Virus record (IMG/VR): IMGVR_UViG_3300033153_007262
Coordinates: 5,407 to 69,406 of that record
Direction: 5' to 3' (one strand)
Length of the DNA: 64,000 bases
Source of the DNA: a virus
Part shown: positions 1-64,000 of the stretch, piece by piece
How positions within the stretch are numbered: the first letter of the stretch is position 1
How the letters are laid out: each line of letters opens with the position of its first letter
The notes under the pieces: model-generated
Database searches by the model: none
Seen by the model: only the letters and a program-made list of their open reading frames with translations
Told to the model about the DNA's origin: nothing
Position numbers and translations under genes: made by a program

Positions 1-101
1 TGTACCGAGTGCCGGCATAAAATGTCGATGTATACAAACGGCGACCGATGTAATAATTGCCAAGAGAGATTACGGAGCAAATTAAATTTTATGGGGAAGA
101 T

Positions 102-320
102 ATGAGCCAAAGCCGGGCGATGAGTTTAGTTGAATCGCTGACAAACATTGCGGTTGGATATAGTGTCGCCGTATTAAGTCAGTTAATTGTGTTTCCATTG
201 TTTGGAATCGATATTCCTCTGCGGAGCAATTTGTTAATTGGGGTATGGTTTACGGCGATATCGTTAATGCGGAGTTATATTATCCGGCGATGGTTTAACG
301 GGCTGAAAATAGGGAGGTAA
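102..320 (+). CDS. small two-TM phage membrane protein (DUF7220-like)
   Basis: ATG at 102 after GGGGA; MSQSRAMSLVESLTNIAVGY...SLMRSYIIRRWF pattern; hydrophobic. Confidence 0.6.
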   Translation: MSQSRAMSLVESLTNIAVGYSVAVLSQLIVFPLFGIDIPLRSNLLIGVWFTAISLMRSYIIRRWFNGLKIGR

Positions 321-326
321 AATATT

Positions 327-629
327 ATGGGCGTGTCAGAAATCATATTTGTCGTGTTATTAGCGGGTGGGATGATTGGTAGCGGAGTTTATGTCGGGTT
401 AAAAACAAAGAAATGGTATTTCCTCGGCGTGTTTGTTACATTCTTTTTATGTTTTGGGTTATGGGAATGGATAAGTGTTGCGCAGACGGGCGAAAGCATA
501 AGCCAAACGATATGGGGGCTTGGCGAGAGTAACCCGGTCGGGTTTTGGATTATGATTAGTGCGCTTGCGGTAGCGTGGGCGTCATTGCTGTACCATTTTA
601 TTGAGAAGAAGATTGGAAAAGAAAAATGA
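327..629 (+). CDS. hypothetical membrane protein (3 TM)
   Basis: GGAGG RBS; three hydrophobic segments. Confidence 0.6.
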   Translation: MGVSEIIFVVLLAGGMIGSGVYVGLKTKKWYFLGVFVTFFLCFGLWEWISVAQTGESISQTIWGLGESNPVGFWIMISALAVAWASLLYHFIEKKIGKEK

Positions 630-663
630 TGGGCATCCATTTCCATAATCCGAGTTTAATAGT

Positions 664-2349
664 TTGGGATATCGATATGTTCGTTTGGGTTTTATGGAAA
701 GGGACGACGTTGGGTTTATTTGGACAGGATTTTATATGATAGAAGAAAATACTGATATAGATAAAGTTGATTTGATGTTCTGCGTCGGTTCGTTAGGCGA
801 ATCGTTGCCGGCAAGACGGCGTGGCAAGGCAATCTTAGACGGCTTGACCAATTGGGAAGAAGACCCGGTCGATATTACGACGTTTGTTGAGAGCGATGAA
901 TACTTAAATCTAAAAGGTGTCGTATGGCCGGCGGTGATGGATGACTTGCGGGATATTTTTGACGTTGACCACGACGTTGTGTTGGCAACGAATAAATTTA
1001 GTCAGTATCAGGAGTGCGTTTTGGATGAGGCCATCGGAGCCGGCAAGAGTTTCATCTCATCAATCGGAATCGTTTATATTACATACAGATTAATCTGTTT
1101 GAAAAACCCACAGAGGTTTTATAAGAAGGCTCCCGGCACATTAATGGCGATTATGAATATGGCTCCGACGGCCACGCAAGCCAAGAACGTCGTGTTCGGT
1201 GAAATCAAAGCACGGGTTGATGGCTCGCCGTGGTTTAAGGAGTTTGGCGGGCTTGATAATAAAATAAAAAGTGTTCTGCGGTTCAATAAAGGGATTACAA
1301 TACTGCCCGGCAATAGCGCAGAGACTTTTCCTTTAGGATATTCTCTCATCGCTTGGATAATGGATGAGGGCGCCTTTTATACGGACACGGGAGACCACGA
1401 TGTTGCTCAAGAAATTTATTACGCCTTGTACCGCCGGTCGCAGTCCCGGTATGAGGATAGATTTTTAGGGATTATGATTTCGTCCCCGAGGTACGTAGAC
1501 GATTTTATAGAACGTAAAATGGACGAGGCAAAGAGGCATCCCGGGACGGTATATTCAAAGCGCCGTGCCTTATGGGAAAGCAAGCCGGAGGATATCGAGG
1601 CGATTAAGAACGGCGAGACGTTTGAATTAGACGGTGCGCAGATACCATTAATATATAAAAAGACTTTTGACGAGAACCCGGACAAGGCGTGGCGGGATTT
1701 GGGCGCAAGACCGTCGTTGGTATTGGAACCGTACTTTAAGCAATGGAAATTACTGCAAGCCGGAGTTGACAACACAATGATTCACCCGGCGGACAAGGAT
1801 AATAAATTTTTTGATTGGTTTGTAGGGGAAGAGCCGTTCACATATTACTCACATATTGACTTGGCGCTTACCGGGGACGCTTGCGGTCTTGCAGTTTGCC
1901 ATATGGACGTCGATATTATTGTGATAGACTTAATGTTGCAGATAAAACCGCTGTCGGGGAAGGAAATCGACCTCGCAAACGTGCGGTCTTATATTTATGA
2001 GATGCAAAAGAGGAAGTTTTATTTTGGTAAGGTGACATATGACCAATTCCAAAGTGCCGAGAGCATACAGGAATTGAATAAGCGTAATATTAGCGCCGAG
2101 AGGTTGTCGGTCGATAAAGATTTGGGGCCGTATGATACACTTAAAGAAATGTTTTATTCCGGGCGTGTTAGATGTTATCAAAGCGATATCTTTTTCACCG
2201 AAGCACGGCGGTTGGAATTGATAAAGGGGAAAAAGGTCGACCATCCTCGCAAGGGAAGTAAAGACGTCACCGATGCAGTTGCCGGGGCCGTCTTTAACTG
2301 CGTGCAAGGGGAAGGTTCGTTCGGCGAGATGACAGTTAGCATCCTATAA
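664..2349 (+). CDS. terL: terminase large subunit (true start possibly ATG 736)
   Basis: Walker A-like AIGAGKS, Walker B WIMDE, ISSP motif, C-terminal RNase H-like HIDLA...D...KDVTDAVAG; directly upstream of portal. Confidence 0.9.
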   Translation: MGYRYVRLGFMERDDVGFIWTGFYMIEENTDIDKVDLMFCVGSLGESLPARRRGKAILDGLTNWEEDPVDITTFVESDEYLNLKGVVWPAVMDDLRDIFDVDHDVVLATNKFSQYQECVLDEAIGAGKSFISSIGIVYITYRLICLKNPQRFYKKAPGTLMAIMNMAPTATQAKNVVFGEIKARVDGSPWFKEFGGLDNKIKSVLRFNKGITILPGNSAETFPLGYSLIAWIMDEGAFYTDTGDHDVAQEIYYALYRRSQSRYEDRFLGIMISSPRYVDDFIERKMDEAKRHPGTVYSKRRALWESKPEDIEAIKNGETFELDGAQIPLIYKKTFDENPDKAWRDLGARPSLVLEPYFKQWKLLQAGVDNTMIHPADKDNKFFDWFVGEEPFTYYSHIDLALTGDACGLAVCHMDVDIIVIDLMLQIKPLSGKEIDLANVRSYIYEMQKRKFYFGKVTYDQFQSAESIQELNKRNISAERLSVDKDLGPYDTLKEMFYSGRVRCYQSDIFFTEARRLELIKGKKVDHPRKGSKDVTDAVAGAVFNCVQGEGSFGEMTVSIL

Positions 2350-2362
2350 AGGAGGATTACCG

Positions 2363-4036
2363 ATGGCAATTAAAAAGAGCAAATCAAAAACGCCCGGGGA
2401 AATGAAAATGTTTGTTACAAACCTCGGTAAAGTTTTCAGTGAAGCCGATTTGAAGCGTTACGAAATCCCGCAGACAAAACAAATCGTCCCGGAGGGGCAG
2501 TTTGGGGCGGAAGCGATATCTCCACCGTATGATTTAGCAAAACTTATGTCGTGGCTAGAGGTTAACGTCGTCCACGGTTCTTGTGTTCGCACGAAAACAC
2601 AAGACAGCGTTGGTATCGGTTGGCATTTAGAATTAGTTGACGAGACAGAGACAGAAGAAAAGAGAGCCGAGCAAGAAAAGGAGGCGCTCACAAACTTTTT
2701 CATAAAAGTAAATGAGAAAGAGGACATCACGTCGGTTATGAAAAAGGTATTCCTAGACTACGAGGGGTGTGGTAACGGCTACATCGAATTAGTCCGGGGC
2801 GACGGCGTGGAATCCGATGTCCTTGAAAAGAGTATCAAGAGTTTATATCACGTCAATGCGACGACCGTCCGATGGGCCAAGACACAGGATAAATTCTTGC
2901 AGAGGATTGGACAAAAGAAAGTTTATTTTAAGTGTTTTGGTGATGACCGGGTACTGAATAAAGATACCGGCACGTTTGGAAAGATTGCCAAGCCGGAGTC
3001 TGTGGCCAATGAGTTAATCCAAGTCCGTCAATATTCGTGGCGGTCGTTTTGGTACGGTTCGCCGGAATGGATTAGTTCAATCGTCCAGATGTATGGGCAA
3101 ATGAAAGAGGCTGAATATAATTTAGACTTCTTTACCAATTATGGTGTGCCGGCGTATGCGGTAATCATAAAAGGTATGAAAATGAACACGACGGTCGAGG
3201 AAACTATTAAGAAATATTTTGAGACCGAGGTAAAAGCAGACCCGCACAAGACGATGGTCTTTGGGTTACCGGCGGGTGGTGAAATTGTCTTTGAAAAGTT
3301 AAGTGTTGAAGCAAAAGAAAGTTCGTTTAATATCTACCGCAAAGATATGCGGGACGATATCTTAACTGCTCATCACGTCCCGCCGTATCGGGCGAGCATT
3401 GTCGAGAAAGGGCAACTCGGTGGCAGTGTAGCCGAGGACGTTGACCGCATATACCTCGACAGCGTTATCAATCCCCGGCAACGGGATTTTGAATGGATTA
3501 TAAATCAGTTAATTATCAAAGAGGGATTCGGTATCACGGCGTGGAGATTTAAGTTTGATGATATCGACATCGATGACAAGAAAACGCAGTCCGATATCGA
3601 TGAGAAATATTTTAATATGGGTGTTTATACGCCGAATCAAATCAGAAAGAAGTTGGGGCTAGAAGAATATGACGGTGGCGACACTTATTACATTGCTGGC
3701 AATCTTGTTCCTGTTGGAGAGATTGAAATAATCGAGGAGAAAGTTGACGAGGACGATTATATCGATGAAGATATCGGCGGTATGAGAGGCGAGGCTATAG
3801 CAAAATACATCGATGCCGTTAATTGGCGGACAGATGAGGACGTGTCTTTACTTAATCACCCCGAGCAGAAAAAGTATATCAAGACGGAGATGTTAGCGCA
3901 GAATGATTTCCTCGGCGGGACATTCCGGGACGTTTATGTCGGTGGGAACGGCGTGTTGGCCATCGTTGGCAAGTTGCAGTCCGGGGAAGTCGATGTCCAA
4001 TGTTTCTTGAAAGATAAAATTAAAAATGAAGATTAG
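2363..4036 (+). CDS. portal protein (PBSX/HK97-like) with C-terminal extension
   Basis: AGGAGG RBS; DYEGCGNGYIELVR, FFTNYGVP, DDILTAHHVPP, TPNQIRKKLGL motifs. Confidence 0.9.
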   Translation: MAIKKSKSKTPGEMKMFVTNLGKVFSEADLKRYEIPQTKQIVPEGQFGAEAISPPYDLAKLMSWLEVNVVHGSCVRTKTQDSVGIGWHLELVDETETEEKRAEQEKEALTNFFIKVNEKEDITSVMKKVFLDYEGCGNGYIELVRGDGVESDVLEKSIKSLYHVNATTVRWAKTQDKFLQRIGQKKVYFKCFGDDRVLNKDTGTFGKIAKPESVANELIQVRQYSWRSFWYGSPEWISSIVQMYGQMKEAEYNLDFFTNYGVPAYAVIIKGMKMNTTVEETIKKYFETEVKADPHKTMVFGLPAGGEIVFEKLSVEAKESSFNIYRKDMRDDILTAHHVPPYRASIVEKGQLGGSVAEDVDRIYLDSVINPRQRDFEWIINQLIIKEGFGITAWRFKFDDIDIDDKKTQSDIDEKYFNMGVYTPNQIRKKLGLEEYDGGDTYYIAGNLVPVGEIEIIEEKVDEDDYIDEDIGGMRGEAIAKYIDAVNWRTDEDVSLLNHPEQKKYIKTEMLAQNDFLGGTFRDVYVGGNGVLAIVGKLQSGEVDVQCFLKDKIKNED

Positions 4037-5144
4037 TATTTTTGATAAGGGCCGGTCGTTATCGGAATTAAAAATCGAGAATGGTTGTGCCACGGATGTT
4101 TATAAAGAATTCAAACGTCAGGGGCGGGAAACCATTAAATGGGCCAATAAAAAAGGGCTGTTTAAGAAACTGCATCGATATTTTTCCGATGAGTACCCCG
4201 GTCTTTATGAAAAGGCTACGAAGAAAGACGCAAAAAGAATAAACGCTATGATTTATGATTGGGGCAAGGCGGTCAAGCCCGAAAAGATGGAGGAGGTACT
4301 TTATAAATGGTACCTTGTATCAGGAAATTACGCCGGCAATCAAGTAATGAAAGATTTGAAGGTCGCCCCGCAGTTTAATCTTCGCAACCCGGATATGCTT
4401 AGTGGTTTCGCCGAGAGGGGTGAGAAGATTACCGGCTCCATTACCAAGACCACGCTAAAAAACTTCCGAAATAAACTCGCAAAGACATATGCAAAGGTCG
4501 GTATGAGTCCGTACGCCGTTGAAAAAGAAATCAAAGGTATGTTTAAGGAAACATATAAGAACCGGGCAAGGACAATCGCCCGGACAGAGACCCGCATCGC
4601 CCAATCAACCGTCAAGCACGAGACTTATGCCCGCAATGGAATTAAAAAGAAAAGATGGTCGTCATCAAAGGACGATATCGTCCGCCCAACACATTCCGTG
4701 GCGGATGGTCAGGTGAGATTGGTGAAGAACACGTTTATGGTCGGCGGTGTTGCTATGGCGCACGACCACGACCCAAGCGCCCCGGCAAAAGAGGTCGTTA
4801 ACTGCCGATGCAGTACACAATATTTTTCTGATTTAAGAAGTTACAAGCCGGTAAAGGTATGGGAGGGTGGCGCAGACGGTGTTGTCCGGCGTGTTCCGGG
4901 CGGGCCATCCCCGGCGTTGGTAAAAAGTTTCAAAGACAGATATAAAACCCTATCGGCGTTTGTTAATTTGCCGAAGATGGGGGCAGACCAGATAAGTACC
5001 GTGCAAGCGATGGTAGATGCCGGGCGTGTTCTCTCGGCAATGAAATATTTAGGAAAGTATTCCGGCTTAAGAGCATCGACATTAAAAAAGGCGAAGGGTT
5101 ACGCCGGGTACAAAGCAAATTACAGAAAGTGTACGGGCAAATGA
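4026..5144 (+). CDS. MuF / SPP1 gp7-like minor head protein with basic C-terminal extension
   Basis: RARTIARTE, KKRW...DDIVRPTH...DGQ, NCRC motifs; follows portal. Confidence 0.85.
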   Translation: MKISIFDKGRSLSELKIENGCATDVYKEFKRQGRETIKWANKKGLFKKLHRYFSDEYPGLYEKATKKDAKRINAMIYDWGKAVKPEKMEEVLYKWYLVSGNYAGNQVMKDLKVAPQFNLRNPDMLSGFAERGEKITGSITKTTLKNFRNKLAKTYAKVGMSPYAVEKEIKGMFKETYKNRARTIARTETRIAQSTVKHETYARNGIKKKRWSSSKDDIVRPTHSVADGQVRLVKNTFMVGGVAMAHDHDPSAPAKEVVNCRCSTQYFSDLRSYKPVKVWEGGADGVVRRVPGGPSPALVKSFKDRYKTLSAFVNLPKMGADQISTVQAMVDAGRVLSAMKYLGKYSGLRASTLKKAKGYAGYKANYRKCTGK

Positions 5145-5404
5145 TAACTTTTACAATGAATTCCGAGGGACAATTATCAAATTCTCTTTTGACATTAGTC
5201 GATGTTGCTCGTGCCGGCAACTATCCCAATGCTATGCTCGGCCCTTTTGAAGACCACGTCTTGTTTGCCGGCGGTATTATCATTGACGGCAAGGGTGAGA
5301 AAAGATTAGCGGACGCATTTGAAAATAAATTAAAATCGCAAGACGTCTTTTACACGAGAGAAGATAAAATTGGCGTTGAATATTATAAGGAACGACGATG
5401 GTAG
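5129..5404 (+). CDS. hypothetical protein
   Basis: ORF tightly packed between MuF and next gene; start uncertain. Confidence 0.55.
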   Translation: MYGQMITFTMNSEGQLSNSLLTLVDVARAGNYPNAMLGPFEDHVLFAGGIIIDGKGEKRLADAFENKLKSQDVFYTREDKIGVEYYKERRW

Positions 5405-6276
5405 AAGTAGTGTTCAAAGATAATGGATGTGCGAGTTTATTTGGCGGTAAGTTATCTCCGGCTGGCACGAAGCCGAAGATTGACGACAGAAGATTATCTC
5501 AAGAGGGGGTATGGGACGACCAAAATAATACACATAAATATATGAGAGAGTTACAGAACACACAGGCCGTGCCGACCGATACCGTTGACCAAATGCAGAG
5601 TCATTGGCTCGATAGCGCCAGTCAGGGCGCATACGTTGATGTCGGTGAGGCGATTGCGAATGCAAAAACAGCCGGAGATTTAGAGGCCATCAAGAAACTT
5701 TACGGCGGGGCAGATATGTTGAGACATCAAAAACAAATTAAGAAATTATTACTGAAAGAAATCGCCGACAAAGACGGATACATAACTGTTTACCGTGGAA
5801 TCAGAAAGAACCCGGCCCTAAAAGTTATTCAACTATACGGAACGAAAAATCCCGTTGCGCTTAATACGAAAACCTTAACATCGTATAGTTTGAGCAAACA
5901 GCAAGCCGGAGTGTTCGCCGGACAGGGGACGATAAAACTTGGAACGGGGAGTAAGACGACACGCACGCCGGGAATGGTATTCAAAAGAAAAATACACGTT
6001 GATGACGTTTATGATATGCCGGCATTGTATAATGAGGAGTTTATGTTTGAGGGGGAAGTCGTTGTTATGAATCCGTCGAAGGTTCTTGTCGTTCCTCAAA
6101 AGGATATTACTTATATTGCCAAGCCGGGTGAGGTCATTCGCAACAAAGCAAAAGAAAAGAAGCCGGTCGACATTGATTCCGATGCGACAAATCGATGGTG
6201 GGCGCACGATGAATATTACAGAGAGGTAAACAAATACTTCCGGCGCCTCGAGGCGTTCATCGGAGAATCCGTGTAA
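5398..6276 (+). CDS. putative ADP-ribosyltransferase-fold protein (R-S-E type)
   Basis: ITVYRG ... LTSYS ... EGEVVV in the order and spacing of R-S-E ART catalytic motifs; next to MuF. Confidence 0.55.
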   Translation: MVEVVFKDNGCASLFGGKLSPAGTKPKIDDRRLSQEGVWDDQNNTHKYMRELQNTQAVPTDTVDQMQSHWLDSASQGAYVDVGEAIANAKTAGDLEAIKKLYGGADMLRHQKQIKKLLLKEIADKDGYITVYRGIRKNPALKVIQLYGTKNPVALNTKTLTSYSLSKQQAGVFAGQGTIKLGTGSKTTRTPGMVFKRKIHVDDVYDMPALYNEEFMFEGEVVVMNPSKVLVVPQKDITYIAKPGEVIRNKAKEKKPVDIDSDATNRWWAHDEYYREVNKYFRRLEAFIGESV

Positions 6277-6321
6277 AGAAAAAATAAAAAATCAAGAAAT
6301 ATCTTGTGTTATTTTATAATA

Positions 6322-6330
6322 TGTTATAAT
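6322..6330 (+). promoter_or_regulatory. extended -10 promoter (TGTTATAAT)
   Basis: TGnTATAAT in an AT-rich intergenic gap upstream of the protease gene. Confidence 0.55.
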
Positions 6331-6352
6331 TTAATTAAAGAATGGAGAATTG

Positions 6353-7507
6353 ATGCCCGAGGTTACTCAAAGAAATATCCGCATCCCTGTAAAGAAAGCC
6401 GAAAATCACACCGGCCATAAAGTGAGGACGGTTAACGTCTCAAAGGGAAAAGGCGTCAAAGGACTGTATTGTGTTTCGTGCAGAAAGATTTTCACATACT
6501 TATTTGCAAAGAATAAGGGATGGGATTTAGAGACCTCCAAGAAATGGGTGGTCGACCACACCGCAAAAATCCTTAAGGTCACAGAATTCCACGTAGACCA
6601 AGAGATGAGTTTCCTAAAATTAAATATTACGATGCAAGATGGACGCACAGAGATTTATGAACCCAACACCCCGGAGTTTATTCTCAAAGAGCAACAGACA
6701 AGTTTGAGCGAAGTCGTGCAAGACGGCGAACACGTTGTGTCCGTTAAGGCGGTTGACCTTTTTGAGGACGATAGTTTTACCCGGCGTGAGGTACAGGACG
6801 ATGTTTTTAGTATATTCGGTAAATTAAAAGAGACGGAGGCCCCGGCGTTGATGGAGTATCGTTTTTCTTCATCTGCGTTCTCGATTGAACAAGTCAAGGG
6901 ATGGGTTGAGGGCCACGATATTCAATCTGTTATGGTACAGGAGGACAAAATGTCGATAGAAAATATTGATAAGGCAGAACTTACTTGTGTATGTCCTGAA
7001 TGCGGTAAATCGCAAAAGGCAAAGTCCGGCGTCGCTTGTAATCAGACACGCTGTAAAGATTGCAATTCGACTATGGTCAATCAGAAAAAAGATACAAAGA
7101 AAACAAAAGCAGAAACAAAAGAATATGAAGTGAATGACGAGCAATTAGAAATCGTAAAGATTGATAAAATGAAACGTCTCGTCTATGGTATATTTCTTGT
7201 GCCGGAAACGGCAGACCACGATGGCGACGTGATATCGGGAGACGATATCGAAAAGGTTGCCCACGACTTTATGGTTGATTATCGGACTATCGATGAGATG
7301 CATAGGGACGTCATCGATGCGGATATCGTTGAGTCGGCAATAGCGTGGGAAGATGGATTAAAGTACCACGGAAAAGAATTAAAAAAGGGAACGTGGTTCG
7401 GCGCCGTAAAGGTTCACAACGACGACGTTTGGGAGAAAATTCAAAACGGTGAATATGCCGGCTTCTCTGTTCGCATTTCTGGAATACGGGAACCGATTGA
7501 AAAATAA
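6353..7507 (+). CDS. XkdF-like prohead serine protease with N-terminal accessory domains and a Zn finger
   Basis: RLVYGIFLVPE.ADHDGD...IEKVAHDF...DEMH...VES...GTWF...GFS motifs; CVCPECG...C...CKDC cluster. Confidence 0.8.
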   Translation: MPEVTQRNIRIPVKKAENHTGHKVRTVNVSKGKGVKGLYCVSCRKIFTYLFAKNKGWDLETSKKWVVDHTAKILKVTEFHVDQEMSFLKLNITMQDGRTEIYEPNTPEFILKEQQTSLSEVVQDGEHVVSVKAVDLFEDDSFTRREVQDDVFSIFGKLKETEAPALMEYRFSSSAFSIEQVKGWVEGHDIQSVMVQEDKMSIENIDKAELTCVCPECGKSQKAKSGVACNQTRCKDCNSTMVNQKKDTKKTKAETKEYEVNDEQLEIVKIDKMKRLVYGIFLVPETADHDGDVISGDDIEKVAHDFMVDYRTIDEMHRDVIDADIVESAIAWEDGLKYHGKELKKGTWFGAVKVHNDDVWEKIQNGEYAGFSVRISGIREPIEK

Positions 7508-7519
7508 GGAGGAGTCGAA

Positions 7520-8680
7520 ATGACTTTAGAAGCCAAATATCGTTTACACGCCACGAAAGTGGACAGGATTGCCGTCGTTGACCGCCCGGCCGTTCCAGAT
7601 GCAAAGGTTGTTTTATTTAAGCGGAAAGACACCGGCACAGACGTCCTCTCCGAAAAGGCGATGGACTTTAACCGGGAATTTCAGTATAAATCTACACAGT
7701 CCGCCGTGGATGTTCTTGAACAAGGGTTCTGGAATATCTATTATTATCAGGAGGACGGTGTTGACACGAAAAAAGAGTGGAAGAAACTTTTTAAGGACTT
7801 CCGTTCAATCTTAATCGACGTGGTAGCAAAGTTAACCCCATCAGAAAAACAGGAAACTGACGCCCAAGACGAACCCACCGTTGAAGAAGTCGTTGGAGCA
7901 TTCAATAAGTATCTGAGTGTGACAATGGTTTCAAAAGCGTTTGAGTATTTCAAAAATTATATGGGATATCTTTTGTTAACCGTCGGCCAGTCGCCTAATA
8001 GCGAAAAAATAATTACGAAAGTAATCGATGTCTTTGAGGGACACGTTTTAACGCAAGGTGAATCAGCGTTAACCGAGATTGGAAAGTCTCGCAAAGTCGT
8101 CATTGATAAAGAGGGGCGGGTGTTATCCGGCGCAAGAGTCAGAAAATTGGAAGAGGCGATGGCTGTCATTTCCGAACTCTTGCACGATGCCAAACCTCGC
8201 ATTCAAGAAAAATTAAAGGAGGAGGCAGTTATGGAAATTCAAGAAATGTTAAAAGCATTTGAAGAATCTCCTATTCTCAAAGGTCTGGTCGAGAGGTTAT
8301 CAGCAATCGAGACCACGTTGAAAGAACAGAAGTTACTTTTGACGCCGGATGAGAAGGCAGATTTGGAAAAGGCAGAAAAAGAAGCAACAGAAAAGAAGGA
8401 CGCCGAGGACAAAGAGGCGACCGAAAAGGTCGAGAAGGAAAATGCCGAGGCTGTTGAGAAGGCGAAAAAAGATGCCGATGCAGAAGCAGAAGTCGAGAAG
8501 AAAAGAAGCGACGAAGCAGAAGCACGTTTGGCCGGTATCGAAAAAGGACTTGAATCTGCGACGAAAGTCGTTGAAGGAATTGCTAAACGGATGGGCATTC
8601 AGACATCATTGAAAGATGATGGGACGAGTGACACGCCGGACGTCAATGAATTCGACAAGGCCTTAAAAGAAAGAAAATAA
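7520..8680 (+). CDS. capsid scaffold-like protein with N-terminal protease-type segment
   Basis: N-terminal RIAVVDRPAVPDA segment; charged coiled-coil C-terminus; immediately upstream of capsid gene. Confidence 0.65.
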   Translation: MTLEAKYRLHATKVDRIAVVDRPAVPDAKVVLFKRKDTGTDVLSEKAMDFNREFQYKSTQSAVDVLEQGFWNIYYYQEDGVDTKKEWKKLFKDFRSILIDVVAKLTPSEKQETDAQDEPTVEEVVGAFNKYLSVTMVSKAFEYFKNYMGYLLLTVGQSPNSEKIITKVIDVFEGHVLTQGESALTEIGKSRKVVIDKEGRVLSGARVRKLEEAMAVISELLHDAKPRIQEKLKEEAVMEIQEMLKAFEESPILKGLVERLSAIETTLKEQKLLLTPDEKADLEKAEKEATEKKDAEDKEATEKVEKENAEAVEKAKKDADAEAEVEKKRSDEAEARLAGIEKGLESATKVVEGIAKRMGIQTSLKDDGTSDTPDVNEFDKALKERK

Positions 8681-8722
8681 ACCCCCGGAACATTGGAGGT
8701 TAAATTATAAAGGAGGCAGGAA

Positions 8723-9667
8723 ATGGATATCGATAAAATTCTAGAGAAGGCCTTCACGACCGGTGACCTTGCGTCCGGCGGTCTATTAAATCCAGAGCAG
8801 TCTGCAAAGATGGTTCGTGGGATTTTTGATAAGGCCGTCATCACAACCGAGTCACGTCGTGTGCCGATGAAAGCAAATAAACGGCAGATTGACAAAATCA
8901 CCTACACGGGTGACATTCTGCAAATCCCTACCGCCGTGGGTACAGAACATACCACGACGACAAAGCCGACAACGTCGAAAGTTACGTTAGACGCACAGGA
9001 AGCGATTATAGCAATCGACATTGGTTATGATTCGCTTGAAGATAGTATTGAAGGGCAAGGCCTGATGGATACTATTCTTGAAATCACTTCCGGGCGTCTT
9101 GGTTATGAGTTAGACGTTCTCGCCTTACAGGGCGACGTTGCGGGAGCAACAGGAACCTTCCGTGATTTATTGGACGGGTTCTTCAAACAGGTGACAACGA
9201 ATGTTTATGATGCATCAAACGGAACGTTGTCGGACACGGTTTTGTATAACGCCTTGAAAATGTTGCCGGGTAAGTATCTCGACAATGAAAACGCTTGGCG
9301 CTTCTATACAAGCCATCGTGCAAGATTGGATTATGTCAATGTGTTAGCCGGCAAGGGTGTTAACGAAGCGTTTACTCGTTATTTACTCGAAGCACAAGAG
9401 CCGACTTATCAAGGTATCCCCGTCCGCAAGGTCGGTGGTGTCGAGACAGTCCAACTTGACCCCGGCCCGCCAATTATTTCTGGTGGACAGGCGCTTCTTA
9501 TTAATCCGGCCAATATGATTTTTGGTGTTCATAGGGATATCTCCTATGAATTTATGCGACAGCCTCGCAAACGGGTTATCGAAGTGACAATGACACTGCG
9601 CATCGACTTCAAGTTGGAAGAAGAAACTGCCGTTGTCAAAATCAGCAATTTGGGACACAGCGCTTAG
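8723..9667 (+). CDS. major capsid protein (HK97 fold, XkdG-like)
   Basis: AGGAGG RBS; KAFTTGDLASGGLLNPEQ, LEDSIEG, DGFFKQ, P.N.IFGV.RDI motifs; followed by terminator. Confidence 0.9.
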   Translation: MDIDKILEKAFTTGDLASGGLLNPEQSAKMVRGIFDKAVITTESRRVPMKANKRQIDKITYTGDILQIPTAVGTEHTTTTKPTTSKVTLDAQEAIIAIDIGYDSLEDSIEGQGLMDTILEITSGRLGYELDVLALQGDVAGATGTFRDLLDGFFKQVTTNVYDASNGTLSDTVLYNALKMLPGKYLDNENAWRFYTSHRARLDYVNVLAGKGVNEAFTRYLLEAQEPTYQGIPVRKVGGVETVQLDPGPPIISGGQALLINPANMIFGVHRDISYEFMRQPRKRVIEVTMTLRIDFKLEEETAVVKISNLGHSA

Positions 9668-9696
9668 TCTGAAAAAGATTAAGTTTTATATAATTG

Positions 9697-9733
9697 AGGG
9701 GCGGGGTGTAATAGCCCTCGCCCCTTTTTATTT
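9697..9733 (+). terminator. intrinsic terminator after capsid gene
   Basis: AGGGGCG...CGCCCCT hairpin followed by T tract. Confidence 0.75.
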
Positions 9734-9789
9734 TAACTACCAATAAAGTACAAATTGGTAGTTAATTAGTAATTAAAAGGGGGACTCAG

Positions 9790-11319
9790 ATGCAAATAGC
9801 ATTATTAAGGATTGGTGGTGTCGGCGACACGTTAATATTAACGGCGTTAGCCGTGGCAGTTAAAAGAAAGTTCCCGGAGAGCCATATCACGGCGTTCGTC
9901 CGGGGGAGTACGGAGTTGATTACTGACCACCCGGACGTTGACCGGGTTATTCAGATTGGGAACGGGCGGTGGGAAGTTGTTCTTGATAAGATTTTGGAAA
10001 AACCGTTCGATATGGTCTTTGACAATCGGTATGTAACAAAAGTTTATTGCCAAACAGAAGAGGCGAAGGCGTTTCAGCCGGAGTTTGACAAAGCGTTTAT
10101 TGATTTTCAGAAGGTATACGACGGGTGGATAGAATCGTGTAATATCCTCCCGGAATATAAGATGTCATCGTATGATATTATGTTTAAGAGTTGCGGGTTG
10201 CCCGGGGATATCGACGAAGATTTATTCATAAAGTTGGATTGGCGGGACTTCGACAAAACAAAATTGTTAGACGGCGAGAAATATGTAACGATTCACAACG
10301 GCGCTGATGTGGCCCGGCAAACGAAGTGTTGGTTGACAGAATATTGGAACGCAGTGGTCTCTGTTTTGAATGAACGGAAATACAAAGTCATTCAGTTGGG
10401 GCAAATCCACGAGCCGAAGGTTGATGGCGTGTTAGATATGCGTGGACGCACGACTTTGAAAGAAGCGTCCGCCCTGATTACGAAAGCGCAGTTCCACATC
10501 GGGAACGAGGGCGGGTTAATTCATCTCGCAAAGGCAGTCAAGACCCGTTCTATCGTTATGTTTGGCCCCACGCCGAGGATTACGTTTGAGTACGCCGAGA
10601 ATATAAGCATTGAGACGCCTAAAAAATGTAAAGGGTGTTGGTGGCGCACACAGGATTGGTGGAGGGCGTGTCCAGAAAGATTTGCGTTGCCGGTTCCGTG
10701 TATGAAAGAAATTACACCTCAAATGGTTATCGACGCCGTGTATGAAATCGAAAAGTTGCCCCAATTGGAAAAAACTCATACAAGCGACGTTGATTTATCA
10801 GATGAGAATGAACAATTTGCCGTTGAGTTGGCGTTAACCGAAGAGCATTACAGGGGGGAGCCACATCAATGGGACAGGATTTATGCAATGATGTCTTTGT
10901 GCAAAGGAAAAAAGGTGTTGGAAGTTGGAGCCGGCGACGGTTACTGCGTGCAAGTGTTACGGAATCAGGGATTCGACGTGTCGGCGGTGGACGTTTCCAA
11001 AATCCGTCTTGCCCGTATGAAAGACAAAGGTATCAATGCCCTTTACGGCGATGTGAACGACCTTCCCTTCGAGGACGGCGAGTTCGATACAGTAATTTGT
11101 GGCGAGGTCTTAGAGCATATCGAGAGTATCGGAAACGGATTCAAGGAATTGGAAAGAGTCTGTCACAAAAATGGGCGCATTGTCATCTCGTTGCCGGTTG
11201 CCCCGGTCTACAAAGAGATAGAGATGCACAAATGGGGAATCGATTTGAACGTAATCAACAAAGACGACCGCCCCGAGTTCGCCGTGTTAACTTTTGAGAG
11301 GTTGAAGCGTGATAAATGA
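9790..11319 (+). CDS. GT9 (heptosyltransferase-like) glycosyltransferase fused to class I SAM methyltransferase
   Basis: RIGGVGD...; IGNEGGLIHLAKAV...MFGPT (GT9); VLEVGAGDG, DLPFEDGEFD.V.C.EVLEH (MTase). Confidence 0.85.
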   Translation: MQIALLRIGGVGDTLILTALAVAVKRKFPESHITAFVRGSTELITDHPDVDRVIQIGNGRWEVVLDKILEKPFDMVFDNRYVTKVYCQTEEAKAFQPEFDKAFIDFQKVYDGWIESCNILPEYKMSSYDIMFKSCGLPGDIDEDLFIKLDWRDFDKTKLLDGEKYVTIHNGADVARQTKCWLTEYWNAVVSVLNERKYKVIQLGQIHEPKVDGVLDMRGRTTLKEASALITKAQFHIGNEGGLIHLAKAVKTRSIVMFGPTPRITFEYAENISIETPKKCKGCWWRTQDWWRACPERFALPVPCMKEITPQMVIDAVYEIEKLPQLEKTHTSDVDLSDENEQFAVELALTEEHYRGEPHQWDRIYAMMSLCKGKKVLEVGAGDGYCVQVLRNQGFDVSAVDVSKIRLARMKDKGINALYGDVNDLPFEDGEFDTVICGEVLEHIESIGNGFKELERVCHKNGRIVISLPVAPVYKEIEMHKWGIDLNVINKDDRPEFAVLTFERLKRDK

Positions 11320-11524
11320 GAATGGAATCCCAATTTTGATTTTAAGAATGCCGTCGCACATCGAGATATTAAGTCTGTGGCTTGATGTACCGGCGACAGG
11401 CAAGCCAATCATAAATCTTATGTACGAGGAGTACGGTAACATTAGAATAAAAGATATCGACCCGGGCGTTCTGACACGCCCCGGAGGAGATGGCGAATCG
11501 CCGGGGGCAAATTCGAGAATATGA
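11309..11524 (+). CDS. hypothetical protein
   Basis: GAGG RBS, GTG start, overlaps neighbouring genes at both ends. Confidence 0.5.
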   Translation: MINENGIPILILRMPSHIEILSLWLDVPATGKPIINLMYEEYGNIRIKDIDPGVLTRPGGDGESPGANSRI

Positions 11525-12192
11525 TGGAAAGAAAATCAGATGGAATCGATATCGTTATCGTTAACCATAACGGGCAAGAAACATTGTCCAAATGCCTCGA
11601 GGGAATTTTCTGTAGCACGACAGGGAAAGTAAATATCATCGTTGTCGACCAAGCGTCAACGGACGGCTCGAGGGAATACCTTAAAAAGAAAAGGATATCC
11701 CACCTCATATTGAATTCTTACGATACGGGAACGGCAGACGGTAAGAATCAGGGGATTATCGTTGGACGGCACGAATGGATTTGTCTTTTGAACCCGGCAG
11801 TGAGAATTACTGACCCGTTGTGGTTAGATAAAATGTGGGATTGGACATTCGAGAACGGTATTGGGATTGTCGAGGGGCTTGTTGAGACTTCCGGCCTCAC
11901 CGTTTATGCCGGGCTTGAATTCTGTTTGATTAGCCGGCGCTGTTTAACGGAGGTTGGATTATTTGACCGGCATTTAGGAAGCGGTGGGGCGTCCGCCGAC
12001 CTTTTAGCACGGATAGAATGGGCCGGTTATAAAACTTCGTACTGCCCGGACGTTAAATCTAAATATTTATTGAGAGAGAAAGTGGCAGTCCCGATTGATT
12101 GGTTCAAAAAATATGATTTGGTGAAGGAAAAGTTCACAAGAAATATAACGAGGCGATTAAGATATAATTTGAAAGTGAACAAGGGGGCGTAA
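11521..12192 (+). CDS. GT2 family glycosyltransferase
   Basis: IDIVIVNHN, IIVVDQASTDGS, EVGLFD motifs. Confidence 0.85.
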   Translation: MMERKSDGIDIVIVNHNGQETLSKCLEGIFCSTTGKVNIIVVDQASTDGSREYLKKKRISHLILNSYDTGTADGKNQGIIVGRHEWICLLNPAVRITDPLWLDKMWDWTFENGIGIVEGLVETSGLTVYAGLEFCLISRRCLTEVGLFDRHLGSGGASADLLARIEWAGYKTSYCPDVKSKYLLREKVAVPIDWFKKYDLVKEKFTRNITRRLRYNLKVNKGA

Positions 12193-12194
12193 TA

Positions 12195-12335
12195 ATGTTT
12201 ACAGAAATCGTTGGATGCAGTGAGCAAGTTACGATGGGGATAGTCCCGGCAACGGTGCCGGCGACATCGGTTCAACTCTTATATGTGACGCCGAGCATCG
12301 ATACAATACACGTCGACATAGAAGTGGAGGGTTAA
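12195..12335 (+). CDS. small hypothetical protein (46 aa, not in ORF track)
   Basis: AAGGGGG RBS; MFTEIVGCSEQVT...DIEVEG fills the gap exactly. Confidence 0.5.
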   Translation: MFTEIVGCSEQVTMGIVPATVPATSVQLLYVTPSIDTIHVDIEVEG

Positions 12336-12336
12336 A

Positions 12337-12651
12337 ATGCAAATTGTCAGAGGAAATTATGGGTATGATATTAATTTCACAGCCCGGGATAAAAATGACA
12401 CCGCCGTTGATTTAACGGGAGTGGTAAAAGTCATTTTTAACATTGCCGATATACAAAATAACAGAAATTTGTTATCGGAGGAGTGCGCCGAGGTAGATTA
12501 TTCAATCGGCGAGGTCAAATATACCGTCCAATCCGAAGAAGTTTTGATGAAAGCCGGCGTGTATATCGGTTCTTTGCAGTTACAATATTCTGATAAAGTA
12601 ATTGACACTAAGGAATTCTATGTAACGGTAAAAGAAAAATTAAGTATATAA
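12337..12651 (+). CDS. BppU-like Ig-fold virion protein
   Basis: GGAGG RBS; I.RG...DINFT..D....VDLTG...GEVKY....G.Y.G.LQ pattern. Confidence 0.55.
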   Translation: MQIVRGNYGYDINFTARDKNDTAVDLTGVVKVIFNIADIQNNRNLLSEECAEVDYSIGEVKYTVQSEEVLMKAGVYIGSLQLQYSDKVIDTKEFYVTVKEKLSI

Positions 12652-12654
12652 ACC

Positions 12655-12683
12655 TTGTAGAAGAAAACAGGGCGTGGTATAGT
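12655..12683 (+). promoter_or_regulatory. sigma70-type promoter
   Basis: TTGTAG-17 nt-TATAGT with extended TG. Confidence 0.55.
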
Positions 12684-12729
12684 TTTTGTGTGGGTTCTAT
12701 ATGGGCGTCCAGAAAAGGGAGGTAGTACT

Positions 12730-13191
12730 ATGAAATCAGCAGAACTTACGAAAGTAAAAGGGTTTGCTAGAATGCAAATCACCGACCCTAAGACGGGTAA
12801 AATCGTTGGAGACAGCGGTTGGAGAAAGAACACCGTTGTTAATCTTGGTTTCCAAGATTACATCGTTGGTTCTATCGGCGCTATTGCAGGTAGCAAACAA
12901 GTATCTCATATGGCAATCGGAACCGGCACAGCGCCGGGTGTCGCAGACACATCCCTTGCCGGTGAAACAGGCGTTCGTGTTACAACAACGAATTCCGCAA
13001 TTTCTTCAAAGACGTTACAAGCCACGGCTCAGTTTGCCGGTAGTGATATGGCTTCAACTTGTACCATTCAGAATGTTGCGTTGGTGAATACGTCAAGCGG
13101 TGGGACTGTCTTGGCCGGAACAACTTATGCGACTTCGCAATGGGCGAGTAACCAGAACGTCAATGCGACTTATCAATTGAGGTTCAGTTGA
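12730..13191 (+). CDS. virion fibre-attachment/collar-like protein
   Basis: GGAGG RBS before ATG 12730; NTVVNLG...MAIGTG...DTSLAGE motif typical of fibre N-terminal adaptor domains. Confidence 0.55.
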   Translation: MKSAELTKVKGFARMQITDPKTGKIVGDSGWRKNTVVNLGFQDYIVGSIGAIAGSKQVSHMAIGTGTAPGVADTSLAGETGVRVTTTNSAISSKTLQATAQFAGSDMASTCTIQNVALVNTSSGGTVLAGTTYATSQWASNQNVNATYQLRFS

Positions 13192-13279
13192 TAAGATTCC
13201 TTTGAAGGGCGCACAAAGAACATCCCCTCCCCGGCTAAACCCCGGGGAGGGTTAATTAGTTAAAAGGGGGACTCAAAAA

Positions 13280-13834
13280 ATGGTAAAAGAAATACGTAAG
13301 AAATTCCGCATTAAAATACCTACCTACGTTAAAACACTCCTATCAAAGAATAAAAGAGGCATCAAATTAGACTGCGGTTGCGGTCTGAATAAGCAAAAGG
13401 GCTTCATCGGTATGGACAAGCGCAAGATACCCGGCGTTGTTGACATCATACACGATATCGAAGTGTTTCCTTTTCCTTTGCCGGATAATACGTGCAGTGT
13501 TATTTTGATGAGCCACGTCATCGAGCATATAAAACCGTGGTTGATGATTGATTTAATGAATGAGTTGTGGCGGGTTATGGAACCGGGCGGACAGTTATGG
13601 TTAGCCTTTCCTTACGCCGGCTCTTTTGGGTTTTGGCAAGACCCGACGCATTGCAACGGCTGTAATCAAGCGACGTTTACTTATTTCGACCCCAAGCATC
13701 CATTATACCAAGTCTACAAACCTCTGCCGTGGGATTTGAAACAAAACACGTGGTCGGAGACTGGTAATATGGAAGTTATTCTCGAGAAAGTTCTCGAGAC
13801 AACGCTAGAGAAGAAAAAGAAAGGGGCGAAATAA
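13280..13834 (+). CDS. class I SAM-dependent methyltransferase (type 11-like)
   Basis: KLDCGCG, PFPLPDN, SHVIEH, RVMEPGG, DPTH motifs. Confidence 0.85.
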   Translation: MVKEIRKKFRIKIPTYVKTLLSKNKRGIKLDCGCGLNKQKGFIGMDKRKIPGVVDIIHDIEVFPFPLPDNTCSVILMSHVIEHIKPWLMIDLMNELWRVMEPGGQLWLAFPYAGSFGFWQDPTHCNGCNQATFTYFDPKHPLYQVYKPLPWDLKQNTWSETGNMEVILEKVLETTLEKKKKGAK

Positions 13835-13836
13835 TT

Positions 13837-14667
13837 ATGGTCATTAAGAAAAAGAAAACTATTCAACCCGAGTTAGACGCCCCAAAAAGAGACACGTGGG
13901 CCGGGTGGCATAAAAAGGTTTGTATCGCAGTACCGACGACCGGCAACGTCCGTGTCGAATGGATGATGGCGAGGTTCGGCCAAGTCATCCCGTGCAATTG
14001 GGCCAACGGAGATATTTTTCAATCCTTCGACCAATACAGCCCGATGGGATGGGCGGTTGCCGATGCGAGAAATATTTGCATTCAGCATTCAATACAAAAC
14101 GGTTTTGAGTGGACGTTATTTATCGACCACGATGTTATTTTACCGCCGGACACGTTTCTAAAGATGAATGAATATATGCGGACGGGCAAGTACCCGGTCG
14201 TGTGTGGCTTGTATTATTGTAAGGGTTCCCACCCGGAGCCATTAATCTTTCGTGGGCGTGGCACGGGGTACTATGACAAATGGAAACGGGGCGAGAAGAT
14301 TTGGGTTGACGGAATCCCGATGGGTTGTACGTTAATTCACAATTCTATTATGAAGCCCCTCTATGATAAGTCCGAAACGTACTCGTGCAGTACACTTGGG
14401 AATCCGATTGTCGTGCGCCGGGTGTTTGAAACGCCGAGGAAAGCGTGGTACGACCCGGAGACCGCAAGTTATAATACACAAGTCGGCACCGAAGATTTAT
14501 TTTGGTGTGACCGTGTTATGAAAGAGAAAATCTTTGAGAAATGTGGCGTTGCAAAATACAAAAAGTATCAAAAAATGGAATTCCCATTTCTTTTAGACAC
14601 CTCTATTTTCTGTCAGCACATTGACCCGATGGGCCAGCAGTTCCCGGCGAACGTTGGGATTCGATAA
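13837..14667 (+). CDS. GT-A fold (GT2-like) glycosyltransferase
   Basis: IAVPT, ARN, LFIDHD (DxD), GCTLIH, EDLFWC motifs. Confidence 0.8.
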   Translation: MVIKKKKTIQPELDAPKRDTWAGWHKKVCIAVPTTGNVRVEWMMARFGQVIPCNWANGDIFQSFDQYSPMGWAVADARNICIQHSIQNGFEWTLFIDHDVILPPDTFLKMNEYMRTGKYPVVCGLYYCKGSHPEPLIFRGRGTGYYDKWKRGEKIWVDGIPMGCTLIHNSIMKPLYDKSETYSCSTLGNPIVVRRVFETPRKAWYDPETASYNTQVGTEDLFWCDRVMKEKIFEKCGVAKYKKYQKMEFPFLLDTSIFCQHIDPMGQQFPANVGIR

Positions 14668-14675
14668 AGGATATT

Positions 14676-14900
14676 ATGTCAGAGCAAGTTGAGAATTTGG
14701 ATATGAGTGTCTCGGAGAACGTAAAAACGATTGATAAATTCGGTAAAGACCGAGTTGAAAAACAGTTAAAGGGTTCTGCCGGGACACTCCACATAACATC
14801 AGAAGAAAACAAGGAAAAAGTTGTCGACCTCGCTTGGCAGTTGAGTAAGCAAACTCAACTTCCTGTTGTGGTTGTGGTTAGGGCGCCAAGAGAAGTTTAA
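14676..14900 (+). CDS. small hypothetical protein carrying one acidic repeat unit
   Basis: AGGA RBS; LDMSVSENV resembles the repeat of the giant proteins. Confidence 0.55.
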   Translation: MSEQVENLDMSVSENVKTIDKFGKDRVEKQLKGSAGTLHITSEENKEKVVDLAWQLSKQTQLPVVVVVRAPREV

Positions 14901-14910
14901 TCGAAGGCCT

Positions 14911-14939
14911 TTGACAGCAATTTATTCCTATGTTATCTT
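14911..14939 (+). promoter_or_regulatory. strong sigma70-type promoter
   Basis: TTGACA-17 nt-TATCTT with extended TG. Confidence 0.75.
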
Positions 14940-15027
14940 TAATATAGACACTATTTAAGAGACGGCAGAAAGGCGACGGCGGTAATCTATACGATATCGC
15001 TAAGAAGCCCCGTAAGACTTCTCGAAT

Positions 15028-15066
15028 GGTTTACTAATTTTTAACAAAATCGGTAAACCTTTTTTT
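15028..15066 (+). terminator. intrinsic terminator 1 in leader
   Basis: GGTTTAC...GTAAACC stem followed by 7 T. Confidence 0.7.
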
Positions 15067-15073
15067 ATTTATG

Positions 15074-15128
15074 GCCCCGTGCGACAGGTTCCAGAGTCCC
15101 TCTGCCCTGTTCGGCTTCGGCCCGGGGC
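15074..15128 (+). ncRNA. candidate structured RNA (three-way junction), unassigned
   Basis: GCCCCG/CGGGGC closing stem; ACAGG-CAGAG/CTCTG-CCTGT arm; GGC-TTCG-GCC tetraloop arm. Confidence 0.45.
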
Positions 15129-15138
15129 TTTAGATATC

Positions 15139-15173
15139 ACCCCGCCGGGGTTGGTTTACCGGCGGGGTTTTTT
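15139..15173 (+). terminator. intrinsic terminator 2 in leader
   Basis: ACCCCGCCGG/CCGGCGGGGT 10-bp stem followed by T tract. Confidence 0.75.
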
Positions 15174-15203
15174 ATTAAGCCCGGCACAAGAAGGAGAAAG
15201 AAA

Positions 15204-15596
15204 ATGAAAAAGGGATTTATGTTGTTAGTAATTTGTCTATCTGTTCTTTGTCTGTTCGGCTGTCAGCCGAAAGAGGCAGAGGCAAGAGATAGTCGTCCAT
15301 ACCGTGACCCGTGTGAAACATTTCTTGGAAGTGTTTTGAACGATTGCGTTGAACATCCGGCTGATAAAAAGGCTCGGGTTGAAGCGGGTGTTGGATTTGA
15401 TGTGCCTTTATGGAAGACAGAGAAATTAATTGTCGACCAAGAGACTAAGTTCGATTTGAATAGCGGAAATGGAACGTGGACTAAAAGTAATCTGTCAACG
15501 TACACAGTTTTCAAGCCTCAGTTAGATGAGGGTATCTTTCAGACTGCTTGGCGAAAGATAAAAGACTGGTATCCGTTCAAAAAAGACGTTGAATAA
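15204..15596 (+). CDS. putative lipoprotein or exported protein
   Basis: AAGGAG RBS; MKK + hydrophobic stretch + LFGC lipobox-like site; GC hairpin downstream (15607-15630). Confidence 0.6.
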   Translation: MKKGFMLLVICLSVLCLFGCQPKEAEARDSRPYRDPCETFLGSVLNDCVEHPADKKARVEAGVGFDVPLWKTEKLIVDQETKFDLNSGNGTWTKSNLSTYTVFKPQLDEGIFQTAWRKIKDWYPFKKDVE

Positions 15597-15649
15597 ATAC
15601 TGAATAGAGGGGCGGTTAATCCCGCCCCTCACCATAAGGAGGGGAAGCA

Positions 15650-16114
15650 ATGAAATATTTAAGAGTTGAAATTAAGCGTGAAGAAAACCCGGGTGGAGGG
15701 ACTCATTATGTTTACCCGTCAGAATACGATGCCCAAAAAGTTAAGTTTGGCCCAAGTTATGAAACCTTTAATCCTAAAAAGATGGCGTCGGTAAAGGCTC
15801 GCACGAATAAAGTTGAATATTGTATTATCGCTGTTGATGACGCCGATGCAGGTACTTTTTTAGAAAGCGATAGCATCGTTGCGATTACCGAAGCGACTTT
15901 TGTCGCAGAGGGTGACGATAATACGGGTGAGACCTCGGATATTATTGAGGATGAAGAAGCGGTTTTGAAAGTTTTGGACAAGGTTGTCAAAGGTCTACCG
16001 ATTACACCGGCGGATTTGAATGTTATTGACGGCGCAAAACCCGGTCGTGGTGTGCGTAGAGGTAAAAAATTCAACGAGCATTGGCAAAATAGGAAAACAG
16101 AATTGGGGCTGTAA
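15650..16114 (+). CDS. hypothetical protein
   Basis: AAGGAGG RBS; 154-aa ORF. Confidence 0.7.
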   Translation: MKYLRVEIKREENPGGGTHYVYPSEYDAQKVKFGPSYETFNPKKMASVKARTNKVEYCIIAVDDADAGTFLESDSIVAITEATFVAEGDDNTGETSDIIEDEEAVLKVLDKVVKGLPITPADLNVIDGAKPGRGVRRGKKFNEHWQNRKTELGL

Positions 16115-16768
16115 ATGAAAAAGGTTTTTATTGGTATCCCAAACACCGGGACTGTCGTAATCGGATTAGCCGAGGTAATTTGTCATTGGGTTGCACGGCG
16201 AGAGGTTGCGGTTATCCCATATTTTAGTCGGTACAGCAAACCGATGATGTTTAATCGAAATCATATCGTAAATCAATTTTTGAAAACTGATGCCGAGTAT
16301 CTTTTATGGATAGATGATGACGTCGTGCCTCCCCCTCAAGCATTGACGCAGTTATTATCACACGAAGTCGACGCAGTCTCAACGATGTGCTTTTGTACCC
16401 GCCCTGACAAGGGCGTTTTGTTTCCATACCCGGTAACGATGAAGGATGCGCCGAACGGTGAGTTTACTATTTACTATCCTGAAAAAGACCTCGAGGAAAT
16501 TGACGCTTGCGGTGGAGGGTGTATCTTAGTCCACCGGCGTGTGTACGAGCATCCAGAAATGAAAGCGCCGTATCAACATCAAATGAAAGAAGATGGCGAG
16601 ATGGGTATGACGTGCGATTTTAATGTTTGGCGCCGGGCAAAGAAGTTAGGATTTAAGTTATATGTCGACAGGAAAATTCAATGTTCTCATATCAGAGAAA
16701 TGGATTTGAAGGAATTTAATAACACGTTAATAGTTACAAGCACACAAGGACAAAGTGTAAATGGCTGA
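16115..16768 (+). CDS. GT-A fold (GT2-like) glycosyltransferase
   Basis: IGIP, NRN...FL...EYLLWIDDD, GGGCILVHR motifs; same type as 13837..14667. Confidence 0.8.
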   Translation: MKKVFIGIPNTGTVVIGLAEVICHWVARREVAVIPYFSRYSKPMMFNRNHIVNQFLKTDAEYLLWIDDDVVPPPQALTQLLSHEVDAVSTMCFCTRPDKGVLFPYPVTMKDAPNGEFTIYYPEKDLEEIDACGGGCILVHRRVYEHPEMKAPYQHQMKEDGEMGMTCDFNVWRRAKKLGFKLYVDRKIQCSHIREMDLKEFNNTLIVTSTQGQSVNG

Positions 16769-19700
16769 TTTGAATTTATATAATGTCTATGTTGCAGACG
16801 GTGGCAATAAAGTGTGGAAGTTTGACGACTTCTCGAACACTGTTGTCGACAGTCTGCCTCTTAATCATATTTCAAATGCAATCCACGATGTGCAGATGTG
16901 GAATGGCGATTTGTATATATGTAACCCGTCGTCGAATAGAATACACAAACTTGACGGATTCTCGGATACCATACTTGGCAACCTTTATGTTTATTCGATA
17001 GACGCAGACGTCTCGGGCGTCACTATGGACGAACACGGCAACCTTCTGATGGGCGGGTATGCTTCCGACAAGTTTTATAAGTGCAACGGGTTTTCTACAA
17101 CCATAACAGATAGTTTTTATGCCGGGGCCGGGCAGACACTTCTGACGGGAATGTATTGGGACGCCGGCAAGGGAGATTTGTATTCGATAAATAGAGGGAC
17201 GGTCAAAAAAGCGTTCCACCATAATGGGTTTGGGCAGTCATCGTCGGAGGAAGTTGCCTTGTCTGGTTATCCGTGGGGAATAGATTTTGACCCTCAAGGA
17301 GACTTTATTCACGGGGACGCCATATCAGGAAAAACAATGTATAAGAGGTCGGGGTTTACGACAACGATACTCGATACATTTACTATGCCGGGCGGGGTAG
17401 ACGTTAGAGGAAATACGAGTTGGTTGCCGATAGATTATGTTAACATATCTGAAGATGTTTCTTTGTACGTACACATATATGTCCCACCCCCCGGTTTTTA
17501 CTTTGAGAATATTTCTGTTTCCGAGGACGTATCCATTCTCTTTACTTTTGATTGGGCTGATGTAAATGACGAACTGTCTCTCACGGAAGATATCGAAATT
17601 TATCTTGCCCATATATTTGAAGCCATTGAGGATGTTTCAATAACGGAGACCATTTCTGCGGTTTTCATAACGGCGTTATATTCTATGGAGGCAGACGATT
17701 CGGTGTCTGTTGAAGAAAGCGTTTCGTTCTTGTCCATTGATTCGCCGGAGTTAAATATATCGGAAAGTTTATTTGTAGAGGAATCCGTATCTGTTTTGGC
17801 TTGGTTGTTTTTACACACCATAAGCGTAGACGATGCTGTGGCCGTTTCTGAAAGCGTTGCCCTCACATTATTCGCCTCCCCGGAATTAAATATTTCTGAA
17901 AACGTATCTTCCGTTGAAGATATAACTCTCTCTCCATTCTTAGCAACCCTTTATGTAAATGTAAGCGACAGCGCAACGGTCTCCGACGTTTTTGTCGGCG
18001 CAAGTTTTGTTCTTATAATAGAAGGCCCAAATGTTTCAGACAGCGTCGCCGTAGCAGAGGACGTAGATAGAATCGGGGCCATAAATGCGGTCGTCCCACC
18101 ACCGGCTGTCGGAAATTTAATTACGGCTGACTACAATGCCAAGCGTATTCGACGTGTGGACGGGTTTTCTGAAACGATATTAAATGTTAAATCATATTCA
18201 AATTATGAGCAGAGGGCGGGTGGGGTATGTTTAGACCCGGACAACGGCGATATTATTCATACGGGAATTTATACCGAGTACAAGGTTTACAGACTCCCGT
18301 GGGCAAATTCAGTACCGACAGATAGTTTTTCAGCGCCGTCAACGTACCCTATCGGCGTCGATATGGACGACTCCGGCAACGTTTTCCTCGCCACGAGGGG
18401 AACAGGGGCAAAGGGGCTGTATAAATTTAACGGGTTCTCGTCTACAATTCTCGAAACATTTCCTATGCCCGGCCCCGAGAAAAATCCAGAAGGCATCTGG
18501 TTGAATAGACCGGGGAAAGAATTCCTTTACACTTCTGATACTTCGTCAGGAAAAGTTTACAAGCATAGCGGGATAATAGGAACGATTGTCGACAGTATTA
18601 ATATCGGCTCGCTTGGTAGAAACGTCCGGCAGATTACTTTTGATGATAACGGAAATGTAATTCACGCTACCACCACAAGCACAAGAGGTTGGTATCGTAT
18701 GGACGGGTTCAGCACGACGTTAAAAGATTGTATTAGCGACCCCGGATACACGATTTATCCGGCGGGTGCTTGGTGGGAAGCCCCGTCATTCTCGGGTGTG
18801 TCTGTTGCCGAAAACTTTGATATCGAAATGGTGTACGCCTCTTGGCTTCTGTCTGGTTCTGATGACGTGACGGTCGCCGAGAGCATTGATATTCATCTTG
18901 ATAATTTATTCTTTGATATTTATGAAGCATCCGGCTTATTAATCACAGAGCATACGGACGTTATTGACCTCGTTGTCGAGGTGGGTGTCGTGGCAGAGTT
19001 TGTTTCCATTGCCGAAGGGGTAAATTTAGCAAAAGAAACCTTAGAGATAAATGTTTCTGATGAGAGTACCGCAACAGAAGATATCGAAATCCTTGACCTC
19101 GTTGTCGAGTTATTTGCCTCGGAGAATATTTTTGTTCAATCTGTTCTCGAGGGATTATCATTGCCTGTACTGAATATCGATGTGGAAGAAGAAGTCGCTG
19201 TTGAAGAAACCGGCGATGCGCTTCTCGGGATATTAAATTTTGACACGGCTGACAATATCGGTGTCGTAGAGGCGCCCGGTATAGACGCCCTAATAAGCCT
19301 ATCTGCATTTGATGAGGTGACAGCGGAAGAAAATATTCAATCTTTCATTGACATTCTTTCCGTTTCTGTATTTGAATTTTCCGGCTTGTTGATTACGGAA
19401 CACGTCGATATTGTTGACCTCGTTGTTGAGGTTGGTGTTGTTGCCGAGGCTATTCCTGTCGCAGAAGATTTCCAAATATACTTGGATGCGTGGTCGCTAG
19501 TCGCCTCAGAGAATATAGTCGCCGAGGACTACGGCAACGCCGGGTTAACGGTTCTTTTCATTAACATTTTTGATGAGATAACGGTTGTAGAGGACGCAGA
19601 GGTTGTTGATATTATCATTGAGATGCCTTTGTTTATTGAGGATATTTCTGTCCAAGACTTCGGTACGGCTTTCATTGGCGAGTACAATCTTTTAGTTTTT

Positions 19701-22520
19701 GATGAGATTGCGACCTCCGAAGACATTAATATGCACGATATTATTGTTGAGTTGTTCGCTTTTGATGTCGTGAATATCGAAGAACAAGCCACATTATTTG
19801 ATATCGTTATTGAATTATTTACGGCCCTTGACGAAATATCTGTAGTCGAGACCGCTACCGCCGGGCTTTCTGAATTATTCCTCTCCGTTAATGAAATTTT
19901 GTCGGTGAATGACGTTGCGAGTATGACGGATATTATAATCGAACTCGGAATCGTAACCGATTTGATTTCTGTTGTTGATGACTTTGATATATTTATCGGC
20001 AGTCTTAACCCGGATGTTTTTGACGCCGTTGCGGTCACCGAGCAGATTTCTATGCACGATATCATCATTGAATTATTTGCCGGGGACGATATTTCTGCTA
20101 TTGAAAACATTGCTGTTCAACTTCCAGATTTATATCTTGTGATTTCGCAAGACATCCTCGTCACAGAGGTTGCATTGCTAACGGATATTATTATTGAGTT
20201 GGGTGTGGTAGCCGAGGCGGTTAGCCTCACTGAATTTATCGGCGCTATTTTGGTTCTTATTCCAAACGTTAACGACTCGATTTCTGTTTCAGAGGACATT
20301 GATTTATGGGTTCACTACCCGCCGAATGAGGTTGGCGTAGCACAAGCGAATTTGTATACCTCAAACCGGGTTACGGATTTAATTTATAAGTATGAAGGGT
20401 TCACGGATAACGTTCTAGGCACGACGTCCCCGCCGATTGGCGAGGGGAATGTTAAGGCGATAGTATACCGTAAAGATAATTTATATGTCTACGGAAGAAA
20501 TTGGAATAAGGTTTGGAAGTGCAGTGGGTTCACAAATACCGTCCTCGACAGTTTCACTTCTGCCTATGAAGGGAAACTGCAAATTGGTATGAGCATTGAC
20601 GCAAATGACAATGTTTATACTCTATCTGAATTTAATTGGACGCCCCTCCTTGCATATGTTTATAAATATTCCGGGTTCTCGTCCACGGTAACAGATTCCA
20701 TAGGGTTGCCGGATGTGATTCAGGGCATACATATGAAGGACGGCAATTTGTATTGTCTGAACGACCAACAGAATTCCCTAGATAAAATGTCGGGGTTCTC
20801 AACGACTGTGTTGGATACGGTAAGTATTCTTGCAGACAATTACGGGGACTTAACTTTTGAAGGTGAGAACCCAATCTTTATCGGTCAAGGCGACAACTAT
20901 GCATATCGGTTAGCCGGCTTTACGTCGACCTTAACGGACACGGTATCAACGGGATTTTTAACGGCGGGAGTGAGTTGGGCGAGTTCGTTAGCGTTAGGCG
21001 AGGATTTATCTATAGCAGAAAATGTTTCGTTAACTCTATTCCTCGCTCCACGGGAAATAAAAAATGCCGTTGATGAGATTTCTGTGTCTGAAGACTTTAT
21101 CGTAAGTCTGCCGTTGTTTAACGTCTCGGACGATATCAGCACGGAGGACTTTGCGGAGGCGCAATTAGACGTCCTTAATATTAATGTCCTTGACCCATTT
21201 CACGTTCTTATCACGGAATCAATTAGCATAATCGATTTGATAGTTGAGGTCGGTGTTGTTATGGACGCCGTGAATGTCCTCGACAGCGCCGACGTTGTGT
21301 TCCCTCTGTTATTATTATCTGTAGCCGATGACATTACGCAGACAGATGTTGCCGACGTTCTTATGCCGTTGCTTCTTATCGATGTAAACGCTACCGTCGG
21401 CGTCACAGAGTCTGCCGAAGTTTTTGATATCATTGTTGAGTTGGGAATCGTTGCGGAGGAGATATCAACACAGGAGAGCGTATCATTTGAAATGCCTATC
21501 GCCATATCGGTATCTGAAAGCATATCGGTGGTTGAAAATATCGGCGCATTGATTACTCTCCGATTCAGCGTGTCCGACGTATCGACATTAGAAGAAAGCC
21601 TGTCGACGTTTTTAGATATTTTGAGCATAGACGTCAACGACCAAAATGCAGTGATAGAAGAGTTTAGTCCATTGATTGACGTTCTTGTCCCGGCTGTCGG
21701 CGAAGATATTTTGATTACCGAGGTCGTTGTTACGCACGACTTGGTAATTGAGTTGGGTGTCGTTGTTGACTTTGTATCTATCCAAGACGCAATAGATACA
21801 AGTCTGGACACTTTGTTTATTTCTTATTTTGATGAAATATCTGTTGCGGATGAAGGTCTCACACACATCGGCGTGCTAAATATTTCAGAAAATGAAGAAA
21901 TTGCCGTCACAGAATACGCCGAGGTGTTCGATATCACTATTGAGTTGGGCATTGTTGCGGACGAGATTACTGTCTCCGAGACGTTCGATATTTTATTGCC
22001 GGAGTTAAATTTTGATGTTGACGAGCCGTTCCACGTTCTTATTACAGAGGTCGCAAGCGTCCTTGACCTTGTTGTTGAAGTTGGCGTTGTCACAGAAGTC
22101 ATTAATGTAAATGACTTCGCCGGGGTTACTCTCCCCGAGTTATTTTTAGGCGTGACCGATAGCGTTTCTGTGGTCGAGTGGGCAGAGGTATTTGATATCA
22201 TTATCGAACTCGGAATCGTTGCCGACGATATTAGTGTTGAGGAGTCAGCGCTGACGGTTCTGCCGGAGTTAAATATCACGTTGGTGGAGGATATCTCTAT
22301 CGCAGAAGCAATTCTTATGCACGATATCATTATCGAGTTGGGGATTGCCACGGAGGATGTTCAGATAAATGAACACGTGTTCATTTATTTGGACACTTTG
22401 AACCCGGTGTGCGTTGACGATATTTCCACGGCGGACGAATTGATAAATATTAGTATGCCTATTAATTTTGAGGCGGTTGAGCAGAGAGGCATAGCAATCG
22501 TTCAAGTTGGAGGTTGGTAA
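16761..22520 (+). CDS. giant acidic-repeat virion protein with three beta-propeller-like domains (1919 aa)
   Basis: about 21-aa acidic repeats (V.D.I.V.E...D.I.E) interrupted by three blocks of GFS.T..DS/DT repeats of about 40 aa; lies in the morphogenesis operon. Confidence 0.7.
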   Translation: MADLNLYNVYVADGGNKVWKFDDFSNTVVDSLPLNHISNAIHDVQMWNGDLYICNPSSNRIHKLDGFSDTILGNLYVYSIDADVSGVTMDEHGNLLMGGYASDKFYKCNGFSTTITDSFYAGAGQTLLTGMYWDAGKGDLYSINRGTVKKAFHHNGFGQSSSEEVALSGYPWGIDFDPQGDFIHGDAISGKTMYKRSGFTTTILDTFTMPGGVDVRGNTSWLPIDYVNISEDVSLYVHIYVPPPGFYFENISVSEDVSILFTFDWADVNDELSLTEDIEIYLAHIFEAIEDVSITETISAVFITALYSMEADDSVSVEESVSFLSIDSPELNISESLFVEESVSVLAWLFLHTISVDDAVAVSESVALTLFASPELNISENVSSVEDITLSPFLATLYVNVSDSATVSDVFVGASFVLIIEGPNVSDSVAVAEDVDRIGAINAVVPPPAVGNLITADYNAKRIRRVDGFSETILNVKSYSNYEQRAGGVCLDPDNGDIIHTGIYTEYKVYRLPWANSVPTDSFSAPSTYPIGVDMDDSGNVFLATRGTGAKGLYKFNGFSSTILETFPMPGPEKNPEGIWLNRPGKEFLYTSDTSSGKVYKHSGIIGTIVDSINIGSLGRNVRQITFDDNGNVIHATTTSTRGWYRMDGFSTTLKDCISDPGYTIYPAGAWWEAPSFSGVSVAENFDIEMVYASWLLSGSDDVTVAESIDIHLDNLFFDIYEASGLLITEHTDVIDLVVEVGVVAEFVSIAEGVNLAKETLEINVSDESTATEDIEILDLVVELFASENIFVQSVLEGLSLPVLNIDVEEEVAVEETGDALLGILNFDTADNIGVVEAPGIDALISLSAFDEVTAEENIQSFIDILSVSVFEFSGLLITEHVDIVDLVVEVGVVAEAIPVAEDFQIYLDAWSLVASENIVAEDYGNAGLTVLFINIFDEITVVEDAEVVDIIIEMPLFIEDISVQDFGTAFIGEYNLLVFDEIATSEDINMHDIIVELFAFDVVNIEEQATLFDIVIELFTALDEISVVETATAGLSELFLSVNEILSVNDVASMTDIIIELGIVTDLISVVDDFDIFIGSLNPDVFDAVAVTEQISMHDIIIELFAGDDISAIENIAVQLPDLYLVISQDILVTEVALLTDIIIELGVVAEAVSLTEFIGAILVLIPNVNDSISVSEDIDLWVHYPPNEVGVAQANLYTSNRVTDLIYKYEGFTDNVLGTTSPPIGEGNVKAIVYRKDNLYVYGRNWNKVWKCSGFTNTVLDSFTSAYEGKLQIGMSIDANDNVYTLSEFNWTPLLAYVYKYSGFSSTVTDSIGLPDVIQGIHMKDGNLYCLNDQQNSLDKMSGFSTTVLDTVSILADNYGDLTFEGENPIFIGQGDNYAYRLAGFTSTLTDTVSTGFLTAGVSWASSLALGEDLSIAENVSLTLFLAPREIKNAVDEISVSEDFIVSLPLFNVSDDISTEDFAEAQLDVLNINVLDPFHVLITESISIIDLIVEVGVVMDAVNVLDSADVVFPLLLLSVADDITQTDVADVLMPLLLIDVNATVGVTESAEVFDIIVELGIVAEEISTQESVSFEMPIAISVSESISVVENIGALITLRFSVSDVSTLEESLSTFLDILSIDVNDQNAVIEEFSPLIDVLVPAVGEDILITEVVVTHDLVIELGVVVDFVSIQDAIDTSLDTLFISYFDEISVADEGLTHIGVLNISENEEIAVTEYAEVFDITIELGIVADEITVSETFDILLPELNFDVDEPFHVLITEVASVLDLVVEVGVVTEVINVNDFAGVTLPELFLGVTDSVSVVEWAEVFDIIIELGIVADDISVEESALTVLPELNITLVEDISIAEAILMHDIIIELGIATEDVQINEHVFIYLDTLNPVCVDDISTADELINISMPINFEAVEQRGIAIVQVGGW

Positions 22521-22521
22521 T

Positions 22522-22707
22522 ATGGGGCAAGTTAATACCGAACAGGCCATTGAGATTTTTAATGCCGGCGCAGAAACGGTTCGTGAGGCGGTTGTTATTG
22601 AGGCAGAGCCGACAAGTTATTTAGTCCCGGTTATTATTGCGGTTGTAACAGGAGTTTTTGGTTTGATTGGGATATGGTTAAAGGTTAAATTAAGTAAAAA
22701 GAAATAA
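22522..22707 (+). CDS. small single-TM protein
   Basis: GGAGG RBS; hydrophobic C-terminal helix followed by basic tail. Confidence 0.6.
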   Translation: MGQVNTEQAIEIFNAGAETVREAVVIEAEPTSYLVPVIIAVVTGVFGLIGIWLKVKLSKKK

Positions 22708-22719
22708 CGGGAGGGGATT

Positions 22720-22950
22720 ATGCCACCAGAGACATTAGGAAGTTATGTGAAAGTTTTACACGAAATTAACAGGGCGGTGTTCTTCGGGACGTGTCCTAAT
22801 TACCTTGCGAATCTAGAAATCGAGAAAGCAAGAATGGAAACAGACAATCCAACGTGGGCGACAAACCCCGGGTTGGTGAATCTATTACAGAATCACAAAG
22901 GCGCAAATAAGTATGGAAAGAAAAAGGGAAGCCCTAATTCAGAGGAATAA
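22720..22950 (+). CDS. hypothetical protein
   Basis: GGAGG RBS; fills gap. Confidence 0.6.
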   Translation: MPPETLGSYVKVLHEINRAVFFGTCPNYLANLEIEKARMETDNPTWATNPGLVNLLQNHKGANKYGKKKGSPNSEE

Positions 22951-22954
22951 ATAG

Positions 22955-25900
22955 ATGCCTGATTTACCTTTAATCTTTGATTCGGTAGTGATATCTGAAA
23001 AGATATTCTATGAAGTCGGTCACGAAGAGAACGAGTATCTTTACGCTACGACACTCGGCGGAACGATTACGCCTACGGACAGCGCAAATATGATTGATGG
23101 GGCGTTTAATGATTCCGTCGGGTATTGGGACAGCCAAACGGGTAACGTCCTGTTTACTGCGTTTGAAGATACGGCGTACACCGATTTCAATACTATTCAG
23201 AAAGTATTGCTACAAATCAGATTAGATTTCAGCGCCTACAATGTAAACGATACCTTTGTCATTGAAATTTGGGACGGCACAGTTTGGACAGAGATTATAA
23301 ATTTCAGTGCGTCCGGGGATGGGTTTGCAACGCCGAGTATTATTACTCTTGATGCAACGGGTATCCTTAACAGCATAGCAAAGATAGACGGTTGCCAAGT
23401 AAGATTTACAAATGTGATGCAAGGTAGCCCCGATTATACTGTCTCCATTGACACGGCAAGATTAGAAATCATTTTACATAGCGCCGAAGAGTTTTTGTGG
23501 GGTGAAGAAGTCACCACGGCAATTGCCTTAATAAATTATCAGCATTGCATTGACGCCCGGTTCAATGGGTTAGAATCAGAGTTTATTATGGCGTCCGGGA
23601 CGATTCTGTTCAATAAACTATTCGACACTATCGAAACAGTCATTGACGATTTTTCAGAAATATTTGCAGAAACAAAGTGGCACGCTACGGCTCCGCAGAT
23701 TGATGACGTTATTGTCCTTGAAGTTTATAACGGCACGAGTTGGACGCCTCTCGAAACGTGGACGGCGGGGGTAAACCCGTGGCCGGTGAACATCGATTCC
23801 TTATTCTCTTACAATATCACGTCATTATTCACGTCAATCGCTTCCTTGAATAATGCTCAAATGAGATTTGTCACTACAAAGAACGCCGGGGCGGATGCAG
23901 ACATCCATCTTGATGAAGTTCGCATTAAGATTAAAACGCTTCGGATTAAAATAAGTGATTTTGTCGATATCAATGCAGAAGATTACGTCACGATGCAGAT
24001 GATATCCAGACCGAATATTTGGGAGAATATTTCTGTTGCCGAGGACGTCTCCATTGTCCTCGACCAATTAAGTATTAACGTTTCTGAATTATCCGGGATA
24101 TTGATTACCGAACACGTTGACGTCGTTGACTTGGTGGTGGAGGTTGGCGTTATCGCTGACTTTATCTCTGAAATTTGTATTGCTGAGATGTTGCTTGACG
24201 TTTTGAACATAAATATTTCTGATTCCATCTTTGTGACGGAGGAATGCACAGCGTCCCTTGACGTATTAAATATTGATGCGGGCGCAGATATAGATATCAC
24301 CGATGGCGTGTCGTTCCTTTTGTCTCTAGGGTTTATTGTTTCTGATGAGATAGAGATTACAGAATATATAAATATCGGCTTTAGCGTATTAAAGATAAGC
24401 GTTGCCGATAATATCACGACCGCCGAGAATATCAACGTGACACTTGACGTTCTTAACGTGAATGTCCTTGAATCAAACGGCTTATTAATAACGGAACACA
24501 TTGATGTAATTGATTTGGTAATTGAGGTCGGTGTTGTCGCAGACTTTATGACCGAGGTTTGTTTTGCTGAAATGTTGCTTGACGTGTTAAACATTTCTGT
24601 CGGCGACGATATTTCTATCACCGAGGATGTTCAAGTCCTCGATATTATAATCGAGTTGTCAGGGTACGACAACATTACGGTTGCCGAGTCCGTCGAATTA
24701 ACTTTCCTCGCATCCCCGGAAATAAATGTTTTTGATGTGACGACGGTTACTGAATTTATTCAAGTCCTCGATATTATAATCGAGTTGCCGGCGGTCAATA
24801 CAATAACTGTGACGGATTCAGCCGACGTATTTCTATCTGATTTAACATTGGCAGTCTATGACGATATGACCGTGACGGAATCGGTTAGCGTCCTCGATAT
24901 CATTGTTGAGATTGGGATTGTCGTAGACACGGGAAGCGTGCAAGAGGTCGTGTTCGTTGGATTGGACTCTCTGTTTTTGTCCGCCGGAGAAGATATTTCT
25001 ATCGTAGATAATATTTCTATCGGACTTGACGTTCTTTATTTTGACGTGTCCGATTCGGTTTCTATTGCAGAGGACGTCCAACTGCTTGATATCACCGTTG
25101 AATTATTTGCGACGGATATAATAACAGTAACGGATTTTGCCTCGGTGTCGATTGGTGGATTGAGCCTTGCGGTTTTTGATGGCGTTCTTATCACAGATGT
25201 CGTTAGCGTCCACGATATTATTGTTGAGGTTGGCATCGCCGTAGACACGGCAACGATAGAAGAGAATGTTGCCGTTGGGTTGGACGCATTATTCCTATCG
25301 GTCGGTGACGATATCCCTGTCGCCGATGATGTACAAATATCACTTGCTGTATTAAATATTATCGTTTCTGATGAGGCGACGATTACGGAATCCGTTCAAT
25401 TACTCGATATCGTAATCGAACTTGGAATTGTTTTTGACGATATTAGTATCGCCGAGGATGTCTCTATAATTTTGTCCGGCGCCTTTCTCACCGCAACGGA
25501 TAATATTTCTGTTACAGAATCCATTGCTTTGACTTTCCTTAACTCGCCGGAGGTAGACGTTTTTGACACAGCCGGCATTACAGAATTCGTTCAGATATTA
25601 GATTTGGCTCTCGGGGTTGAGGCGGTCGATAATATATCCGTCACGGAATATGCAAATCTTCTTGATATCGTAATTGAATTAGAAATCGTATTTGATGAAT
25701 CGACATTGAATGAAAGCGTGTCGATATATTTGGATATCTTAAACATAGATGTTTCTGACAGCGTTTTGATTACTGAGGTTGCACAGATAATTGATTTGGT
25801 AATTGAAGTCGGGGTTGTTGCGGATACCATTGGCGTGTCGGACAGCGCAACGGCGCAATTGGACGTTCTTAATTTTTCCGTAAGCGATACGTTAGCCATC

Positions 25901-27049
25901 ACAGAAGATTTCCAATTTCAACTTACCGTTCCACCAGCCGGGGGTTCAGATGACATTGTCATCAGCGAAGTCGTGTCGGTTGGCCTTGACCAATTATTCC
26001 TGTTCGCTCAAGAGCCGGTGGGCGTGTTTGATATCGCAATTATGACCGACCTTGTAATTGAGTTGGGGCCGGTGGTTGAGAACATTTCTGTGATAGATTT
26101 GGGCGGGCCGACGCTTGGCGAGTTATTGATATCGGTTAGCGAGGATTTGAATATTGAAGAGTGGGTAACGGTTTTTGACCCGATTATCGAGTTGGGAGCC
26201 GGGGAGGATATCCTTGTAACAGAAGATTTATCTGTCCTCACGCCCGTGTTATACGTGCGCACGCACGAGGATATCGGCGTGCAAGAGTCAATTAGCGTTC
26301 TTGATATCGTCATTGAGGTCGGCGTTGTTATCGATGTCGTTGGTATTACAGAACTTGCGACACTTACTTTAGGCGAGTTGGTGATATTTGCCGGGGAAGA
26401 TGTCCTTGTCACAGAGGTTGCCACGGTATTTGACGAGGCATTGGGCGTTGGCCCTGTGTGGGACGGTATAAGCGCCGGGGAGTTTGTCGCCGTATCCTTA
26501 GACGTTTTGAGCGTGTTCGGGCTGTCTGAGGCGACTGTGCAAGACTACGGCACGGTTTTTGACCCCATCATCGACCTTTTTGTCTCAGATAGCGTTGGCG
26601 TGACCGAAGTTGTTATTACGCCGTTTGGGGTTATCGTTGGGGACGACGCATATGTTAACGGGGCGTTGACGGATTATGTTGCGGTGGTTGAGTTTACGGA
26701 CATCGTTATTCCGTTCCTCGACGTATCTGTTGCCGATGATATTATCGTAACAGAATGGGCGACGGTTTTTGATATCATCATTGAGTTGGGGATTGTCTTT
26801 GACGAAATAACTGTTGAAGAATTTGTGCTTCCCCCGGTAACATCTTTCGATATTTTTGTATGGGATGAGATATTTATTAGCGAATATGTGATTGCCGGAT
26901 ATCCATTGAAGATAAATGTTGCAGATGATATCCTAATAATAGAATATGAATTAGTCCTGCAACAGGCGTACGATTTGTACCCAAGACTTTATAACGTCTG
27001 TCCACGGCGCCGGATATTCACGAGAGATAAAAGGAAGGTGAAATTATGA
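22955..27049 (+). CDS. second giant acidic-repeat virion protein (1364 aa)
   Basis: duplicated N-terminal globular domain (IEIWDGTVWT / LEVYNGTSWT) then about 1000 aa of the same repeat; short basic C-terminal tail. Confidence 0.7.
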   Translation: MPDLPLIFDSVVISEKIFYEVGHEENEYLYATTLGGTITPTDSANMIDGAFNDSVGYWDSQTGNVLFTAFEDTAYTDFNTIQKVLLQIRLDFSAYNVNDTFVIEIWDGTVWTEIINFSASGDGFATPSIITLDATGILNSIAKIDGCQVRFTNVMQGSPDYTVSIDTARLEIILHSAEEFLWGEEVTTAIALINYQHCIDARFNGLESEFIMASGTILFNKLFDTIETVIDDFSEIFAETKWHATAPQIDDVIVLEVYNGTSWTPLETWTAGVNPWPVNIDSLFSYNITSLFTSIASLNNAQMRFVTTKNAGADADIHLDEVRIKIKTLRIKISDFVDINAEDYVTMQMISRPNIWENISVAEDVSIVLDQLSINVSELSGILITEHVDVVDLVVEVGVIADFISEICIAEMLLDVLNINISDSIFVTEECTASLDVLNIDAGADIDITDGVSFLLSLGFIVSDEIEITEYINIGFSVLKISVADNITTAENINVTLDVLNVNVLESNGLLITEHIDVIDLVIEVGVVADFMTEVCFAEMLLDVLNISVGDDISITEDVQVLDIIIELSGYDNITVAESVELTFLASPEINVFDVTTVTEFIQVLDIIIELPAVNTITVTDSADVFLSDLTLAVYDDMTVTESVSVLDIIVEIGIVVDTGSVQEVVFVGLDSLFLSAGEDISIVDNISIGLDVLYFDVSDSVSIAEDVQLLDITVELFATDIITVTDFASVSIGGLSLAVFDGVLITDVVSVHDIIVEVGIAVDTATIEENVAVGLDALFLSVGDDIPVADDVQISLAVLNIIVSDEATITESVQLLDIVIELGIVFDDISIAEDVSIILSGAFLTATDNISVTESIALTFLNSPEVDVFDTAGITEFVQILDLALGVEAVDNISVTEYANLLDIVIELEIVFDESTLNESVSIYLDILNIDVSDSVLITEVAQIIDLVIEVGVVADTIGVSDSATAQLDVLNFSVSDTLAITEDFQFQLTVPPAGGSDDIVISEVVSVGLDQLFLFAQEPVGVFDIAIMTDLVIELGPVVENISVIDLGGPTLGELLISVSEDLNIEEWVTVFDPIIELGAGEDILVTEDLSVLTPVLYVRTHEDIGVQESISVLDIVIEVGVVIDVVGITELATLTLGELVIFAGEDVLVTEVATVFDEALGVGPVWDGISAGEFVAVSLDVLSVFGLSEATVQDYGTVFDPIIDLFVSDSVGVTEVVITPFGVIVGDDAYVNGALTDYVAVVEFTDIVIPFLDVSVADDIIVTEWATVFDIIIELGIVFDEITVEEFVLPPVTSFDIFVWDEIFISEYVIAGYPLKINVADDILIIEYELVLQQAYDLYPRLYNVCPRRRIFTRDKRKVKL

Positions 27050-27345
27050 AAAAGGTTCCAACGTTACAAAAGGCTCCGGCAGAACAATTTGCAGTTGGAT
27101 TGAAATATGAAAGTCCTGACCTTGATGAGGGGCAGAGAATTGTTAGTTGTACAGTAACAATTCAGCCGGTGGAGACCGGCGGGTTGGAAGTCGACGGCAG
27201 TCCTGTTATTGAACACGATATCGTTTCACAAATGATAAAGGGCGGTGTCCACGGCAGTGATTATTACGTCAAGTTTTTAAGCGTCACATCCATTGGCCAT
27301 ATTTACGAGGATTCTATTTTTGTCCGAGTAAGGAATATTCAATAA
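27046..27345 (+). CDS. putative fibre-adaptor virion protein
   Basis: K.P.E.....Y...L..G..I.S...I.GG..G..Y pattern; coupled (ATGA) to the giant protein. Confidence 0.5.
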   Translation: MKKVPTLQKAPAEQFAVGLKYESPDLDEGQRIVSCTVTIQPVETGGLEVDGSPVIEHDIVSQMIKGGVHGSDYYVKFLSVTSIGHIYEDSIFVRVRNIQ

Positions 27346-27357
27346 GAGAGGTGAACG

Positions 27358-27981
27358 ATGTCAAACTATATTACGCAAGAAGAAATAAGAGTGGCGCCCT
27401 ACAACGTTAGTCAGGATGAGGCAGACGAACAATACCTTACGCTATTACAAAACCTGACAAAGCGAATCGTTGACGATGCGTGCCATCAAAGTTTCAACAG
27501 AGAGGGTGCAGACCCGGATTTTGTGGAATATAAAGTTGACGGCACAGGCAAGGACACCGTGTTTTTACCGTCGGACAAACGTCTCATTTTTATTAATAAA
27601 GTCCGTGTGTACGTTGCGAGCAATTCGTATGACGAGTATGACGCAGACGGTCACGAAAAATATGTATCGTGGAACACATACGGCAACACGTCAAGCGTCG
27701 GGCGGTTTGCAATTGATTCATTCCCAAAAGGCATTCGCAACATCGGTATCGTTGGGACGTGGGGTTGGATAACCGTCCCGGAGCCGATTAAATATTTACA
27801 GGGACGGTTGATTACTAAGATTTTGAGGGAAGATGGATTAGCGGTAAAATATTCGTCAGAGAATATCGGTGATTATAATTATAAATTAAGAGAGGCTGAG
27901 ACGGGTGAGATACTCGGCGACAAGGAATTGGATTTAATCATTAAGGATTACACGGATTGGAGTTTTTATAGTGCCATCTGA
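27358..27981 (+). CDS. head-tail connector (adaptor) protein
   Basis: NYITQEEI N-terminus, FPKGIRNI...GTWGW..VPE.IK, SENIGDYNY motifs. Confidence 0.7.
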   Translation: MSNYITQEEIRVAPYNVSQDEADEQYLTLLQNLTKRIVDDACHQSFNREGADPDFVEYKVDGTGKDTVFLPSDKRLIFINKVRVYVASNSYDEYDADGHEKYVSWNTYGNTSSVGRFAIDSFPKGIRNIGIVGTWGWITVPEPIKYLQGRLITKILREDGLAVKYSSENIGDYNYKLREAETGEILGDKELDLIIKDYTDWSFYSAI

Positions 27982-28339
27982 TTTGAAAAGATTTTACACC
28001 ATACAGGCTAATGTCTTACGCCGAAATCGTTCCGAAGATAAATACGGAGGGACGACGGATGTGTGGAAAAAGATGGAGTGGTGTATTTCTTGCCGGCTTT
28101 ACTCTGAGAAATCTGTGTCCGGCGCCGGTGGTCAAGGATATATGATAGATATTCAAGGAAAGAAATATCCTATAACGACAAATATGTTATGCGATTTGAA
28201 TGCGGATTTGCAAGTTGGCGATAAAGTTGTGACGGAGTCGGCAACGTATATGGTATTGAGAACGACATATCGTTACCGAATGAAAAAGGCACATCATAAA
28301 ATAGGGATTTTATCGAGGATTGAATCTGATGCCAATTGA
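27971..28339 (+). CDS. head closure protein
   Basis: position; DKYGG...CRL...DLQVGDKV pattern. Confidence 0.6.
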   Translation: MPSDLKRFYTIQANVLRRNRSEDKYGGTTDVWKKMEWCISCRLYSEKSVSGAGGQGYMIDIQGKKYPITTNMLCDLNADLQVGDKVVTESATYMVLRTTYRYRMKKAHHKIGILSRIESDAN

Positions 28340-28784
28340 TTACGGTAAATATTCCGGCAAGGGGAGACCCAAAGCCTCTGATTATGTCGGCGGTACAAAA
28401 GAAGCGGACGCTAAATTTAGGGCAACGCAGATGAATATTCAAGTGAACCTCGAAAGGATTTTAGTTATTGCCGGACTTGAGGTCGCTAATTTGGCCCAAG
28501 ATATTATTACAGAAAATGAACATATTATTACGGGAAACTTAAAGGGAAGCATTCAAAGTTTCGTTACGGTTGACCAAGAAGAAGCGTCCACATCAATCGG
28601 TTCGTTCCCGCCCGGCTCAAAAGGGTACAATGGTAGTGACGCTCCGTACGCCCCCTTTGTTGAGGCGTTACCCGACGGTGGGTTCCTATTCCCGGCGTAT
28701 ATGCAGAAGAAGGATGAGTTAGAGGGGTTGATAAAGAATGCGGTTAAAAAAACTATCGATAGCGCAAAGGCGGGATTGATATGA
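28329..28784 (+). CDS. HK97 gp10-like neck/tail-completion protein
   Basis: TGNLKGSI, APYAPFVE, FLFPA motifs. Confidence 0.7.
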   Translation: MPIDYGKYSGKGRPKASDYVGGTKEADAKFRATQMNIQVNLERILVIAGLEVANLAQDIITENEHIITGNLKGSIQSFVTVDQEEASTSIGSFPPGSKGYNGSDAPYAPFVEALPDGGFLFPAYMQKKDELEGLIKNAVKKTIDSAKAGLI

Positions 28785-29275
28785 CATATAGATATGAAAA
28801 GAACCCAACACCGCCGGTGTTTAATGATGAGAAGGGCGCAAAGGGGATTTATGAAGCCGTGACTTATATTTTAAGAAACGATGCGACGTTGTTGGGGCTT
28901 GTAAACTATACGAAGAAGGAGCCGAATATCCGGCGTGGGTACCAGACCTCCGGGAAGTGGGAAACCTTAATCGCATATTATTTACAGCCGGAGAACGTGA
29001 TGACAGAAATTGACGACATCAACCCCGGGGGTTCCGGCGTTATGCAAGCCCCGTTAATTTTTCAGTTGTATAATAGGGATGGGGATTTATTATTGTACGA
29101 TATTTCAGAACGGATTATTCAGTTGTTACACGAGGCAGATTTAACGAAAGACGGTCTTGTCCACGTGTACCGCTGTTCTTATAGAGGTGAATTTGGCGCC
29201 TTGCGGTATGCGAATACTATTTCTGCATACCAAAAGACGTTGAGGTTTATGTTAACTTTTAGGAAGGAGAAATAA
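28781..29275 (+). CDS. tail terminator protein
   Basis: size and position immediately before tail tube gene. Confidence 0.55.
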   Translation: MTYRYEKNPTPPVFNDEKGAKGIYEAVTYILRNDATLLGLVNYTKKEPNIRRGYQTSGKWETLIAYYLQPENVMTEIDDINPGGSGVMQAPLIFQLYNRDGDLLLYDISERIIQLLHEADLTKDGLVHVYRCSYRGEFGALRYANTISAYQKTLRFMLTFRKEK

Positions 29276-29276
29276 A

Positions 29277-29780
29277 ATGGATTATTCAGCAGAAAATGTA
29301 TTAATTGGTTTAGGGAAGTTGTCCATCGATGGCGAAAGCGTCGGTTACACATCCGGCGGTGTTATGATTGTTATGACGGCTGACCGTATGGATAAAGAAG
29401 TCGACCAGAGTTATGCGCCGGTCGGCATTCACAAAATCAAAGAGACTTTTGAATTAAGAACAAGTCTCGCCGAGGCCACATTAGCAAATCTGAAACTCAT
29501 TTGGGAACAGTCCGAAGCAGTTGTGGAATCCTCGCCGTCACGAACGTTGTCGTGGGGTATGAACCCGAATGTAATTGAACACTCGATGGAGTTTATCGGC
29601 AAATCGCCGGAAGGATACGACAGAACATATACCGTTTACAAAGCGGTTATTTGGGAAGTCGGAGAAGTAACTCACCAGAAAGATGCGATTACTGTTGTGC
29701 CGGTTACATTCAGAATCTTACCCGACATCGATAAAGGCGTCGGAAAAGAGTACGGACAAATCGTAGACCAGATGGTCTAA
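29277..29780 (+). CDS. major tail tube protein
   Basis: NVLIGLG....GYTSGGV...VDQ...LAEATLANL...VPVTF; no sheath gene nearby. Confidence 0.75.
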   Translation: MDYSAENVLIGLGKLSIDGESVGYTSGGVMIVMTADRMDKEVDQSYAPVGIHKIKETFELRTSLAEATLANLKLIWEQSEAVVESSPSRTLSWGMNPNVIEHSMEFIGKSPEGYDRTYTVYKAVIWEVGEVTHQKDAITVVPVTFRILPDIDKGVGKEYGQIVDQMV

Positions 29781-29821
29781 AAATAACTTCCTCGAAAGAG
29801 GATAAAAAGGAGAGGGACGAG

Positions 29822-30223
29822 ATGACATCAAAAAAAGAGTTTCAAACAACATCTGTAGAAGAATATCGGAACAAGGTTGGCGAGCAGAGAGAAGTAACTT
29901 TGCCGTCCGGGGCTAAGTTTATTTTACGGCGGTTAACACCTCTTGATTATATCAAGGAAGGACTTGCGGATATCCCGAACGAGTTTGTCCAATTTATAGC
30001 AGAGGTTCAGGCCGGCGTTAAGTCAAAGCAATCTGCTACAGAGCAACGTGAAAACATTGAGTTGTTTGAAAACTTTTTGAGAGTGACGATTGAAAAGGGT
30101 GTCATCTCGCCCCCAATCCTTATGAAGTACGACAAGGAAAAGGTCGATACGCATTTAGTATTCGGCGAGTTAGAAGTTGCCGACCAATCAAAAATGATAA
30201 ATATTATTCTTGGGAAAGAATAA
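29822..30223 (+). CDS. tail assembly chaperone
   Basis: between tail tube and tape measure genes; VTLPSG motif. Confidence 0.65.
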   Translation: MTSKKEFQTTSVEEYRNKVGEQREVTLPSGAKFILRRLTPLDYIKEGLADIPNEFVQFIAEVQAGVKSKQSATEQRENIELFENFLRVTIEKGVISPPILMKYDKEKVDTHLVFGELEVADQSKMINIILGKE

Positions 30224-30501
30224 TGGAACCATTTTTTATTGACCGACAATTATTGGTTATCATAGACCAAGTTGCCCGGCGCTATAACAAGACGCCTTAT
30301 GAAATCGCTTCCGGGACGACGATTGAGGAATTTGATTTCAACGTCGCCGTGATGTTTATAGCGCAGATTGAAGCGAATAAAGAGGCGGAGAGGGTAAAAC
30401 AAGAAGCCGGGCAGAAACCCGACGGCAAATCATCCGGGCCAAAGGGCGGGTGGGGAGCGTTTGGTATCAATCGGAAAATTGTTATGAAAGGTAAAGAATA
30501 G
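30223..30501 (+). CDS. second tail assembly chaperone ORF
   Basis: TAATG coupling; position before tape measure gene. Confidence 0.55.
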   Translation: MEPFFIDRQLLVIIDQVARRYNKTPYEIASGTTIEEFDFNVAVMFIAQIEANKEAERVKQEAGQKPDGKSSGPKGGWGAFGINRKIVMKGKE

Positions 30502-33500
30502 TGGCTACCGATTTCGCATATTTGATGGTTAAGGTTGGGGCAAACATAGCCGGGCTACAGTCCGGCTTAAACAATGCCCGGGGAGCCGTCTCTCAATTCG
30601 GTCAATCGGGTAAGAAAACGATGGACGGGTGGGTTGCACAAAACGGCGCTATGGTAAAAGCGACCGGCAGAAATATGATGTTAATGGGGACGGCCATTAC
30701 AGCGTTCACCGGGTTAGCCATAAGAAGTTTTGCAGAGATGGAAGAAAGTATGGCGAGCATCAGCACGATGCTTGACGAACAGACTATGCATTTGCTCCCC
30801 GAGTACGAGGAGGGCATTCGTAATATGGCCGAGGAAAGCGGGGACAATTTGAAATCCCTGACAAAAGGTATGTACGATTTACTCTCGGCAATGATTGAAC
30901 CTACAGAAGCATTGGGCGTTTTGGAAATTGCTTCTAAGACAGCGACCGCCGGACTTTCTTCAACCGCCACCGCTGTTGATGGTATGACAACAATATTAAA
31001 TAGTTATGGATTAGAGGCGAGCCAAGCCGGTGATGTTGCCGACTGGTTTTTCACTATTATCAAAAGAGGTAAAACAACTTTTGATGAGTTGGCGCCGTCA
31101 ATTGGTAAGGTGGCTCCGATAGCCTCGTCAGCCGGCGTGTCCCTCGAGGAAATGGGCGCTATGATGGCCCTCTTAACTCGAAACGGTGTCAACACGGACA
31201 TCGCAATTACTTCTTTGAAAGCAGTCATCACTGCGTTCGGAAGCGCCGGGGGTGAGGCATCGGATGTAGCAAAAGAATTAGGATTTGAAATGTCTGCGTC
31301 TGCGTTAGCAGAAAATGGTTTGGCGTGGGCGATGGAGCAAGTTAACAAAGCAAGTTCCGACCAGATGGCTGTTCTTGTCGGGAACGTCCGGGCCAAGTTA
31401 GCGACGTCGGTTGTCACACAGAATATGACAGAGTTGGAAGAAGATTTGATGGCGATGACAAATCGTTCCGGCAATATGATGGTTGCTTATGGCAAGACAA
31501 GTGTCACGCTGAAAAAGGATATGGAAAGATTAGGGCAGACGTTTAAGAACGTAAAAGACGAAGCCATCGCACGAATCATTCCTGAGTTTCAAGAGTTAGT
31601 TGTCGGAACGAAAGAAGCCCTACAAAATTTCCGGGAATGGAGCCGTGAGAACGAAGAGTTGTCGACAACGATAATGAAAATCGTTACAGCCGGTGGCCCG
31701 ATGTTATTATTCTTCGGTATTTTCTTGACACAGTTACCGGCGCTTGTCTCGGGAGTTGCGCTTGCCGTTGGTGGGTTGTCATCGTTTGTCGCATTTATGA
31801 CAGGGCCGTGGGGCATCGTTATGGCGACGGCCGTTATAGCAATTCATAAAGTTACGAAGGCGTGGGTGGAGGCTTCCATCGCCGAGGCGAAGGCCTCGCA
31901 AGCCCGCCGGGATAATGCAAATCAATCAGAAGACGCTATGGATATAATGATAGCGTCCCTCGAGGAATTAAAAACAACGCATAGTGATTTGACGGACGAA
32001 GAAGTCAAAGCGATTTCCTCAAGGCAACGTTGGATTAAGGGCATTCAAGATACCATTGTTGTGCTGAAAGAGGACGGCGAGGTTACCGACGCAGACGCTA
32101 AAGCGATATTTGAATGGACGACGAAACAGAATTTAGCGTCGCAAGAATTAATAAAGTCTATCAATAATAGGAAGCATAAAACGAGCGTGGTAAAAGAGTC
32201 GACCAGTGCGGTGGACGATGAGACAAGCGCCCTTGCGGAAGCCATCGCAAAGATGTCAGAAGAGTCCGACAAGATTAAGGAATTAAAAGAGCAATACAAG
32301 GCGCTTAACACTCAACTTAAAGAGGGCAAGGTATCAAAAGAAGAATATTCTGAAAAGATGCGTGGGCTGATTGATGTGTTCAGCGGTATAGAAGGTGGGG
32401 CGCAAAAAGTCCTCGATATTATGGGCGAGATAGATGAGTCCGACCCGGAGATTGCTATTAAGTTTGAGATATTTGGGATGGAGCAGTACGAGAGTACGCA
32501 GTTGCGTATCAAAAAGATTAATCAGGAAATCGTTCTTGAGAAATTACAGGGCGACGAACGGCAGATACAGAGTGCGAAGTTTGAGTTAGAGAATTTCTTA
32601 TTCTTTATCGACACAAAAATCGAGGCTGAAAAAATAAAGAACGCCGAGATATTAAAAGACCTCGAGACAAATTTGAAGGCACAGACGGAGTTGCAGTTAA
32701 ACAGGCTTAAAATTTCAAAAGATATTACACAAGAGGAATACGATTTTGAAGTTAAAAGATTAAAAGATAAGTTTGAAATCGATACAAAGATTATCGATGA
32801 AACACAGAAGAAGAATTTTGACGCATATAATCAAGAGAAAGAAGCGTTCAGAGAAAAGACAGACGTCATCCTCAAAAAATTAGAAGAGAAGCAACGGAAG
32901 TCAAAAGAGGTCGGCGACGAAGCCGTCAGGAATATTGATAGAGAAGGGAAGGCTGTCGACGCCCTCGGGAATGAATATGGAGACTTAAACAAAGAGGCGT
33001 CCGTCAAGCGGGGCAGTCAATTAGGAACGGTCACAAAAGCAACGATGTCGAGTTGGGGAGACACACTAAACAGTTTAATTAAGCAAAGCCCGTTTGGTAG
33101 TTCTATTAGTTCATCGTCAAGCCGGACAGCGCCGGCTATGTATACCTCAACTCCAAGACCGACTTTGCGTTCATCGAATCAGCCATCCCAAATTTCTTCT
33201 GTTGCCGGCGCTGATTCATCGTCCGCTGTTGAGCAAATACAAACAAGACGCCCGACGTATTCAGTCAAGCCGACGCTAAGAAGCGCACAGGGAGGCACGT
33301 CGTTCGTTCCGTCGACGGGGGAATATGTTTTGCATAAAGGCGAAAAGGTCACTCCCTCGGGACAAAATATGCGGGACAAGGACACAAACTCCGGCGGGGT
33401 TACGATATTAAATATTTTCAAAGAAGAAATGATTCCAGAAATTATGGCTAAGTACCCCGGGGCGATTATCAATACAATAAGTTCTGATATCGCTAATCAC

Positions 33501-33545
33501 GGCGTGACGAAAAAGGTCATAATGGGGGTGATAAGAAATGCCTGA
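30501..33545 (+). CDS. tape measure protein (TP901-type core)
   Basis: Ala/Gly-rich helical protein; GKTTFDELA..IG.V.PIA...GVSLEE; C-terminal LHKGEKV.P. Confidence 0.9.
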   Translation: MATDFAYLMVKVGANIAGLQSGLNNARGAVSQFGQSGKKTMDGWVAQNGAMVKATGRNMMLMGTAITAFTGLAIRSFAEMEESMASISTMLDEQTMHLLPEYEEGIRNMAEESGDNLKSLTKGMYDLLSAMIEPTEALGVLEIASKTATAGLSSTATAVDGMTTILNSYGLEASQAGDVADWFFTIIKRGKTTFDELAPSIGKVAPIASSAGVSLEEMGAMMALLTRNGVNTDIAITSLKAVITAFGSAGGEASDVAKELGFEMSASALAENGLAWAMEQVNKASSDQMAVLVGNVRAKLATSVVTQNMTELEEDLMAMTNRSGNMMVAYGKTSVTLKKDMERLGQTFKNVKDEAIARIIPEFQELVVGTKEALQNFREWSRENEELSTTIMKIVTAGGPMLLFFGIFLTQLPALVSGVALAVGGLSSFVAFMTGPWGIVMATAVIAIHKVTKAWVEASIAEAKASQARRDNANQSEDAMDIMIASLEELKTTHSDLTDEEVKAISSRQRWIKGIQDTIVVLKEDGEVTDADAKAIFEWTTKQNLASQELIKSINNRKHKTSVVKESTSAVDDETSALAEAIAKMSEESDKIKELKEQYKALNTQLKEGKVSKEEYSEKMRGLIDVFSGIEGGAQKVLDIMGEIDESDPEIAIKFEIFGMEQYESTQLRIKKINQEIVLEKLQGDERQIQSAKFELENFLFFIDTKIEAEKIKNAEILKDLETNLKAQTELQLNRLKISKDITQEEYDFEVKRLKDKFEIDTKIIDETQKKNFDAYNQEKEAFREKTDVILKKLEEKQRKSKEVGDEAVRNIDREGKAVDALGNEYGDLNKEASVKRGSQLGTVTKATMSSWGDTLNSLIKQSPFGSSISSSSSRTAPAMYTSTPRPTLRSSNQPSQISSVAGADSSSAVEQIQTRRPTYSVKPTLRSAQGGTSFVPSTGEYVLHKGEKVTPSGQNMRDKDTNSGGVTILNIFKEEMIPEIMAKYPGAIINTISSDIANHGVTKKVIMGVIRNA

Positions 33546-33936
33546 TATTAATGTATATGAAGAATTAAATGCGTGGAGCCGGGTTACGATAGGAAAGATA
33601 GATGACTTTTCTGATTTCGTGCGGTCATATCCATTTGCGGAAATTACAAACGTCAGCGTTGAGGAGATAGAGTTTGAGGGCGGGGTAAAGCAATTTGACG
33701 ATAAATGGGGACGGACAAAAAAGATATTTGAGATTAACTTCCCGGTATCTCAAAAGGCAGAGGCATTGCCGATACAGGAGTTCTTTGAATCTCATTATCA
33801 TCAAAAGTTTTTATTTACGAGTCCAATTACCGGCGTGACGCATTGGGTGAAATTTGCGGACAATTCTTATACGTTAACCCGGAGCCATTATGAAACTTAC
33901 TTTGCTAACGTCGTGTTGGTGGAGGTTTTTGTATGA
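33538..33936 (+). CDS. distal tail protein (lambda gpM-like)
   Basis: follows tape measure gene; FFESH....FLFTSP; ends LVEVF. Confidence 0.6.
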   Translation: MPDINVYEELNAWSRVTIGKIDDFSDFVRSYPFAEITNVSVEEIEFEGGVKQFDDKWGRTKKIFEINFPVSQKAEALPIQEFFESHYHQKFLFTSPITGVTHWVKFADNSYTLTRSHYETYFANVVLVEVFV

Positions 33937-34538
33937 AAATTGTTTCTGATTCTTTTATTCAGCAGAAGAATAAGCAATTTACAAATTCGATAATGTTATA
34001 TGGGATTCGTTATAATGCGACGGCGAATGCGTGGCTGTATTATACAAATTATTCAGCAGAGGTCACCTTTGACGGTATCACTTATGTGCCGGCGGTTATC
34101 AGGCACGATGCCTTCAAAGAGAATTTAAGTGGTCGGCTGGAGAAAGTTAAACTTGAGATTGGGAACGTCGATAAAGTTATTCAATATTATGTCGATTCCT
34201 ACAGCGCATTGCGTAAGGCAAAGGTTTCAATCAAACAAGTTTTCAAAGATGAGTTGGACGACCCGACGTGTTACGACGAACAAGTCTTTTATATTGAAGG
34301 CTGTACCGTTAATTCTATTGTGGCTAAGTTTGTTTTGGGTTCTAGTTTCGATGTTATGAATGCGAAACTTCCGAAGAGAACTTTTAGCCGTGGGTACTGC
34401 CAATTTAGATTTAAGGGAACGGAATGCGCCTACGCCGGGGCCGAGGGCAGTTGTAATAAAACAATTCAGCGTTGCGTTGAATTGGACAACGTCGGCCACG
34501 TCGGTATGTTCCCGGCGATTCCTATGAAACGAGTTTGA
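33933..34538 (+). CDS. minor tail/hub protein (lambda gpL-like)
   Basis: LPKR....CQFRFKGTECAY...CNKT..RC four-Cys C-terminus. Confidence 0.75.
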   Translation: MKIVSDSFIQQKNKQFTNSIMLYGIRYNATANAWLYYTNYSAEVTFDGITYVPAVIRHDAFKENLSGRLEKVKLEIGNVDKVIQYYVDSYSALRKAKVSIKQVFKDELDDPTCYDEQVFYIEGCTVNSIVAKFVLGSSFDVMNAKLPKRTFSRGYCQFRFKGTECAYAGAEGSCNKTIQRCVELDNVGHVGMFPAIPMKRV

Positions 34539-34545
34539 GGTAATT

Positions 34546-36207
34546 ATGTACACAAGGTATCACGTATGGCAAGAGCCAGATATAGCGTCAGCAAGCGAAA
34601 CACTTTGGGAAAACGTTATCGTAACGAAATTCCCGGCGATAGATATCCGTCTGCTGTTAAAGGGCTATGGATGGAAGCCAAATCCCACCGACGAAAATCT
34701 CACAATATTATATGAGGGACGGTACGAAGTCTTTTACCGGGAGATATCAACCACGCCGTGGATTAAGTTTGCGACGGTGATATCAGAACGTGCCTCAACG
34801 AACGTCGGCTACGTTTACGAGGACGCTTCCGTGGCCCTCGGTCTATCCCCCGAAAAGATTTACGAATTAAAAATCGTCGCCGTTGACGGCGAGAAGTTTA
34901 CCAATTGGGGCGGGACGTTGGAGGGAATAACGTCCGGCGGTGTTTTTTATACGGATATGCGTATGCGGATGATACGCCCGATAGAAGTCGGGGCGTGGGA
35001 TGATATCGCCGTTCCAGACGTCGCTGTTCTCGGCAAAGAGTACATAGATTTATTTGCGTACGATTATCTTTTTTCTTTTTCTGCTGTCCCCGAAATGTTC
35101 GGCATAACATTTATGGAGATATTTGATTCGTTGTCTATCGAGGAGACCCCTCGTATGCAAGTTAACTTAGTCCTCGGTGACCACGGAAATGTTTATGAAG
35201 CGTTTAACGGCATTGTCGAAGTGATAATGACGACTTGGGAGGGGCCGAACAATTTATGGTCGCCGGTTGAGGATTTAACTGTCGAGGAAAATCTCGAAAT
35301 TTATGAATTCCCTTATGGCATCCCCGAATGGGATAATATTCTTGTTGATGAATGGTTTGATATCGCTATGTCCACGATGGAAATATATCCGGGAGAGGAT
35401 GTATCGATTACAGATTGGGCCGATATCATTGCCGGATTTTATAACACGCCGACTCTTTTTGAGAATTTGACGGCGCAAGACGAACTTGAATACATTACGT
35501 TAACCCCGCCACATCCGATAAGACTTGGGGAGTGGATTGATGTTATTGAAGATTATGGAATGTATAAATGGTTCGATTACATCGACGAGGACGGTTCGAG
35601 CATCGCCGGGTGGACGGATTTATCTACAGACAACGGCTCGTTCTCAACAAATGGAAGCGAGATTATTTTAGATAATGGTGTCAATCCGGCAAAATCAATG
35701 GCCGAATTTGTAACGGGGTTTGATTTTACAGACAACTATTATTTAGAATTTGAAATGAAATATATTTGGAAAGGCGCCCCGAGGTCAAGCGTTGGGGCGA
35801 GTGTTCTTATTAGAGGTGCGAATAAGGGCGGTGGATTTCCTGCATTTGTATTTCAAACGTCGATGTATGATTCTAATCCGGGAGGATTTCAGTCAGCAAA
35901 AAATAGATGGATGAAGGTTCAGATTGCCGTTGTAGAAAGCCGACCGACGTACGCATATACAATAAGATATACAGAGAACACATTCAGGGCGGACGCCTCC
36001 TTTTATAGAATATATGACCTTGCGTGGGGATTTGAATTATATATGCCGGCGTCAAATGGAAGTATCGTTCTCATTAATCAAGCCACAGAGATTGAGATGA
36101 GATTTAGAAACATCAAAGGTGGAGCAATCAACGACGGAACGTATAAGAACTTCTCAACGTTGTGGTATGTGCCACATACCGAGTGGGTTAATTTGGAGGT
36201 CGTATGA
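34546..36207 (+). CDS. tail-associated protein with central acidic repeats
   Basis: between gpL-like and gpJ-like genes; IFDSLSIEE, EDLTVEE, EDVSITD repeats. Confidence 0.6.
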   Translation: MYTRYHVWQEPDIASASETLWENVIVTKFPAIDIRLLLKGYGWKPNPTDENLTILYEGRYEVFYREISTTPWIKFATVISERASTNVGYVYEDASVALGLSPEKIYELKIVAVDGEKFTNWGGTLEGITSGGVFYTDMRMRMIRPIEVGAWDDIAVPDVAVLGKEYIDLFAYDYLFSFSAVPEMFGITFMEIFDSLSIEETPRMQVNLVLGDHGNVYEAFNGIVEVIMTTWEGPNNLWSPVEDLTVEENLEIYEFPYGIPEWDNILVDEWFDIAMSTMEIYPGEDVSITDWADIIAGFYNTPTLFENLTAQDELEYITLTPPHPIRLGEWIDVIEDYGMYKWFDYIDEDGSSIAGWTDLSTDNGSFSTNGSEIILDNGVNPAKSMAEFVTGFDFTDNYYLEFEMKYIWKGAPRSSVGASVLIRGANKGGGFPAFVFQTSMYDSNPGGFQSAKNRWMKVQIAVVESRPTYAYTIRYTENTFRADASFYRIYDLAWGFELYMPASNGSIVLINQATEIEMRFRNIKGGAINDGTYKNFSTLWYVPHTEWVNLEVV

Positions 36208-39200
36208 GTTTAGAAACTTTATTGGCCGAGTTGTCGACGGTACAATTAGACTATCTGCAAGACGCCTCGATGGAGCAAGGCGTCGATATGCCTGTCGGTG
36301 AAAGCCCCACATATAATTGGGACGGCGCTTCTATGTCGGCGTCTGTCGGCATCCCAATCCCAATCGTTTACGGACGGCATTTAGTCCCGCCGAATTTAGT
36401 AAATATTTATATCGAAGAGGGAGAACACGAAACGATTAATATGTTGCTCGGCGTGTGCGAGGGCGAAATTGAAGGTATCAGTAATATTAAACTTGACGAT
36501 ATTCCAATTGAGAATTTCTATGGCGAGACGGTCGGAGACCCGTATGGCGAGAACGCAGAGATAACAATTAAGCCCGGCACACTAACACAAGAGGCAGTCC
36601 AAAACTTCGATGATACTCATTTAATTACGCCGGTCGACCATACGTTGACAAAGGGCGTACCTTATGTTTTTACAATGACATCGAGCATCGCCGAGGCGTT
36701 TAGAATAGAGTTTAATATTCTGCGTTTATTCAGAAGAGACGACGGCGATAATCAATTGGCGTGGTATGTCGCCGTGCAAATTGAGTATAAACTTCATACA
36801 GATTCCGTTTGGCTTTCTGCCGGGATACATAATTTCAATAAAAACACGACGTCCTCTTTTAAGAGATATTTCAAATCCGAATATCTTGCCCCGGGGCAAT
36901 ACGATATCCGTGTCACACGGGTGTCCGATAATTCTGACGCAAACCACATCGGCGAAATTGTGTTTAACAGCGTCGCTGAAATCACAACGAATAAATTAGC
37001 GTACCCCGGCACGGCGATGTTAGGGTTGCGGGTTGTCGCCACAGACGAAATAAGCGAAACGGTGCCGAACGTGACGTGCATAGTTACCGGCAAGAAAGTC
37101 CGCACGCCCGATGTCCGAAACTCTATAAACGAGCCGGTCGGTTACGAAGACTATTATTGGGATGAAGCAAATCAAACTTTTAGACTGCTCGCAAATAACT
37201 CGGCGTGTACTTGGGATGGGACATATGTAACAGAGTGGAGCGCAAACCCGGTGTGGTGTTTGCGGGATTTATTAACGAATAATAGATATGGTCTCGGCGA
37301 TTTTATTGTTGAGTCTCAAATTGACGAGGCGAGTTTTTTAGCGTCTGCGAAATATTGTGACGAGGGCATTGCGGATATGGACGGGAATATCGAGAAGCGG
37401 TTGCGCTTAGATATCGTTCTCGACATATCGTCCGGCGCCCTCGACGTGTTGTACCGCCTGTGTAATGTTTTTAGAGGGCTGATACATATTTCGTCTAGTA
37501 CCGGCAAGGTCAGATTGGTAATCGAAAAGCCGGCTGACCCTGTTTATTTGTTTACGATGGGGAATATTATCCGCAATTCGTTAAGCATAATGTATATGTC
37601 CGACCAGAGCATACCGAATATCGTTAAAATAACTTATACGAACAAAGATAAAAATTACAAAATGGACACGGTTGAGGACGGAAGCGAACAGGATATCGCC
37701 GACGGGAATGAAATATTACCGCAAAGCGTCCAATTAATCGGTTGCACGAGGACGTCACAGGCGTTAAGAGAGGGCCGGACACGGCTAAATAAGAGCCGGC
37801 TCAACCGCACAAAGATTTCTTTTGCGAGCAGTCGAGAGGCGAGATTGCTACAAGTCAATGATATTATTGAATTTCAACACGATTTGCCGGCGTGGGGAGA
37901 GGGCGGACGTGTGCAGTCCGGCTCTACAACGACGATTATTAAATTGAATAAGACGATTGATTTGGACGTCGGCGAGACATATGAAATCGGAATTAAGAAT
38001 GGAATCAATGATGAGATAGAAGTCCGAACAGTTATTTCATCACCCGGGCAGACAGACGAGATAGAGGTCAGCGCCCCATTTACCTTTCAGCCGGCGGAGT
38101 TTGACATTTGGAATTGCGGGATTGAGGGGTACCGAAGCAAAAAATATCGAATCCTTTCCTTAGACAAGCAGAACGTCGTGTCGATACAGGCCGTTGAATA
38201 TCACGAGGAGGCGTATGATTACACAGGAATTCAAACGCCGGAAGATAATTTTACTTACCTGACTTTAGAAATCCCAAGCGTTACGGATTTAACCGCCGAG
38301 GAAAGGGTTGTGAGGCTAGGCTCGGGAGAGATTAGCGTTAGCATAAATACATCATTTACGAAACCGCCCACCGGGGCGAGGTGGGTTAAGAAAGTCAATC
38401 GATTCCAAATCTATCTGTCGGACAATAACGGTGCGTCGTGGGATTATATCGGAGACACGGACAAGGAATCGTACGTCATCACCCGCCCCTTTACCGTTGG
38501 CACGAGATATATTGTCGCCGTGGTTTCTGTAACGGACGTTGGGGAGGCAAAGGTTCCGGCAAACAGTCCGAAAATTGCTGTTGTAATTGAGGGGTGGAAA
38601 TCGTCGCCGGTAAATATTTCTGGATTGACTTACACATTTGAGGACGAGATTAAATTGACTTGGGACATCGCCGTTGATACAGATTTGGCGGGTTATGAAA
38701 TCAGAACAGAAGATGATAATTGGGGATTGGACACGCCGAGTTTAGTTTGGAGTGGCAAAGCGGAAACGTATACAATCGTCCGACCGACGGCACGAAGCGG
38801 GATTATTTATTTTGTCCGGGCAAAGAATAGCAGTGGCGTATATTCCGACGTGTCCGCACAAGTCACGCCGGTCAACGCTCCACCTACGGCGCTTGCCCTG
38901 ACATATTTGAACGTATTTCAAAAGGCATATTTGATGTGGCAAGACAGTACCGACGCCGACTTAGTTGAATATGAAGTTTGGATAAATAACACTTCGACTT
39001 TTGTCGGCATCGAAAGAGTAACAGAACGTATGGTCACGAAAGCGCAAGGAACGTCGGCGACGATTTTAGTTGAGTATGGCCCGTCGTTTTTTAGAATAAG
39101 AGGCGTGGATAAGTTTGGGCCGGGGGACTGGTCTAATGTTGTTGAGGTTGCAAAGGTACCAATCGTCACAGAAGATATCGGTGACGGGGCGGTAAACAGC

Positions 39201-40817
39201 CGGGCGCTTGGTGAAGACTCTGTCACGGCAAATAAGATTCAAGCCGGAAGCATTCAAGCCGGGCATATTTCTGCGCTGGCCGTCACAGCGGAGAAGATGA
39301 ACGTGGCGTGCCTCTCGGCTATAACGGCCAACCTCGGAACGGTTACCGCCGGGACTATGATTGGTACGACAATAAAAACTTCTGATGAGTTGCATAGACT
39401 TGAAATGACAAACGCCGGTCTCTTTGCTTATAACGAAGCCGGGGTTAACACCGTAAAATTAGAACAAGGGCAGATGTGTTTAATCAGCGCCGTGTGTAGC
39501 GACTTTTATTCTTACCTCGACCACGGCTCATTAAAATTTCGGCATCCATATGGGGAAGTGCCGTACCTCAAACGCCTGTGTTCCGGCGACGCCGTTACCG
39601 GCTCGACGGTAACTTTATGCCAATGGTATGAGCAACCGCAAGTCACGGTTAGCATAAAAAGATTAACGACATACGACGTAGCAAACTGCGTGGATTCACA
39701 GGAGGTTTGCGTTTACGCCGACAACACAAGATTTTATGACAACGGCGCCGGGGACTTTGGGTGGAGATTTGATATCCACGCTGAGTTAAAGTTATCCGGC
39801 GGTGTTCGGGACGAATGTTTTTATGATACGGCGTTTAATTTTGTCCAGACGACGCTAGGGGCGACGTGTTCGGTGCTTGTCAAAGAGCAGTTTCTCTTAT
39901 TTCGGCACGGCGCCTCGCCGGAGAATTATTGTTATGGGCATTCCTGTTTTGAAGTAAGGTACCGGGTGCAAGGTTGTGCGGTGTGGTGTTCGTGTGAATA
40001 CGAATATATTCAGCCGTTCACAACGCCGACAGAATTAGAAACGGTTGGCACGATATGTCAAACTGTCGGCTTTGGGTGTTCTGATACTTGGGAAATCACA
40101 ATGCACGAGAATAGTTTTACTTGGATTGACAGCGGGGTGGTCAGCGGAGAATATTGCTGTTGCCTCTGCCAGTGTTATTACCCGGTCGACTGTTCGTACG
40201 GGATGTCATTCTCGGACACCTACACAATCGGAATCGGCGACGGTGGTGGTGTCAGCACAAAGTACATAAATACTATTTGCCAATGTCTATTTGATTACAT
40301 TGTCGCATTAGGCTCTTGGAATGAAACTGAATATCCCGTTTATTGTTCGTGCGTAAATTATTCGTCAAATATGCATATAAGAGGAAACACCTGCTCGGGT
40401 TCGTTTTCTGTTTCAACAGTCGGACAGTATGGAGGAGCAAAGTCTATCTGCGCTCCGTGGGGAGGAGGCTATTGTTTTTACCAAATGACGCTATACGGAG
40501 GGAATTGGCAGAATTGTTTAATTCCTTCAGTGACGTTTTCTTCAAACAGTTGTTTGCACACCGGCCCCATCATCGGCATAAACGGAGACTCGGCGAGTGC
40601 GACTCATTGTTATGAAGGCACAACCGTCGACAGAACAATATGTTACAAACAATGTTGTGTTTGCTGTTGCCTCTGCGAGTTTTATTATTACACGTGGGTT
40701 GGGGCAAGTGCGTGCTGTAATTATAAAAAGTTTCATTCGATGCAAGAAATAAAAGGGACATCGTGTGTCGTCGACCCCAATGGGGTGCTGAATTATTTGG
40801 CGATGGCATATTCGTAA
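36204..40817 (+). CDS. tail tip / host specificity protein (lambda gpJ-like) with Cys-rich C-terminus
   Basis: IPIVYG, GVCEGEIEG, AYPGTA, NPVWCLRDLLTN.RYGLG, FN3-like segments, LSAITANLGTVTAG. Confidence 0.85.
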   Translation: MSLETLLAELSTVQLDYLQDASMEQGVDMPVGESPTYNWDGASMSASVGIPIPIVYGRHLVPPNLVNIYIEEGEHETINMLLGVCEGEIEGISNIKLDDIPIENFYGETVGDPYGENAEITIKPGTLTQEAVQNFDDTHLITPVDHTLTKGVPYVFTMTSSIAEAFRIEFNILRLFRRDDGDNQLAWYVAVQIEYKLHTDSVWLSAGIHNFNKNTTSSFKRYFKSEYLAPGQYDIRVTRVSDNSDANHIGEIVFNSVAEITTNKLAYPGTAMLGLRVVATDEISETVPNVTCIVTGKKVRTPDVRNSINEPVGYEDYYWDEANQTFRLLANNSACTWDGTYVTEWSANPVWCLRDLLTNNRYGLGDFIVESQIDEASFLASAKYCDEGIADMDGNIEKRLRLDIVLDISSGALDVLYRLCNVFRGLIHISSSTGKVRLVIEKPADPVYLFTMGNIIRNSLSIMYMSDQSIPNIVKITYTNKDKNYKMDTVEDGSEQDIADGNEILPQSVQLIGCTRTSQALREGRTRLNKSRLNRTKISFASSREARLLQVNDIIEFQHDLPAWGEGGRVQSGSTTTIIKLNKTIDLDVGETYEIGIKNGINDEIEVRTVISSPGQTDEIEVSAPFTFQPAEFDIWNCGIEGYRSKKYRILSLDKQNVVSIQAVEYHEEAYDYTGIQTPEDNFTYLTLEIPSVTDLTAEERVVRLGSGEISVSINTSFTKPPTGARWVKKVNRFQIYLSDNNGASWDYIGDTDKESYVITRPFTVGTRYIVAVVSVTDVGEAKVPANSPKIAVVIEGWKSSPVNISGLTYTFEDEIKLTWDIAVDTDLAGYEIRTEDDNWGLDTPSLVWSGKAETYTIVRPTARSGIIYFVRAKNSSGVYSDVSAQVTPVNAPPTALALTYLNVFQKAYLMWQDSTDADLVEYEVWINNTSTFVGIERVTERMVTKAQGTSATILVEYGPSFFRIRGVDKFGPGDWSNVVEVAKVPIVTEDIGDGAVNSRALGEDSVTANKIQAGSIQAGHISALAVTAEKMNVACLSAITANLGTVTAGTMIGTTIKTSDELHRLEMTNAGLFAYNEAGVNTVKLEQGQMCLISAVCSDFYSYLDHGSLKFRHPYGEVPYLKRLCSGDAVTGSTVTLCQWYEQPQVTVSIKRLTTYDVANCVDSQEVCVYADNTRFYDNGAGDFGWRFDIHAELKLSGGVRDECFYDTAFNFVQTTLGATCSVLVKEQFLLFRHGASPENYCYGHSCFEVRYRVQGCAVWCSCEYEYIQPFTTPTELETVGTICQTVGFGCSDTWEITMHENSFTWIDSGVVSGEYCCCLCQCYYPVDCSYGMSFSDTYTIGIGDGGGVSTKYINTICQCLFDYIVALGSWNETEYPVYCSCVNYSSNMHIRGNTCSGSFSVSTVGQYGGAKSICAPWGGGYCFYQMTLYGGNWQNCLIPSVTFSSNSCLHTGPIIGINGDSASATHCYEGTTVDRTICYKQCCVCCCLCEFYYYTWVGASACCNYKKFHSMQEIKGTSCVVDPNGVLNYLAMAYS

Positions 40818-40835
40818 AACAAAAGGGGGACTCAA

Positions 40836-41903
40836 ATGGAGAAGAAAATGTATCAGGAGGCGGACAATTTAGTATTGATTGTATCGGGAGGGATTGGCCG
40901 TAACATAATGGCGACGGCTGTCGTTCGGAATCTAAAGACGGCGTACCCGGACAAGGATATCATTGTTGTTGCCGGTTGCCCGGATGTGTTTTTGAAAAAC
41001 CCAAACGTCAAAAGGGTAATCGACATAGGCCGGGCGATGTATTTTTACGAGGATTATGTCGTCGATAAAAAGACCGCCGTACTTAATTTTGAGCCGTACC
41101 AACACTTCGAGTATTTGCAGAGGACGAAACATTTTGTCGAATGTTGGTGTAATCAAATCGGGATTCCGTGCGACAACGTGTACCCGGAGATGTATTTTAG
41201 CGACGCCGAAAGCCGAATGGCGAAAATATATGTCGAGGGATTTAATAGGAAGATGATTTTGATACAGCATTCCGGCGGTAAAATCCCGGAGAATAAAAGT
41301 GAAAAGGCGTTGATACAATCCCGTGCCGGGATGTATAAACGGGATATCCCCGAGGCGGTCACGCAGAAAATTGTCGATGAATTAGTCAAGCGTGGATATA
41401 TGGTCGGGGCAGTACAACACGAAAATCAATTTTTACCGAGGGGCGCCGAGAGGATATCATTTCCAATCCGGGCGATTGTAGCCCTCGTCCCTCACGTTGA
41501 AGGTATCATTGGCATTGATAGTTTTCTTATGCACGCCTCTGCGGTGTTTAAGAAAAAGATTATCGGTGTGTGGGGCGGGACAAATCCGAAGGTTCTTGGG
41601 TACCCGGATAATATAAATTTAACCCGGGAGGTATGTCCGAACCCGATGTGCCACCGCCCAAATAGTTATTTATTCGATATCGAGCCGACCGGGTACCTTT
41701 GGGATTGCCCGCACAACGATAAGTGTATGGCGTATGCGCCGGAGGACATATTAAAACCGTTGACGAAAATGATTGGAGGAGAGAATGGAAAAGTCAGAGG
41801 GACAGGAAAGCAAGACGAGGAATGCGGAGGAGATTGCGAACGTAAGCCCGGAAAAGTTGATGGCGATGCGAAGAGAGAAACAAGAGTTGGCAACATTACT
41901 TGA
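40836..41903 (+). CDS. GT9-like glycosyltransferase
   Basis: SGGIGRNIMATAV, FLKNPNV, IGIDSFLMHASA...VWGGTNP motifs. Confidence 0.8.
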   Translation: MEKKMYQEADNLVLIVSGGIGRNIMATAVVRNLKTAYPDKDIIVVAGCPDVFLKNPNVKRVIDIGRAMYFYEDYVVDKKTAVLNFEPYQHFEYLQRTKHFVECWCNQIGIPCDNVYPEMYFSDAESRMAKIYVEGFNRKMILIQHSGGKIPENKSEKALIQSRAGMYKRDIPEAVTQKIVDELVKRGYMVGAVQHENQFLPRGAERISFPIRAIVALVPHVEGIIGIDSFLMHASAVFKKKIIGVWGGTNPKVLGYPDNINLTREVCPNPMCHRPNSYLFDIEPTGYLWDCPHNDKCMAYAPEDILKPLTKMIGGENGKVRGTGKQDEECGGDCERKPGKVDGDAKRETRVGNIT

Positions 41904-41982
41904 AAAACAATATCAACAGGTTCTCGGTCAACTTGTCCTGATTGATGAATTGCTGAAACCCCACATAGGGGCCGGCAAGTAA
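41785..41982 (+). CDS. small coiled-coil hypothetical protein
   Basis: GGAGGAG RBS before ATG 41785; overlaps the low-complexity tail of the GT9 ORF. Confidence 0.5.
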   Translation: MEKSEGQESKTRNAEEIANVSPEKLMAMRREKQELATLLEKQYQQVLGQLVLIDELLKPHIGAGK

Positions 41983-41989
41983 GGAGGGC

Positions 41990-42394
41990 GTGATGCCCAT
42001 AAAGAAAGGCGAATCAGAAATGAATGGAGACCTCGGAAAAATATACAAGGCGGTAAATGAAGTCAAAACCGATGTCGAGGTCTTGGCAAAACAGCAGACG
42101 TTAAATCACACAGAAAATAAGGGTGATATCGAAGTTTTATTTGATAAGATTGGCAAGGTCGACCTCTTGCCTTGCGCCGTTCACGTTGAGAAATTTAGGA
42201 CGTATGACAAGAGTTTGGCGATTGGGAGTACGTGGAAAGTTGCCCTTGTGATTGTGTTCCTCGGTTTGATTATCGAGGCGGTGGCATTTGCGGTATCTTG
42301 GGGGCGTATAGTCGAATCCAACGAAGGGATACACCGGCAGATAAAATTATTACACCCGGCCCCGGCTTTGGAGTTCTCAAATGGCAATAATTGA
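41990..42394 (+). CDS. single-TM membrane protein (lysis-cassette type)
   Basis: GGAGG RBS; coiled coil followed by TM segment. Confidence 0.55.
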   Translation: MMPIKKGESEMNGDLGKIYKAVNEVKTDVEVLAKQQTLNHTENKGDIEVLFDKIGKVDLLPCAVHVEKFRTYDKSLAIGSTWKVALVIVFLGLIIEAVAFAVSWGRIVESNEGIHRQIKLLHPAPALEFSNGNN

Positions 42395-42764
42395 AATTGA
42401 CCGCCATATTTTGGCGCAAATTATTATGATACAGGAGAAGGTCAAACTGCTCCAAGTGGAACATAAAAAACAATGGGCGGTTATTCAGCAAGTCAAAGAG
42501 CGCACATACACCTTGTTGTTTGTTAGCCCGGATGGATGCAATGTAAAAACACCCGAATGCCAAAAGCGTATGGAGTGCCTGTTAAAGGAAGGCCGGCGAA
42601 TCTTAAAGGCAACGTTAAAAGCCGAAAGCGTATGCAATGAAATTATAAGAATGGAGGCAAAGCAAGAAGCCCTGATGACGCATCTGGTTTCTACAATCCG
42701 GGAAGCAGATACCAAGAAGGGCCTTGAGGCAACGGAGAATGGAAGCAGTAAAATTAACCCGTAA
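42381..42764 (+). CDS. hypothetical coiled-coil protein
   Basis: GGAG RBS; 127-aa ORF. Confidence 0.55.
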   Translation: MAIIEIDRHILAQIIMIQEKVKLLQVEHKKQWAVIQQVKERTYTLLFVSPDGCNVKTPECQKRMECLLKEGRRILKATLKAESVCNEIIRMEAKQEALMTHLVSTIREADTKKGLEATENGSSKINP

Positions 42765-42781
42765 AAACAAGGAGGTGCTGT

Positions 42782-43063
42782 ATGGAAGGATTATCATTGG
42801 GAGGACTGGACGTTTATAGTGCGGGCGGAATATTAGCCGTAGCGATACCGTTCATTGTTCAGCAAATAAAGAAATTGAAATTCATTGGAAATAAGAATGC
42901 GCCAATCCTCGCATTTATTCTCGGTCTTGCCGGAGGCCTTGCCGGGTACTTTACCGGCTTTGCGCCGGAGGGGATGTCGCTAATCCAATCCATCGTGTCG
43001 GGCATTGCGGTCGGGGGAACGTCCTCCGGGTTGTATGACGTAGCCAAAAAAGTCGGCACATAA
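42782..43063 (+). CDS. holin
   Basis: AGGAGG RBS; 3 TM; IVQQIKK...P....GI..G..SSGLYD..K motif. Confidence 0.75.
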   Translation: MEGLSLGGLDVYSAGGILAVAIPFIVQQIKKLKFIGNKNAPILAFILGLAGGLAGYFTGFAPEGMSLIQSIVSGIAVGGTSSGLYDVAKKVGT

Positions 43064-43079
43064 AATCAGGGAATCGACC

Positions 43080-43110
43080 GAGCCGGGGCATCAAACCCCG
43101 GCTCTTTTTT
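43080..43110 (+). terminator. intrinsic terminator ending the late operon
   Basis: GAGCCGGGG/CCCCGGCTC stem followed by 6 T. Confidence 0.85.
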
Positions 43111-43117
43111 ATGCCAA

Positions 43118-43281
43118 AATCCTCGTCGACAAACCCCCTCCCCCGACGACGACGCCCACACCGACGAGGAATTGAAAACCGCACAATTCGTCGACGAGGA
43201 ATCGATATTTCCGACCCACCACACACCCCGGGATTCCCGCCCAAAATGTCACATTTGGAGATTAAATACCTCAATCCTCGT
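43118..43281. repeat. short CGACGAGGA motif repeats (direct and inverted)
   Basis: CGACGAGGAAT at 43162 and 43192; inverted AATCCTCGT at 43118 and 43273. Confidence 0.55.
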
Positions 43282-43372
43282 AGAAATAGATTCGGGCCTT
43301 TCTGAGATGTTGTAACCCTTTGAAACTAGGCGACTTACGTCATTCCCCGTACCCCGCCCGGCCCGGTTTACC

Positions 43373-43401
43373 TTGCTTGTTATGATATATTATATTATAT
43401 T
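43373..43401 (+). promoter_or_regulatory. putative early sigma70-type promoter
   Basis: TTGCTT-17 nt-TATATT in an AT island within GC-rich DNA. Confidence 0.6.
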
Positions 43402-43875
43402 ATAAGTGGGACGGGGAGGGACGCCGAACCACCGGGACGGTCGAGGGCGAGACGCCGGGGAAAGAGAAGGCCGACAGGGATTGACAAAAAGGGAAGCGGA
43501 AACAGGGACGACCAGCCGGGGGAACAGGACGAGGCGGGCCGGACGCAAACCCTCAAGGACACGGCGGAATAAGACCCGGGAGCATAAAGGCGCAAGCCAG
43601 AAACCCGCCCGGAGGACGCCGGCTACCAAAACCGAGAGAAGCCAATAAAGTTTACGGGGCTTGAAAAAACTCAAACCGAAATCGGCGGAAGGTAGATTGA
43701 CCGAATCCCGAAAGGCCCGGTCAAGTGAAAGAGGCAGAGGATTGGAAAAGAAGCAATTTTCAAAAAAAGGTATTTTGCCATATGCCTTAAATAACAATAA
43801 TGGGAATGGCGGGGAACGGCGGTTGCCCCAAATTTTCAAACGCCCTTTTGTCCGTTAAGCCAAACGGAGTTATCA

Positions 43876-43947
43876 GGCGAAAGTCTACGGCCCTTACCCG
43901 GGCCGGTAGGCTCCGCAAGGCGGTCGTTCCCCTTGCGCTGATGAGCC
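43876..43947 (+). ncRNA. hammerhead ribozyme HH0, type II (predicted cut after 43913, CUC)
   Basis: GGC-GAAA-stem III (AGTCTAC..GTAGGCT)-C-stem I (CGCAAGG/CCTTGCG)-CTGATGA-GCC. Confidence 0.85.
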
Positions 43948-43955
43948 AAACGCAA

Positions 43956-44010
43956 ACCCGCTGATGAGACCGGGAGGCACGGTCGAAACGGTATAAAAAA
44001 CCGTCCGGGT
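43956..44010 (+). ncRNA. hammerhead ribozyme HH1, type I (cut after 44005, GUC)
   Basis: ACCCG-CTGATGA-GACCG/CGGTC-GAAA-CGGT/ACCG-TC-CGGGT. Confidence 0.93.
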
Positions 44011-44040
44011 AATAATGCCCAATAAAAACGGAGGTGCATT

Positions 44041-44379
44041 ATGAGAGTACAAATCGATGCAACAATTGAGAAAGCCGACCAGAAATTGGCGGTGGGAACG
44101 GGCCTGCAAGGATATTTCAGCCGAGGCACAACCTACAAAGCGCTAGTTGAAAAGTTAGGAAAGCCAAACGCCGGAGAATCAGGCGACGGCAAGGTCAAGG
44201 CGGAATGGATTGTCAAACTGAAGTTTCATAGGAAAGACCCCGGCATAATATTTACAATCTACGATTATAAATCGTCGGTTGCGCCGGAGGAGAATACCGA
44301 TTGGCACATAGGAGGCAAAGGTCAGGCAATGCTCGAAATCTTTTCCCAAGTAATGGGGATTGGGATTGAGAACGATTAA
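44041..44379 (+). CDS. hypothetical early protein
   Basis: GGAGGT RBS; DGKVKAEW...FTIYDYK...WHIGG common phage small-protein pattern. Confidence 0.8.
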   Translation: MRVQIDATIEKADQKLAVGTGLQGYFSRGTTYKALVEKLGKPNAGESGDGKVKAEWIVKLKFHRKDPGIIFTIYDYKSSVAPEENTDWHIGGKGQAMLEIFSQVMGIGIEND

Positions 44380-44444
44380 CCCGCTGATGAGCCGTTGAGA
44401 TTACGGCGAAACGCCCCGGGGCGCAAGCCCCCGGGCGTCCGGGT
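44379..44444 (+). ncRNA. hammerhead ribozyme HH2, type I (cut after 44439, GUC)
   Basis: ACCCG-CTGATGA-GCCGT/ACGGC-GAAA-CGCCC..GCAA..GGGCG-TC-CGGGT. Confidence 0.93.
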
Positions 44445-44473
44445 AATAATGCCCAAGAAAATGGAGGTGGGAA

Positions 44474-44989
44474 ATGGCATTAGGAACGAATTATAAAAGA
44501 ATCGGAAGGAAGCAAGACCTCATTTTGCGGATTCAAATCGCCCGGGTTGGACATCTTGGCGGGGTTTACGGCAAGATGACGAGGGACGAGGCGGTCGAAA
44601 GTACAAAAGGTTACAGCCGGAAATTAACGGTTGGAGAATTAGCCGAAATATTAAAACCGCTTGAGGCAATAGCAAAGAAGAAAAGGCCGACCGAAGGGAA
44701 ATGGAAATTCGTTTATTCCAAAGGCTTAACGCCGACGGCAAGGATTGTGTCGGTTGATTTGCTAAACAAAGGATACTCGGATTGGATTTGCGAGATGCCC
44801 TTTGGCAGTGAATCGGAAGCGAGGGAGATGGGCGGTAGCCACATCGCCAACGCCCGGTTAATAGCAAGGGCGCCGGAACTAATAGAGAAGTTAAAGGAGG
44901 CTGAAAAGTTTTTGAAAATGCTCGGCGTGAAAGACGAAATTGTTGATGAGATAAATTCATTAATAAATAAAGTTGAGCAGACGAGATAA
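44474..44989 (+). CDS. hypothetical early protein
   Basis: GGAGGT RBS; ANARLIARAPEL motif seen in many phage small proteins. Confidence 0.8.
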   Translation: MALGTNYKRIGRKQDLILRIQIARVGHLGGVYGKMTRDEAVESTKGYSRKLTVGELAEILKPLEAIAKKKRPTEGKWKFVYSKGLTPTARIVSVDLLNKGYSDWICEMPFGSESEAREMGGSHIANARLIARAPELIEKLKEAEKFLKMLGVKDEIVDEINSLINKVEQTR

Positions 44990-44990
44990 A

Positions 44991-45054
44991 ACCCTCTGAT
45001 GAGCCGGCGAGATACCGGCGAAACCGCCCGGGCGCAAGCCCGGACGGTCAGGGT
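44991..45054 (+). ncRNA. hammerhead ribozyme HH3, type I (cut after 45049, GUC)
   Basis: ACCCT-CTGATGA-GCCGG/CCGGC-GAAA-CCG..GCAA..CGG-TC-AGGGT. Confidence 0.93.
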
Positions 45055-45082
45055 AATAATGCCCATAACAAGGAGGTGCATT

Positions 45083-45538
45083 ATGAATAACACGCCGACA
45101 AAAAAGTATCTTCAAGAGAATGTTATTGTTGACGAGGTCAGCAAGAACAAGGCCGGCAATTTTATTTTTAGGGAGGGGTTCTTCTATACGCACGGGCGCA
45201 CGGCAAACAGCCACGCCGACAGCATACAGAAGCAACTTACGGATTTGGGATTTAAGAATTTCAAATTCGTCGACACCGGGGAGCATTGGAGGGAATTCAA
45301 AGGTGGCGCCTCGTTAAGAACGCAGTCGCATTGGTATGTCGAAGTTAAGTTTGACGCCGAGGAGCCGGATGTCACGGCGCCGGTTAAGGTTGGCGACAAG
45401 TTGTACTCTTGGGACGGTAAGATTGGAACGGTAAAGAAGATTCACGCTTTGGGCGATATGGCCGACGTGGATTTTGGCAACGGCAACATTTACGGAATTG
45501 CCTTTAGCCGAATCAAAGGTAGCAAAGTTGGAAAATAA
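45083..45538 (+). CDS. hypothetical early protein (start corrected to ATG 45083)
   Basis: AGGAGGT RBS; C-terminal SH3/KOW-like VKVGDK...G.V segment. Confidence 0.8.
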   Translation: MNNTPTKKYLQENVIVDEVSKNKAGNFIFREGFFYTHGRTANSHADSIQKQLTDLGFKNFKFVDTGEHWREFKGGASLRTQSHWYVEVKFDAEEPDVTAPVKVGDKLYSWDGKIGTVKKIHALGDMADVDFGNGNIYGIAFSRIKGSKVGK

Positions 45539-45604
45539 ACCCGCTGATGAGATTGTGAAAGTCAATCGAAACGCCCCGGGGCGCAAGCCCCCGGGCGTCC
45601 GGGT
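45539..45604 (+). ncRNA. hammerhead ribozyme HH4, type I (cut after 45599, GUC)
   Basis: ACCCG-CTGATGA-GATTG/CAATC-GAAA-CGCCC..GGGCG-TC-CGGGT. Confidence 0.93.
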
Positions 45605-45632
45605 AATAATGCCCAAAACAAGGAGGCGCATT

Positions 45633-45911
45633 ATGAAAAAGACAACGGGATATACGTCAAAGAAGGTTCACTATTGGCAGTTGAACCCAAAAGACCGGGC
45701 AACATATGACCGGCAAGAATCATTAAAAGAAGAAGGGGATTGTGAACGGTTTTATTTTTGGCTGTTCACCCCGGGCATCGGGTACCGGCAAATGGGGTAC
45801 ACCGAGGGATACAAAACGGTCGAGGCGCTAAAGGAACATTGCATTAATAATCGTACCGATTGTATTTACCGCATTACAAGGTCACAGATTTGTCTTTCAA
45901 ATAAAAGATAA
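45633..45911 (+). CDS. hypothetical early protein (start ATG 45633), paralog of 46416..46676
   Basis: AGGAGG RBS; ERFYFWLF...RQMGYTEGYKT. Confidence 0.8.
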   Translation: MKKTTGYTSKKVHYWQLNPKDRATYDRQESLKEEGDCERFYFWLFTPGIGYRQMGYTEGYKTVEALKEHCINNRTDCIYRITRSQICLSNKR

Positions 45912-45912
45912 A

Positions 45913-45970
45913 ACCCTCTGACGAGTCTTTGAAAATTAAGACGAAACCGCCGGCCCCCGGCGGTCAGGGT
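45913..45970 (+). ncRNA. hammerhead ribozyme HH5, type I (cut after 45965, GUC)
   Basis: ACCCT-CTGACGA-GTCTT/AAGAC-GAAA-CCGCCGG/CCGGCGG-TC-AGGGT. Confidence 0.93.
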
Positions 45971-45999
45971 AATAATGCCCATAAAACAGGAGGTGCATT

Positions 46000-46323
46000 A
46001 TGGTAAAACGAATCGATAAATTAAAAAAGTTGGTAGCGGAGTTTGAGTCCTTGCAGAAAAGGTACAAACATACCGGCGCCGACGACACCGAGCCGGACGC
46101 ACAGTTTCAGTTACGCTTGGTACAGTTTTATCAAGGGAATAGCGAGTTGCCGGCAAGAAGAGAATGGGAACTATACTCGGGCCATAAAAGGCACGACGAG
46201 GTTGCCGACCTTTTGACGGCGAAGTTAAAAGAAATCCGAACAGTTATTCACGGCTCGACGGATAGTAACCACGAGGAAATAAAAACATACCTCGAGGAAT
46301 ATGTTTGGAGAATAGATTTTTAA
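46000..46323 (+). CDS. hypothetical early protein
   Basis: AGGAGGT RBS; GADDTEPD motif. Confidence 0.8.
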   Translation: MVKRIDKLKKLVAEFESLQKRYKHTGADDTEPDAQFQLRLVQFYQGNSELPARREWELYSGHKRHDEVADLLTAKLKEIRTVIHGSTDSNHEEIKTYLEEYVWRIDF

Positions 46324-46388
46324 CCCTCTGACGAGTCGTTGAAAATTACGACGAAATATTCCCCGGCGACGCCGGGGGATATCAGGGT
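46323..46388 (+). ncRNA. hammerhead ribozyme HH6, type I (cut after 46383, AUC)
   Basis: ACCCT-CTGACGA-GTCGT/ACGAC-GAAA-TATTCCCCGGC/GCCGGGGGATA-TC-AGGGT. Confidence 0.93.
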
Positions 46389-46415
46389 AATGATGCCCAT
46401 AAAAAGGAGGACGTT

Positions 46416-46676
46416 ATGGAAAAGAAAAAGACGACCCAAACGTGGGAAATGACAAAGAAGGAATTGCGGGCGCAAACGTTGGACAAGTCAAAAGCAGAAT
46501 CATATGAAACAGAACGATTTTACTTTTGGCTGTTCTCGGAAGCCGGCGGTTGGAGGCAGTTGGGATACACCGAGGGGTACAAAACGGAAAAGGCATTGAG
46601 AGAAGATAATAAATATCATTTCGATAAGAAAGATATTATCCGCATTACAAAATCAACGATTATTAAAAGAGGCTAA
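46416..46676 (+). CDS. hypothetical early protein, paralog of 45633..45911
   Basis: AGGAGG RBS; ERFYFWLF...RQLGYTEGYKT. Confidence 0.8.
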   Translation: MEKKKTTQTWEMTKKELRAQTLDKSKAESYETERFYFWLFSEAGGWRQLGYTEGYKTEKALREDNKYHFDKKDIIRITKSTIIKRG

Positions 46677-46731
46677 CCCGCTGATGAGATTGTGAAATTC
46701 AATCGAAACGCCCGGCGACGGGCGTCCGGGT
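46676..46731 (+). ncRNA. hammerhead ribozyme HH7, type I (cut after 46726, GUC)
   Basis: ACCCG-CTGATGA-GATTG/CAATC-GAAA-CGCCCG-GCGA-CGGGCG-TC-CGGGT. Confidence 0.93.
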
Positions 46732-46760
46732 AATGATGCCCATAAAATGGGAGGTGTATT

Positions 46761-47237
46761 ATGAGCGAGAAAGCATATCTGAAAAAGAAAGGACGCCTTG
46801 AGTGTATGGTCGAGGTTGCAGAATCGGAGATTGAGTTTATAGACGGCTCAATCGAAAAGGTAAAAGAGAAAGCCGAACGACAAATCAAAAAGTTGTTAGA
46901 GATGTCCGGCAAGATTGAAGACCGCCGGGACAAATACAACGACCAGATTAAACAAATTGATGAACAACTCGGCGCTTGCCAGAAAAGAAAAGTTGCCAAG
47001 ACACAGGTACTTGCCGGCGAGGACAAATCGGTATGGGTGTTTTACGAAGCCTACGACTTTGTTGCCGAGGCAAAGATTGAGGCGCTTGGAAAGAAATTGA
47101 AATTAAAAAGAGAAGGAAGCGGTGGAGGATTCCAATCGTCAAAGAGAGATATCTCGTTTGGCCTCGGGGGTAACCCAAAGGAAAAAATCCTCAAAGCATT
47201 CCGTAAACTAAAAGATGTGACGGCAAGGATTTATTAA
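46761..47237 (+). CDS. hypothetical early protein, N-terminal coiled coil
   Basis: GGAGGT RBS; 158-aa ORF. Confidence 0.8.
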   Translation: MSEKAYLKKKGRLECMVEVAESEIEFIDGSIEKVKEKAERQIKKLLEMSGKIEDRRDKYNDQIKQIDEQLGACQKRKVAKTQVLAGEDKSVWVFYEAYDFVAEAKIEALGKKLKLKREGSGGGFQSSKRDISFGLGGNPKEKILKAFRKLKDVTARIY

Positions 47238-47238
47238 A

Positions 47239-47293
47239 ACCCTCTGACGAGTCCGTGCAACCCGGACGAAACGCCCCGGTGGGGCGTCAGGGT
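47239..47293 (+). ncRNA. hammerhead ribozyme HH8, type I (cut after 47288, GUC)
   Basis: ACCCT-CTGACGA-GTCCG/CGGAC-GAAA-CGCCCC/GGGGCG-TC-AGGGT. Confidence 0.93.
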
Positions 47294-47315
47294 AACCCAT
47301 AACAAGGAGGACGGA

Positions 47316-47531
47316 ATGAGTAAGCAACCACCGAGACCGTACTTCGGTACGGATTGGACAGGAAAATGTATCACGAGCAGTTATATGAGTGTCGAACGTG
47401 TAGAAAAAGAAATCCTAAGTCGATGGGGAGCCGAGAACAGGTGGGGCTACCGCCCCGGGACTTATAAAGTCATCGACGTGAAAAGAAATGTTTACAAGGA
47501 AATAAGAATTGAGAGAAGAGAAACCCTCTGA
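47316..47531 (+). CDS. hypothetical early protein
   Basis: AAGGAGG RBS; its TGA stop lies inside the HH9 core. Confidence 0.75.
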   Translation: MSKQPPRPYFGTDWTGKCITSSYMSVERVEKEILSRWGAENRWGYRPGTYKVIDVKRNVYKEIRIERRETL

Positions 47532-47588
47532 GGAGTCTTTGGAAATTAAGACGAAATATTCCCCGGCGACGCCGGGGGATATCAGGGT
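47523..47588 (+). ncRNA. hammerhead ribozyme HH9, type I (cut after 47583, AUC)
   Basis: ACCCT-CTGAGGA-GTCTT/AAGAC-GAAA-TATTCCCCGGC/GCCGGGGGATA-TC-AGGGT. Confidence 0.92.
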
Positions 47589-47624
47589 AATAAAATCCAT
47601 AACAATTTAACACAGGAGGTGTCT

Positions 47625-48074
47625 ATGGAATTTATGTACAACGATGGAGGACGTGAGGACGCCGGGTATAAAGGTAGCGCCGGAGACTGCGTCGTCCGTG
47701 CCATCTCAATCGCAACCGGGAAGCCTTACCAAGAGGTGTACGACAAATTGAAAGACGCAAACCTCACGTTTGCATACACAAAAAGATGTCGTGTCGCCCG
47801 GAAGTTATTAAAGAGAGGCAGTACGCCGAGAAACGGGAATTACAAAAAAGTGTATCGGAAGTATTTAGAGGCGCTTGGATGGAAGTGGACACCGACGATG
47901 TTCATCGGTAGCGGGTGCAAAGTCCACCTCAAAAAAGACGAGTTGCCCGGCGGTAAACTTATTGTAAATGTTTCAAAGCATATAACTGCGGTTGTCGACG
48001 GAGTTATCAATGACACATTTGACTGCTCGAGGGACGAGACAAGATGTGTGTACGGATATTACATCAAAAACTAA
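47625..48074 (+). CDS. conserved phage protein, possible papain-like (Cys-His-Asp) fold
   Basis: AGGAGGT RBS; GDCVVRAI...KHITAVVDG...DTFD. Confidence 0.7.
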   Translation: MEFMYNDGGREDAGYKGSAGDCVVRAISIATGKPYQEVYDKLKDANLTFAYTKRCRVARKLLKRGSTPRNGNYKKVYRKYLEALGWKWTPTMFIGSGCKVHLKKDELPGGKLIVNVSKHITAVVDGVINDTFDCSRDETRCVYGYYIKN

Positions 48075-48120
48075 AGAGAACCCCGGCGAGGGTTTCCTCG
48101 CCCCAAACAAGGAGGGCAAG

Positions 48121-48522
48121 TTGAAGATTGTAAAATTCATTGTGCCGGAGAATTTGAAAGCCGGTGAGATTTACCCCGACCATAAAGTAATCGCTTATGG
48201 TGAAGTTGCGGGTGACAGCGGACAAGTTTACGACGTCGGGCGGTACGCCGACCTCGAATACTTCTGTTCGTGCAAGGGCCGGTTATTCAACCGGCAAAGC
48301 GAATGCAAACACATTCGGTTGTTCAAAGAACGGGAAGCCGACGAGATTATTGCGGAGGACGACCCGACCGAGACCCCCGGCGCCGAGTTTTGGAAGTCGG
48401 AATGGTGTGACTGTAACAAAGAGGACGCCCCGGTATTTTTTGACGACGGGGAGTGTTCTTGCGGAACGGTGAAGCATCATTATCATTGTAAATTCTGCGG
48501 TAAGATTACACAGATTGGATAA
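48121..48522 (+). CDS. SWIM zinc-finger protein (TTG start 48121)
   Basis: AAGGAGG RBS; CSC...CKH SWIM motif plus C-terminal Cys/His cluster. Confidence 0.7.
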   Translation: MKIVKFIVPENLKAGEIYPDHKVIAYGEVAGDSGQVYDVGRYADLEYFCSCKGRLFNRQSECKHIRLFKEREADEIIAEDDPTETPGAEFWKSEWCDCNKEDAPVFFDDGECSCGTVKHHYHCKFCGKITQIG

Positions 48523-48581
48523 TACAAACAACCCGGGGCGTGGGTATAAACGCTCACGCCTCCAAACAGGAGGAGAAGAAA

Positions 48582-49559
48582 ATGGCACACGCAGTTAACG
48601 AAGGGAAGCGAATGTTTTATGTTGGCGAGGTACCGTGGCACGGATTAGGCACGGCCCTCGACAAGCCGGCTACGTCGGTCGAGGCAATTGCATCGGCGCA
48701 GTTGGATTATCCCATCGAGTTAAAAGAAATACAGACCGTCGATGGCAGAATGATTGACGGGAAGCGGGCAACGGTGAGAGGCGATACAAAAGTCCCCCTC
48801 GGTGTTGTCGGTGACGGATATCGTGTTGTCCAGAACGTCGAAGCATTTAGTTTCTTCGACGAGGTGGTCGGCGAAGGTCAAGCCATCTATCATACCGCCG
48901 GGGCTTTAGGAGCCGGGGAACGAATTTGGATACTTGCGAAGTTGCCGGGCGAGTTAATTATAGGGAAGGAAGACAAGGTTGATGAATATCTTTGTCTTAC
49001 TAATTCCCACGACGGCAGAAGTTCGTTAAAAATGTATTTCACGCCAATCCGAGTTGTTTGTCAGAACACGTTGTCGATGTCAATGAAGGACGCTAAAGAC
49101 GGCGTTTCGATTCGACACTCCGGCAACATTAAAACTAAAGTTGAAAAGGCGCAGGAAACTTTACGCCTTGCGACAAAGTTTTATCAGGAGTTCGGCGAGG
49201 TAGCAAAGCAGTTAGGAAACACAAAGTTAAAAAAGGAACAGGTCGAGGGATATTTTACCGCCCTGTTGTTCAAAGGAGACAAGGAAAAAGAAAAAACGTC
49301 TGTGCAACTTAAACGTCAGAGAAATGAATTGTTGGCGCTGTGGGAACACGGCAAGGGCAACGATATCAAAGACATTAAGCACAGCGCTTGGACGGCCTAC
49401 AATTCCGTAACGGAATATGTTGACCATCACAAAACGTTCAAAGGCATTCAGAAAGACCCGTCGACCAGATTAAAAAATATCTGGTTCGGCACCGGGGCGA
49501 TTACGAAAGGCCGGGCGTTTGATGGCATTTTAGAAACAGCCGGTATCAAGGTAGGATAA
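48582..49559 (+). CDS. DUF932 family phage/plasmid protein
   Basis: AGGAGG RBS; PWHGLG, Y.VVQN.EAF.F, TAGAL..G, NSHDG, PIRVVCQNT motifs. Confidence 0.85.
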   Translation: MAHAVNEGKRMFYVGEVPWHGLGTALDKPATSVEAIASAQLDYPIELKEIQTVDGRMIDGKRATVRGDTKVPLGVVGDGYRVVQNVEAFSFFDEVVGEGQAIYHTAGALGAGERIWILAKLPGELIIGKEDKVDEYLCLTNSHDGRSSLKMYFTPIRVVCQNTLSMSMKDAKDGVSIRHSGNIKTKVEKAQETLRLATKFYQEFGEVAKQLGNTKLKKEQVEGYFTALLFKGDKEKEKTSVQLKRQRNELLALWEHGKGNDIKDIKHSAWTAYNSVTEYVDHHKTFKGIQKDPSTRLKNIWFGTGAITKGRAFDGILETAGIKVG

Positions 49560-49628
49560 TTACCAGACGGCCCGGGAGGGTGGCTCGCTACGGCGGGTTG
49601 CCCTCCCTTAAAGAAGGGAGTACGCCTT

Positions 49629-49868
49629 ATGGGAAAGAGCAAAGCAGAAACATTATTGAAATGGATACTGTGGCATTACCCGAACGGATATTTTAGGACA
49701 TCCGTCCGGGGTGTCCCGTGCCTCGTCGTTAAAAAAGGCAACACCGAGTTGGGCGTTGCATATTTTGGCAAGTCGGATTCGTTCAGAATGTTTGCCAATG
49801 ACGTCGGCGAGAAGTGGGATATTAAAACAAAAGAAGAGGTTATCGAATACCTGAAGGGAGGTGATTAA
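49629..49868 (+). CDS. hypothetical protein
   Basis: AGGGAG RBS. Confidence 0.7.
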   Translation: MGKSKAETLLKWILWHYPNGYFRTSVRGVPCLVVKKGNTELGVAYFGKSDSFRMFANDVGEKWDIKTKEEVIEYLKGGD

Positions 49869-50355
49869 TTTGAACCTCAAACAATTAAAAAGATTGTCAA
49901 AGGTCGCTAAGAAAAACTCGGCAGAGGTTTTGCAGTATGTTGTTATAACCCCCGAGCATTTAATTGTGACCGACGGCAAAGTGTTATTCAAAGAGAAGCA
50001 TTACAGCCGTAACCCGCCGGCGGAGACGTGTTATATCAAGCACGATGCGGTGGCTTCATTAAAAGGAACGATGTTTATAATCCGGGACGGCATTGGCTCG
50101 ACGGACAAAGGTACGATTGAGGTAAAAATGAAAACCGACGTTCAGTACCCGAATTGTGAAAATCTGCTAAAGACAGTGAGGAAGGGCGAGAGGCTCCACC
50201 GGGTTAAACTATACGGGGAGGTATTAAAAACGCTCGCCGATTCATTGGACAAGGAAGCAAAATATGAATTTCAATTCCCAAAAGACCCCGGGCAACCGAT
50301 TATTATTACCGGGCCGGTTGGCGTTGAGATTTTACTTTGCCCCCTGTATAAATAA
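49861..50355 (+). CDS. truncated beta-sliding-clamp-like protein
   Basis: VTDGKVL, YPNCENLL, PIII, ILLCP resemble DnaN domain II/III motifs (ATDGHRL, YP.Y..VI, LMP). Confidence 0.5.
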   Translation: MINLNLKQLKRLSKVAKKNSAEVLQYVVITPEHLIVTDGKVLFKEKHYSRNPPAETCYIKHDAVASLKGTMFIIRDGIGSTDKGTIEVKMKTDVQYPNCENLLKTVRKGERLHRVKLYGEVLKTLADSLDKEAKYEFQFPKDPGQPIIITGPVGVEILLCPLYK

Positions 50356-50369
50356 AAGAAAGGAAGCGA

Positions 50370-50615
50370 ATGCCAAGAAAAGATGTAGGAGACACAGACG
50401 CAATCCGGGTTTACCTCGGTAAGAAAGCGGGGGCTTGGACGATTGAGCCACCGAGAATTGTTGTAAAAGAATGGGCAGAGATGCGAGGCGTGAACACGTC
50501 GGGGACGGGAAGATGGAATATCAAACAGACGCACGATATTCTAATCGTCGCCCAATCGATTAAGGAAATAACAAAATTAATCAAGGCGTATCGGCGCAAG
50601 AATCAAATCCTCTGA
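50370..50615 (+). CDS. hypothetical protein
   Basis: AAGGA RBS; TGA stop inside the HH10 core. Confidence 0.7.
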   Translation: MPRKDVGDTDAIRVYLGKKAGAWTIEPPRIVVKEWAEMRGVNTSGTGRWNIKQTHDILIVAQSIKEITKLIKAYRRKNQIL

Positions 50616-50674
50616 TGAGACCGTGAGAGCCGGTCGAAACGCCCCGGGTGATTACCCGACCGGGGCGTCAGGAT
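50607..50674 (+). ncRNA. hammerhead ribozyme HH10, type I (cut after 50669, GUC)
   Basis: ATCCT-CTGATGA-GACCG/CGGTC-GAAA-CGCCCCG../..CGGGGCG-TC-AGGAT; compensatory change in stem I. Confidence 0.92.
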
Positions 50675-50699
50675 AACCATAACAAAGGAGGTGAGATAA

Positions 50700-50960
50700 A
50701 TGAAAAGAGCAGTCGCAGAAATAATTGTTGACCTCTTACAAGACGCCGGACACGACGCCAAGATTTACGAAGGGTATAGTGGCCGGGGGATGTTTGGGGT
50801 GGAGACGACCGGCATTGATACGTCGGCAACTTCCGAGTATGTTGCCGGGCTTGTTGCCGGCAAGAAAGACAAAGAAGAGTTTGACGAAAAAGAACGGGCG
50901 TTGTTGAACGCCGTTGTTATACGAGGAGATAATTTAGGGTTGGGCTACATCGTATATTAA
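50700..50960 (+). CDS. hypothetical early protein
   Basis: AGGAGGT RBS; YSGRGMFG...DNLGLGYIVY common phage small-protein motif. Confidence 0.8.
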   Translation: MKRAVAEIIVDLLQDAGHDAKIYEGYSGRGMFGVETTGIDTSATSEYVAGLVAGKKDKEEFDEKERALLNAVVIRGDNLGLGYIVY

Positions 50961-50977
50961 AAAAGGGAGGAGTTGGA

Positions 50978-51166
50978 ATGACACAGATGAGAAGGACAAT
51001 CGAATCGCATATGCGAATGAAATTCCACGATGACCACGGCCTCGATGCAAATATATCCGCAAAAGAAATCCGGCGAATATACATCGAGGGGATGGAAAGG
51101 TTCCTCGCATTTGTTAATGAGGAATTCAAGAAGTTGATAGTGAAGAATAAAAAGGAGGACATATGA
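50978..51166 (+). CDS. hypothetical protein
   Basis: GGAGG RBS. Confidence 0.65.
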   Translation: MTQMRRTIESHMRMKFHDDHGLDANISAKEIRRIYIEGMERFLAFVNEEFKKLIVKNKKEDI

Positions 51167-51921
51167 GCAAACTCAGGTTCAACGACGGCGAGGAGTTTGA
51201 CACCGCCGGGGAGTTAAGGAAAGAAAGAAGAGCCGATGGCTGGTATGTCATCGGCAAGGGAATGCTAATCCCGTTAGAGACCGAGGTCTTGTGCGATAAA
51301 TATCTCGCTAAGGCCCGGGCGGAAGCAAATCGAAAAGAAGAAGAACGGGATTGGGACATCAAGCACGGGTACAACCCCGAGTGTCCTAAATGCCAATTGC
51401 ATCACGACCCAAACAAGAAAGAAGAATGCGGGAAGTTACCGCACGAGCAGATGCAAGAAGCCGAACCGCTAAAAATGTATGTTTTGCGCCGGGATGGTTC
51501 GCCGGTGATAGAGGTCGGCAGTAATAAACACCGGCCTTTTACGAAAGAGGGCCTTGACCGGGCTTTGGATGTTGTAAACGAATTCGCAGTTGAGTTGCGG
51601 AAGGATTGGGACAGCAAAGATTGGTTCCCTTGCGGATTTGTGAATCTAAAGATACCGATTGGCAGTACCCTCGACGTGTTCCTCAAAAAGAATAATGACA
51701 AGCCGGACGGCCCGGAGGGAAGTTTTGCATATCGAAACTTGTCCTCTACCCGAGGCTACGCCGACCCGGAGCAACGCCTCATATATTTGAGGATTCCGAA
51801 CGTCGACAAAGACGCCCTCGCTTCACAATGTATGAAATACAAACAGAGAGTTTACGAACAATTTCAAATCCTCTTGGCCCTTTTGTCGGTCACGTCCGGG
51901 CTTGAAACAGTAATTGATTAA
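51163..51921 (+). CDS. hypothetical protein
   Basis: AGGAGG RBS; CPKC..H..C cluster; PCGF motif. Confidence 0.7.
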   Translation: MSKLRFNDGEEFDTAGELRKERRADGWYVIGKGMLIPLETEVLCDKYLAKARAEANRKEEERDWDIKHGYNPECPKCQLHHDPNKKEECGKLPHEQMQEAEPLKMYVLRRDGSPVIEVGSNKHRPFTKEGLDRALDVVNEFAVELRKDWDSKDWFPCGFVNLKIPIGSTLDVFLKKNNDKPDGPEGSFAYRNLSSTRGYADPEQRLIYLRIPNVDKDALASQCMKYKQRVYEQFQILLALLSVTSGLETVID

Positions 51922-51931
51922 GGAGAAGCAA

Positions 51932-52267
51932 ATGAAAAAAGTTGTAATTGAAGGTTGGAGAACGGACAGGGGATGCTCGTTGACGGTTGACGGGCAACCC
52001 CTCGTAATGAAAATCGCATTGCATTCCCCGACGGGATTCGAGTGGGGCTACGGCGGTAGCGGGCCGGCGGAAACGTCGTTCTATATTTTGACCGCCGTTG
52101 CCGTGGCCCGGGATTGGAAAGACCTCTGCGTCCCCATATGGTTGTATCAGCAATTCAAATGGGACTTCGTCGCAAAGTGGGAAGGGAATCATATCAAAGA
52201 ATTTATTGATATCGATGCGTGGTTCAAGAAACAAAAATGGGATGGGAAGGTAGGTGAAATGAAATGA
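51932..52267 (+). CDS. DUF6166-like protein
   Basis: AAGGAG RBS; HSPTGFEWGYGGSGPA...YQQFKWDFVA. Confidence 0.75.
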   Translation: MKKVVIEGWRTDRGCSLTVDGQPLVMKIALHSPTGFEWGYGGSGPAETSFYILTAVAVARDWKDLCVPIWLYQQFKWDFVAKWEGNHIKEFIDIDAWFKKQKWDGKVGEMK

Positions 52268-52500
52268 AAAACAAGAAGGGATATCGAACCTCCGCACGCC
52301 TCCGGCACACGTTGGACATTGCCGGCGCCTGTGGATTCGGTTATAACAGCGAGAAGTACCCCAACGGAGGGTTCCTCGACGTGTTTCAATTAGAGTTAGT
52401 TATAATTAAACTTCGGCAACTTGAAATGCAAGTCGCCGGTCTTACCAAAAAAGAAGCAAAAGAAATTGAGGGTGGAGGATTTGATTCTACAATACATTGA
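52264..52500 (+). CDS. hypothetical protein
   Basis: ATGA coupling to upstream gene. Confidence 0.6.
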   Translation: MKNKKGYRTSARLRHTLDIAGACGFGYNSEKYPNGGFLDVFQLELVIIKLRQLEMQVAGLTKKEAKEIEGGGFDSTIH

Positions 52501-52533
52501 ACAGCAGAAGGGACTTTCGCCAAGACAAAATTA

Positions 52534-52567
52534 GCGCCCCGGGATATCCTCCCGGGGTGTTTTTTTT
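52534..52567 (+). terminator. intrinsic terminator ending the early operon
   Basis: GCGCCCCGGG/CCCGGGGTGT stem followed by long T tract. Confidence 0.85.
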
Positions 52568-52582
52568 CTTTCTTAAAATCTG

Positions 52583-52611
52583 TTGACATAAAATTTCACT
52601 TATATTATAAT
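52583..52611 (+). promoter_or_regulatory. consensus sigma70 promoter
   Basis: TTGACA-17 nt-TATAAT. Confidence 0.9.
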
Positions 52612-52639
52612 CTATTATAATTGAGAGAGGAGGTTTGTC

Positions 52640-52834
52640 GTGCAAAAATGCGTTTATATTCCAGAGACTCCCGTGAACAGAAAAGTCCTTGACCGAGTCA
52701 AAAAGTTAGAGCAAGATTACTCTGTCAGTTTTTCAGAAGTGGTTGTGCAAGCGTTAAAGGATTTAGTCGCCGTACCCCGGCCAAAGAAGACAAAGGGAGA
52801 TTTCAGAAGTGCTAAACTTGGATTGTTGCGGTAA
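52640..52834 (+). CDS. small ribbon-helix-helix-like DNA-binding protein
   Basis: AGGAGG RBS; VYIP strand followed by helices ending SFSEVVVQAL. Confidence 0.5.
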   Translation: MQKCVYIPETPVNRKVLDRVKKLEQDYSVSFSEVVVQALKDLVAVPRPKKTKGDFRSAKLGLLR

Positions 52835-54491
52835 TCAAAGAGATATATTTGTCGTAGATTTTTGGGGAAATGAATTCCGGGCGTATGTCAGCGCCGTGAA
52901 GTCTTTACCGTCGAGTACATACAAGCCGGCGTTAAAGAAATGGCACGTCAAACTTTATGATTATTCATTGTTGATGAAGGAGTTGGACGCCCGGAAATTA
53001 AACCATATCGTCCATTCTGAAAGTTTTGCATCCCTCATAAAATTATATCAAGATTGGGAAACCCGGACGAAGGATTTACTTGCCCTTGAGGACACGTCTG
53101 TCCCGAATATCGAAGCCCTATTAAAACACCCGCTTATGAAACATCAACGGGTGGCGTGTAAGGTTTTGAACGAATTAAAAATATTATTACTCGCCGACCA
53201 AATGGGCGTCGGCAAAACCCTCCCGGCCATAGCCACGGCTCAATTATTAAAAACACAAGACGAAATAAAATCGTGTCTAATTATCTGCACGGCGTCCACG
53301 AAGGGGAATTGGACGAAGGAGATGGACAAGTTTTTGAAGGAATCCGAGTGGGCGATTATCGAAGGGACGCAGTCTGCCCGGGGCGAGGTGTATTCTTGCG
53401 ACGCATTTTTCAAGGTCGTCAATTACGAATTGTTGCGCCGGGATATCTTATTGTTTGAGGACAGTATGACGTACGACTTAATCATTGCGGACGAGGTTCA
53501 TCGGATTAGAAACCACACCGCCCTACAGTCAAAGGCTGTGGCGAAGTTGGGGCGCAAGGCAAAGTACCGATGGGGGTTAACCGGCACGCCGGTACATAAT
53601 AAAATCGAAGATTTATTTGCCGTGATGAAATTTATTCAGCCGACGATGTTTGGCAATTGGTATCATTTCGACAAGCGTTATATTGAGCGAGGGTTCTTTG
53701 GCGAGGTCACCGGCTATAAAAACCGGGACGAGATTAGGGACAAATTAAAACTGATTATGTTGCGCCGGCGGAAAGAGGACGTCCTCGGGGAGTTACCGCC
53801 GAAGGTCTATAACAATGTTTACGTTGAATTAACTAAGGCGCAGAGGAAATTTTATCAGCACATCGTTGACCAGAACATAAAATTAAATTTCAATAAAGAG
53901 GCGGAGGAAAAGATTAACGAAGCAAATCCCCTCGCCAAGACAACGTACGCCCGGGAGTGTTGCGACAGCACGGAGTTGATTGACCAGACGGGCCGGGAGT
54001 CGGCAAAATTAAAGGCGATGCACGAAGTCGTTGATGAATTTATCGGTGACGGGCGCAAGGTCGTCATATTCACGCAGTTTTCAAAGATGGGCGCAATCAT
54101 CCAACGGGAGTTAAAACACCCGTCCGTCTTTCTGCACGGCGGGGTATCCACGCAGAATAACGTACGTCAAGAATTAATTGAAAAATTTACGAATGACCCG
54201 GCGCTCCCGATACTTATAACAACGACTGCCGGGGGAGAAGGAATCAATTTACAATGTGCCGAGGCGATAATATTTTTTGACTTGCCGTTCAATCCGCAAA
54301 TCATCGCCCAAGTTGAAGACCGGCTCCACCGCAAAGGACAAACCGGGACGGTCAACGTCGTCCGGCTGATTGCAACCGATACTGTGGAGGAACGGGTGTT
54401 GGAAATTCTCGAAGCCAAACAGGATTTATTCGACGCCCTCATAGAAAACGATATGGTTCTGTCCACGAAGCAGATACTCAAATTACTCTAA
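52809..54491 (+). CDS. SNF2-family helicase/ATPase
   Basis: LADQMGVGKT, DEVH, LTGTP, GGEGINLQ, QVEDRLHRKGQ. Confidence 0.9.
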   Translation: MLNLDCCGNQRDIFVVDFWGNEFRAYVSAVKSLPSSTYKPALKKWHVKLYDYSLLMKELDARKLNHIVHSESFASLIKLYQDWETRTKDLLALEDTSVPNIEALLKHPLMKHQRVACKVLNELKILLLADQMGVGKTLPAIATAQLLKTQDEIKSCLIICTASTKGNWTKEMDKFLKESEWAIIEGTQSARGEVYSCDAFFKVVNYELLRRDILLFEDSMTYDLIIADEVHRIRNHTALQSKAVAKLGRKAKYRWGLTGTPVHNKIEDLFAVMKFIQPTMFGNWYHFDKRYIERGFFGEVTGYKNRDEIRDKLKLIMLRRRKEDVLGELPPKVYNNVYVELTKAQRKFYQHIVDQNIKLNFNKEAEEKINEANPLAKTTYARECCDSTELIDQTGRESAKLKAMHEVVDEFIGDGRKVVIFTQFSKMGAIIQRELKHPSVFLHGGVSTQNNVRQELIEKFTNDPALPILITTTAGGEGINLQCAEAIIFFDLPFNPQIIAQVEDRLHRKGQTGTVNVVRLIATDTVEERVLEILEAKQDLFDALIENDMVLSTKQILKLL

Positions 54492-54808
54492 GGATGGAAT
54501 TTTCCATATTGCGTATATTGTGCTTTAGCACAATAACGCAGAAATGGTTTTTCTTTTATTAACACATTATTTAGATTACTTGCGACAGAAGGACATAAGT
54601 CCTTAACGGCTAACGTGCGATAATACAGTAATGAATAATAAATAATATTATTAATGTATAAGAAAAGCCGTAAACATAATAAGAACCGTAAATAAACGCA
54701 GTACGGAAAATAATAAATTGAATATATGAATAAAAAAATATGACTACACAAAACGGGGCCGGTGGATTATAATGCCGGCTCAAACTAGAAAATAGTTCAA
54801 AGGGACGA

Positions 54809-55288
54809 ATGGAATATAAGTGCAAAAAAACAAGGACGCCCTACACGGATAAAGATTGCCCGGCGTGGGACACGACAGACTTCGTGCATTATTATAAAGA
54901 CACCTACCAAAGAATATTCAAAACAAAGACGCACAAACCCACCGGCTTGATACTCGCCCACATAAACGCCAAGAGTATCAATTTTTTATATAATCAAATC
55001 AAATCAGACGAACCGTCCACCGACAAAAATGAATTGTACCGGGCATTTATCGATTGGGTGTTTGCCAAGAAGCGGACGAGGGGCGACGGGTTAATCCGGG
55101 TATGGTTTCTGAGCAATAAAGAAATTATGACGGACTATCTTGACATCCGGGCAAAGGATACCGTTGAGGCGCAGTTAGGCTCGGACGAAGCATTTGAAAA
55201 ACAAGAACAAGAACGCCGTGAAAAGACACGGCTCTATTTTGAAAACAGAAAGGACACCGGCGATGACGCAAGGCAAGAAGATTTTTAA
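54809..55288 (+). CDS. hypothetical protein (replication region)
   Basis: AAGGGA RBS; 159-aa ORF. Confidence 0.65.
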   Translation: MEYKCKKTRTPYTDKDCPAWDTTDFVHYYKDTYQRIFKTKTHKPTGLILAHINAKSINFLYNQIKSDEPSTDKNELYRAFIDWVFAKKRTRGDGLIRVWFLSNKEIMTDYLDIRAKDTVEAQLGSDEAFEKQEQERREKTRLYFENRKDTGDDARQEDF

Positions 55289-55517
55289 GACTTTCCCGAT
55301 TAAACTTTGGGTGGACAAAAAGACCAAAAAGGTTATAGCCCCATCGTTCCCACAGCAGTTAAAAGATTCAATCCCCATATTACATATCCTTGAAAAACAT
55401 ACGTTTTTGATGGCAGACCGTGAACAGGCGATGCCACCGTTCCAAGTTGCCGAGGACGTCGAGGAGGTTATCGCCGACCTTATCGTTTACGAAAACCCGA
55501 AAAAGAAAAAGAAGTAA
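55263..55517 (+). CDS. hypothetical protein
   Basis: ATG 55263 after AGGA; overlaps upstream gene end. Confidence 0.55.
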   Translation: MTQGKKIFKTFPIKLWVDKKTKKVIAPSFPQQLKDSIPILHILEKHTFLMADREQAMPPFQVAEDVEEVIADLIVYENPKKKKK

Positions 55518-55590
55518 CTGTACCCGCCCGGGAATATATTTTGCCGGCGGAGGATTCGTTTAAGTTAAATTAATCAAAGGAGCAAACTGA

Positions 55591-55767
55591 ATGGAAATAT
55601 TGAAAGACCTTACCGTCACGTGTAGGGACTGCAATACCGATTTCCTTTTGCCGGCGAAGGAGCAAGAGTATTTTCTGAAAAAGAAATGGAGTCAGCCGAA
55701 GCGATGCAAGGTATGTCGTAAAGTTAACCGGGACAGAAAAGCGGGCGAGGAGGTAGCCAAGAAATGA
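55591..55767 (+). CDS. zinc-ribbon protein (58 aa, not in ORF track)
   Basis: AAGGAG RBS; CRDC..DF....EQEYF......PKRCKVCR. Confidence 0.75.
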   Translation: MEILKDLTVTCRDCNTDFLLPAKEQEYFLKKKWSQPKRCKVCRKVNRDRKAGEEVAKK

Positions 55768-56603
55768 AATATGTAATTATCGGAAATGGGTACGTTGGCA
55801 ATTATCTTTTGTCGGCGTTGCCGAATGCTGTTCTCGTCACGGACAAGATATGGAGCCGGGAGCAGATTTGTAAATTAATGTTGGACACGCATCCGAGCAG
55901 TGTTTTGATAAATTGCGCCGGGAAGATTGGCAAACCGAACGTCGATTGGTGTGAAGACCATAAGGACGTCGTGTTTGGGGCCAACGTCGGCTTGCCGGTT
56001 ATGATTGCGGAGGCGTGCAAGGAAATCAAACAGCCGTGGATTCACATCGGTAGCGGGTGTATTTATGACGGCTACGATAAATGGTGGGCAGAGGATGACG
56101 CTCCAAACTTTTACGGAAGTTTTTATTCCAAGACGAAAGCGTGGAGTCAAACAATCTTGTCGCAGTACGATGAGGTTTGTATTTTGCGAATCCGAATGCC
56201 AATCGATGAAGACTTGTCGGACAGAAGTTATGTCGGCAAAGTAATTAAATATGCTAAGGCCGGATGTTCGATTTTATCGGCGCCGAATTCTGTCACATAT
56301 CTTTCTGACCTTGCGATGGCGATTATCGGGTTGGCGGAGAAGGGGCAGACCGGGACGTTTAACGTTGTCAGCCCGGGCGCATTAACATCAAAAAATGTTT
56401 TGACCCTTTGGGAGAATAATATCGAGCCGGGCATTGACCCGCAGTTTGAAGCGACCGAACAAGTTTTGGCAACGCTAAAAGCCGGACGCTCAAATTGTAT
56501 TCTTTCAACGGTAAAATTAGCCGGCGAGGGAATCGTGTTTGAAGATGCGTTCCGAAAGTTGGACGGACTTGTCAAGGCAAAGAAGCAAAAGGCAGAAGTT
56601 TAG
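55764..56603 (+). CDS. NDP-sugar epimerase/reductase (RmlD or NRS/ER-like SDR)
   Basis: IIGNGYVG, INCAG..G.PNVDWCE, SGCIY, PNF.GSFYSKTK (YxxxK), LRIRMPI. Confidence 0.85.
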   Translation: MKYVIIGNGYVGNYLLSALPNAVLVTDKIWSREQICKLMLDTHPSSVLINCAGKIGKPNVDWCEDHKDVVFGANVGLPVMIAEACKEIKQPWIHIGSGCIYDGYDKWWAEDDAPNFYGSFYSKTKAWSQTILSQYDEVCILRIRMPIDEDLSDRSYVGKVIKYAKAGCSILSAPNSVTYLSDLAMAIIGLAEKGQTGTFNVVSPGALTSKNVLTLWENNIEPGIDPQFEATEQVLATLKAGRSNCILSTVKLAGEGIVFEDAFRKLDGLVKAKKQKAEV

Positions 56604-56732
56604 ACTGTTATTTTTGGGGCGTGTGAGGATATTCGCCGATGCAGATTTCCCGTTTGTGAGGTGGATACCACGCCCTAAAATCACAGTTCCTCGACGACAA
56701 AAAAATGAGTTGATTAATTTTCCCTGAGAGTT

Positions 56733-57512
56733 ATGATGCCCGCAACGAATGGAGATTGGATGACCAATGGAGATATATCGGCGGATGCCTTGCGGGGTAT
56801 CGTTGAGATGGCGCCGATAGAAATTGCTGAATTAAAGGCGCTTAAACAGAAAATATACGCACAACCGAAACCAGACGCAGAGAATAAAAAAGAATTTATG
56901 TGGAAGGCGAAACTGCTACAAGCCGATATTCCACAGATTTATTGGGACAAGGTATTCCACAATTTCTGCAACGACGACCGGGCAAAGGCAATCACGGAAC
57001 GATATGTTTCGATGATTGACGAAGCGTATGACGAAGGGATGGGCGTTTTATTCGCCGGCAAGCACGGTACCGGCAAGACGATGCTTTCTTGTATCGTTCT
57101 CAAATCTGCATTAAAAAACGGGTACACGGTTCGGTATCTCGACACTCCAAAAATAATCGATAATATTATGGCCGGGTTCGGCGACAGACAAATCAAAGAC
57201 CGCCTTTCGACTATCGTCGCCGGAACGGAGTTTCTTGTCATTGATGATTTTGGAAAAGAATACAAAGGCGTCGGCGATAAGTTAGCGCCGATGATTCAAT
57301 TAGAGTTTGACCGAATACTGCGTTTGCGAATCGGCAAAGGTAAGGTGACCATAGGGACGACAAATCATAATAGCAACAGCATAAGAAAAGCATATGGGGA
57401 CAGCGTGTGTTCAATCTTTTTAGGACATATGCAACTTATTCCCGTTGTCGGCGAGGATTACAGGGTACACCGTGGGGAAAAATTTGGTAAAAGATTAATG
57501 GAGGGGTTATGA
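56733..57512 (+). CDS. DnaC/IstB-like AAA+ helicase loader
   Basis: GKHGTGKT, LVIDDFGKE, TTN, GEDYR. Confidence 0.85.
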   Translation: MMPATNGDWMTNGDISADALRGIVEMAPIEIAELKALKQKIYAQPKPDAENKKEFMWKAKLLQADIPQIYWDKVFHNFCNDDRAKAITERYVSMIDEAYDEGMGVLFAGKHGTGKTMLSCIVLKSALKNGYTVRYLDTPKIIDNIMAGFGDRQIKDRLSTIVAGTEFLVIDDFGKEYKGVGDKLAPMIQLEFDRILRLRIGKGKVTIGTTNHNSNSIRKAYGDSVCSIFLGHMQLIPVVGEDYRVHRGEKFGKRLMEGL

Positions 57513-58903
57513 GCGACGTCGTCGGCTTAGAGCGAGATGTGATTGTCGGATTGATGAAGGGATTTGAGGCCCGGGATATTATGCCCCGGTTCACGGCGGA
57601 GTATTTTTCTGCGATGGAGTTGCGCCAATTGTTCGGTATCACAAAGGCGTATTACGAGCATTATAATGAGTTGCCGGATATCGAAGTCGTAAAGAATGAA
57701 TTGACAAAATCAGAAAAGATGTCGCCGGAAGCGGTTACGAAATTAAAGATGTTTGTTTCCAAAGCCGAGGAGTCAAATCTCGTTGAGACAAAATTTCGTT
57801 ATGCCATATTGGAGGTCGAGAAGTCTTTTGCAACACGGCGGTTAAAAGAAAATATGAAAAATGCCGTGGGGATGTTGGACAAGGGGTTACCGTTTGAGGC
57901 GCAGGAGTATTTATTCAACGGGCTGATAAATTTGGCGTCCTTTGGGCGTGAGGTGACGGTCGTTGATTTTGCGGATACCGTTGGGCAGAGGGCCAAAGAC
58001 TTAATTAACCGAAAAGAAAACCCGGAGTTGATTAAACAGTATTGTATTGCGACGGGGATTTCCGGGGTTGATAATGAATTGGACGGCGGGTTACGGAAGG
58101 GCGAGTTGGGGTTATGGTTGGCCCCGCCGGAGGGGGGCAAAAGTGTGTCGTTACAAAATATCGCAATGAATTCTGCGTTGAACGGGTACCGCACGGCGCT
58201 GTTTACGATTGAGATGACCCCAATGCAAACAGCGAGCCGGCTTGATAGTGTCCTGACGGGTATCCGCTACAAATCATTTCGCCGAGCGACGATAGAGGAC
58301 GCTGAATTTGAATATTGGATTGAGACTGTTAAAAAACTTCCGTCAAACAGATTAAAAATCATCGGGGTACCCGAAGGATGTTCGTGCCGGCTTATTGAGG
58401 CGGAGTTAAAAAGATTAGGCGTTCTGTTTAGACCAGACCTCATCGTCGTGGATTACGCCGGGATTATGAGTCCGAACGATGGGCGGTACAATAATAGTAT
58501 GGATTGGAAATACGTTGGTGAGATTGTTAAAAACCTCAAAGGGTTGGCCCTTAAATTAAATGTGCCGGTATGGTCGGCGTGTCAGTTACTTGTCGGGGCA
58601 AAGGAAAAAGATAATTTAAGTTTCAGCGATATCGGATTGGCCCGGCAACAGATATCGGCGCACGCTGATATTTGTATCGGTCTTGTTCGCACGAGTCAGA
58701 TGATAGAAATGGACACGGCCCGGTTGCAATTTGTAAAGGCCCGGGAGGGCGTGATGAGAAGGTTTATCGATGTCACGACCGACTTCGATAAGATTCGCTT
58801 AAGCACGGCGGACGTAGGCACGAAAACGGCAGAACCAGAGCAAGCGGAGGAAGTCGCCCCGGCGTTCGTTCCACCGCCTGACCAACAGGAGTGGGATGAG
58901 TGA
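57509..58903 (+). CDS. dnaB: DnaB-like replicative helicase
   Basis: TGI..VD....GG...GEL, APPEGGKS, FTIEM, IVVDY, LKGLA..LNVPVWSACQ, KAR. Confidence 0.9.
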   Translation: MSDVVGLERDVIVGLMKGFEARDIMPRFTAEYFSAMELRQLFGITKAYYEHYNELPDIEVVKNELTKSEKMSPEAVTKLKMFVSKAEESNLVETKFRYAILEVEKSFATRRLKENMKNAVGMLDKGLPFEAQEYLFNGLINLASFGREVTVVDFADTVGQRAKDLINRKENPELIKQYCIATGISGVDNELDGGLRKGELGLWLAPPEGGKSVSLQNIAMNSALNGYRTALFTIEMTPMQTASRLDSVLTGIRYKSFRRATIEDAEFEYWIETVKKLPSNRLKIIGVPEGCSCRLIEAELKRLGVLFRPDLIVVDYAGIMSPNDGRYNNSMDWKYVGEIVKNLKGLALKLNVPVWSACQLLVGAKEKDNLSFSDIGLARQQISAHADICIGLVRTSQMIEMDTARLQFVKAREGVMRRFIDVTTDFDKIRLSTADVGTKTAEPEQAEEVAPAFVPPPDQQEWDE

Positions 58904-59865
58904 AGTTCAAAATCATTCAAGACAACGTTGATATATTAAAATTATGTTCTCTGCTCGGGATAGAGGGCGAGTTGCGGGGGGAAAACCTGACAGCAAAATG
59001 CCCGGTCAACCCTGACCACGATGATAAATCTCCGTCGTTTGGAATTAAAATACACGGCGAGGGGAAAGGCGTGTGGAATTGTTATGGTTGCGGAATGAAA
59101 GGGAACGCCGTCCATTTGATAATGCTTATCAAGGGCGTGGACAGAAGTGAAGCCGAGAGCATTTTATTTCAATGGTTCGATTTGGAGGACGTGATACCAG
59201 AAGTGTCCACAAAAGAATTAATGAAAATGTTGGAGGACAGTCCGTCAGAAGATGAAGAAGAAATTTTAGTTTTACCTTTGCCCCGGCTGTCAGGCGACAA
59301 GACTACGGTCGTGAAATACTTAATGACACGCCGGGGCTACACAGAGACAGAGGCGTGGGCGATTACTAATTTTTACAAAATGGATTACTGTAACGCCGGC
59401 TATTATCAGGGGCGTGTGATAATACCAATTTATGACAGCGCCGGCGTCTATGTTACGTTTGAGGCGCAACGAATCGGTGACGGTGATGGGCCAAAGAAAT
59501 TATACCCAAAGGGTTCTCAGGTCAGTCGGCTATTATTTAATGACTGCAATGTGCAAGGGCGGAAGGTTTGTGTTTGCGAAGGGATTTGGGATGTCCTCCG
59601 CTTGCGGTCTTACGGGTACCCGGCGGTATCAGTATTCGGGGCAAACAATCTTTCGAGGTATCAGGCGTATAAAATAATCAGGAAATATGATGTCGTTGTT
59701 CTATTCTTTGACGGCGACAAAGCCGGCAAGGAAGCCGTCAAGAAGGCGGTGACGGATACCTTTTACCCATTTGTCACAACCGTCGTGGTTTCCGTCGACG
59801 GCAAAGACCCCGACGACATAAATTGCGACGAGGCCCGGGGAACCCTCGGGACTTATTTCCGTTGA
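58900..59865 (+). CDS. DnaG-like primase (CHC2 zinc finger + TOPRIM)
   Basis: CP...H.D.SPSF...CYGC; CEGIWD, FFDGDKAG, KDPD. Confidence 0.9.
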   Translation: MKFKIIQDNVDILKLCSLLGIEGELRGENLTAKCPVNPDHDDKSPSFGIKIHGEGKGVWNCYGCGMKGNAVHLIMLIKGVDRSEAESILFQWFDLEDVIPEVSTKELMKMLEDSPSEDEEEILVLPLPRLSGDKTTVVKYLMTRRGYTETEAWAITNFYKMDYCNAGYYQGRVIIPIYDSAGVYVTFEAQRIGDGDGPKKLYPKGSQVSRLLFNDCNVQGRKVCVCEGIWDVLRLRSYGYPAVSVFGANNLSRYQAYKIIRKYDVVVLFFDGDKAGKEAVKKAVTDTFYPFVTTVVVSVDGKDPDDINCDEARGTLGTYFR

Positions 59866-59890
59866 CAAAAGAACGAATATATTATATTAT
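59862..59890 (+). promoter_or_regulatory. sigma70-type promoter upstream of dnaE
   Basis: TTGACA-17 nt-TATTAT. Confidence 0.7.
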
Positions 59891-59931
59891 ATTTTGCCAT
59901 ATAGGACGTAAAAACAATAGGATATTCAGCC

Positions 59932-62900
59932 GTGGTTACATTCAAAATTCAAGGCGACAAAGTCTTTAAGTATGTAGAACGACAACCTCCAATTATCGTG
60001 GGAGCCTTGTTATCTAAAGGGGAAATCAGGGGTTACGAAGCGCAGAGGTTTGTAACAGAACATTTGCATTTCGTCCACGATGGGTGGGGGCTTGACTGCG
60101 GTCTTGTTGAAAGTTTTATCACCGGCCTACCAAACGATTCGGTTCTTGTCCCGCCACCGAGTCCAATTCAAGTTATCAAAATTTATGATGCAACCTTTGG
60201 TGAGAGTTATTATACCGACCCTCAAACGATGAAGCAGTTTGGAATCAAAGAGGAGTACGGTGACCACGGGGCGCAGTATATTCTTCCCCGGCAGTATTGG
60301 GGGCGCAACTCAAATGATTATTTTAGGCGGTCGCCGGGGTTTGTCCATTTGCATAACCACAGCGATTATTCTTTATTGGACGGGATGGTTAAGATTGAAG
60401 AATATGTTTATGGCGCCCGGCGTATGGGGATGAAGGCGATTGCGTTGACCGACCACGGGACGTTAGCCGGGCTGACAAAATTTCACAAGGAGTGTCGTAA
60501 AGCCGGCGTCAAACCGATATTAGGGTGTGAGTTTTATCTTGCCGAGGATATGAAAGACAAAGAGCGCAAGCGGAAGCATTTAACTGTTCTTGCGAAGAAC
60601 CATACCGGGTATAAAAATCTATTACGTTTATCAACGGCGTCATTTCTTGAGGGGTTTTATTATAAGCCGAGGGTTGACCGTGCATTAATGGAGAAGCACG
60701 CCGAGGGGCTTATTGTTACGTCCGGGTGTGCCGGGGGGCCGGTCATACAGTTAATGGAGGAAGGAAAGATTGCTGAAGCCGAGAAGGAATTGCTTTGGTG
60801 GAAATCGGTGTTCGGCGATGATTATTATATTGAGTTGCATTCGGATTCTTTGGAAATATATGTAAAGCATAATTGGGCGCTGACATTAATGTCTGCTCGC
60901 TTGGGCATTCCTCTTATTGCCGTCAACGATATTCATTACACAAATAAGTCCGATAAATATGCCCACGACGTTATGTTGGGCGTGCAGAAGAGACAGAGCA
61001 TAAACGATGACCCGGGTTTCTCGGTTAACACGTATTGGTTCACGAGCCGGGATGAGACCGTCGCCCTCTTTGAGGAATATCAGCCGGCGATAGATTATTC
61101 TATTATCGAACAGGCAATTTCAAATACGGTTACCGTTGCCGACAAGATTGAGGAGTACGAAATAAAAACCGAATTGGTTCTCCCCGAGCCGTCGTCCCCG
61201 GTATCGTTAAAGGAATTATGTCATACGTCGTTGATTAAGATGGGTTTTGGTAATAACGAAGAATATATTTCCCGGGTGGAGTATGAGGTCGGCGTAATTA
61301 ACTCAATGGACTTCGATAAATATTTTCTGATGCTCAAGGAAATTATCGACTGGTCGAATGCACAGGGCATAAGATTGGGGGCCGGGCGTGGGAGTGTTGC
61401 CGGAAGCCTCGTTGCTTATTTGCTAGGGATTACAGGCGTTGACCCGATGAAGTTTAATTTGCTGTTTGAACGGTTTTTGAACCCCGGGCGTAAGATTGCC
61501 CCGGACATCGATTTGGATTTCGATAATGCCCGGAGGGATGAGGTCGTTGCCTTTGTCCAATCCCGGTACGAGACCGCAAAGATATCTACAACGGTAAGAA
61601 TGAATGGGCGTGGAGTTATCCGTGACGTTTGTCGTGTCCTCGGCGTAAATATGAAGACCGCCGACCTCATCGCAAAATCTGTTCCGTTTAATTTTACAAT
61701 CGACAAGGCGTTCGTTAAGACCCCGCAATTCTCTGCGTTATATAAAGAGAACAGCGCCGTGCTTGACGTCGCCCGGAGGTTGGAGGGCATTATAAAAACG
61801 ATGGGGCAACATCCCGCCGGGGTTATAATTTCTGATAAAAACGTCAGCGAGTATATGCCGTTAAAACATCACAAAGGGAGCAAGGGCGATATTCAGATTC
61901 AAGGGGATATGGAGGACGTCGACACAATTGGATTAGTCAAAGTTGATTTTCTCGGCTCAAAGACGCAAGCCATCCTTGACCGATGCGTTAAGGAAACGGG
62001 AAAAGAGTTGTCCGGGATACCGCTTGACGACAATGAGGTGTACCGTCGGTTTTCTTTAGGCAAGTGTGAAGATATTTTTCAATTCAACTCTGAGTTAGCG
62101 ATTGAAACATTAAAAAAGGTTAAGCCCGAAAACTTTTTAGACCTCACGGCTGTGACGGCCCTCATCCGTCCCGGCGCCGGAGACTTTATCAAGGTGTTCG
62201 CAAGCCGGTCTTACACGCCGGTACTCGCCGATATGGAGCCGTTGCTCGCCGACACCCGCAACGTTATCCTTTACCAAGAGCAAAGTATGTTAATCGCCCG
62301 GGAGATTGCCGGCTTTGGATTAGGCAAGGCGGACGATTTAAGAAAAGCAATCGGCAAAAAGATTCCGAAACTTATGGCGTCGTTACGTGACGAGTTTATT
62401 CGTGGAGGTATTGAAAAGGGGTATGCGAAGGCTGATGTCCTCAAAGTGTTTCAGATAATAGAAAAAAGTCAGGGGTACTCATTTAACAAATCTCACGCCA
62501 TATCTTATACGTTAAGTTCGTATTGGGGGATGTGGTTCAAGGTTCACTTCCCGGCTGTGTATGCGGTCGCTGAAATGACAATCGAGGTTGAGGGCGACCG
62601 GGATAAATTGAATCGTTATATTATGACGGCGCAGAAGAGTAACTTAAAAATCCTACCGCCGGATATAAATGCATCTGATTTTGAATTCAAAAGAGAGGGC
62701 GATGCGATTCGTTGCGGACTTGGTATGGTTAAGCATTTCACGAATAATGGATTTGGATATTTGAAAACTAAGCGTCCGTTTGCCGACTTTGAAAGTTTTA
62801 TGGCGTCCCTCAAGGGCAAGAAACGTTTGTGTAATAAAAGAGCCGTGCAGTTTTTGGCGAAATCCGGGGCGTTTGAGTCTTTGGGAATCAACCGCCGGAC

Positions 62901-63339
62901 GGTGTTCGATTATATGGAGGGCGGATGCAAGAAAGACCCGGTGGCAGTAAAGGAATGGGATTTAACTCAAATGGCACAGGAAGAATATGACGCCATCGGA
63001 TTATATTTAACCGTTGACCCGTTGACAACATACAAGACTGCCATTGAAAAATTCAAAATCACGCCGAGGGAGTTGTTTATGAATCAGGATAAATACGCCG
63101 TCGTGCGTGTTGCCGGTATCGTAAGCAAGGTTACGAATTACGAATCGTCGAAAGGCCCGATGGCTTTTGTCGATATCTTTGGGTATGACGGGGAGTATGC
63201 GTTGAATATTTGGGCGGAGGTATGGCTGACGTTGTCCGGGACATTCTCTGCCGGGGATGTCCTCGTCGTTCAGGGCGGGCGGTTGGATGGCAACAGGGTG
63301 TCTTTGGGTAAGGGATGTAAGATTAAAAAGTTAAACTAG
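59932..63339 (+). CDS. dnaE: DNA polymerase III alpha subunit (family C)
   Basis: FVHLHNHSDYSLLDG, ALTDHG, GRGSVAGSL, PDIDLDF, HPAGV, YSFNKSHA, OB-fold C-terminus. Confidence 0.95.
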   Translation: MVTFKIQGDKVFKYVERQPPIIVGALLSKGEIRGYEAQRFVTEHLHFVHDGWGLDCGLVESFITGLPNDSVLVPPPSPIQVIKIYDATFGESYYTDPQTMKQFGIKEEYGDHGAQYILPRQYWGRNSNDYFRRSPGFVHLHNHSDYSLLDGMVKIEEYVYGARRMGMKAIALTDHGTLAGLTKFHKECRKAGVKPILGCEFYLAEDMKDKERKRKHLTVLAKNHTGYKNLLRLSTASFLEGFYYKPRVDRALMEKHAEGLIVTSGCAGGPVIQLMEEGKIAEAEKELLWWKSVFGDDYYIELHSDSLEIYVKHNWALTLMSARLGIPLIAVNDIHYTNKSDKYAHDVMLGVQKRQSINDDPGFSVNTYWFTSRDETVALFEEYQPAIDYSIIEQAISNTVTVADKIEEYEIKTELVLPEPSSPVSLKELCHTSLIKMGFGNNEEYISRVEYEVGVINSMDFDKYFLMLKEIIDWSNAQGIRLGAGRGSVAGSLVAYLLGITGVDPMKFNLLFERFLNPGRKIAPDIDLDFDNARRDEVVAFVQSRYETAKISTTVRMNGRGVIRDVCRVLGVNMKTADLIAKSVPFNFTIDKAFVKTPQFSALYKENSAVLDVARRLEGIIKTMGQHPAGVIISDKNVSEYMPLKHHKGSKGDIQIQGDMEDVDTIGLVKVDFLGSKTQAILDRCVKETGKELSGIPLDDNEVYRRFSLGKCEDIFQFNSELAIETLKKVKPENFLDLTAVTALIRPGAGDFIKVFASRSYTPVLADMEPLLADTRNVILYQEQSMLIAREIAGFGLGKADDLRKAIGKKIPKLMASLRDEFIRGGIEKGYAKADVLKVFQIIEKSQGYSFNKSHAISYTLSSYWGMWFKVHFPAVYAVAEMTIEVEGDRDKLNRYIMTAQKSNLKILPPDINASDFEFKREGDAIRCGLGMVKHFTNNGFGYLKTKRPFADFESFMASLKGKKRLCNKRAVQFLAKSGAFESLGINRRTVFDYMEGGCKKDPVAVKEWDLTQMAQEEYDAIGLYLTVDPLTTYKTAIEKFKITPRELFMNQDKYAVVRVAGIVSKVTNYESSKGPMAFVDIFGYDGEYALNIWAEVWLTLSGTFSAGDVLVVQGGRLDGNRVSLGKGCKIKKLN

Positions 63340-63350
63340 GAGGCACGTCG

Positions 63351-63476
63351 ATGTTGGTACGCAGAAAAAAGAAATCGATATGGCTAAAGGAAGTAACAAC
63401 CGAGCAGTTTGATTGCATTGCCCTCCCGATAATATTCTTTTTATTTGCCGGGCTGTGCGTGTGGTTAATGAGGTAA
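63351..63476 (+). CDS. small TM protein (41 aa)
   Basis: AGGAGG RBS; basic N-terminus and hydrophobic C-terminus. Confidence 0.45.
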   Translation: MLVRRKKKSIWLKEVTTEQFDCIALPIIFFLFAGLCVWLMR

Positions 63477-63492
63477 AGGGAACGGAGACAAA

Positions 63493-63969
63493 ATGAGTGA
63501 GAGAATTAAAAAGGCAAAAGAAGAATTGACAAAGGCGTATGAGGTGACCGGCATTTCGATTATCAACGAGGCGCTAGATATCATTTTCAAGTATCAAACG
63601 ATGTCGCCGACCGACCCGGATTTTAGTATTGAGGAGATGCAGAGGGATTCAATTGTGCTGACTTCAATTAACTTTACTTTACATACTTATACGGTAAAGT
63701 ACGAGGCCGAGGCGGACAGAAAGAAGTCCGAGGTCAAGTTTGAACGGGCGAGGGAATTTAATGCGCAGAAAGTTATTGACCCAAAGATGAGTGATAAAAA
63801 GTGTGAATACATTGCCGAGGAAAAGATTTATGAAACAATCAAACAGGAAATCGAGGCCCGCAAGACCGCCCGGTATCTTGACGTCGCTTGGCAAAGGGCG
63901 GTGGACGTTGTAAATATGCTAAAGAAAATTGTTGAAAGGTCAATGTGGCAAGGGCCACAGGCGACGTAA
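63493..63969 (+). CDS. helical hypothetical protein (replication/recombination accessory)
   Basis: GGAG RBS; coiled-coil 158-aa ORF after the polymerase. Confidence 0.65.
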   Translation: MSERIKKAKEELTKAYEVTGISIINEALDIIFKYQTMSPTDPDFSIEEMQRDSIVLTSINFTLHTYTVKYEAEADRKKSEVKFERAREFNAQKVIDPKMSDKKCEYIAEEKIYETIKQEIEARKTARYLDVAWQRAVDVVNMLKKIVERSMWQGPQAT

Positions 63970-64000
63970 AGGGAGCCGGGGATGATTTGCCCGTACTGTA

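What the first reader, a model, noticed from the sequence alone, without database searches (positions are those of the whole stretch)
43876..50674. Array of 11 hammerhead ribozymes that would cut the phage early transcript into single-gene RNAs
Seen in sequence: ten type I hammerheads (starts 43956, 44379, 44991, 45539, 45913, 46323, 46676, 47239, 47523, 50607) plus one type II (43876). Each has the invariant core CUGANGA / GAAA / NUH (GUC, AUC or CUC). Stems II and III differ in sequence yet stay paired, and stem I covaries (ACCCG/CGGGT, ACCCT/AGGGT, ATCCT/AGGAT). From 44.0 to 47.6 kb there is exactly one ribozyme at every gene boundary, each cutting 27-41 nt upstream of an ATG with a strong SD. 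All lie between one promoter (about 43373-43401) and one terminator (52534-52567). Established: hammerhead cleavage gives 5'-OH and 2',3'-cyclic phosphate ends; scattered hammerheads are known near phage genes; T7 cuts its early RNA with host RNase III. Inference: this is a protein-independent, self-processing operon that turns a polycistron into monocistronic units with uniform ends. 5'-OH ends are poor substrates for 5'-monophosphate-stimulated RNase E/J. I do not know of a described one-ribozyme-per-gene system on this scale.
Basis: partly seen in the sequence, partly recalled or inferred. Interest (0 to 1): 0.97.

Follow-up and report, generated by a model that had tools for sequence, protein, structure and literature searches.

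The report
Hammerhead ribozyme array in phage operon
An uncultivated phage places ten well-formed self-cutting hammerhead RNAs, and probably an eleventh, directly after the stop codons of its small accessory genes, most likely chopping one long transcript into single-gene messages; this layout has been known in phages since 2011, and this is a large, very regular example.

Summary
All ten type I hammerheads sit at the stated coordinates on the + strand. Each has a complete catalytic core and three paired stems that covary. The eleventh, a type II, is probable only: 30.3 bits against Rfam's cut-off of 37. A competing fold can bury its core.

Nine ribozymes occupy nine consecutive gene boundaries from 43956 to 47588. 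The upstream stop codon ends within -2 to +8 nt of the ribozyme's first base. The predicted cut lies 27-41 nt before a start codon with a GGAGG-type ribosome site.

Self-processing of one transcript is the best reading but is untested. No sequencing run could be listed.

It is not a new kind. Perreault et al. 2011 (PMC3088659, passages read) described clustered hammerheads flanking single genes in prophages and proposed the same processing. Earlier notes of this scan report arrays of 7 to about 25 on other DNA.

Verdict: a new member of a known kind, of moderate interest.

The parts
43373..43401 (+). Promoter-like site TTGCTT-17-TATATT heading the operon
   Evidence: Sequence read. The scan lists the overlapping 43367-43396 at 9/12. 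The previous + strand terminator is at 43080-43104. This is a consensus match only.
43409..43875 (+). 467-nt leader with no convincing gene; its first 150 nt are 3% T
   Evidence: this is the lowest T fraction of any 150-nt stretch in the window (median 25%). No Rfam hit.
43875..43951 (+). Probable type II hammerhead; predicted cut after 43913
   Evidence: RF02276 scores 30.3 bits (gathering 37), E 0.006. The core is intact. Stem II has only 3 bp. A 4-bp loop I/3'-tail pairing (43925-43928 with 43949-43952) is possible (read). The MFE fold instead pairs 43870-43876 with the CUGAUGA core.
43956..44010 (+). Type I hammerhead 1; cut after 44005; 35-nt leader to ATG 44041
   Evidence: R1 45.6 bits (not a seed). 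Canonical MFE fold. Leader length.
44379..44444 (+). Type I hammerhead 2; cut after 44439; shares 1 nt with stop codon TAA 44377-44379
   Evidence: R1 85.5 bits..
44991..45054 (+). Type I hammerhead 3; cut after 45049
   Evidence: R1 72.4 bits..
45539..45604 (+). Type I hammerhead 4; cut after 45599; starts the base after stop TAA 45536-45538
   Evidence: R1 83.3 bits..
45913..45970 (+). Type I hammerhead 5; cut after 45965
   Evidence: R1 59.9 bits (not a seed)..
46323..46388 (+). Type I hammerhead 6 (AUC site); cut after 46383
   Evidence: R1 78.6 bits..
46676..46731 (+). Type I hammerhead 7; cut after 46726
   Evidence: R1 62.4 bits (not a seed)..
47239..47293 (+). Type I hammerhead 8; cut after 47288; 27-nt leader
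   Evidence: R1 60.9 bits (not a seed). RF00163 23.8 bits (gathering 34).
47523..47588 (+). Type I hammerhead 9 (AUC site, CUGAGGA core); cut after 47583; the upstream gene's stop codon is the UGA of the core (47529-47531)
   Evidence: R1 76 bits..
50607..50674 (+). Type I hammerhead 10 (stem I AUCCU/AGGAU); cut after 50669; the upstream stop is the UGA of the core (50613-50615)
   Evidence: R1 75.6 bits..
44041..48074 (+). Nine small genes (71-171 aa), each preceded by one hammerhead: 44041-44379, 44474-44989, 45083-45538, 45633-45911, 46000-46323, 46416-46676, 46761-47237, 47316-47531, 47625-48074
   Evidence: Starts with GGAGG-type sites. Only PHROGs of unknown function match (phrog_1273, 16722, 3754), and no Pfam family reaches its cut-off. 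45633-45911 and 46416-46676 are paralogues: 42.5% identity, E 2e-17.
48085..48102 (+). Plain hairpin in a gene gap without a ribozyme
   Evidence: MFE of the gap is -16.9 kcal/mol, z -1.3 (weak).
48535..48562 (+). Plain 11-bp hairpin before the DUF932 gene
   Evidence: -19.1 kcal/mol, z -3.3.
49574..49607 (+). Plain 15-bp hairpin after the DUF932 gene
   Evidence: -34.3 kcal/mol, z -3.0.
48121..50615 (+). Five genes with no hammerhead before them (48121-48522, 48582-49559 DUF932, 49629-49868, 49870-50355, 50370-50615)
   Evidence: DUF932 E 1.5e-65.
50700..52500 (+). Last five genes of the unit (50700-50960 after hammerhead 10; then 50978-51166, 51163-51921, 51932-52267 DUF6166, 52264-52500)
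52533..52571 (+). Intrinsic terminator closing the unit, followed by a 12/12 consensus promoter at 52583-52611
   Evidence: 12-pair stem with 8 G-C pairs and a T-run.

Best explanation
Ten type I hammerheads, and probably one type II, are transcribed as part of one roughly 9-kb + strand unit of small phage accessory genes (about 43.4-52.6 kb). Each most likely folds as it leaves the polymerase and cuts itself after C17.

Each cut leaves an upstream RNA that ends, right after its stop codon, in the compact ribozyme body (stems II and III) with a 2',3'-cyclic phosphate. It leaves a downstream RNA that starts with a 5'-OH, 27-41 nt before a strong ribosome site and start codon.

The result would be nine single-gene RNAs (44.0-48.1 kb), one five-gene block (48.1-50.7 kb) and one final five-gene block, each with standardised ends and its own lifetime and translation context.

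Shown here: the motifs, their placement, and their covariation across phages. Inferred: that they cut in vivo, that one transcript spans them, and every downstream effect on stability or translation.
For: - Core and stems: 10 of 10 copies have an intact core and intact core-adjacent pairs. R1 separates the 10 copies (45.6-85.5 bits) from the background (14.2 bits or less).
- Covariation: across 46 aligned members from the window and 26 IMG/VR loci, 99.2% of cells are paired, against 22-41% when partners are slid. 14 of 17 pairs show double changes, and 0 of 500 shuffles reach the observed value. That alignment is fitted to the model.
- Within the window alone, stem I pairs 1 and 4, stem II pairs 2-5 and stem III pairs 2-4 show compensatory changes.
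- Placement: 9 of 9 hammerheads that follow a gene begin within -2 to +8 nt of the end of its stop codon. 10 of 10 are followed by a GGAGG-type site and a start codon 27-41 nt after the cut.
- All are on the coding strand. Between the + strand terminators at 43080-43104 and 52533-52561 the scan lists only two weak + strand terminator-like matches, each with 5-6 stem pairs.
- The same stop / hammerhead / leader / ribosome-site grammar recurs in unrelated phages of different G+C. G001 has 8 copies in 5.6 kb, and the G006 locus L187 has 10 in 4.5 kb. Only one gene family (DUF932, 33% identity) was found shared between the window's array and the G001/G002 arrays. L187 was not compared.
- Precedent: tandem prophage hammerheads cleave within ~2-kb native transcripts in vitro (PMC3088659, passage read).
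Against: - No cleavage or transcript data exist for this phage.
- None of the ten reaches an Rfam gathering score (best RF00163 23.8 against 34, RF03152 28.5 against 56.3).
- Stem I is only 5 bp, and I found no conserved loop II/stem I tertiary contact, which natural fast hammerheads normally have.
- The nearest-neighbour ensemble gives the strict hammerhead fold a probability of 0.07-0.40 in isolation. With 100 nt upstream and 40 nt downstream it falls below 0.05 for 8 of 10 copies. Only 7 of 10 isolated elements have the canonical fold as MFE. This energy model ignores tertiary stabilisation and co-transcriptional order.
- The promoter is a 9/12 match, so a single transcript is assumed, not shown.
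- 9 of the 19 gene starts carry no ribozyme.
Confidence: 0.7

Rival explanations
1. Cleavage is conditional rather than constitutive. Each ribozyme starts at, or contains, the upstream stop codon, so a terminating ribosome would cover stem I and the CUGA core. Cutting would then be gated by translation of the upstream gene. Alternatively a downstream hairpin competes for the 3' strand of stem I. The array would tune polycistronic against monocistronic forms.
For: The stop codon ends -2 to +8 nt from the ribozyme start in 9 of 9 cases; in 2 cases it is the UGA of the core. The same tight packing appears in L062 (5 of 8, with an upstream frame of at least 77 codons) and L187 (8 of 10, at least 54 codons). 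Adding 40 nt of downstream sequence lowers the predicted hammerhead fold sharply, for example 0.39 to 0.001 at 44379. Seven of 10 leaders contain GGGUA-N4-UGCCC or a shorter version.
Against: Tight packing may simply reflect phage genome economy. The swap control does not support a leader hairpin matched to its own 5' end: the probability that the 5' end is paired is 0.33 own against 0.30 swapped (window), 0.44 against 0.42 (L062) and 0.70 against 0.66 (L187). Ribosome-site accessibility does not change consistently on cleavage.
Confidence: 0.12
2. The repeats matter mainly at the DNA level. The ~95-nt module of hammerhead plus leader would be a portable cassette boundary that promotes recombination, duplication and exchange of accessory genes. 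Ribozyme activity would be secondary.
For: The copies are mosaics. 44379 and 45539 share an identical stem III but have different stems II. 45539 and 46676 share stem II (1 difference) but not stem III. 46323 and 47523 share stem III, while 45913 and 47523 share stem II (1 difference). Two flanked genes are paralogues. Gene content is not conserved between arrays, and the DUF932 gene follows a hammerhead in G001 but a plain hairpin here. 0 of 24 DUF932-relative loci hold an R1 hit.
Against: Recombination alone would not keep every catalytic nucleotide in 10 of 10 copies. Nor would it keep compensatory stem changes across phages of different G+C. This reading is compatible with the main explanation rather than exclusive of it.
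Confidence: 0.08
3. Units flanked by two hammerheads are circularised, because 5'-OH plus 2',3'-cyclic phosphate are the ends joined by RtcB or by hammerhead reversal. This would give exonuclease-proof circular mRNAs.
For: The end chemistry fits, from established knowledge. Neighbouring ribozymes have near-identical stem I, so a unit's 5' end could dock on the ribozyme body at its own 3' end.
Against: The core-adjacent stem I pair matches between consecutive ribozymes in only 3 of 8 units (order G,G,U,G,U,U,G,U,U read), about what chance gives. Perreault et al. looked for spliced or circular products and detected none (PMC3088659, passage).
Confidence: 0.04
4. The motifs are inactive or very slow relics. 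Processing, if any, is done by host RNases acting on the hairpins.
For: All copies are below the Rfam gathering scores. Stem I is short, no tertiary contact was identified, and the predicted occupancy in context is low.
Against: The core is perfect in 10 of 10 copies, and the covariation implies purifying selection on the catalytic architecture. Rfam scores are low largely because the stems and loops differ from the seed families.
Confidence: 0.05

Closest known systems
Clustered hammerhead ribozymes flanking single genes or short gene blocks in prophages (Perreault et al. 2011, PLoS Comput Biol, PMC3088659; passages read, figures and supplements not seen)
   Same: Several same-strand hammerheads of mixed types I and II sit between small phage genes of varying identity. 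[quoted passage not shown]
   Different: This array is longer and more regular: 10-11 copies, with 9 consecutive boundaries. The ribozymes are fused to the stop codon and followed by a near-uniform leader. The tested published sets were tandem or triple arrangements. I could not see Figure 3 or Dataset S1, so the largest published cluster is unknown to me.
Type I hammerhead, Rfam RF00163, and RAGATH-1 hammerhead, RF03152
   Same: Same catalytic core, the same three-way junction, and an open stem I.
   Different: Scores are below both gathering cut-offs. The element lacks the upstream hairpin and the minimal stem II of the RAGATH-1 consensus as shown in the alignments. It has a 5-bp stem II with a U-G-A-R-A-rich loop and a nearly invariant CCC/GGG stem I.
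RiboJ-type synthetic insulators: a hammerhead plus a 23-nt hairpin placed before the ribosome site (described in PMC7536230, passage read)
   Same: A ribozyme cuts off the upstream context and leaves a short standard leader, with a possible hairpin, in front of the ribosome site.
   Different: RiboJ is engineered, is used once per transcription unit, and derives from a plant satellite RNA (that origin is recalled, not from a call). The natural leader hairpin proposed here is not supported by my swap control.
RNase III processing of the phage T7 early polycistronic RNA (recalled from general knowledge; no paper read here)
   Same: One early phage transcript is cut between genes into mostly single-gene mRNAs that end in hairpins.
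   Different: T7 depends on a host protein enzyme and yields 5'-phosphate and 3'-OH ends. Here the RNA would cut itself and leave 5'-OH and cyclic-phosphate ends.
glmS ribozyme with RNase J1 decay (review PMC3328962, passage read)
   Same: Self-cleavage leaves a 5'-OH on the coding RNA.
   Different: There the 5'-OH marks the mRNA for RNase J1 degradation. This shows that the outcome of hammerhead cutting for the downstream gene depends on the host, which is unknown for this phage.

Membership tests
Hammerhead ribozyme (any type) | Conserved core C3 U4 G5 A6 N7 G8 A9 / G12 A13 A14 / A15.1-U16.1 / H17 (criteria quoted in PMC3088659 Methods) | tested here: met
   10 of 10 type I copies: CUGAUGA in 6, CUGACGA in 3, CUGAGGA in 1; GAA in 10; A-U in 10; C17 in 10. 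The type II candidate also has all core positions.
Hammerhead ribozyme (any type) | Three helices around the core with no mispair next to the core (10.1-11.1, 1.1-2.1, 15.1-16.1) | tested here: met
   G-C in 10 of 10, G-C or U-A in 10 of 10, A-U in 10 of 10; 99.2% of cells paired over 46 members, and 14 of 17 pairs with double changes.
Hammerhead ribozyme (any type) | Mg2+-dependent self-cleavage after H17 | not testable with these tools
Hammerhead ribozyme (any type) | Tertiary contact between stem I and stem II elements that gives fast cleavage at cellular Mg2+ | tested here: inconclusive
   No conserved pseudoknot was found by eye between loop II (listed) and the flanks. Stem I CCC/GGG is nearly invariant (45/46, 45/46 and 40/46 C-G), which may mark a contact, but this is inference.
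Rfam RF00163 Hammerhead_1 | Score at or above the curated gathering score (34 bits) | tested here: not met
   0 hits at gathering. The best is 23.8 bits at 47238-47293. I file the elements as type I by topology and core, not by the Rfam score.
Rfam RF02276 Hammerhead_II | Gathering score of 37 bits; loop I / 3'-tail pseudoknot | tested here: not met
   30.3 bits. A 4-bp candidate pairing, 43925-43928 with 43949-43952, was read only. A competing 7-bp helix covers the core. I therefore call it 'probable'.
Rfam RF03152 RAGATH-1 hammerhead | Gathering score of 56.3 bits; 5' accessory hairpin and minimal stem II, as in the model consensus | tested here: not met
   21.5-28.5 bits. The accessory hairpin columns are unmatched or mispaired in the alignments. 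Not a member.
Clustered phage hammerheads (Perreault 2011) | Several hammerheads in one orientation flanking single genes or short blocks in phage or prophage DNA | tested here: met
   10 copies on the + strand within 6.7 kb of an IMG/VR virus record. PHROG hits to the neighbouring genes.

The most novel reading that the evidence does not exclude
The stop-codon / hammerhead / uniform-leader module would be a natural insulator grammar coupled to the ribosome. The terminating ribosome of gene n occludes stem I and the core, so it times cleavage. After the cut, the released stem I strand refolds with the leader, which makes the cut irreversible and caps the 5'-OH end. Each accessory gene would then get an mRNA lifetime set by its own translation. 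The modules would double as recombination joints that let phages swap such genes.
Probability: 0.12. Interest if true: 0.65.

Novelty: new member of a known kind. Interest (0 to 1): 0.35.

Why it matters
The biological role of bacterial and phage hammerheads is still described as largely elusive (review PMC6765202, passage read). A 9-in-a-row array offers a clean natural test bed. It has uniform leaders, stop codons fused to the ribozymes, and internal controls: gene gaps in the same operon that carry only plain hairpins. It could show whether ribozyme punctuation changes mRNA stability and translation, and how 5'-OH and cyclic-phosphate ends fare in a given host.

The subfamily also escapes every Rfam gathering threshold, so arrays like this are probably under-annotated in viral metagenomes. 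The concept itself is not new.

Tried and rejected
- Rfam at gathering thresholds over the whole window gave 0 hits. Permissive scans gave only sub-threshold hammerhead families and no twister, pistol, hatchet or HDV-like hit at E up to 10 in 43000-53000, or up to 1 in the whole window.
- A 15-nt leader word scanned in IMG/VR returned 50 single, apparently chance matches and was uninformative.
- Relatives found through the DUF932 protein: 24 loci at 28-41% identity, and 0 of 24 with an R1 hit.
- Relatives found through the helicase 52809-54491: none in IMG/VR. GenBank phages match only at about 30% identity, with the best rows from phages of Thermoanaerobacterium, Bacillus, Clostridium and Streptococcus. 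This is a weak host hint that I do not rely on.
- blastn of one module against GenBank phages: no match.
- A pattern scan of one genome per prokaryote species found 69 stretches, all with a single match, spread over many phyla. It gave no array and no host clue.
- The look-up of sequencing runs: no RNA holder listed and none of any kind listed.
- Leader hairpin and ribosome-site exposure: the predictions are inconsistent between copies, and the own-versus-swapped 5' end control shows no difference. I do not claim a conserved post-cleavage hairpin.
- Circularisation design: stem I matches between neighbours in 3 of 8 units, about chance.
- The three gene gaps without ribozymes hold plain hairpins and no recognised RNA family.
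- No tRNA or tmRNA in the window.
- Literature searches for a later description of large phage hammerhead arrays found nothing beyond Perreault 2011 and the 2019 review. The library lacks most subscription journals, and supplements are closed, so Figure 3, Figures S1-S2 and Dataset S1 of Perreault 2011 were not seen.
- On recount it is 7 of 10.

Full report
**What the window is.** The window is bases 5407-69406 of a 69,406-b linear IMG/VR virus record, which CheckV estimates to be 76% complete. All large reading frames run on the + strand. Genes around the finding match phage protein families: DUF932/phrog_1221, a phrog_62 helicase, and several PHROGs of unknown function.

**Checking the observation.**
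- The loose core pattern CTGANGAG-N(8-36)-CGAAA occurs 11 times, all on the + strand, against 0.21 expected from shuffles.
- Ten of these lie between 43961 and 50639. The eleventh, at 19057, is not supported by any model.
- In isolation 7 of 10 have the canonical three-way junction as minimum-energy fold.
- Rfam finds nothing at its curated thresholds. Permissive scans give only sub-threshold hits: RAGATH-1 hammerhead 21.5-28.5 bits against a cut-off of 56.3, Hammerhead_1 23.8 against 34, and Hammerhead_3 up to 25.5 against 48.5.
- I built a covariance model (R1) from six copies with the textbook structure. With filters off it scores all ten at 45.6-85.5 bits, including the four copies left out of the seed at 45.6-62.4 bits. 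The next hit anywhere in the window scores 14.2 bits. The full record holds the same ten and no more.

**Covariation.**
- Inside the window, stem I alternates G-C and U-A at the core-adjacent pair (4 against 6 copies) and has one C-G to U-A change at pair 4.
- Stem II pairs 2-5 take two or three different Watson-Crick pair types each, and stem III pairs 2-4 do likewise.
- I then aligned 46 members, from the window and from 26 IMG/VR loci found by pattern scan, to R1. In that alignment 99.2% of cells are standard pairs, against 22-41% when the 3' partners are slid by 1-3 columns. Of 17 pairs, 14 show changes on both sides, and 0 of 500 shuffles reach the observed values.
- That alignment is fitted to the model, which favours the structure. 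The slid controls and the within-window counts point the same way.

**The eleventh element.**
- 43875-43951 matches Rfam's type II model at 30.3 bits (cut-off 37), with E 0.006 for the 10-kb search and 0.04 for the window.
- All core positions are present, and stems I and III are good. Stem II has only three pairs.
- A four-pair contact between loop I (43925-43928) and the tail just after stem II (43949-43952) is possible. That is the kind of pseudoknot Perreault et al. describe for type II, but I only read it off the sequence.
- The minimum-energy fold instead pairs 43870-43876 with the CUGAUGA core, an inactive alternative.
- I call this element probable, at roughly 0.6.

**Placement.**
- Gene starts were fixed by ribosome sites.
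- Nine hammerheads occupy the nine consecutive positions in front of the genes at 44041, 44474, 45083, 45633, 46000, 46416, 46761, 47316 and 47625. The tenth precedes the gene at 50700.
- For all 9 that follow a gene, the stop codon ends between 2 nt before and 8 nt after the first base of the ribozyme. In two cases (47529-47531 and 50613-50615) the stop codon is the UGA of the CUGA core.
- The cut lies 27-41 nt before the next start codon, and each leader holds a GGAGG-type site.
- Nine of the 19 gene starts in the unit have no ribozyme. Three of those gaps hold plain hairpins at 48085-48102, 48535-48562 and 49574-49607.
- Strong + strand terminators stand at 43080-43104 and 52533-52561. Apart from two weak matches of 5-6 stem pairs, nothing terminator-like lies between them on the + strand.
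- The proposed promoter is a modest match. The next unit has a perfect 12/12 promoter at 52583-52611.

**Relatives.**
- Scanning IMG/VR for the core plus the 3' stem I word returned 41 stretches, and a relaxed version 74. Most have one copy.
- R1 finds 8 copies within 5.6 kb of a complete 92.7-kb record (G001; locus L062) and the same 8 in a near-identical 69-kb record (G002).
- It finds 10 copies within 4.5 kb of locus L187, from a complete 62-kb, high-G+C record (G006). The whole-record search, which uses a looser first filter, listed 8 of these.
- Reading both arrays shows the same grammar: stop codon, hammerhead, short leader, ribosome site, start.
- Only the DUF932 gene was found shared between this window's array and the G001/G002 arrays, at 33% identity. 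There it follows a hammerhead; here it follows a plain hairpin. L187 was not included in that protein comparison.
- None of 24 loci encoding DUF932 relatives has an R1 hit.
- So the ribozymes are facultative punctuation that recurs in separate phage lineages. They are not a fixed partner of particular genes.

**How it most likely works.** The shown facts are the motifs, their conservation and their position. It then follows from established hammerhead chemistry that cutting after C17 leaves a 2',3'-cyclic phosphate on an upstream RNA whose last ~55 nt are the two ribozyme hairpins. It leaves a 5'-OH on a downstream RNA that begins ~30 nt before its start codon. I infer that the structured, cyclic-phosphate 3' end shields each message from 3' exonucleases and from tailing. 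I also infer that cutting frees each ribosome site from upstream context, as the engineered RiboJ parts do (PMC7536230, passage read).

The fate of the 5'-OH end is open. In B. subtilis the glmS 5'-OH product is degraded by RNase J1 (PMC3328962, passage read). The host of this phage is unknown, and helicase matches at about 30% identity to phages of Firmicutes are only a hint.

**Caveats on activity.**
- Stem I is short, and I could not identify the tertiary contact typical of fast natural hammerheads.
- The near-invariance of the CCC/GGG pairs of stem I, beside freely covarying stems II and III, suggests some sequence-specific role. That is inference.
- The thermodynamic ensemble gives the strict hammerhead fold a probability of 0.07-0.40 alone. 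With 60 nt of upstream RNA it is at or above 0.05 for 8 of 10 copies.
- Once 40 nt of downstream RNA are added it falls below 0.05 for 8 of 10. The ribozymes may therefore have to act co-transcriptionally.

**Sub-hypotheses tested.**
- A post-cleavage 5' hairpin (GGGUA-N4-UGCCC) is predicted in some leaders. It competes with a second hairpin that closes at the start codon.
- Swapping 5' ends between units of one array does not lower the predicted pairing of the 5' end in any of the three arrays. I do not claim a conserved leader hairpin.
- Circular mRNAs are not favoured by the order of stem I variants, which match in 3 of 8 units. Perreault et al. did not detect circular products.
- The copies are clearly mosaics of shared stem II and stem III modules, and two flanked genes are paralogues. 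Recombination between modules has evidently happened, and a role as cassette joints may coexist with RNA processing.

**Comparison with what is known.** Perreault et al. [quoted passage not shown] The 2019 review (passage read) repeats this idea and calls the biology largely elusive. My three literature searches for a later account of large arrays found none. The library is incomplete and supplements were closed.

Earlier notes of this scan, which are unchecked AI notes, list phage arrays of 7, 9, 10, 12, 22 and 'up to about 25' copies on other DNA. The two further arrays I verified myself agree with that picture.

**Verdict.** This is a new, large and unusually regular member of a known kind. 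The subfamily is one that Rfam's thresholds miss. Interest is moderate.

Noticed in passing
window 43409-43875: The leader after the promoter-like site is extremely poor in T: 3% in 43409-43560, the lowest of any 150-nt stretch in the window, where the median is 25%. It has no convincing gene. The leader before the G001 array (L062 about 291-450) is likewise the T-poorest stretch of its locus (8.7% against 21%), yet shows no sequence similarity. GGA occurs 23 times against 15.9 +/- 3.1 in mononucleotide shuffles. Function unknown.
   Followed up: partly
window 43870-43944: UUAUCAG at 43870-43876 is complementary to the CUGAUGA core of the type II candidate, and the two pair in the minimum-energy fold (-38.8 kcal/mol, z -2.9). 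This is a possible off-state or chance.
   Followed up: partly
window 43914-44005: If both the type II and the first type I ribozyme cut, a 92-nt non-coding RNA would be released between them.
   Followed up: no
window 45633-45911 and 46416-46676: Two hammerhead-flanked small genes are paralogues (42.5% identity over 80 aa, E 2e-17). No Pfam or PHROG match.
   Followed up: partly
window 44379-47588: The ribozyme copies are mosaics. Identical or near-identical stem II and stem III modules occur in different combinations, for example 44379/45539, 45539/46676, 46323/47523 and 45913/47523.
   Followed up: partly
window 48085-48102, 48535-48562, 49574-49607: Three gene gaps without ribozymes hold plain hairpins. 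The first two are followed by CCAAACA plus a ribosome site. No Rfam family matches.
   Followed up: partly
window 52583-52611: A perfect 12/12 sigma-70 consensus promoter (TTGACA-17-TATAAT) stands right after the operon's terminator and heads the helicase/replication block.
   Followed up: no
L187 (record G006), minus strand 5091-9605: A complete 62-kb high-G+C phage carries 10 type I hammerheads of the same subfamily in 4.5 kb. Stem I varies, and the leader word CUACCAGAAAGGA recurs.
   Followed up: partly

Follow-up and report, generated by a model that had tools for sequence, protein, structure and literature searches.

Refolding into a 5'-terminal hairpin probably shields and fixes the RNA ends made by phage hammerhead ribozymes, in a recurrent design

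Introduction

What becomes of the 5' end of a message once a self-cleaving ribozyme has made it? The question is raised by an array of hammerhead ribozymes interleaved with nine small ORFs on the + strand of a 64,000-nt stretch of DNA, which was analysed as a whole (hereafter the window) and is part of a 69.4-kb IMG/VR phage record. The source is a virus record, and the window encodes a portal, a tape measure, a tail fibre, helicases and a polymerase, the best matches of the latter (about 33% identity) coming from Bacillus and Geobacillus phages and faecal phages. Perreault et al. (2011; PMC3088659) likewise reported same-orientation hammerheads between small genes of tailed phage and proposed that they cut a long transcript into single-gene mRNAs; the role of bacterial and phage hammerheads is still debated (review PMC6765202). 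Here we ask what the RNA just past the cut can fold into, and whether that fold has been selected.

Results

The array comprises 10 type I copies, nine of them (HH1–HH9) within the range covered by the earlier note and HH10 outside it, and one type II copy. Type I copies are laid out in the order CUGANGA, stem II, GAAA, stem III, UC cut site and 5-bp stem I, with the stop codon of the upstream gene abutting stem I. Past the cut, the succession of terminal hairpin, A-rich spacer and SD described in the earlier note is real, and leads to the ATG. The elements are as follows, the hairpins being those predicted in the cleavage products.

43875..43951, +, type II hammerhead, first in the array, cut after GGCUC (Rfam and sequence reading)
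Type II product, +, beginning with a stem I hairpin of 7 bp (CGCAAGG/CCUUGCG)
43956..44005, +, HH1 type I hammerhead, from the stem I 5' strand ACCCG to the cut after C44005
44007..44020, +, HH1 product hairpin GGGUA-AUAA-UGCCC; leader ends at ATG 44041
44033-44042, +, GGUGCAUUAU, complementary to the HH1 tail (44012-44020)
44379..44439, +, HH2 type I hammerhead
44441..44454, +, HH2 product hairpin; ATG 44474
44476-44482, +, GGCAUUA in codons 2-3, complementary to the HH2 tail UAAUGCC (44447-44453)
44991..45049, +, HH3 type I hammerhead
45051..45064, +, HH3 product hairpin; ATG 45083
45539..45599, +, HH4 type I hammerhead
45601..45614, +, HH4 product hairpin; ATG 45633
45913..45965, +, HH5 type I hammerhead; stem II GUCUU-UGAAAAUU-AAGAC
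45967..45980, +, HH5 product hairpin; ATG 46000
46323..46383, +, HH6 type I hammerhead, cut site AUC
46385..46398, +, HH6 product hairpin GGGUA-AUGA-UGCCC; ATG 46416
46676..46726, +, HH7 type I hammerhead
46728..46741, +, HH7 product hairpin GGGUA-AUGA-UGCCC; ATG 46761
47239..47288, +, HH8 type I hammerhead
47290..47298, +, HH8 mini-hairpin GGG-UAA-CCC (-2.7 kcal/mol); ATG 47316, start region lacking a complement
47523..47583, +, HH9 type I hammerhead, core CUGAGGA, cut site AUC
47585..47598, +, HH9 product hairpin GGGU-AAUAAA-AUCC (-2.8 kcal/mol); ATG 47625
47624-47635, +, UAUGGAAUUUAU, complementary to the HH9 tail (47590-47601)
50604..50669, +, HH10 type I hammerhead (start alternatively placed at 50607), stem I AUCCU/AGGAU
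HH10 product, +, AGGAUAACC, lacking a stable hairpin (-0.3 kcal/mol); ATG 50700

Judged by core and helices, the 10 copies are type I hammerheads predicted to self-cleave. The core reads CUGAUGA in six, CUGACGA in three and CUGAGGA in one, with GAAA and UC in 10/10; stems I and II have 5 bp each and stem III has 3-12 contiguous pairs, stems II and III being closed and stem I open. All three stems display compensatory changes, most stem positions having two to three pair types among the 10 copies. An Rfam search at the gathering thresholds gave no match for the type I copies (RF00163, clan CL00010; best scores: 23.8 bits against 34 for Hammerhead_1 and 28.5 bits against 56.3 for RAGATH-1-hammerhead), which depart from the seed models in their long stem III and in loop II. 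The element at 43875-43951 scored 30.3 bits (E 0.0038; 28.2 bits in a second run) with Hammerhead_II (RF02276), whose gathering threshold is 37, and aligned over its full length to model positions 1-66, with a permuted core and an open stem II. Its loop I CGUU is complementary to AACG just past stem II, a putative pseudoknot read from the sequence; the arrays of Perreault et al. likewise include a type II copy whose loop I forms a pseudoknot with the tail (PMC3088659).

A product hairpin that reuses stem I bases

The tails quoted for HH1–HH9 in the earlier note are all in place, each beginning one base past a complete type I hammerhead: GGGTAATAATGCCC at 44007, 44441, 45051, 45601 and 45967, GGGTAATGATGCCC at 46385 and 46728, GGGTAACCC at 47290 and GGGTAATAAAATCC at 47585. 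In HH1–HH7, nucleotides 2-15 of the predicted cleavage product fold into a stem capped by a tetraloop (-6.3 kcal/mol, RNAfold); the stem has five pairs, GGGUA/UGCCC, and not the four first proposed. HH8 and HH9 carry weaker variants (-2.7 and -2.8 kcal/mol, RNAfold). Compared with shuffles of their own tails, the hairpins gave p values of 0.003-0.02 (HH1–HH7), 0.053 (HH9) and 0.17 (HH8). The hairpin takes up four of the five bases of the stem I 3' strand, so that it and stem I are mutually exclusive: that the same GGGU can pair either upstream or downstream follows directly from the sequence, and the observation of a post-cleavage hairpin made from stem I bases is confirmed. We found no published description of a refolding product hairpin in the literature; the text of PMC3088659 at hand discusses pseudoknots that stabilise the active fold and describes neither a downstream alternative partner for stem I nor a hairpin-capped product.

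Before cleavage, nearest-neighbour ensemble energies calculated with either stem I or the hairpin enforced lie close together, the difference ranging from -4.3 to +2.7 kcal/mol, with the hairpin state preferred in HH2, HH6, HH7, HH8 and HH10. These values would suit a throttle acting on the uncut RNA, whereby the downstream strand competes with stem I and makes processing partial or dependent on ribosomes, temperature or a factor; the upstream stop codon adjoins stem I, which a terminating ribosome would open. We nevertheless regard a throttle as distinctly improbable: nearest-neighbour energies take no account of tertiary docking, by which natural hammerheads are stabilised, stem I comes first in transcription, the hairpin has one extra base pair only for invading stem I, and a throttle needs no flush position, yet 88 of the 90 hairpins identified in relatives (see below) begin at nt 1 or 2. 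The earlier suggestion that the hairpin forces cleavage to occur within a co-transcriptional window is unlikely too, given that no more than 7-10 nt separate the cut from the hairpin 3' strand, which hence emerges far too soon for any hammerhead rate on record (more than 1.2 per min; PMC3088659).

Covariation of tail and stem I in other phages and prophages

The window copies are near-identical paralogs and not independent of one another; we therefore turned to hammerheads of other phages and prophages, 179 distinct ones in all (86 from viral contigs and 93 from genome contigs), chosen by stem II and loop II alone. The query subfamily of this wide search was of the HH5 type, with loop II fixed as UGAAAAUU in all 179, and the prophage carriers are mostly Bacillota, going by record titles. 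A hairpin was counted if it reached -3 kcal/mol or better and used at least three stem I bases. It was found in 90 of the 179 relatives, where chimeras predict about 33. On viral contigs, 39/86 distinct products have it (chimeras: 12.9 +/- 2.8, maximum 23 in 200 permutations) and 28/86 reach p<=0.05 against shuffles of their own tails; the genome contigs, used as a replicate, gave 51/93 (chimeras: 20.2 +/- 3.1, maximum 31) and 29/93, respectively. Among the 90 hairpins, 68 begin at product nt 1, 20 at nt 2 and two at nt 3. Tail and stem I 3' strand covary, in support of selection on the downstream partner, and it is these other genomes, not the window paralogs, that on sequence grounds provide the decisive support for the hairpin.

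The hairpin is not universal, being present in only 90 of the 179 subfamily members and missing from HH10 in the window. Only 9/95 other ACCCN/NGGGU hammerheads reach p<=0.05, and a related array of eight ribozymes has it in none. A detectable SD and start downstream accompany 63/90 products with the hairpin and 53/87 without it, which amounts to no association (p=0.21).

The same collection bears on the idea that the tail serves the ribozyme by engaging loop II, in a pseudoknot or another tertiary contact on which fast cleavage would depend, the hairpin being incidental. An A is the first base past stem I in 73% of the 179, and AA precedes stem I in 94% and 88%; in the window, the AUUA end of loop II could pair with the tail UAAU in HH2, HH5, HH6 and HH9, and GGCA with UGCC in HH1. 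However, no such pairing is available to HH3, HH4, HH8 and HH10, and, although loop II is constant in the 179, the tail has no conserved complement to it (AAUU in 11, AUUUU in one and UAAU in 13 of 179), the hairpin 3' strand following stem I rather than loop II. A ribozyme-serving tail is thus highly improbable.

Orthologs and the possibility of a passive repeat

Two orthologous cassettes with 74-80% DNA identity have changed stems II and III and an unchanged tail: product nt 1-20 are identical in the HH9 ortholog, as are 36/37 leader bases in the HH1 ortholog. The hairpin shows both covariation across the 179 hammerheads and persistence in orthologs with altered helices. One relative has an extra ribozyme-plus-gene cassette, and identical leaders with identical first codons stand ahead of different genes. 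Together with the near-identity of the window paralogs and the agreement between the hairpin partner base and the stem I 5'-strand base at 333/371 positions, this would be expected if the downstream copy were a functionless direct repeat, a remnant of ribozyme-leader cassettes having been duplicated, inserted or recombined. Such a repeat scarcely explains why two independent collections, each with many different stem I sequences, both exceed chimeras and shuffles, or why tails stay invariant in orthologs while adjacent helices and coding sequence diverge. Moreover, hairpin loop lengths vary and 34 of the 90 hairpins have a wobble-swapped partner, so that the tail is no plain copy of the stem I 5' strand. 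We consider this the least credible of the readings.

Pairing between the tail and the start region

Predicted hairpin occupancy in the product is often low (0.56, 0.32, 0.67, 0.04 and 0.09 in HH1–HH5; 0.59, 0.07, 0.74, 0.00 and 0.14 in HH6–HH10) since the start region offers the tail an alternative partner. In 8/10 cassettes the tail is complementary to the start-codon region (duplexes of -7.0 to -10.7 kcal/mol; p 0.002-0.08 against shuffled tails), and according to these models the leader may be bistable.

In this phage only, translation could conceivably be gated by cleavage through a three-state leader, in which the 9-12-nt tail pairs either with the SD/AUG or, only after the cut, with the stem I 3' strand. 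Before the cut, the tail AAUAAUGCC would mask the end of the SD and the AUG; afterwards, GGGUA would capture UGCCC and the start region would open. The complementarity has been reached by at least three sequence solutions, in HH1/3/4/5 (with wobble variants in HH6 and HH7), in HH2 (codons 2-3) and in HH9, and enforcing stem I gives the A of the AUG a pairing probability of 0.97-0.99 in six cassettes and of 0.76 in HH7, a value that drops in the cleaved product to 0.29 (HH1) and 0.27 (HH6). A relative whose gene-2 homologue lacks this tail reads GCG-CUA where the window reads GCA-UUA, and the HH9 ortholog keeps both the tail and UAUGGAAUUUAU invariant while the spacer between them has diverged. 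On the other hand, the AUG is still predicted to be paired in the cleaved products of HH4 (0.94), HH5 (0.89), HH7 (0.84) and HH9 (0.99), HH8 and HH10 have no complement in the start region, and HH1, HH3, HH4 and HH5 share their whole cassette by descent and so represent one event. Nor is the pairing a family trait: in the 117 hammerheads for which a start was located, duplex energies average -2.64, whereas chimeras give -2.87 +/- 0.12. Gating of this kind is accordingly unlikely, both as a mode of translational control and as a three-state device, though less so than the alternatives above. If true, uncleaved polycistronic RNA would be translationally masked at every gene start until a cut exposed and capped the message that it had made, and phage hammerheads would be per-gene expression switches, beyond RNA scissors.

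Discussion

The reading that we prefer is that the stem I 3' strand has two alternative partners and that the flush hairpin protects the processed 5' end; we put its probability at slightly better than even (about 0.55). The upstream partner ACCCN, being transcribed before the downstream one, would allow the ribozyme to fold and, in vivo, to cut after UC. The upstream fragment would depart carrying the entire ribozyme at its 3' end, GC-rich stems II and III included. Nucleotides 1-15 of the downstream mRNA would then refold into a hairpin flush with the new 5'-hydroxyl end, ahead of the A-rich spacer and strong SD of the processed message. Product release, a block to religation, end protection and standardised initiation had all been put forward as effects of the hairpin; among these we infer that protection of the 5'-OH end is the most likely, the selected effect being a uniform, protected 5' end where the host decay machinery attacks free 5' ends. 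Irreversible release would be a by-product, and a 5-bp stem I is expected to dissociate fast unaided. Since stem I is open in type I hammerheads, a flush 5' hairpin must reuse a stem I strand, so that competition between the two is imposed by the architecture and need not be the point of the design.

Hammerheads of types II and III have a closed stem I, a hairpin that begins with the first base past the cut, so that the 3' product is automatically hairpin-capped, as in the type II copy of the window. In type I hammerheads, whose stem I is open, the extra downstream strand would restore the same product architecture by refolding. Stem-loops located very few bases from the 5' end stabilise mRNAs in the E. 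coli ompA leader and in B. subtilis leader hairpins, a position comparable with that predicted here (product nt 2 in HH1–HH9, nt 1-3 in the 90 relatives). However, ompA-type 5' ends arise by transcription initiation, whereas the phage end would be made by a ribozyme, with the 5' arm of the hairpin locked until the cut. The B. subtilis glmS/RNase J1 system likewise has a 5' end made by self-cleavage whose fate is set by a 5'-to-3' exonuclease, RNase J1 degrading the 3' fragment (PMC10810187); there the cut destabilises the message, and the phage product hairpin would do the opposite.

A close parallel in layout is offered by RiboJ insulators, in which a hammerhead strips the upstream context and a hairpin separates the new 5' end from the RBS; this terminal hairpin was proposed to expose the RBS and to increase mRNA stability (PMC6206723). 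RiboJ is synthetic, and its 23-nt hairpin is a separate element having no bases in common with the ribozyme helix (PMC6206723), whereas in the phage four of the five bases of the 5' arm belong to the stem I 3' strand. The phage leader would thus be a natural and compact insulator design, the message retaining only five ribozyme bases and building its hairpin from them. A selected refolding hairpin would be a concrete, mutable feature tying the ribozyme to what happens to the mRNA downstream of it, and predicts that processed messages begin, at a 5'-hydroxyl, with a hairpin and end in a structured ribozyme.

Finally, leaders of this kind also occur without a ribozyme: four contigs carry the same leader immediately after a TTGACA-17-TATGCT promoter, and other genes in this phage are preceded by a hairpin, an A-rich spacer and an SD.

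Hammerhead ribozymes of the window and their setting

The hammerhead core pattern gave nine matches in the window versus 0.04 expected, eight of which (8/9) are hammerheads; over the whole record, the same pattern gave 10 forward and 0 reverse matches. HH6 and HH9 escaped the first core pattern because their cut site is AUC. Listing all CTGANGAG sites and parsing their flanks yielded ten type I hammerheads, HH1-HH10, and a rule-based scanner retrieved exactly the same ten in the window and no others. According to this scanner, each copy has a stem I of 5 bp, a stem II of 5 bp and a stem III of 3-12 contiguous pairs; most stem positions alternate between two or three kinds of base pair, and the core is invariant save N7. 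A search of the window with Rfam returned no match at gathering thresholds, and only sub-threshold matches, to RAGATH-1-hammerhead, Hammerhead_1 and Hammerhead_3, at E-value thresholds. Two copies lie outside the range given in the earlier note (44006-47598):

43875-43951, + strand: type II hammerhead, full-length Rfam Hammerhead_II match (30.3 bits versus a gathering score of 37)
50604-50700, + strand: HH10, type I hammerhead (ribozyme to start region)

The type II copy opens the array, adjoining HH1 in tandem. The CGUU of its loop I can form, with the AACG directly after stem II, the same loop I/tail pseudoknot as that described for type II hammerheads by Perreault et al. (PMC3088659).

The window was taken from a 69.4-kb IMG/VR virus record, of which it spans bases 5407-69406, and its + strand holds every long ORF. 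PHROG matches identify portal, tape measure and tail fiber J; helicases, a DnaB-like helicase and a DNA polymerase follow. The hammerhead range separates the tail module from the replication module and contains nine small ORFs, mostly without a match to a family of known function. Two of these small genes (45633-45911 and 46416-46676), neither of which has a family match, look like DNA-level paralogs, with a common stretch near gaacg.ttttac/tttttggctgttc. As to the host, only distant polymerase matches were found. No promoter-like site was found on the + strand between 43,400 and 49,100, and a terminator-like hairpin lies upstream at 43080-43110 on the same strand; together, these features fit an array that would be read through as one transcript. 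Note that the ~1.9 kb at 41950-43875 has no ORF >134 aa, is purine-rich on the + strand and has no Rfam match besides the type II hammerhead.

Hammerhead arrays flanking phage genes are known, as is the proposal that they cut long transcripts into single-gene mRNAs (PMC3088659; review PMC6765202). In the paper texts covered by our literature search, we found no account of a hairpin that the stem I strand forms in the product, or of a downstream pairing partner under selection.

The stem I 3' strand has a second predicted partner in the cleaved product

After the predicted cut, the downstream RNA begins with the five bases N-GGGU. The earlier note had claimed that this GGGU can pair either with its upstream partner in the ribozyme or with a downstream one in a hairpin; this was borne out, and the hairpin sequences that it quoted are all present where it placed them. 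More specifically, RNAfold pairs product nucleotides 2-6 with nucleotides 11-15 in HH1-HH7 (GGGUA/UGCCC, tetraloop AUAA or AUGA, -6.3 kcal/mol) and predicts GGG-UAA-CCC in HH8 (-2.7 kcal/mol) and GGGU-AAUAAA-AUCC in HH9 (-2.8 kcal/mol). Since the 5' arm of the hairpin holds four of the five stem I bases, stem I and the hairpin are mutually exclusive. Compared to shuffles of their own tail (the bases after stem I), the products of HH1-HH7 gave p values of 0.003-0.02, HH9 0.053 and HH8 0.17. Relative to HH1-HH7, the two variable partner positions of HH9 have U in place of C opposite G and A in place of G opposite U, and pairing is kept at both. HH10, in which stem I is changed to AUCCU/AGGAU, has essentially no hairpin (-0.3 kcal/mol), because its tail (AACC) did not follow the stem I change. 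Between cut site and ATG, all ten cassettes have nearly the same sequence, so that selection cannot be shown from the window alone.

The stop codon of the upstream gene abuts or overlaps each stem I in the window (UAA-ACCC), so that a terminating ribosome would cover the core along with the 5' strand of stem I. Three other gene junctions (48075-48125, 48530-48585 and 49575-49632) have no hammerhead core but contain a strong hairpin followed by CAAACA and an SD; at 48082-48097 and 48530-48546, AACCC and GGGU(U) surround a short loop and overlap the next hairpin. These coreless junctions look like the same two-state logic, or like hammerheads minus a lost core.

The product hairpin is enriched in one hammerhead subfamily

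We assembled a first set of type I hammerheads with stem I ACCCN/NGGGU from viral contigs, comprising 95 distinct products outside the window. Most have an SD and an ATG within 10-40 nt downstream; a hairpin engaging stem I was found at p<=0.05 in only 9/95, and in none of the products of an eight-ribozyme array (L022). Type I hammerheads thus do not carry the hairpin as a rule. The positives have their stem II/loop II in common with HH5, HH6 and HH9 (GUCnn-UGAAAAUU-nnGAC), and we therefore fetched this subfamily by stem II/loop II alone, leaving stem I and tail unconstrained.

At least 148 matches were found in viral contig loci, 26 being dropped (no stems by rule, or end of the locus); the matches listed gave 88 distinct products, or 86 once the phage's own genome was removed. 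A hairpin was scored when the minimum free energy of the first 24 nt was <= -3 kcal/mol and at least three stem I bases were used. Among the matches listed, 39/86 products have the hairpin, versus 12.9 +/- 2.8 (maximum 23, 200 permutations) for chimeras joining the stem I strand of one ribozyme to the tail of another; the mean energy is -2.69, versus -1.02 +/- 0.15 for chimeras and -0.88 for shuffles, and 28/86 reach p<=0.05. Genome contigs provided a replicate: of the matches listed there, we could parse 99 and dropped 28, which added 93 distinct products, of which 51 have the hairpin (chimeras 20.2 +/- 3.1, maximum 31) and 29 reach p<=0.05.

Stem I is highly diverse in both sets (GGUGGC, GGCUAG, GGGAUU, GCGGU, CACUU, UAUUGC and others), and the downstream strand changes with it. 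Among the matches listed in both sets, the hairpin starts at product nucleotide 1 in 68/90, 2 in 20/90 and 3 in 2/90. That the hairpin strand might be a simple direct repeat of the stem I 5' strand is argued against by the 34 of these 90 hairpins with at least one wobble-swapped partner relative to that strand, as where upstream GUCACC and downstream GCUACC both pair with GGUGGC. Among the matches listed, the association between the hairpin and a detectable start downstream was not significant.

The tail could instead be part of the active ribozyme, through a contact with loop II. Such pairings are possible in the window (AUUA/UAAU in HH2, HH5, HH6 and HH9; GGCA/UGCC in HH1), with nothing comparable in HH3, HH4, HH8 and HH10. 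Furthermore, since the 179 hammerheads all have the fixed loop II UGAAAAUU, a Watson-Crick pseudoknot should give a conserved tail motif, and no conserved complement was found among the matches listed (AAUU 11/179, AUUUU 1/179, UAAU 13/179). We hold this reading to be improbable. In the same 179 matches listed, the AA just 5' of stem I is conserved (94% and 88%), and an A stands just 3' in 73%.

Ten type I hammerheads that differ in stem I lie on a GC-rich phage contig (L101, - strand, 54-4505); several of their products contain a mini-hairpin, or a start-codon complement of the stem I strand, and all have the leader motif CUACCAGAAAGGA in common.

The tail is conserved in close relatives

A tail-pattern search of viral contigs returned 52 stretches, 0/52 preceded by a hammerhead; as relatives, these were rejected as chance matches, save one promoter-linked leader. 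Likewise, the scanner found a hammerhead in none of 24 loci retrieved through a neighboring 339-aa protein (<=41% identity). A metagenome search with tail and SD gave 66 stretches, 55 of them distinct, with hammerheads only in L419 and L464, two contigs from related phage with 74-80% DNA identity to the window. The HH9 ortholog in L419 has stems II and III that are entirely different in sequence yet compensated; it matches the window exactly over product nucleotides 1-20, the SD and UAUGGAAUUUAU, with a diverged 10-nt spacer. The leader of the HH1 ortholog in L464 is identical at 36/37 bases, the adjoining coding sequence showing ~76% identity. In these alignments, the constraint on the tail is thus stronger than that on the ribozyme helices.

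Where the window has HH9, L419 (1-1387, set against window 47442-48136) has one extra hammerhead-plus-gene cassette, whose leader, including AUGAAAAAG, is common with HH4, yet a different gene follows; gain, loss or recombination thus seems to involve whole cassettes. In both L464 hammerheads, at 4681 and 4982 on the reverse strand, the sequence is CUGAUGAU, in which an extra U separates core and stem II, and window 42825-43952 has 74% identity with this contig.

The tail is also predicted to pair with the start region

When the precursor is folded, AAUAAUGCC also pairs with GG-UGCAUUAU, that is, the SD end and the AU of the AUG. These duplexes reach -7.0 to -10.7 kcal/mol in 8/10 cassettes (p 0.002-0.08 versus shuffled tails); HH8 and HH10 have no tail complement in the start region. 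The tail has another target in HH2 (GGCAUUA, codons 2-3) and a 12-nt match around the AUG in HH9; in HH6 and HH7 the pairing is kept via G-U wobbles, which points to pairing at the RNA rather than the DNA level. As a single anecdote, the L464 homolog of gene 2 follows a type II ribozyme, lacks the tail and reads GCG-CUA versus GCA-UUA in the window. This pairing is not enriched in the subfamily (mean -2.64 versus -2.87 +/- 0.12 for chimeras, in the 117/179 matches listed for which a start could be located). Complementarity of the tail to the start region is a new observation and, among the hammerheads compared, specific to this phage.

Using a nearest-neighbor model leaving out tertiary terms, we found that the stem I-enforced and hairpin-enforced ensembles differ by -4.3 to +2.7 kcal/mol before cleavage. 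With stem I enforced, the A of the AUG has a pairing probability of 0.97-0.99 in HH1, 3, 4, 5, 6 and 9; the value for HH7 is 0.76. For the cleaved products of HH1-HH10, the hairpin probabilities are 0.56, 0.32, 0.67, 0.04, 0.09, 0.59, 0.07, 0.74, 0.00 and 0.14, respectively, and the AUG is predicted to remain paired in HH4, 5, 7 and 9. The model thus predicts a bistable leader rather than a clean switch, which counts against the simple form of two ideas: that of the earlier note, and a three-state reading, where the tail pairs with the stem I 3' strand after the cut or with the SD/AUG region.

Possible role of the structured 5' end

The upstream stem I strand would be transcribed first, so that the hammerhead would fold and cut. 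The hairpin would not be needed to drive product release, as a 5-bp intermolecular stem I should dissociate fast unaided. Nor is it likely to force co-transcriptional cleavage: its 3' strand emerges just 7-10 nt past the cut site, leaving the ribozyme an exclusive time well below 1 second, whereas hammerheads are reported to cut at ~1 per minute (>1.2 per min, PMC3088659). The unique contribution of the hairpin would rather be a structured end flush with the 5'-hydroxyl. Type II and III hammerheads give products that start with a closed stem I, as does the type II copy of the window, whose product opens with a 7-bp hairpin; type I products lack it, and the extra downstream strand restores that architecture. 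Among the matches listed, roughly 65/80 prophage carriers of the subfamily are Bacillota by record title. RNase J1 of B. subtilis is described as degrading the 3' fragment from glmS self-cleavage (PMC10810187), and for RiboJ, a stabilizing effect of its remaining terminal hairpin on mRNA has been proposed (PMC6206723).

Other genes of this phage have a hairpin, an A-rich spacer and an SD without a ribozyme, and a Christensenellaceae prophage has GGGUAAUAGUGCCC from product nucleotide 4, with a different stem I. A ribozyme-free leader was found in four contigs:

L133 520-575, - strand (also L145, L161 and L166): leader GGGTAATAATGCCCAAAAC..GAGGAG..ATG behind a TTGACA-17-TATGCT promoter-like site

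Its 19-nt start, GGGUAAUAAUGCCCAAAAC, is the same as in leaders behind the hammerheads; it lies seven bases past the promoter and is followed by the SD-like GAGGAG and the AUG. These observations, from the Bacillota carriers onward, fit a leader element acting at mRNA 5' ends, whatever their origin. The promoter-like site of this leader overlaps a GC hairpin.

What the first reader, a model, noticed from the sequence alone, without database searches (positions are those of the whole stretch)
44379..47588. Ribozymes are mosaics of each other, suggesting recombinational cassette shuffling
HH4 has the stem II of HH7 (GATTG-TGAAA.T-CAATC) and a stem III plus tail identical to HH2 (CGCCCCGGGGCGCAAGCCCCCGGGCGTCCGGGTAATAATGCCCAA). 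HH9 has the stem II of HH5 (GTCTT-TG.AAATT-AAGAC) and the exact stem III of HH6 (TATTCCCCGGCGACGCCGGGGGATATCAGGGTAAT). The switch point is the shared CGAAA core. Inference: the ribozyme+RBS repeats act as homologous recombination anchors, so [ribozyme-RBS-gene] modules are gained, lost and reordered like an integrase-free cassette array.
Basis: partly seen in the sequence, partly recalled or inferred. Interest (0 to 1): 0.72.

Follow-up and report, generated by a model that had tools for sequence, protein, structure and literature searches.

The report
Mosaic hammerhead ribozymes between phage genes
An uncultured phage puts a self-cutting hammerhead RNA in front of each of ten small genes, and these repeated units have swapped pieces with one another and mark the edges of a gene block that a related phage has and this one lacks.

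Summary
Ten canonical type I hammerheads, each followed by a small hairpin, GGAGG and ATG, precede ten small phage genes. An eleventh, type II candidate lies just upstream.

The HH4 mosaic is statistically solid. Against HH2 it differs at 10/15 stem II positions but 0/26 stem III positions (Fisher p=2.7e-6). The 5' half-tree rejects HH2+HH4 (p-AU 0.009).

The HH9 = HH5 x HH6 claim is not distinguishable from plain descent from an HH6-like copy (p=0.053 and p-AU 0.23). Its stem II also occurs in unrelated phages.

The only retrievable relative is a 1.4-kb metagenome contig, L111. It has g8-HH-X-Y-HH-g9 where the window has g8-HH9-g9. Homology breaks inside the ribozymes, at the CGAAA core and at the UC-AGGGUAAU leader.

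Best reading: short-patch recombination or gene conversion between ribozyme units, which also changes cassette content.

Hammerhead arrays in prophages have been known since 2011. Repeat-mediated cassette shuffling is known from the PeSL elements of T4-type phages. Ribozymes in that role were found in none of five literature searches. This scan has noted the same pattern before on other phage DNA. No reads and no larger relatives could be obtained.

The parts
43875..43951 (+). Candidate type II hammerhead, in tandem just upstream of HH1
   Evidence: Rfam Hammerhead_II 30.3 bits, below the gathering score of 37. With the core held unpaired it folds as a three-way junction, -36.4 against an MFE of -38.0 kcal/mol.
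43956..44043 (+). HH1 unit (type I hammerhead, leader hairpin, GGAGG, ATG of g1); predicted cleavage after 44005
   Evidence: 56 bits
44379..44476 (+). HH2 unit; predicted cleavage after 44439. It holds the 50-nt tract 44407-44456, identical to HH4.
   Evidence: (81.1 bits)
44991..45085 (+). HH3 unit; predicted cleavage after 45049
   Evidence: 71.8 bits
45539..45635 (+). HH4 unit, the well-supported mosaic. Its 5' 23 nt (45538-45560) are identical to HH7; its 3' 50 nt (45567-45616) are identical to HH2. Predicted cleavage after 45599.
45913..46002 (+). HH5 unit; predicted cleavage after 45965. Its stem I and stem II are also found in unrelated phage contigs.
46323..46418 (+). HH6 unit; predicted cleavage after 46383. 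The 42-nt tract 46350-46391 is identical to HH9.
46676..46763 (+). HH7 unit; predicted cleavage after 46726
47239..47318 (+). HH8 unit; predicted cleavage after 47288
   Evidence: Rfam Hammerhead_1 23.8 bits, gathering score 34
47523..47627 (+). HH9 unit; predicted cleavage after 47583. Its 5' half is orthologous to L111 HHa, its stem III is identical to HH6, and its leader matches L111 HHb at 22/22 nt. The stop codon of g8 lies inside its CUGA core.
50607..50702 (+). HH10 unit, an outlying copy 3 kb downstream; predicted cleavage after 50669
   Evidence: 72.7 bits
44041..48074 (+). Nine single-gene cassettes g1-g9 (44041-44379, 44474-44989, 45083-45538, 45633-45911, 46000-46323, 46416-46676, 46761-47237, 47316-47531, 47625-48074). 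All are small proteins of unknown function. g4 and g6 are paralogues at 42% aa identity.
50700..50960 (+). g10, the gene led by HH10
43080..43104 (+). Terminator-like hairpin after the holin-like gene (42782-43063). It marks the end of the late genes, so the array starts a new transcription unit.

Best explanation
Between the lysis genes and the replication module, this phage has an operon of small accessory genes. Each gene is preceded by an 83-108-nt unit (length measured from 8 nt before the CUGA core to the ATG): a type I hammerhead ribozyme, a short leader hairpin, GGAGG and ATG.

At the RNA level the units most likely cut the long transcript into single-gene mRNAs. This is inferred from a perfect catalytic core and strong covariation.

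At the DNA level the units are dispersed direct repeats. They exchange short patches with one another by homologous or homeologous recombination or gene conversion. The exchanged tracts are about 25-50 nt and end in the invariant blocks (ACCCK-CUGANGAG, CGAAA, UC-NGGGUAAU). This produces mosaic ribozymes such as HH4. It also explains why HH9 carries the stem III of its paralogue HH6, while the orthologous units of the relative L111 carry other stems III.

Recombination at the same units also changes gene content. L111 has a two-gene block plus one extra unit exactly between the two halves that make up HH9.

Shown: the identity patterns, the heterogeneity statistics, the half-tree conflict, and an indel bounded by ribozymes. 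Inferred: the recombination mechanism, its direction, the enzymes involved, and RNA cleavage.
For: Ribozyme identity:
- 12 of 12 units (10 in the window, 2 in L111) have the core CUGANGA...GAAA, the A15.1-U16.1 pair and C17.
- 99.4% of 173 cells are paired, 10 of 15 pairs change on both sides, and 0 of 500 shuffles reach the covariation score.
- The pattern holds in 73 matches from 49 sources: 99.5% paired and 13 of 15 pairs covary.

Mosaic:
- HH2-HH4 differ at 10/15 stem II positions against 0/26 in stem III, p=2.7e-6.
- The 5' half rejects HH2+HH4, p-AU 0.009. The 3' half rejects HH5+HH9 (p-AU 0.0007) and HH2+HHb (p-AU 0.03), although HH2 and HHb have identical stems II.
- Identity is confined to the units. 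The flanking genes of HH2 and HH4 are unrelated.

Conversion within the genome:
- HH9 against HH6: stem III 0/25, leader 5/21.
- HH9 against HHb: stem III 13/26, leader 2/21 (Fisher p=0.004).
- The g8 and g9 flanks of L111 are only 78-82% identical to the window.

Cassette change:
- L111 reads g8'-HHa-X-Y-HHb-g9'. X and Y are absent from the window. Upstream homology ends at CGAAA and downstream homology resumes at UCAGGGUAAU.

Weak hint:
- The exact g2 protein is on 1 contig. g1, g5, g6, g7, g9 and g10 are each on 3. Of the 6 flanking control genes found in the collection (10 were asked for), 4 are on 3 contigs and 2 on 2.
- g2 has no other full-length homologue among 5.8 billion proteins.

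Substrate for recombination:
- 7 of 45 window pairs share an exact run of 20 nt or more, up to 50 and 42 nt.
Against: - Among the ten window copies, stem II and stem III classes form no cycle in the partition-intersection graph. A tree with whole-stem replacements, with HH4 as the ancestral form, therefore fits as well as 'HH4 = HH7 x HH2'.
- The HH9 example is not significant (p=0.053; p-AU 0.23).
- The stem II of HH5 and HH9 recurs in unrelated contigs (L001, L207, L231). Shared stems II can therefore reflect selection or wide spread rather than recent exchange.
- There is only one relative, 1,387 nt long.
- None of 35 loci with distant homologues of g9, g2 or g3 holds such a ribozyme. None of 7 of these loci scanned with Rfam holds any ribozyme.
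- No integrase, RecT, ERF or RecA was found in the 69-kb record.
- The AU and Fisher tests treat paired columns as independent, so the p-values are somewhat too small.
- The contig-count hint could come from assemblies breaking at the repeats.
- P0148 shares only the first 24 or so residues of g2 closely, so breakpoints may also lie inside genes.
Confidence: 0.6

Rival explanations
1. Plain duplication and divergence. The units descend from one another by duplication. Single stems then turn over quickly by compensatory change or small indels, with no templated exchange between copies. HH4 is simply the least changed copy.
For: Stem II and stem III classes in the window are formally compatible with one tree. 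HH6 and HH9 fit simple descent. Stem III is the most variable part across 73 homologues.
Against: HH2 and HH4 would need all four stem II base pairs plus two loop bases to change while 50 adjacent nt stayed identical, 26 of them equally free (p=2.7e-6). L111 HHb has the HH2 stem II exactly (15/15) in a unit with a different stem I class, stem III and leader. HH9 stem III is identical to a paralogue but unlike both orthologous units of L111.
Confidence: 0.15
2. Convergence under RNA-level selection. Only a few stem II and loop II sequences support fast folding or the loop II-stem I contact. Neighbouring ribozymes must differ to avoid misfolding, so the same stems recur independently.
For: The HH5-type stem II is identical in L001, L207 and L231, with other stems I and III. 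The loop II consensus (UGAGAUU or UGAAAAUU) is conserved across 49 sources. Neighbouring copies never share both stems.
Against: It cannot explain the 26-nt and 25-nt identical stems III, or identical leaders that reach into the unconstrained spacer (GGAGGYGYATTATG occurs only at 5 unit-led genes). It does not explain the indel in L111.
Confidence: 0.1
3. The hammerhead-leader unit is itself a small mobile insert that lands between genes. The genes do not move between fixed units.
For: Near-identical single hammerheads in 21 other viral loci lie between flanks that are non-homologous on one side (64 pairs) or on both sides (80 pairs) of 210 pairs. Leader identity runs right up to the ATG in front of unrelated genes.
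Against: There are no solo or degenerate units in the window (nothing between 56 and 16 bits). No transposase or retroelement gene was seen. In L111 the extra unit comes together with two extra genes.
Confidence: 0.08
4. Assembly artefact. The metagenome assembler joined reads wrongly at the repeats.
For: The 42-50-nt exact repeats could confuse short k-mers. Other assemblies seem to break within the array.
Against: HH7 and HH2 share only about 10 nt at the HH4 switch point, and HHa shares a similarly short core with other units. That is far below any assembler k-mer, so the mosaics must exist in the reads. Only cassette order around HH2/HH4 or HH6/HH9 could be affected.
Confidence: 0.03

Closest known systems
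Clustered hammerhead ribozymes flanking single genes or short gene blocks in prophages (Perreault et al. 2011, PMC3088659; passages read)
   Same: Several same-strand hammerheads flank individual genes. [quoted passage not shown]
   Different: Here there are ten type I units with a fixed leader hairpin, RBS and ATG. The point at issue is mosaicism of the ribozymes themselves and a cassette indel bounded by them. The word 'recombination' occurs 0 times in that paper's main text. Its supplementary alignments could not be seen.
PeSL (promoter-early stem-loop) regulatory cassettes of T4-type phages (Arbiol et al. 2010, PMC2839356, abstract read; Comeau et al. 2014, PMC4122927, listing only)
   Same: Short repeated intergenic regulatory units flank small non-essential ORFs in a variable region. 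Recombination between the units causes insertion, deletion and replacement between close relatives, without an integrase.
   Different: PeSLs are a sigma-70 promoter plus a terminator. The units here are ribozyme plus RBS, with no promoter-like or terminator-like site on the + strand inside them. Mini-circles, shown for PeSLs, are untested here.
Rfam Hammerhead_1 (RF00163) and RAGATH-1-hammerhead (RF03152)
   Same: Same catalytic core and three-helix junction, with stem I open.
   Different: All ten score below the gathering thresholds. The best scores are 23.8 against 34 bits for Hammerhead_1 and 28.5 against 56.3 bits for RAGATH-1. Stem I is only 5 bp.
Integron gene-cassette arrays (attC sites plus IntI)
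   Same: Array of promoterless single-gene cassettes separated by a repeated structured element.
   Different: No tyrosine recombinase in the record. The repeats are ribozymes transcribed with the genes, not attC sites.

Membership tests
Hammerhead ribozyme, type I | Catalytic core C3-U4-G5-A6-N7-G8-A9 and G12-A13-A14 | tested here: met
   10 of 10 window copies and 2 of 2 L111 copies. N7 is U, C or G.
Hammerhead ribozyme, type I | A15.1-U16.1 pair followed by the cleavage-site nucleotide H17 | tested here: met
   The pair is AU in 11 of 11 scorable rows; HH1 was misaligned by MAFFT but has it by eye. C17 is present in 12 of 12.
Hammerhead ribozyme, type I | Three helices around the core, supported by covariation, with stem I open and stems II and III closed by loops | tested here: met
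   99.4% of 173 cells paired, 10 of 15 pairs change on both sides, 0 of 500 shuffles reach the score, and slid controls pair at 27-41%. In 73 homologues, 99.5% are paired. In 9 of 12 the MFE fold has all three helices. In HH5, HH8 and HHb stem I is drawn shifted, and in HH4 stem II is drawn differently.
Hammerhead ribozyme, type I | Reaches the Rfam gathering score | tested here: not met
   0 hits at gathering in the window. The best is HH8 at 23.8 bits against 34.
Hammerhead ribozyme, type I | Self-cleavage | not testable with these tools
   No RNA run was listed. It needs in vitro transcription or 5'-end mapping.
Clustered phage hammerheads (Perreault 2011) | Several same-strand hammerheads flanking single genes in a phage or prophage | tested here: met
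   Nine consecutive single-gene cassettes plus one outlier, in a phage record with holin-like, helicase, primase and DnaE-like polymerase genes.
PeSL-type mobile regulatory cassettes | The unit consists of an early promoter plus a terminator stem-loop | tested here: not met
   No + strand promoter-like or terminator-like site inside any unit.
PeSL-type mobile regulatory cassettes | Indels between close relatives are bounded by the repeated units | tested here: met
   1 of 1 retrievable relative (L111): a two-gene block plus one unit, with junctions inside the ribozymes.
PeSL-type mobile regulatory cassettes | Circular excision products (mini-circles) | not testable with these tools
   No sequencing run was listed.
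Integron cassette array | Adjacent IntI-type tyrosine recombinase | tested here: not met
   PF00589 gives 0 matches in the 69,406-nt record; the control rings in 14 of 14 genomes. The record is 76% complete.
Integron cassette array | attC recombination sites between cassettes | not tested
   No attC model was run. The intergenic units are fully accounted for by the hammerhead plus leader.

The most novel reading that the evidence does not exclude
Hammerhead-leader units are a general cassette system of phages that needs no recombinase. The ribozyme's invariant catalytic blocks serve twice: as the RNA active site, and as the DNA crossover points through which accessory genes are inserted, deleted and swapped between phages. 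The free stems are kept diverse, which limits destructive deletions. The array would then be a ribozyme-based counterpart of PeSL shuffling or of an integron.
Probability: 0.3. Interest if true: 0.65.

Novelty: new variant of a known kind. Interest (0 to 1): 0.48.

Why it matters
The role of bacterial and phage hammerheads is still described as largely elusive (review PMC6765202, passages read). If the same ~100-nt unit both processes the transcript and serves as the homology that lets accessory genes come and go, two things follow. It would explain why ribozymes cluster in the variable early regions of phages. It would also add a second natural example, after PeSLs, of regulatory repeats that drive modular gene shuffling. 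A practical point: this hammerhead class is missed by Rfam thresholds (0 of 10 in the window), yet it occurs in many viral contigs (73 matches in 49 sources searched here).

Tried and rejected
- Sequencing runs for 43800-50800: none was listed, so no read mapping for deletion variants and no RNA ends.
Only 1 (L111) holds hammerheads; the rest look like chance matches.
- Genome-contig scan: 34 stretches, 3 real hammerheads, none from kin.
- Viral-contig scan with the general pattern: 44 stretches and no close relative. The arrays in L014, L047 and L011 are one phage, 100% identical.
- The search for related loci with the 355-aa gene, g7 and the helicase: no relatives.
- The g9, g2 and g3 searches gave 35 loci, none with a hammerhead.
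- The DnaE-like polymerase has no relative above 49% identity.
- The class-level compatibility test gave no stem II against stem III cycle. Cycles appear only once the L111 copies are included, and which pair of characters conflicts depends on the threshold: stem II against leader at 10%, stem I class against stem II at 20%.
- Rfam at gathering thresholds: nothing.
- PHROG and Pfam scans gave no function for g1-g10, X or Y.
- Integrase, RecT, ERF and RecA: none.
- Five literature searches found no paper that proposes hammerheads as recombination anchors in phage arrays.
- Supplementary files of Perreault 2011 were not consulted. They may already list hammerheads of this class.

Full report
**What is there.** The window is 64 kb of a 69,406-nt linear IMG/VR virus record, estimated 76% complete. 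All large ORFs are on the + strand. A holin-like gene (42782-43063) is followed by a strong terminator-like hairpin at 43080-43104. A replication module lies at 52.8-63.3 kb: helicase, DnaC-like loader, DnaB-like helicase, primase and a DnaE-like polymerase.

Between these two blocks, nine consecutive small genes (g1-g9, 71-171 aa) and one more at 50.7 kb (g10) are each preceded by the same kind of unit. PHROG and Pfam give none of the ten genes a known function.

Each unit reads, in order:
- ACCCK or AUCCU;
- CUGANGAG;
- a 4-bp helix with a 7-8-nt loop;
- CGAAA;
- a hairpin of variable length;
- UC;
- the complement of the first block;
- a small hairpin, GGGUAAUAAUGCCC in most copies;
- GGAGG and ATG.

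**The units are hammerheads.** This is the textbook type I hammerhead layout.
- All 12 copies examined (10 in the window, 2 in the relative L111) have the full catalytic core, the A15.1-U16.1 pair and C17.
- On my 12-row alignment, 99.4% of 173 cells are paired and 10 of 15 pairs show changes on both sides. None of 500 shuffles reaches the covariation score, and slid controls pair at 27-41%.
- A covariance model built from these rows finds exactly ten copies in the window (56-81 bits; next best 16 bits).
- The model finds 73 copies in 49 sources, with 99.5% of cells paired.
- Rfam misses all ten at its gathering thresholds. The best scores are 23.8 bits against 34 for Hammerhead_1 and 28.5 against 56.3 for RAGATH-1.
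- A type II candidate lies in tandem just before HH1 (43875-43951; 30.3 bits against 37).

**The observation.**
- HH4 and HH7 differ by 1 of 15 in stem II. HH4 and HH2 share a 50-nt identical tract from CGAAA to GCCCAA.
- HH9 and HH5 differ by 1 of 16 in stem II. HH9 and HH6 share a 42-nt identical tract.
- Identity does not extend into the neighbouring genes.

**Is it more than chance?**
- *HH4: yes.* HH2 and HH4 differ at 10/15 stem II positions and 0/26 stem III positions. Fisher p=2.7e-6, or 1.8e-4 after correction for all 66 pairs. An ML tree of the 5' halves joins HH4 with HH7 (support 86/91) and rejects HH2+HH4 (p-AU 0.009). The 3' halves of HH2 and HH4 are almost identical.
- *HH9: no.* HH6 and HH9 differ at 3/16 against 0/25 (p=0.053). 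The 5' half does not reject HH6+HH9 (p-AU 0.23). The three differences are one compensatory pair and one loop base. Simple descent from an HH6-like copy is enough.
- The stem II of HH5 is also identical in a human-faecal phage contig (L001) and in two Eubacteriales MAG contigs (L207, L231), each with other stems III. That stem is therefore a widespread variant.
- The distance matrices of stem II, stem III and leader are uncorrelated (Mantel r 0.15, 0.02, 0.02; p 0.13-0.39).

**Caveats on the statistics.** Paired columns are not independent, so the p-values are somewhat too small. At the level of stem classes, the ten window copies are compatible with one tree in which whole stems are replaced. 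'HH4 is the recombinant' and 'HH4 is the least changed copy' therefore cannot be told apart. What stands is that one stem was replaced as a block while 50 adjacent nt stayed identical.

**The relative.** A scan of metagenome contigs gave one true relative, L111 (1,387 nt), among 119 mostly chance hits.
- Its g8 fragment is 81% identical in protein to the window's g8 (26 aa). Its g9 is 82% identical (149 aa). At the DNA level the flanks are 78-82% identical.
- Where the window has g8-HH9-g9, L111 has g8'-HHa-X(138 aa)-Y(64 aa)-HHb-g9'. X and Y have no homologue in the window.
- Upstream homology runs through stem I, the core and the stem II helix, and stops at CGAAA. Downstream homology resumes at UCAGGGUAAUAAAAUCCAUAAC, where 22 of 22 nt are identical.
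- HH9 therefore corresponds to the 5' half of HHa plus the leader of HHb. Its stem III matches neither (15/25 and 13/26 differences) but is identical to its own paralogue HH6, 1.2 kb away.
- HHb carries the stem II of HH2 exactly (15/15), in a unit with a different stem I class, stem III and leader.

These facts point to two processes: patch-wise copying between units within one genome, and gain or loss of a gene block by recombination inside the units. The misjoins needed for L111 to be a chimeric assembly would fall in shared runs of about 10 nt, so chimerism is unlikely.

**A weak further hint.** Exact copies of g1, g5, g6, g7, g9 and g10 are on record on 3 contigs each. g3, g4 and g8 are on 2, and g2 is on 1 only.
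- I asked for 10 flanking control genes. Of these, 6 were found in the collection: 4 on 3 contigs and 2 on 2. The other 4 were not in the collection under my start codons.
- g2 has no other full-length homologue among 5.8 billion proteins. It has one 83-aa partial homologue, P0148, with 53% identity that is closest over the first 24 residues.

This fits presence/absence variation between HH2 and HH5. It could equally come from assemblies breaking at the repeats. I could not fetch those contigs.

- None of 35 viral loci with distant homologues of g9, g2 or g3 holds a hammerhead of this class.
- None of 7 of these loci scanned with Rfam holds any ribozyme.
- The genes therefore do not carry their ribozyme with them over long evolutionary distances.
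- No reordering was seen.
- No integrase, RecT, ERF or RecA is encoded in the record. Any recombination would rely on host functions or on unrecognised proteins.
- From memory, and not checked here: RecA-dependent recombination in E. coli needs about 23-27 bp of identity. Seven of 45 window pairs share exact runs of 20 nt or more, the longest being 50 and 42 nt.

**Comparison with what is known.**
- Perreault et al. 2011 (PMC3088659; passages read) already described several hammerheads flanking single genes in prophages. They noted that the genes are not constant and proposed transcript processing. The word 'recombination' does not occur in their main text.
- The closest mechanistic analogue is PeSL-mediated modular shuffling in T4-type phages (PMC2839356; abstract read). 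The units here have no promoter or terminator, so they work like PeSLs without being PeSLs.
- Five full-text searches found no paper that proposes ribozymes as the recombining repeats.
- Earlier agents of this scan reached similar readings on two other phages (e1-6035865, e1-6073406). I treat these as leads, not as evidence.

**Verdict.** One of its two examples is statistically robust, and the other is ordinary divergence. This is a new variant of known kinds (clustered phage hammerheads, repeat-mediated modular shuffling) and is of moderate interest.

Noticed in passing
window 43875-43951: A type II hammerhead candidate lies in tandem 4 nt before the type I HH1. It scores 30.3 bits for Rfam Hammerhead_II, below the gathering score of 37, and folds as a three-way junction when the core is held unpaired. 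The array would then start with two ribozymes of different topology.
   Followed up: partly
window, first 15-22 nt after each predicted cleavage site (e.g. 44006-44021, 44440-44455): The 3' strand of stem I can instead pair with a downstream GCCC to form a small hairpin (GGGUAAUAAUGCCC, -6.3 kcal/mol) at the new 5' end of the cut mRNA. It is present in 8 of 12 units and weaker in HH8, HH9, HH10 and HHb. It may act as a post-cleavage switch or a 5'-end stabiliser.
   Followed up: partly
window 47523-47531; L111 80-105: The stop codon of g8 is the UGA of the CUGA core of HH9. In L111 the g8 homologue reads on about 25 nt further and stops in loop II of HHa. Coding sequence and ribozyme therefore overlap.
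   Followed up: no
window 45633-45911 and 46416-46676: g4 and g6 are paralogues (42% aa identity, E about 1e-15), separated by g5. This points to an old cassette duplication or a double acquisition inside the array.
   Followed up: no
L010-L053 (viral contigs), L207, L211, L231: A widespread class of type I hammerhead followed by UAA, an RBS and ATG is missed in the window by Rfam thresholds. There are 73 matches to my model in 49 sources. Loop II (UGAGAUU or UGAAAAUU) and the AA before stem I are conserved.
   Followed up: partly
21 loci among L010-L053 (e.g. L010, L020, L036, L041): One nearly invariant hammerhead, including its stem III, lies between flanks that vary. Of 210 locus pairs, the flanks are homologous on both sides in 66, upstream only in 34, downstream only in 30, and on neither side in 80 (tblastx at 1e-5 over 1.5 kb). 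These may be paralogous positions or mosaic junctions.
   Followed up: partly
window 48540-49559; L014 2925-3875; L027 4798-5781: A DUF932 gene (phrog_1221) lies next to hammerhead arrays in three otherwise unrelated phages. In L014 it directly follows a hammerhead.
   Followed up: no
window 44474-44989 (g2) and P0148: g2 is an orphan with no other full-length homologue in 5.8 billion proteins. An 83-aa protein on a 7.9-kb contig shares its first 24 residues almost exactly and then diverges, so this may be a gene-internal mosaic junction.
   Followed up: partly
L065 1500-13500: A viral contig with a g9 homologue carries an array of about 22 tRNA genes.
   Followed up: no
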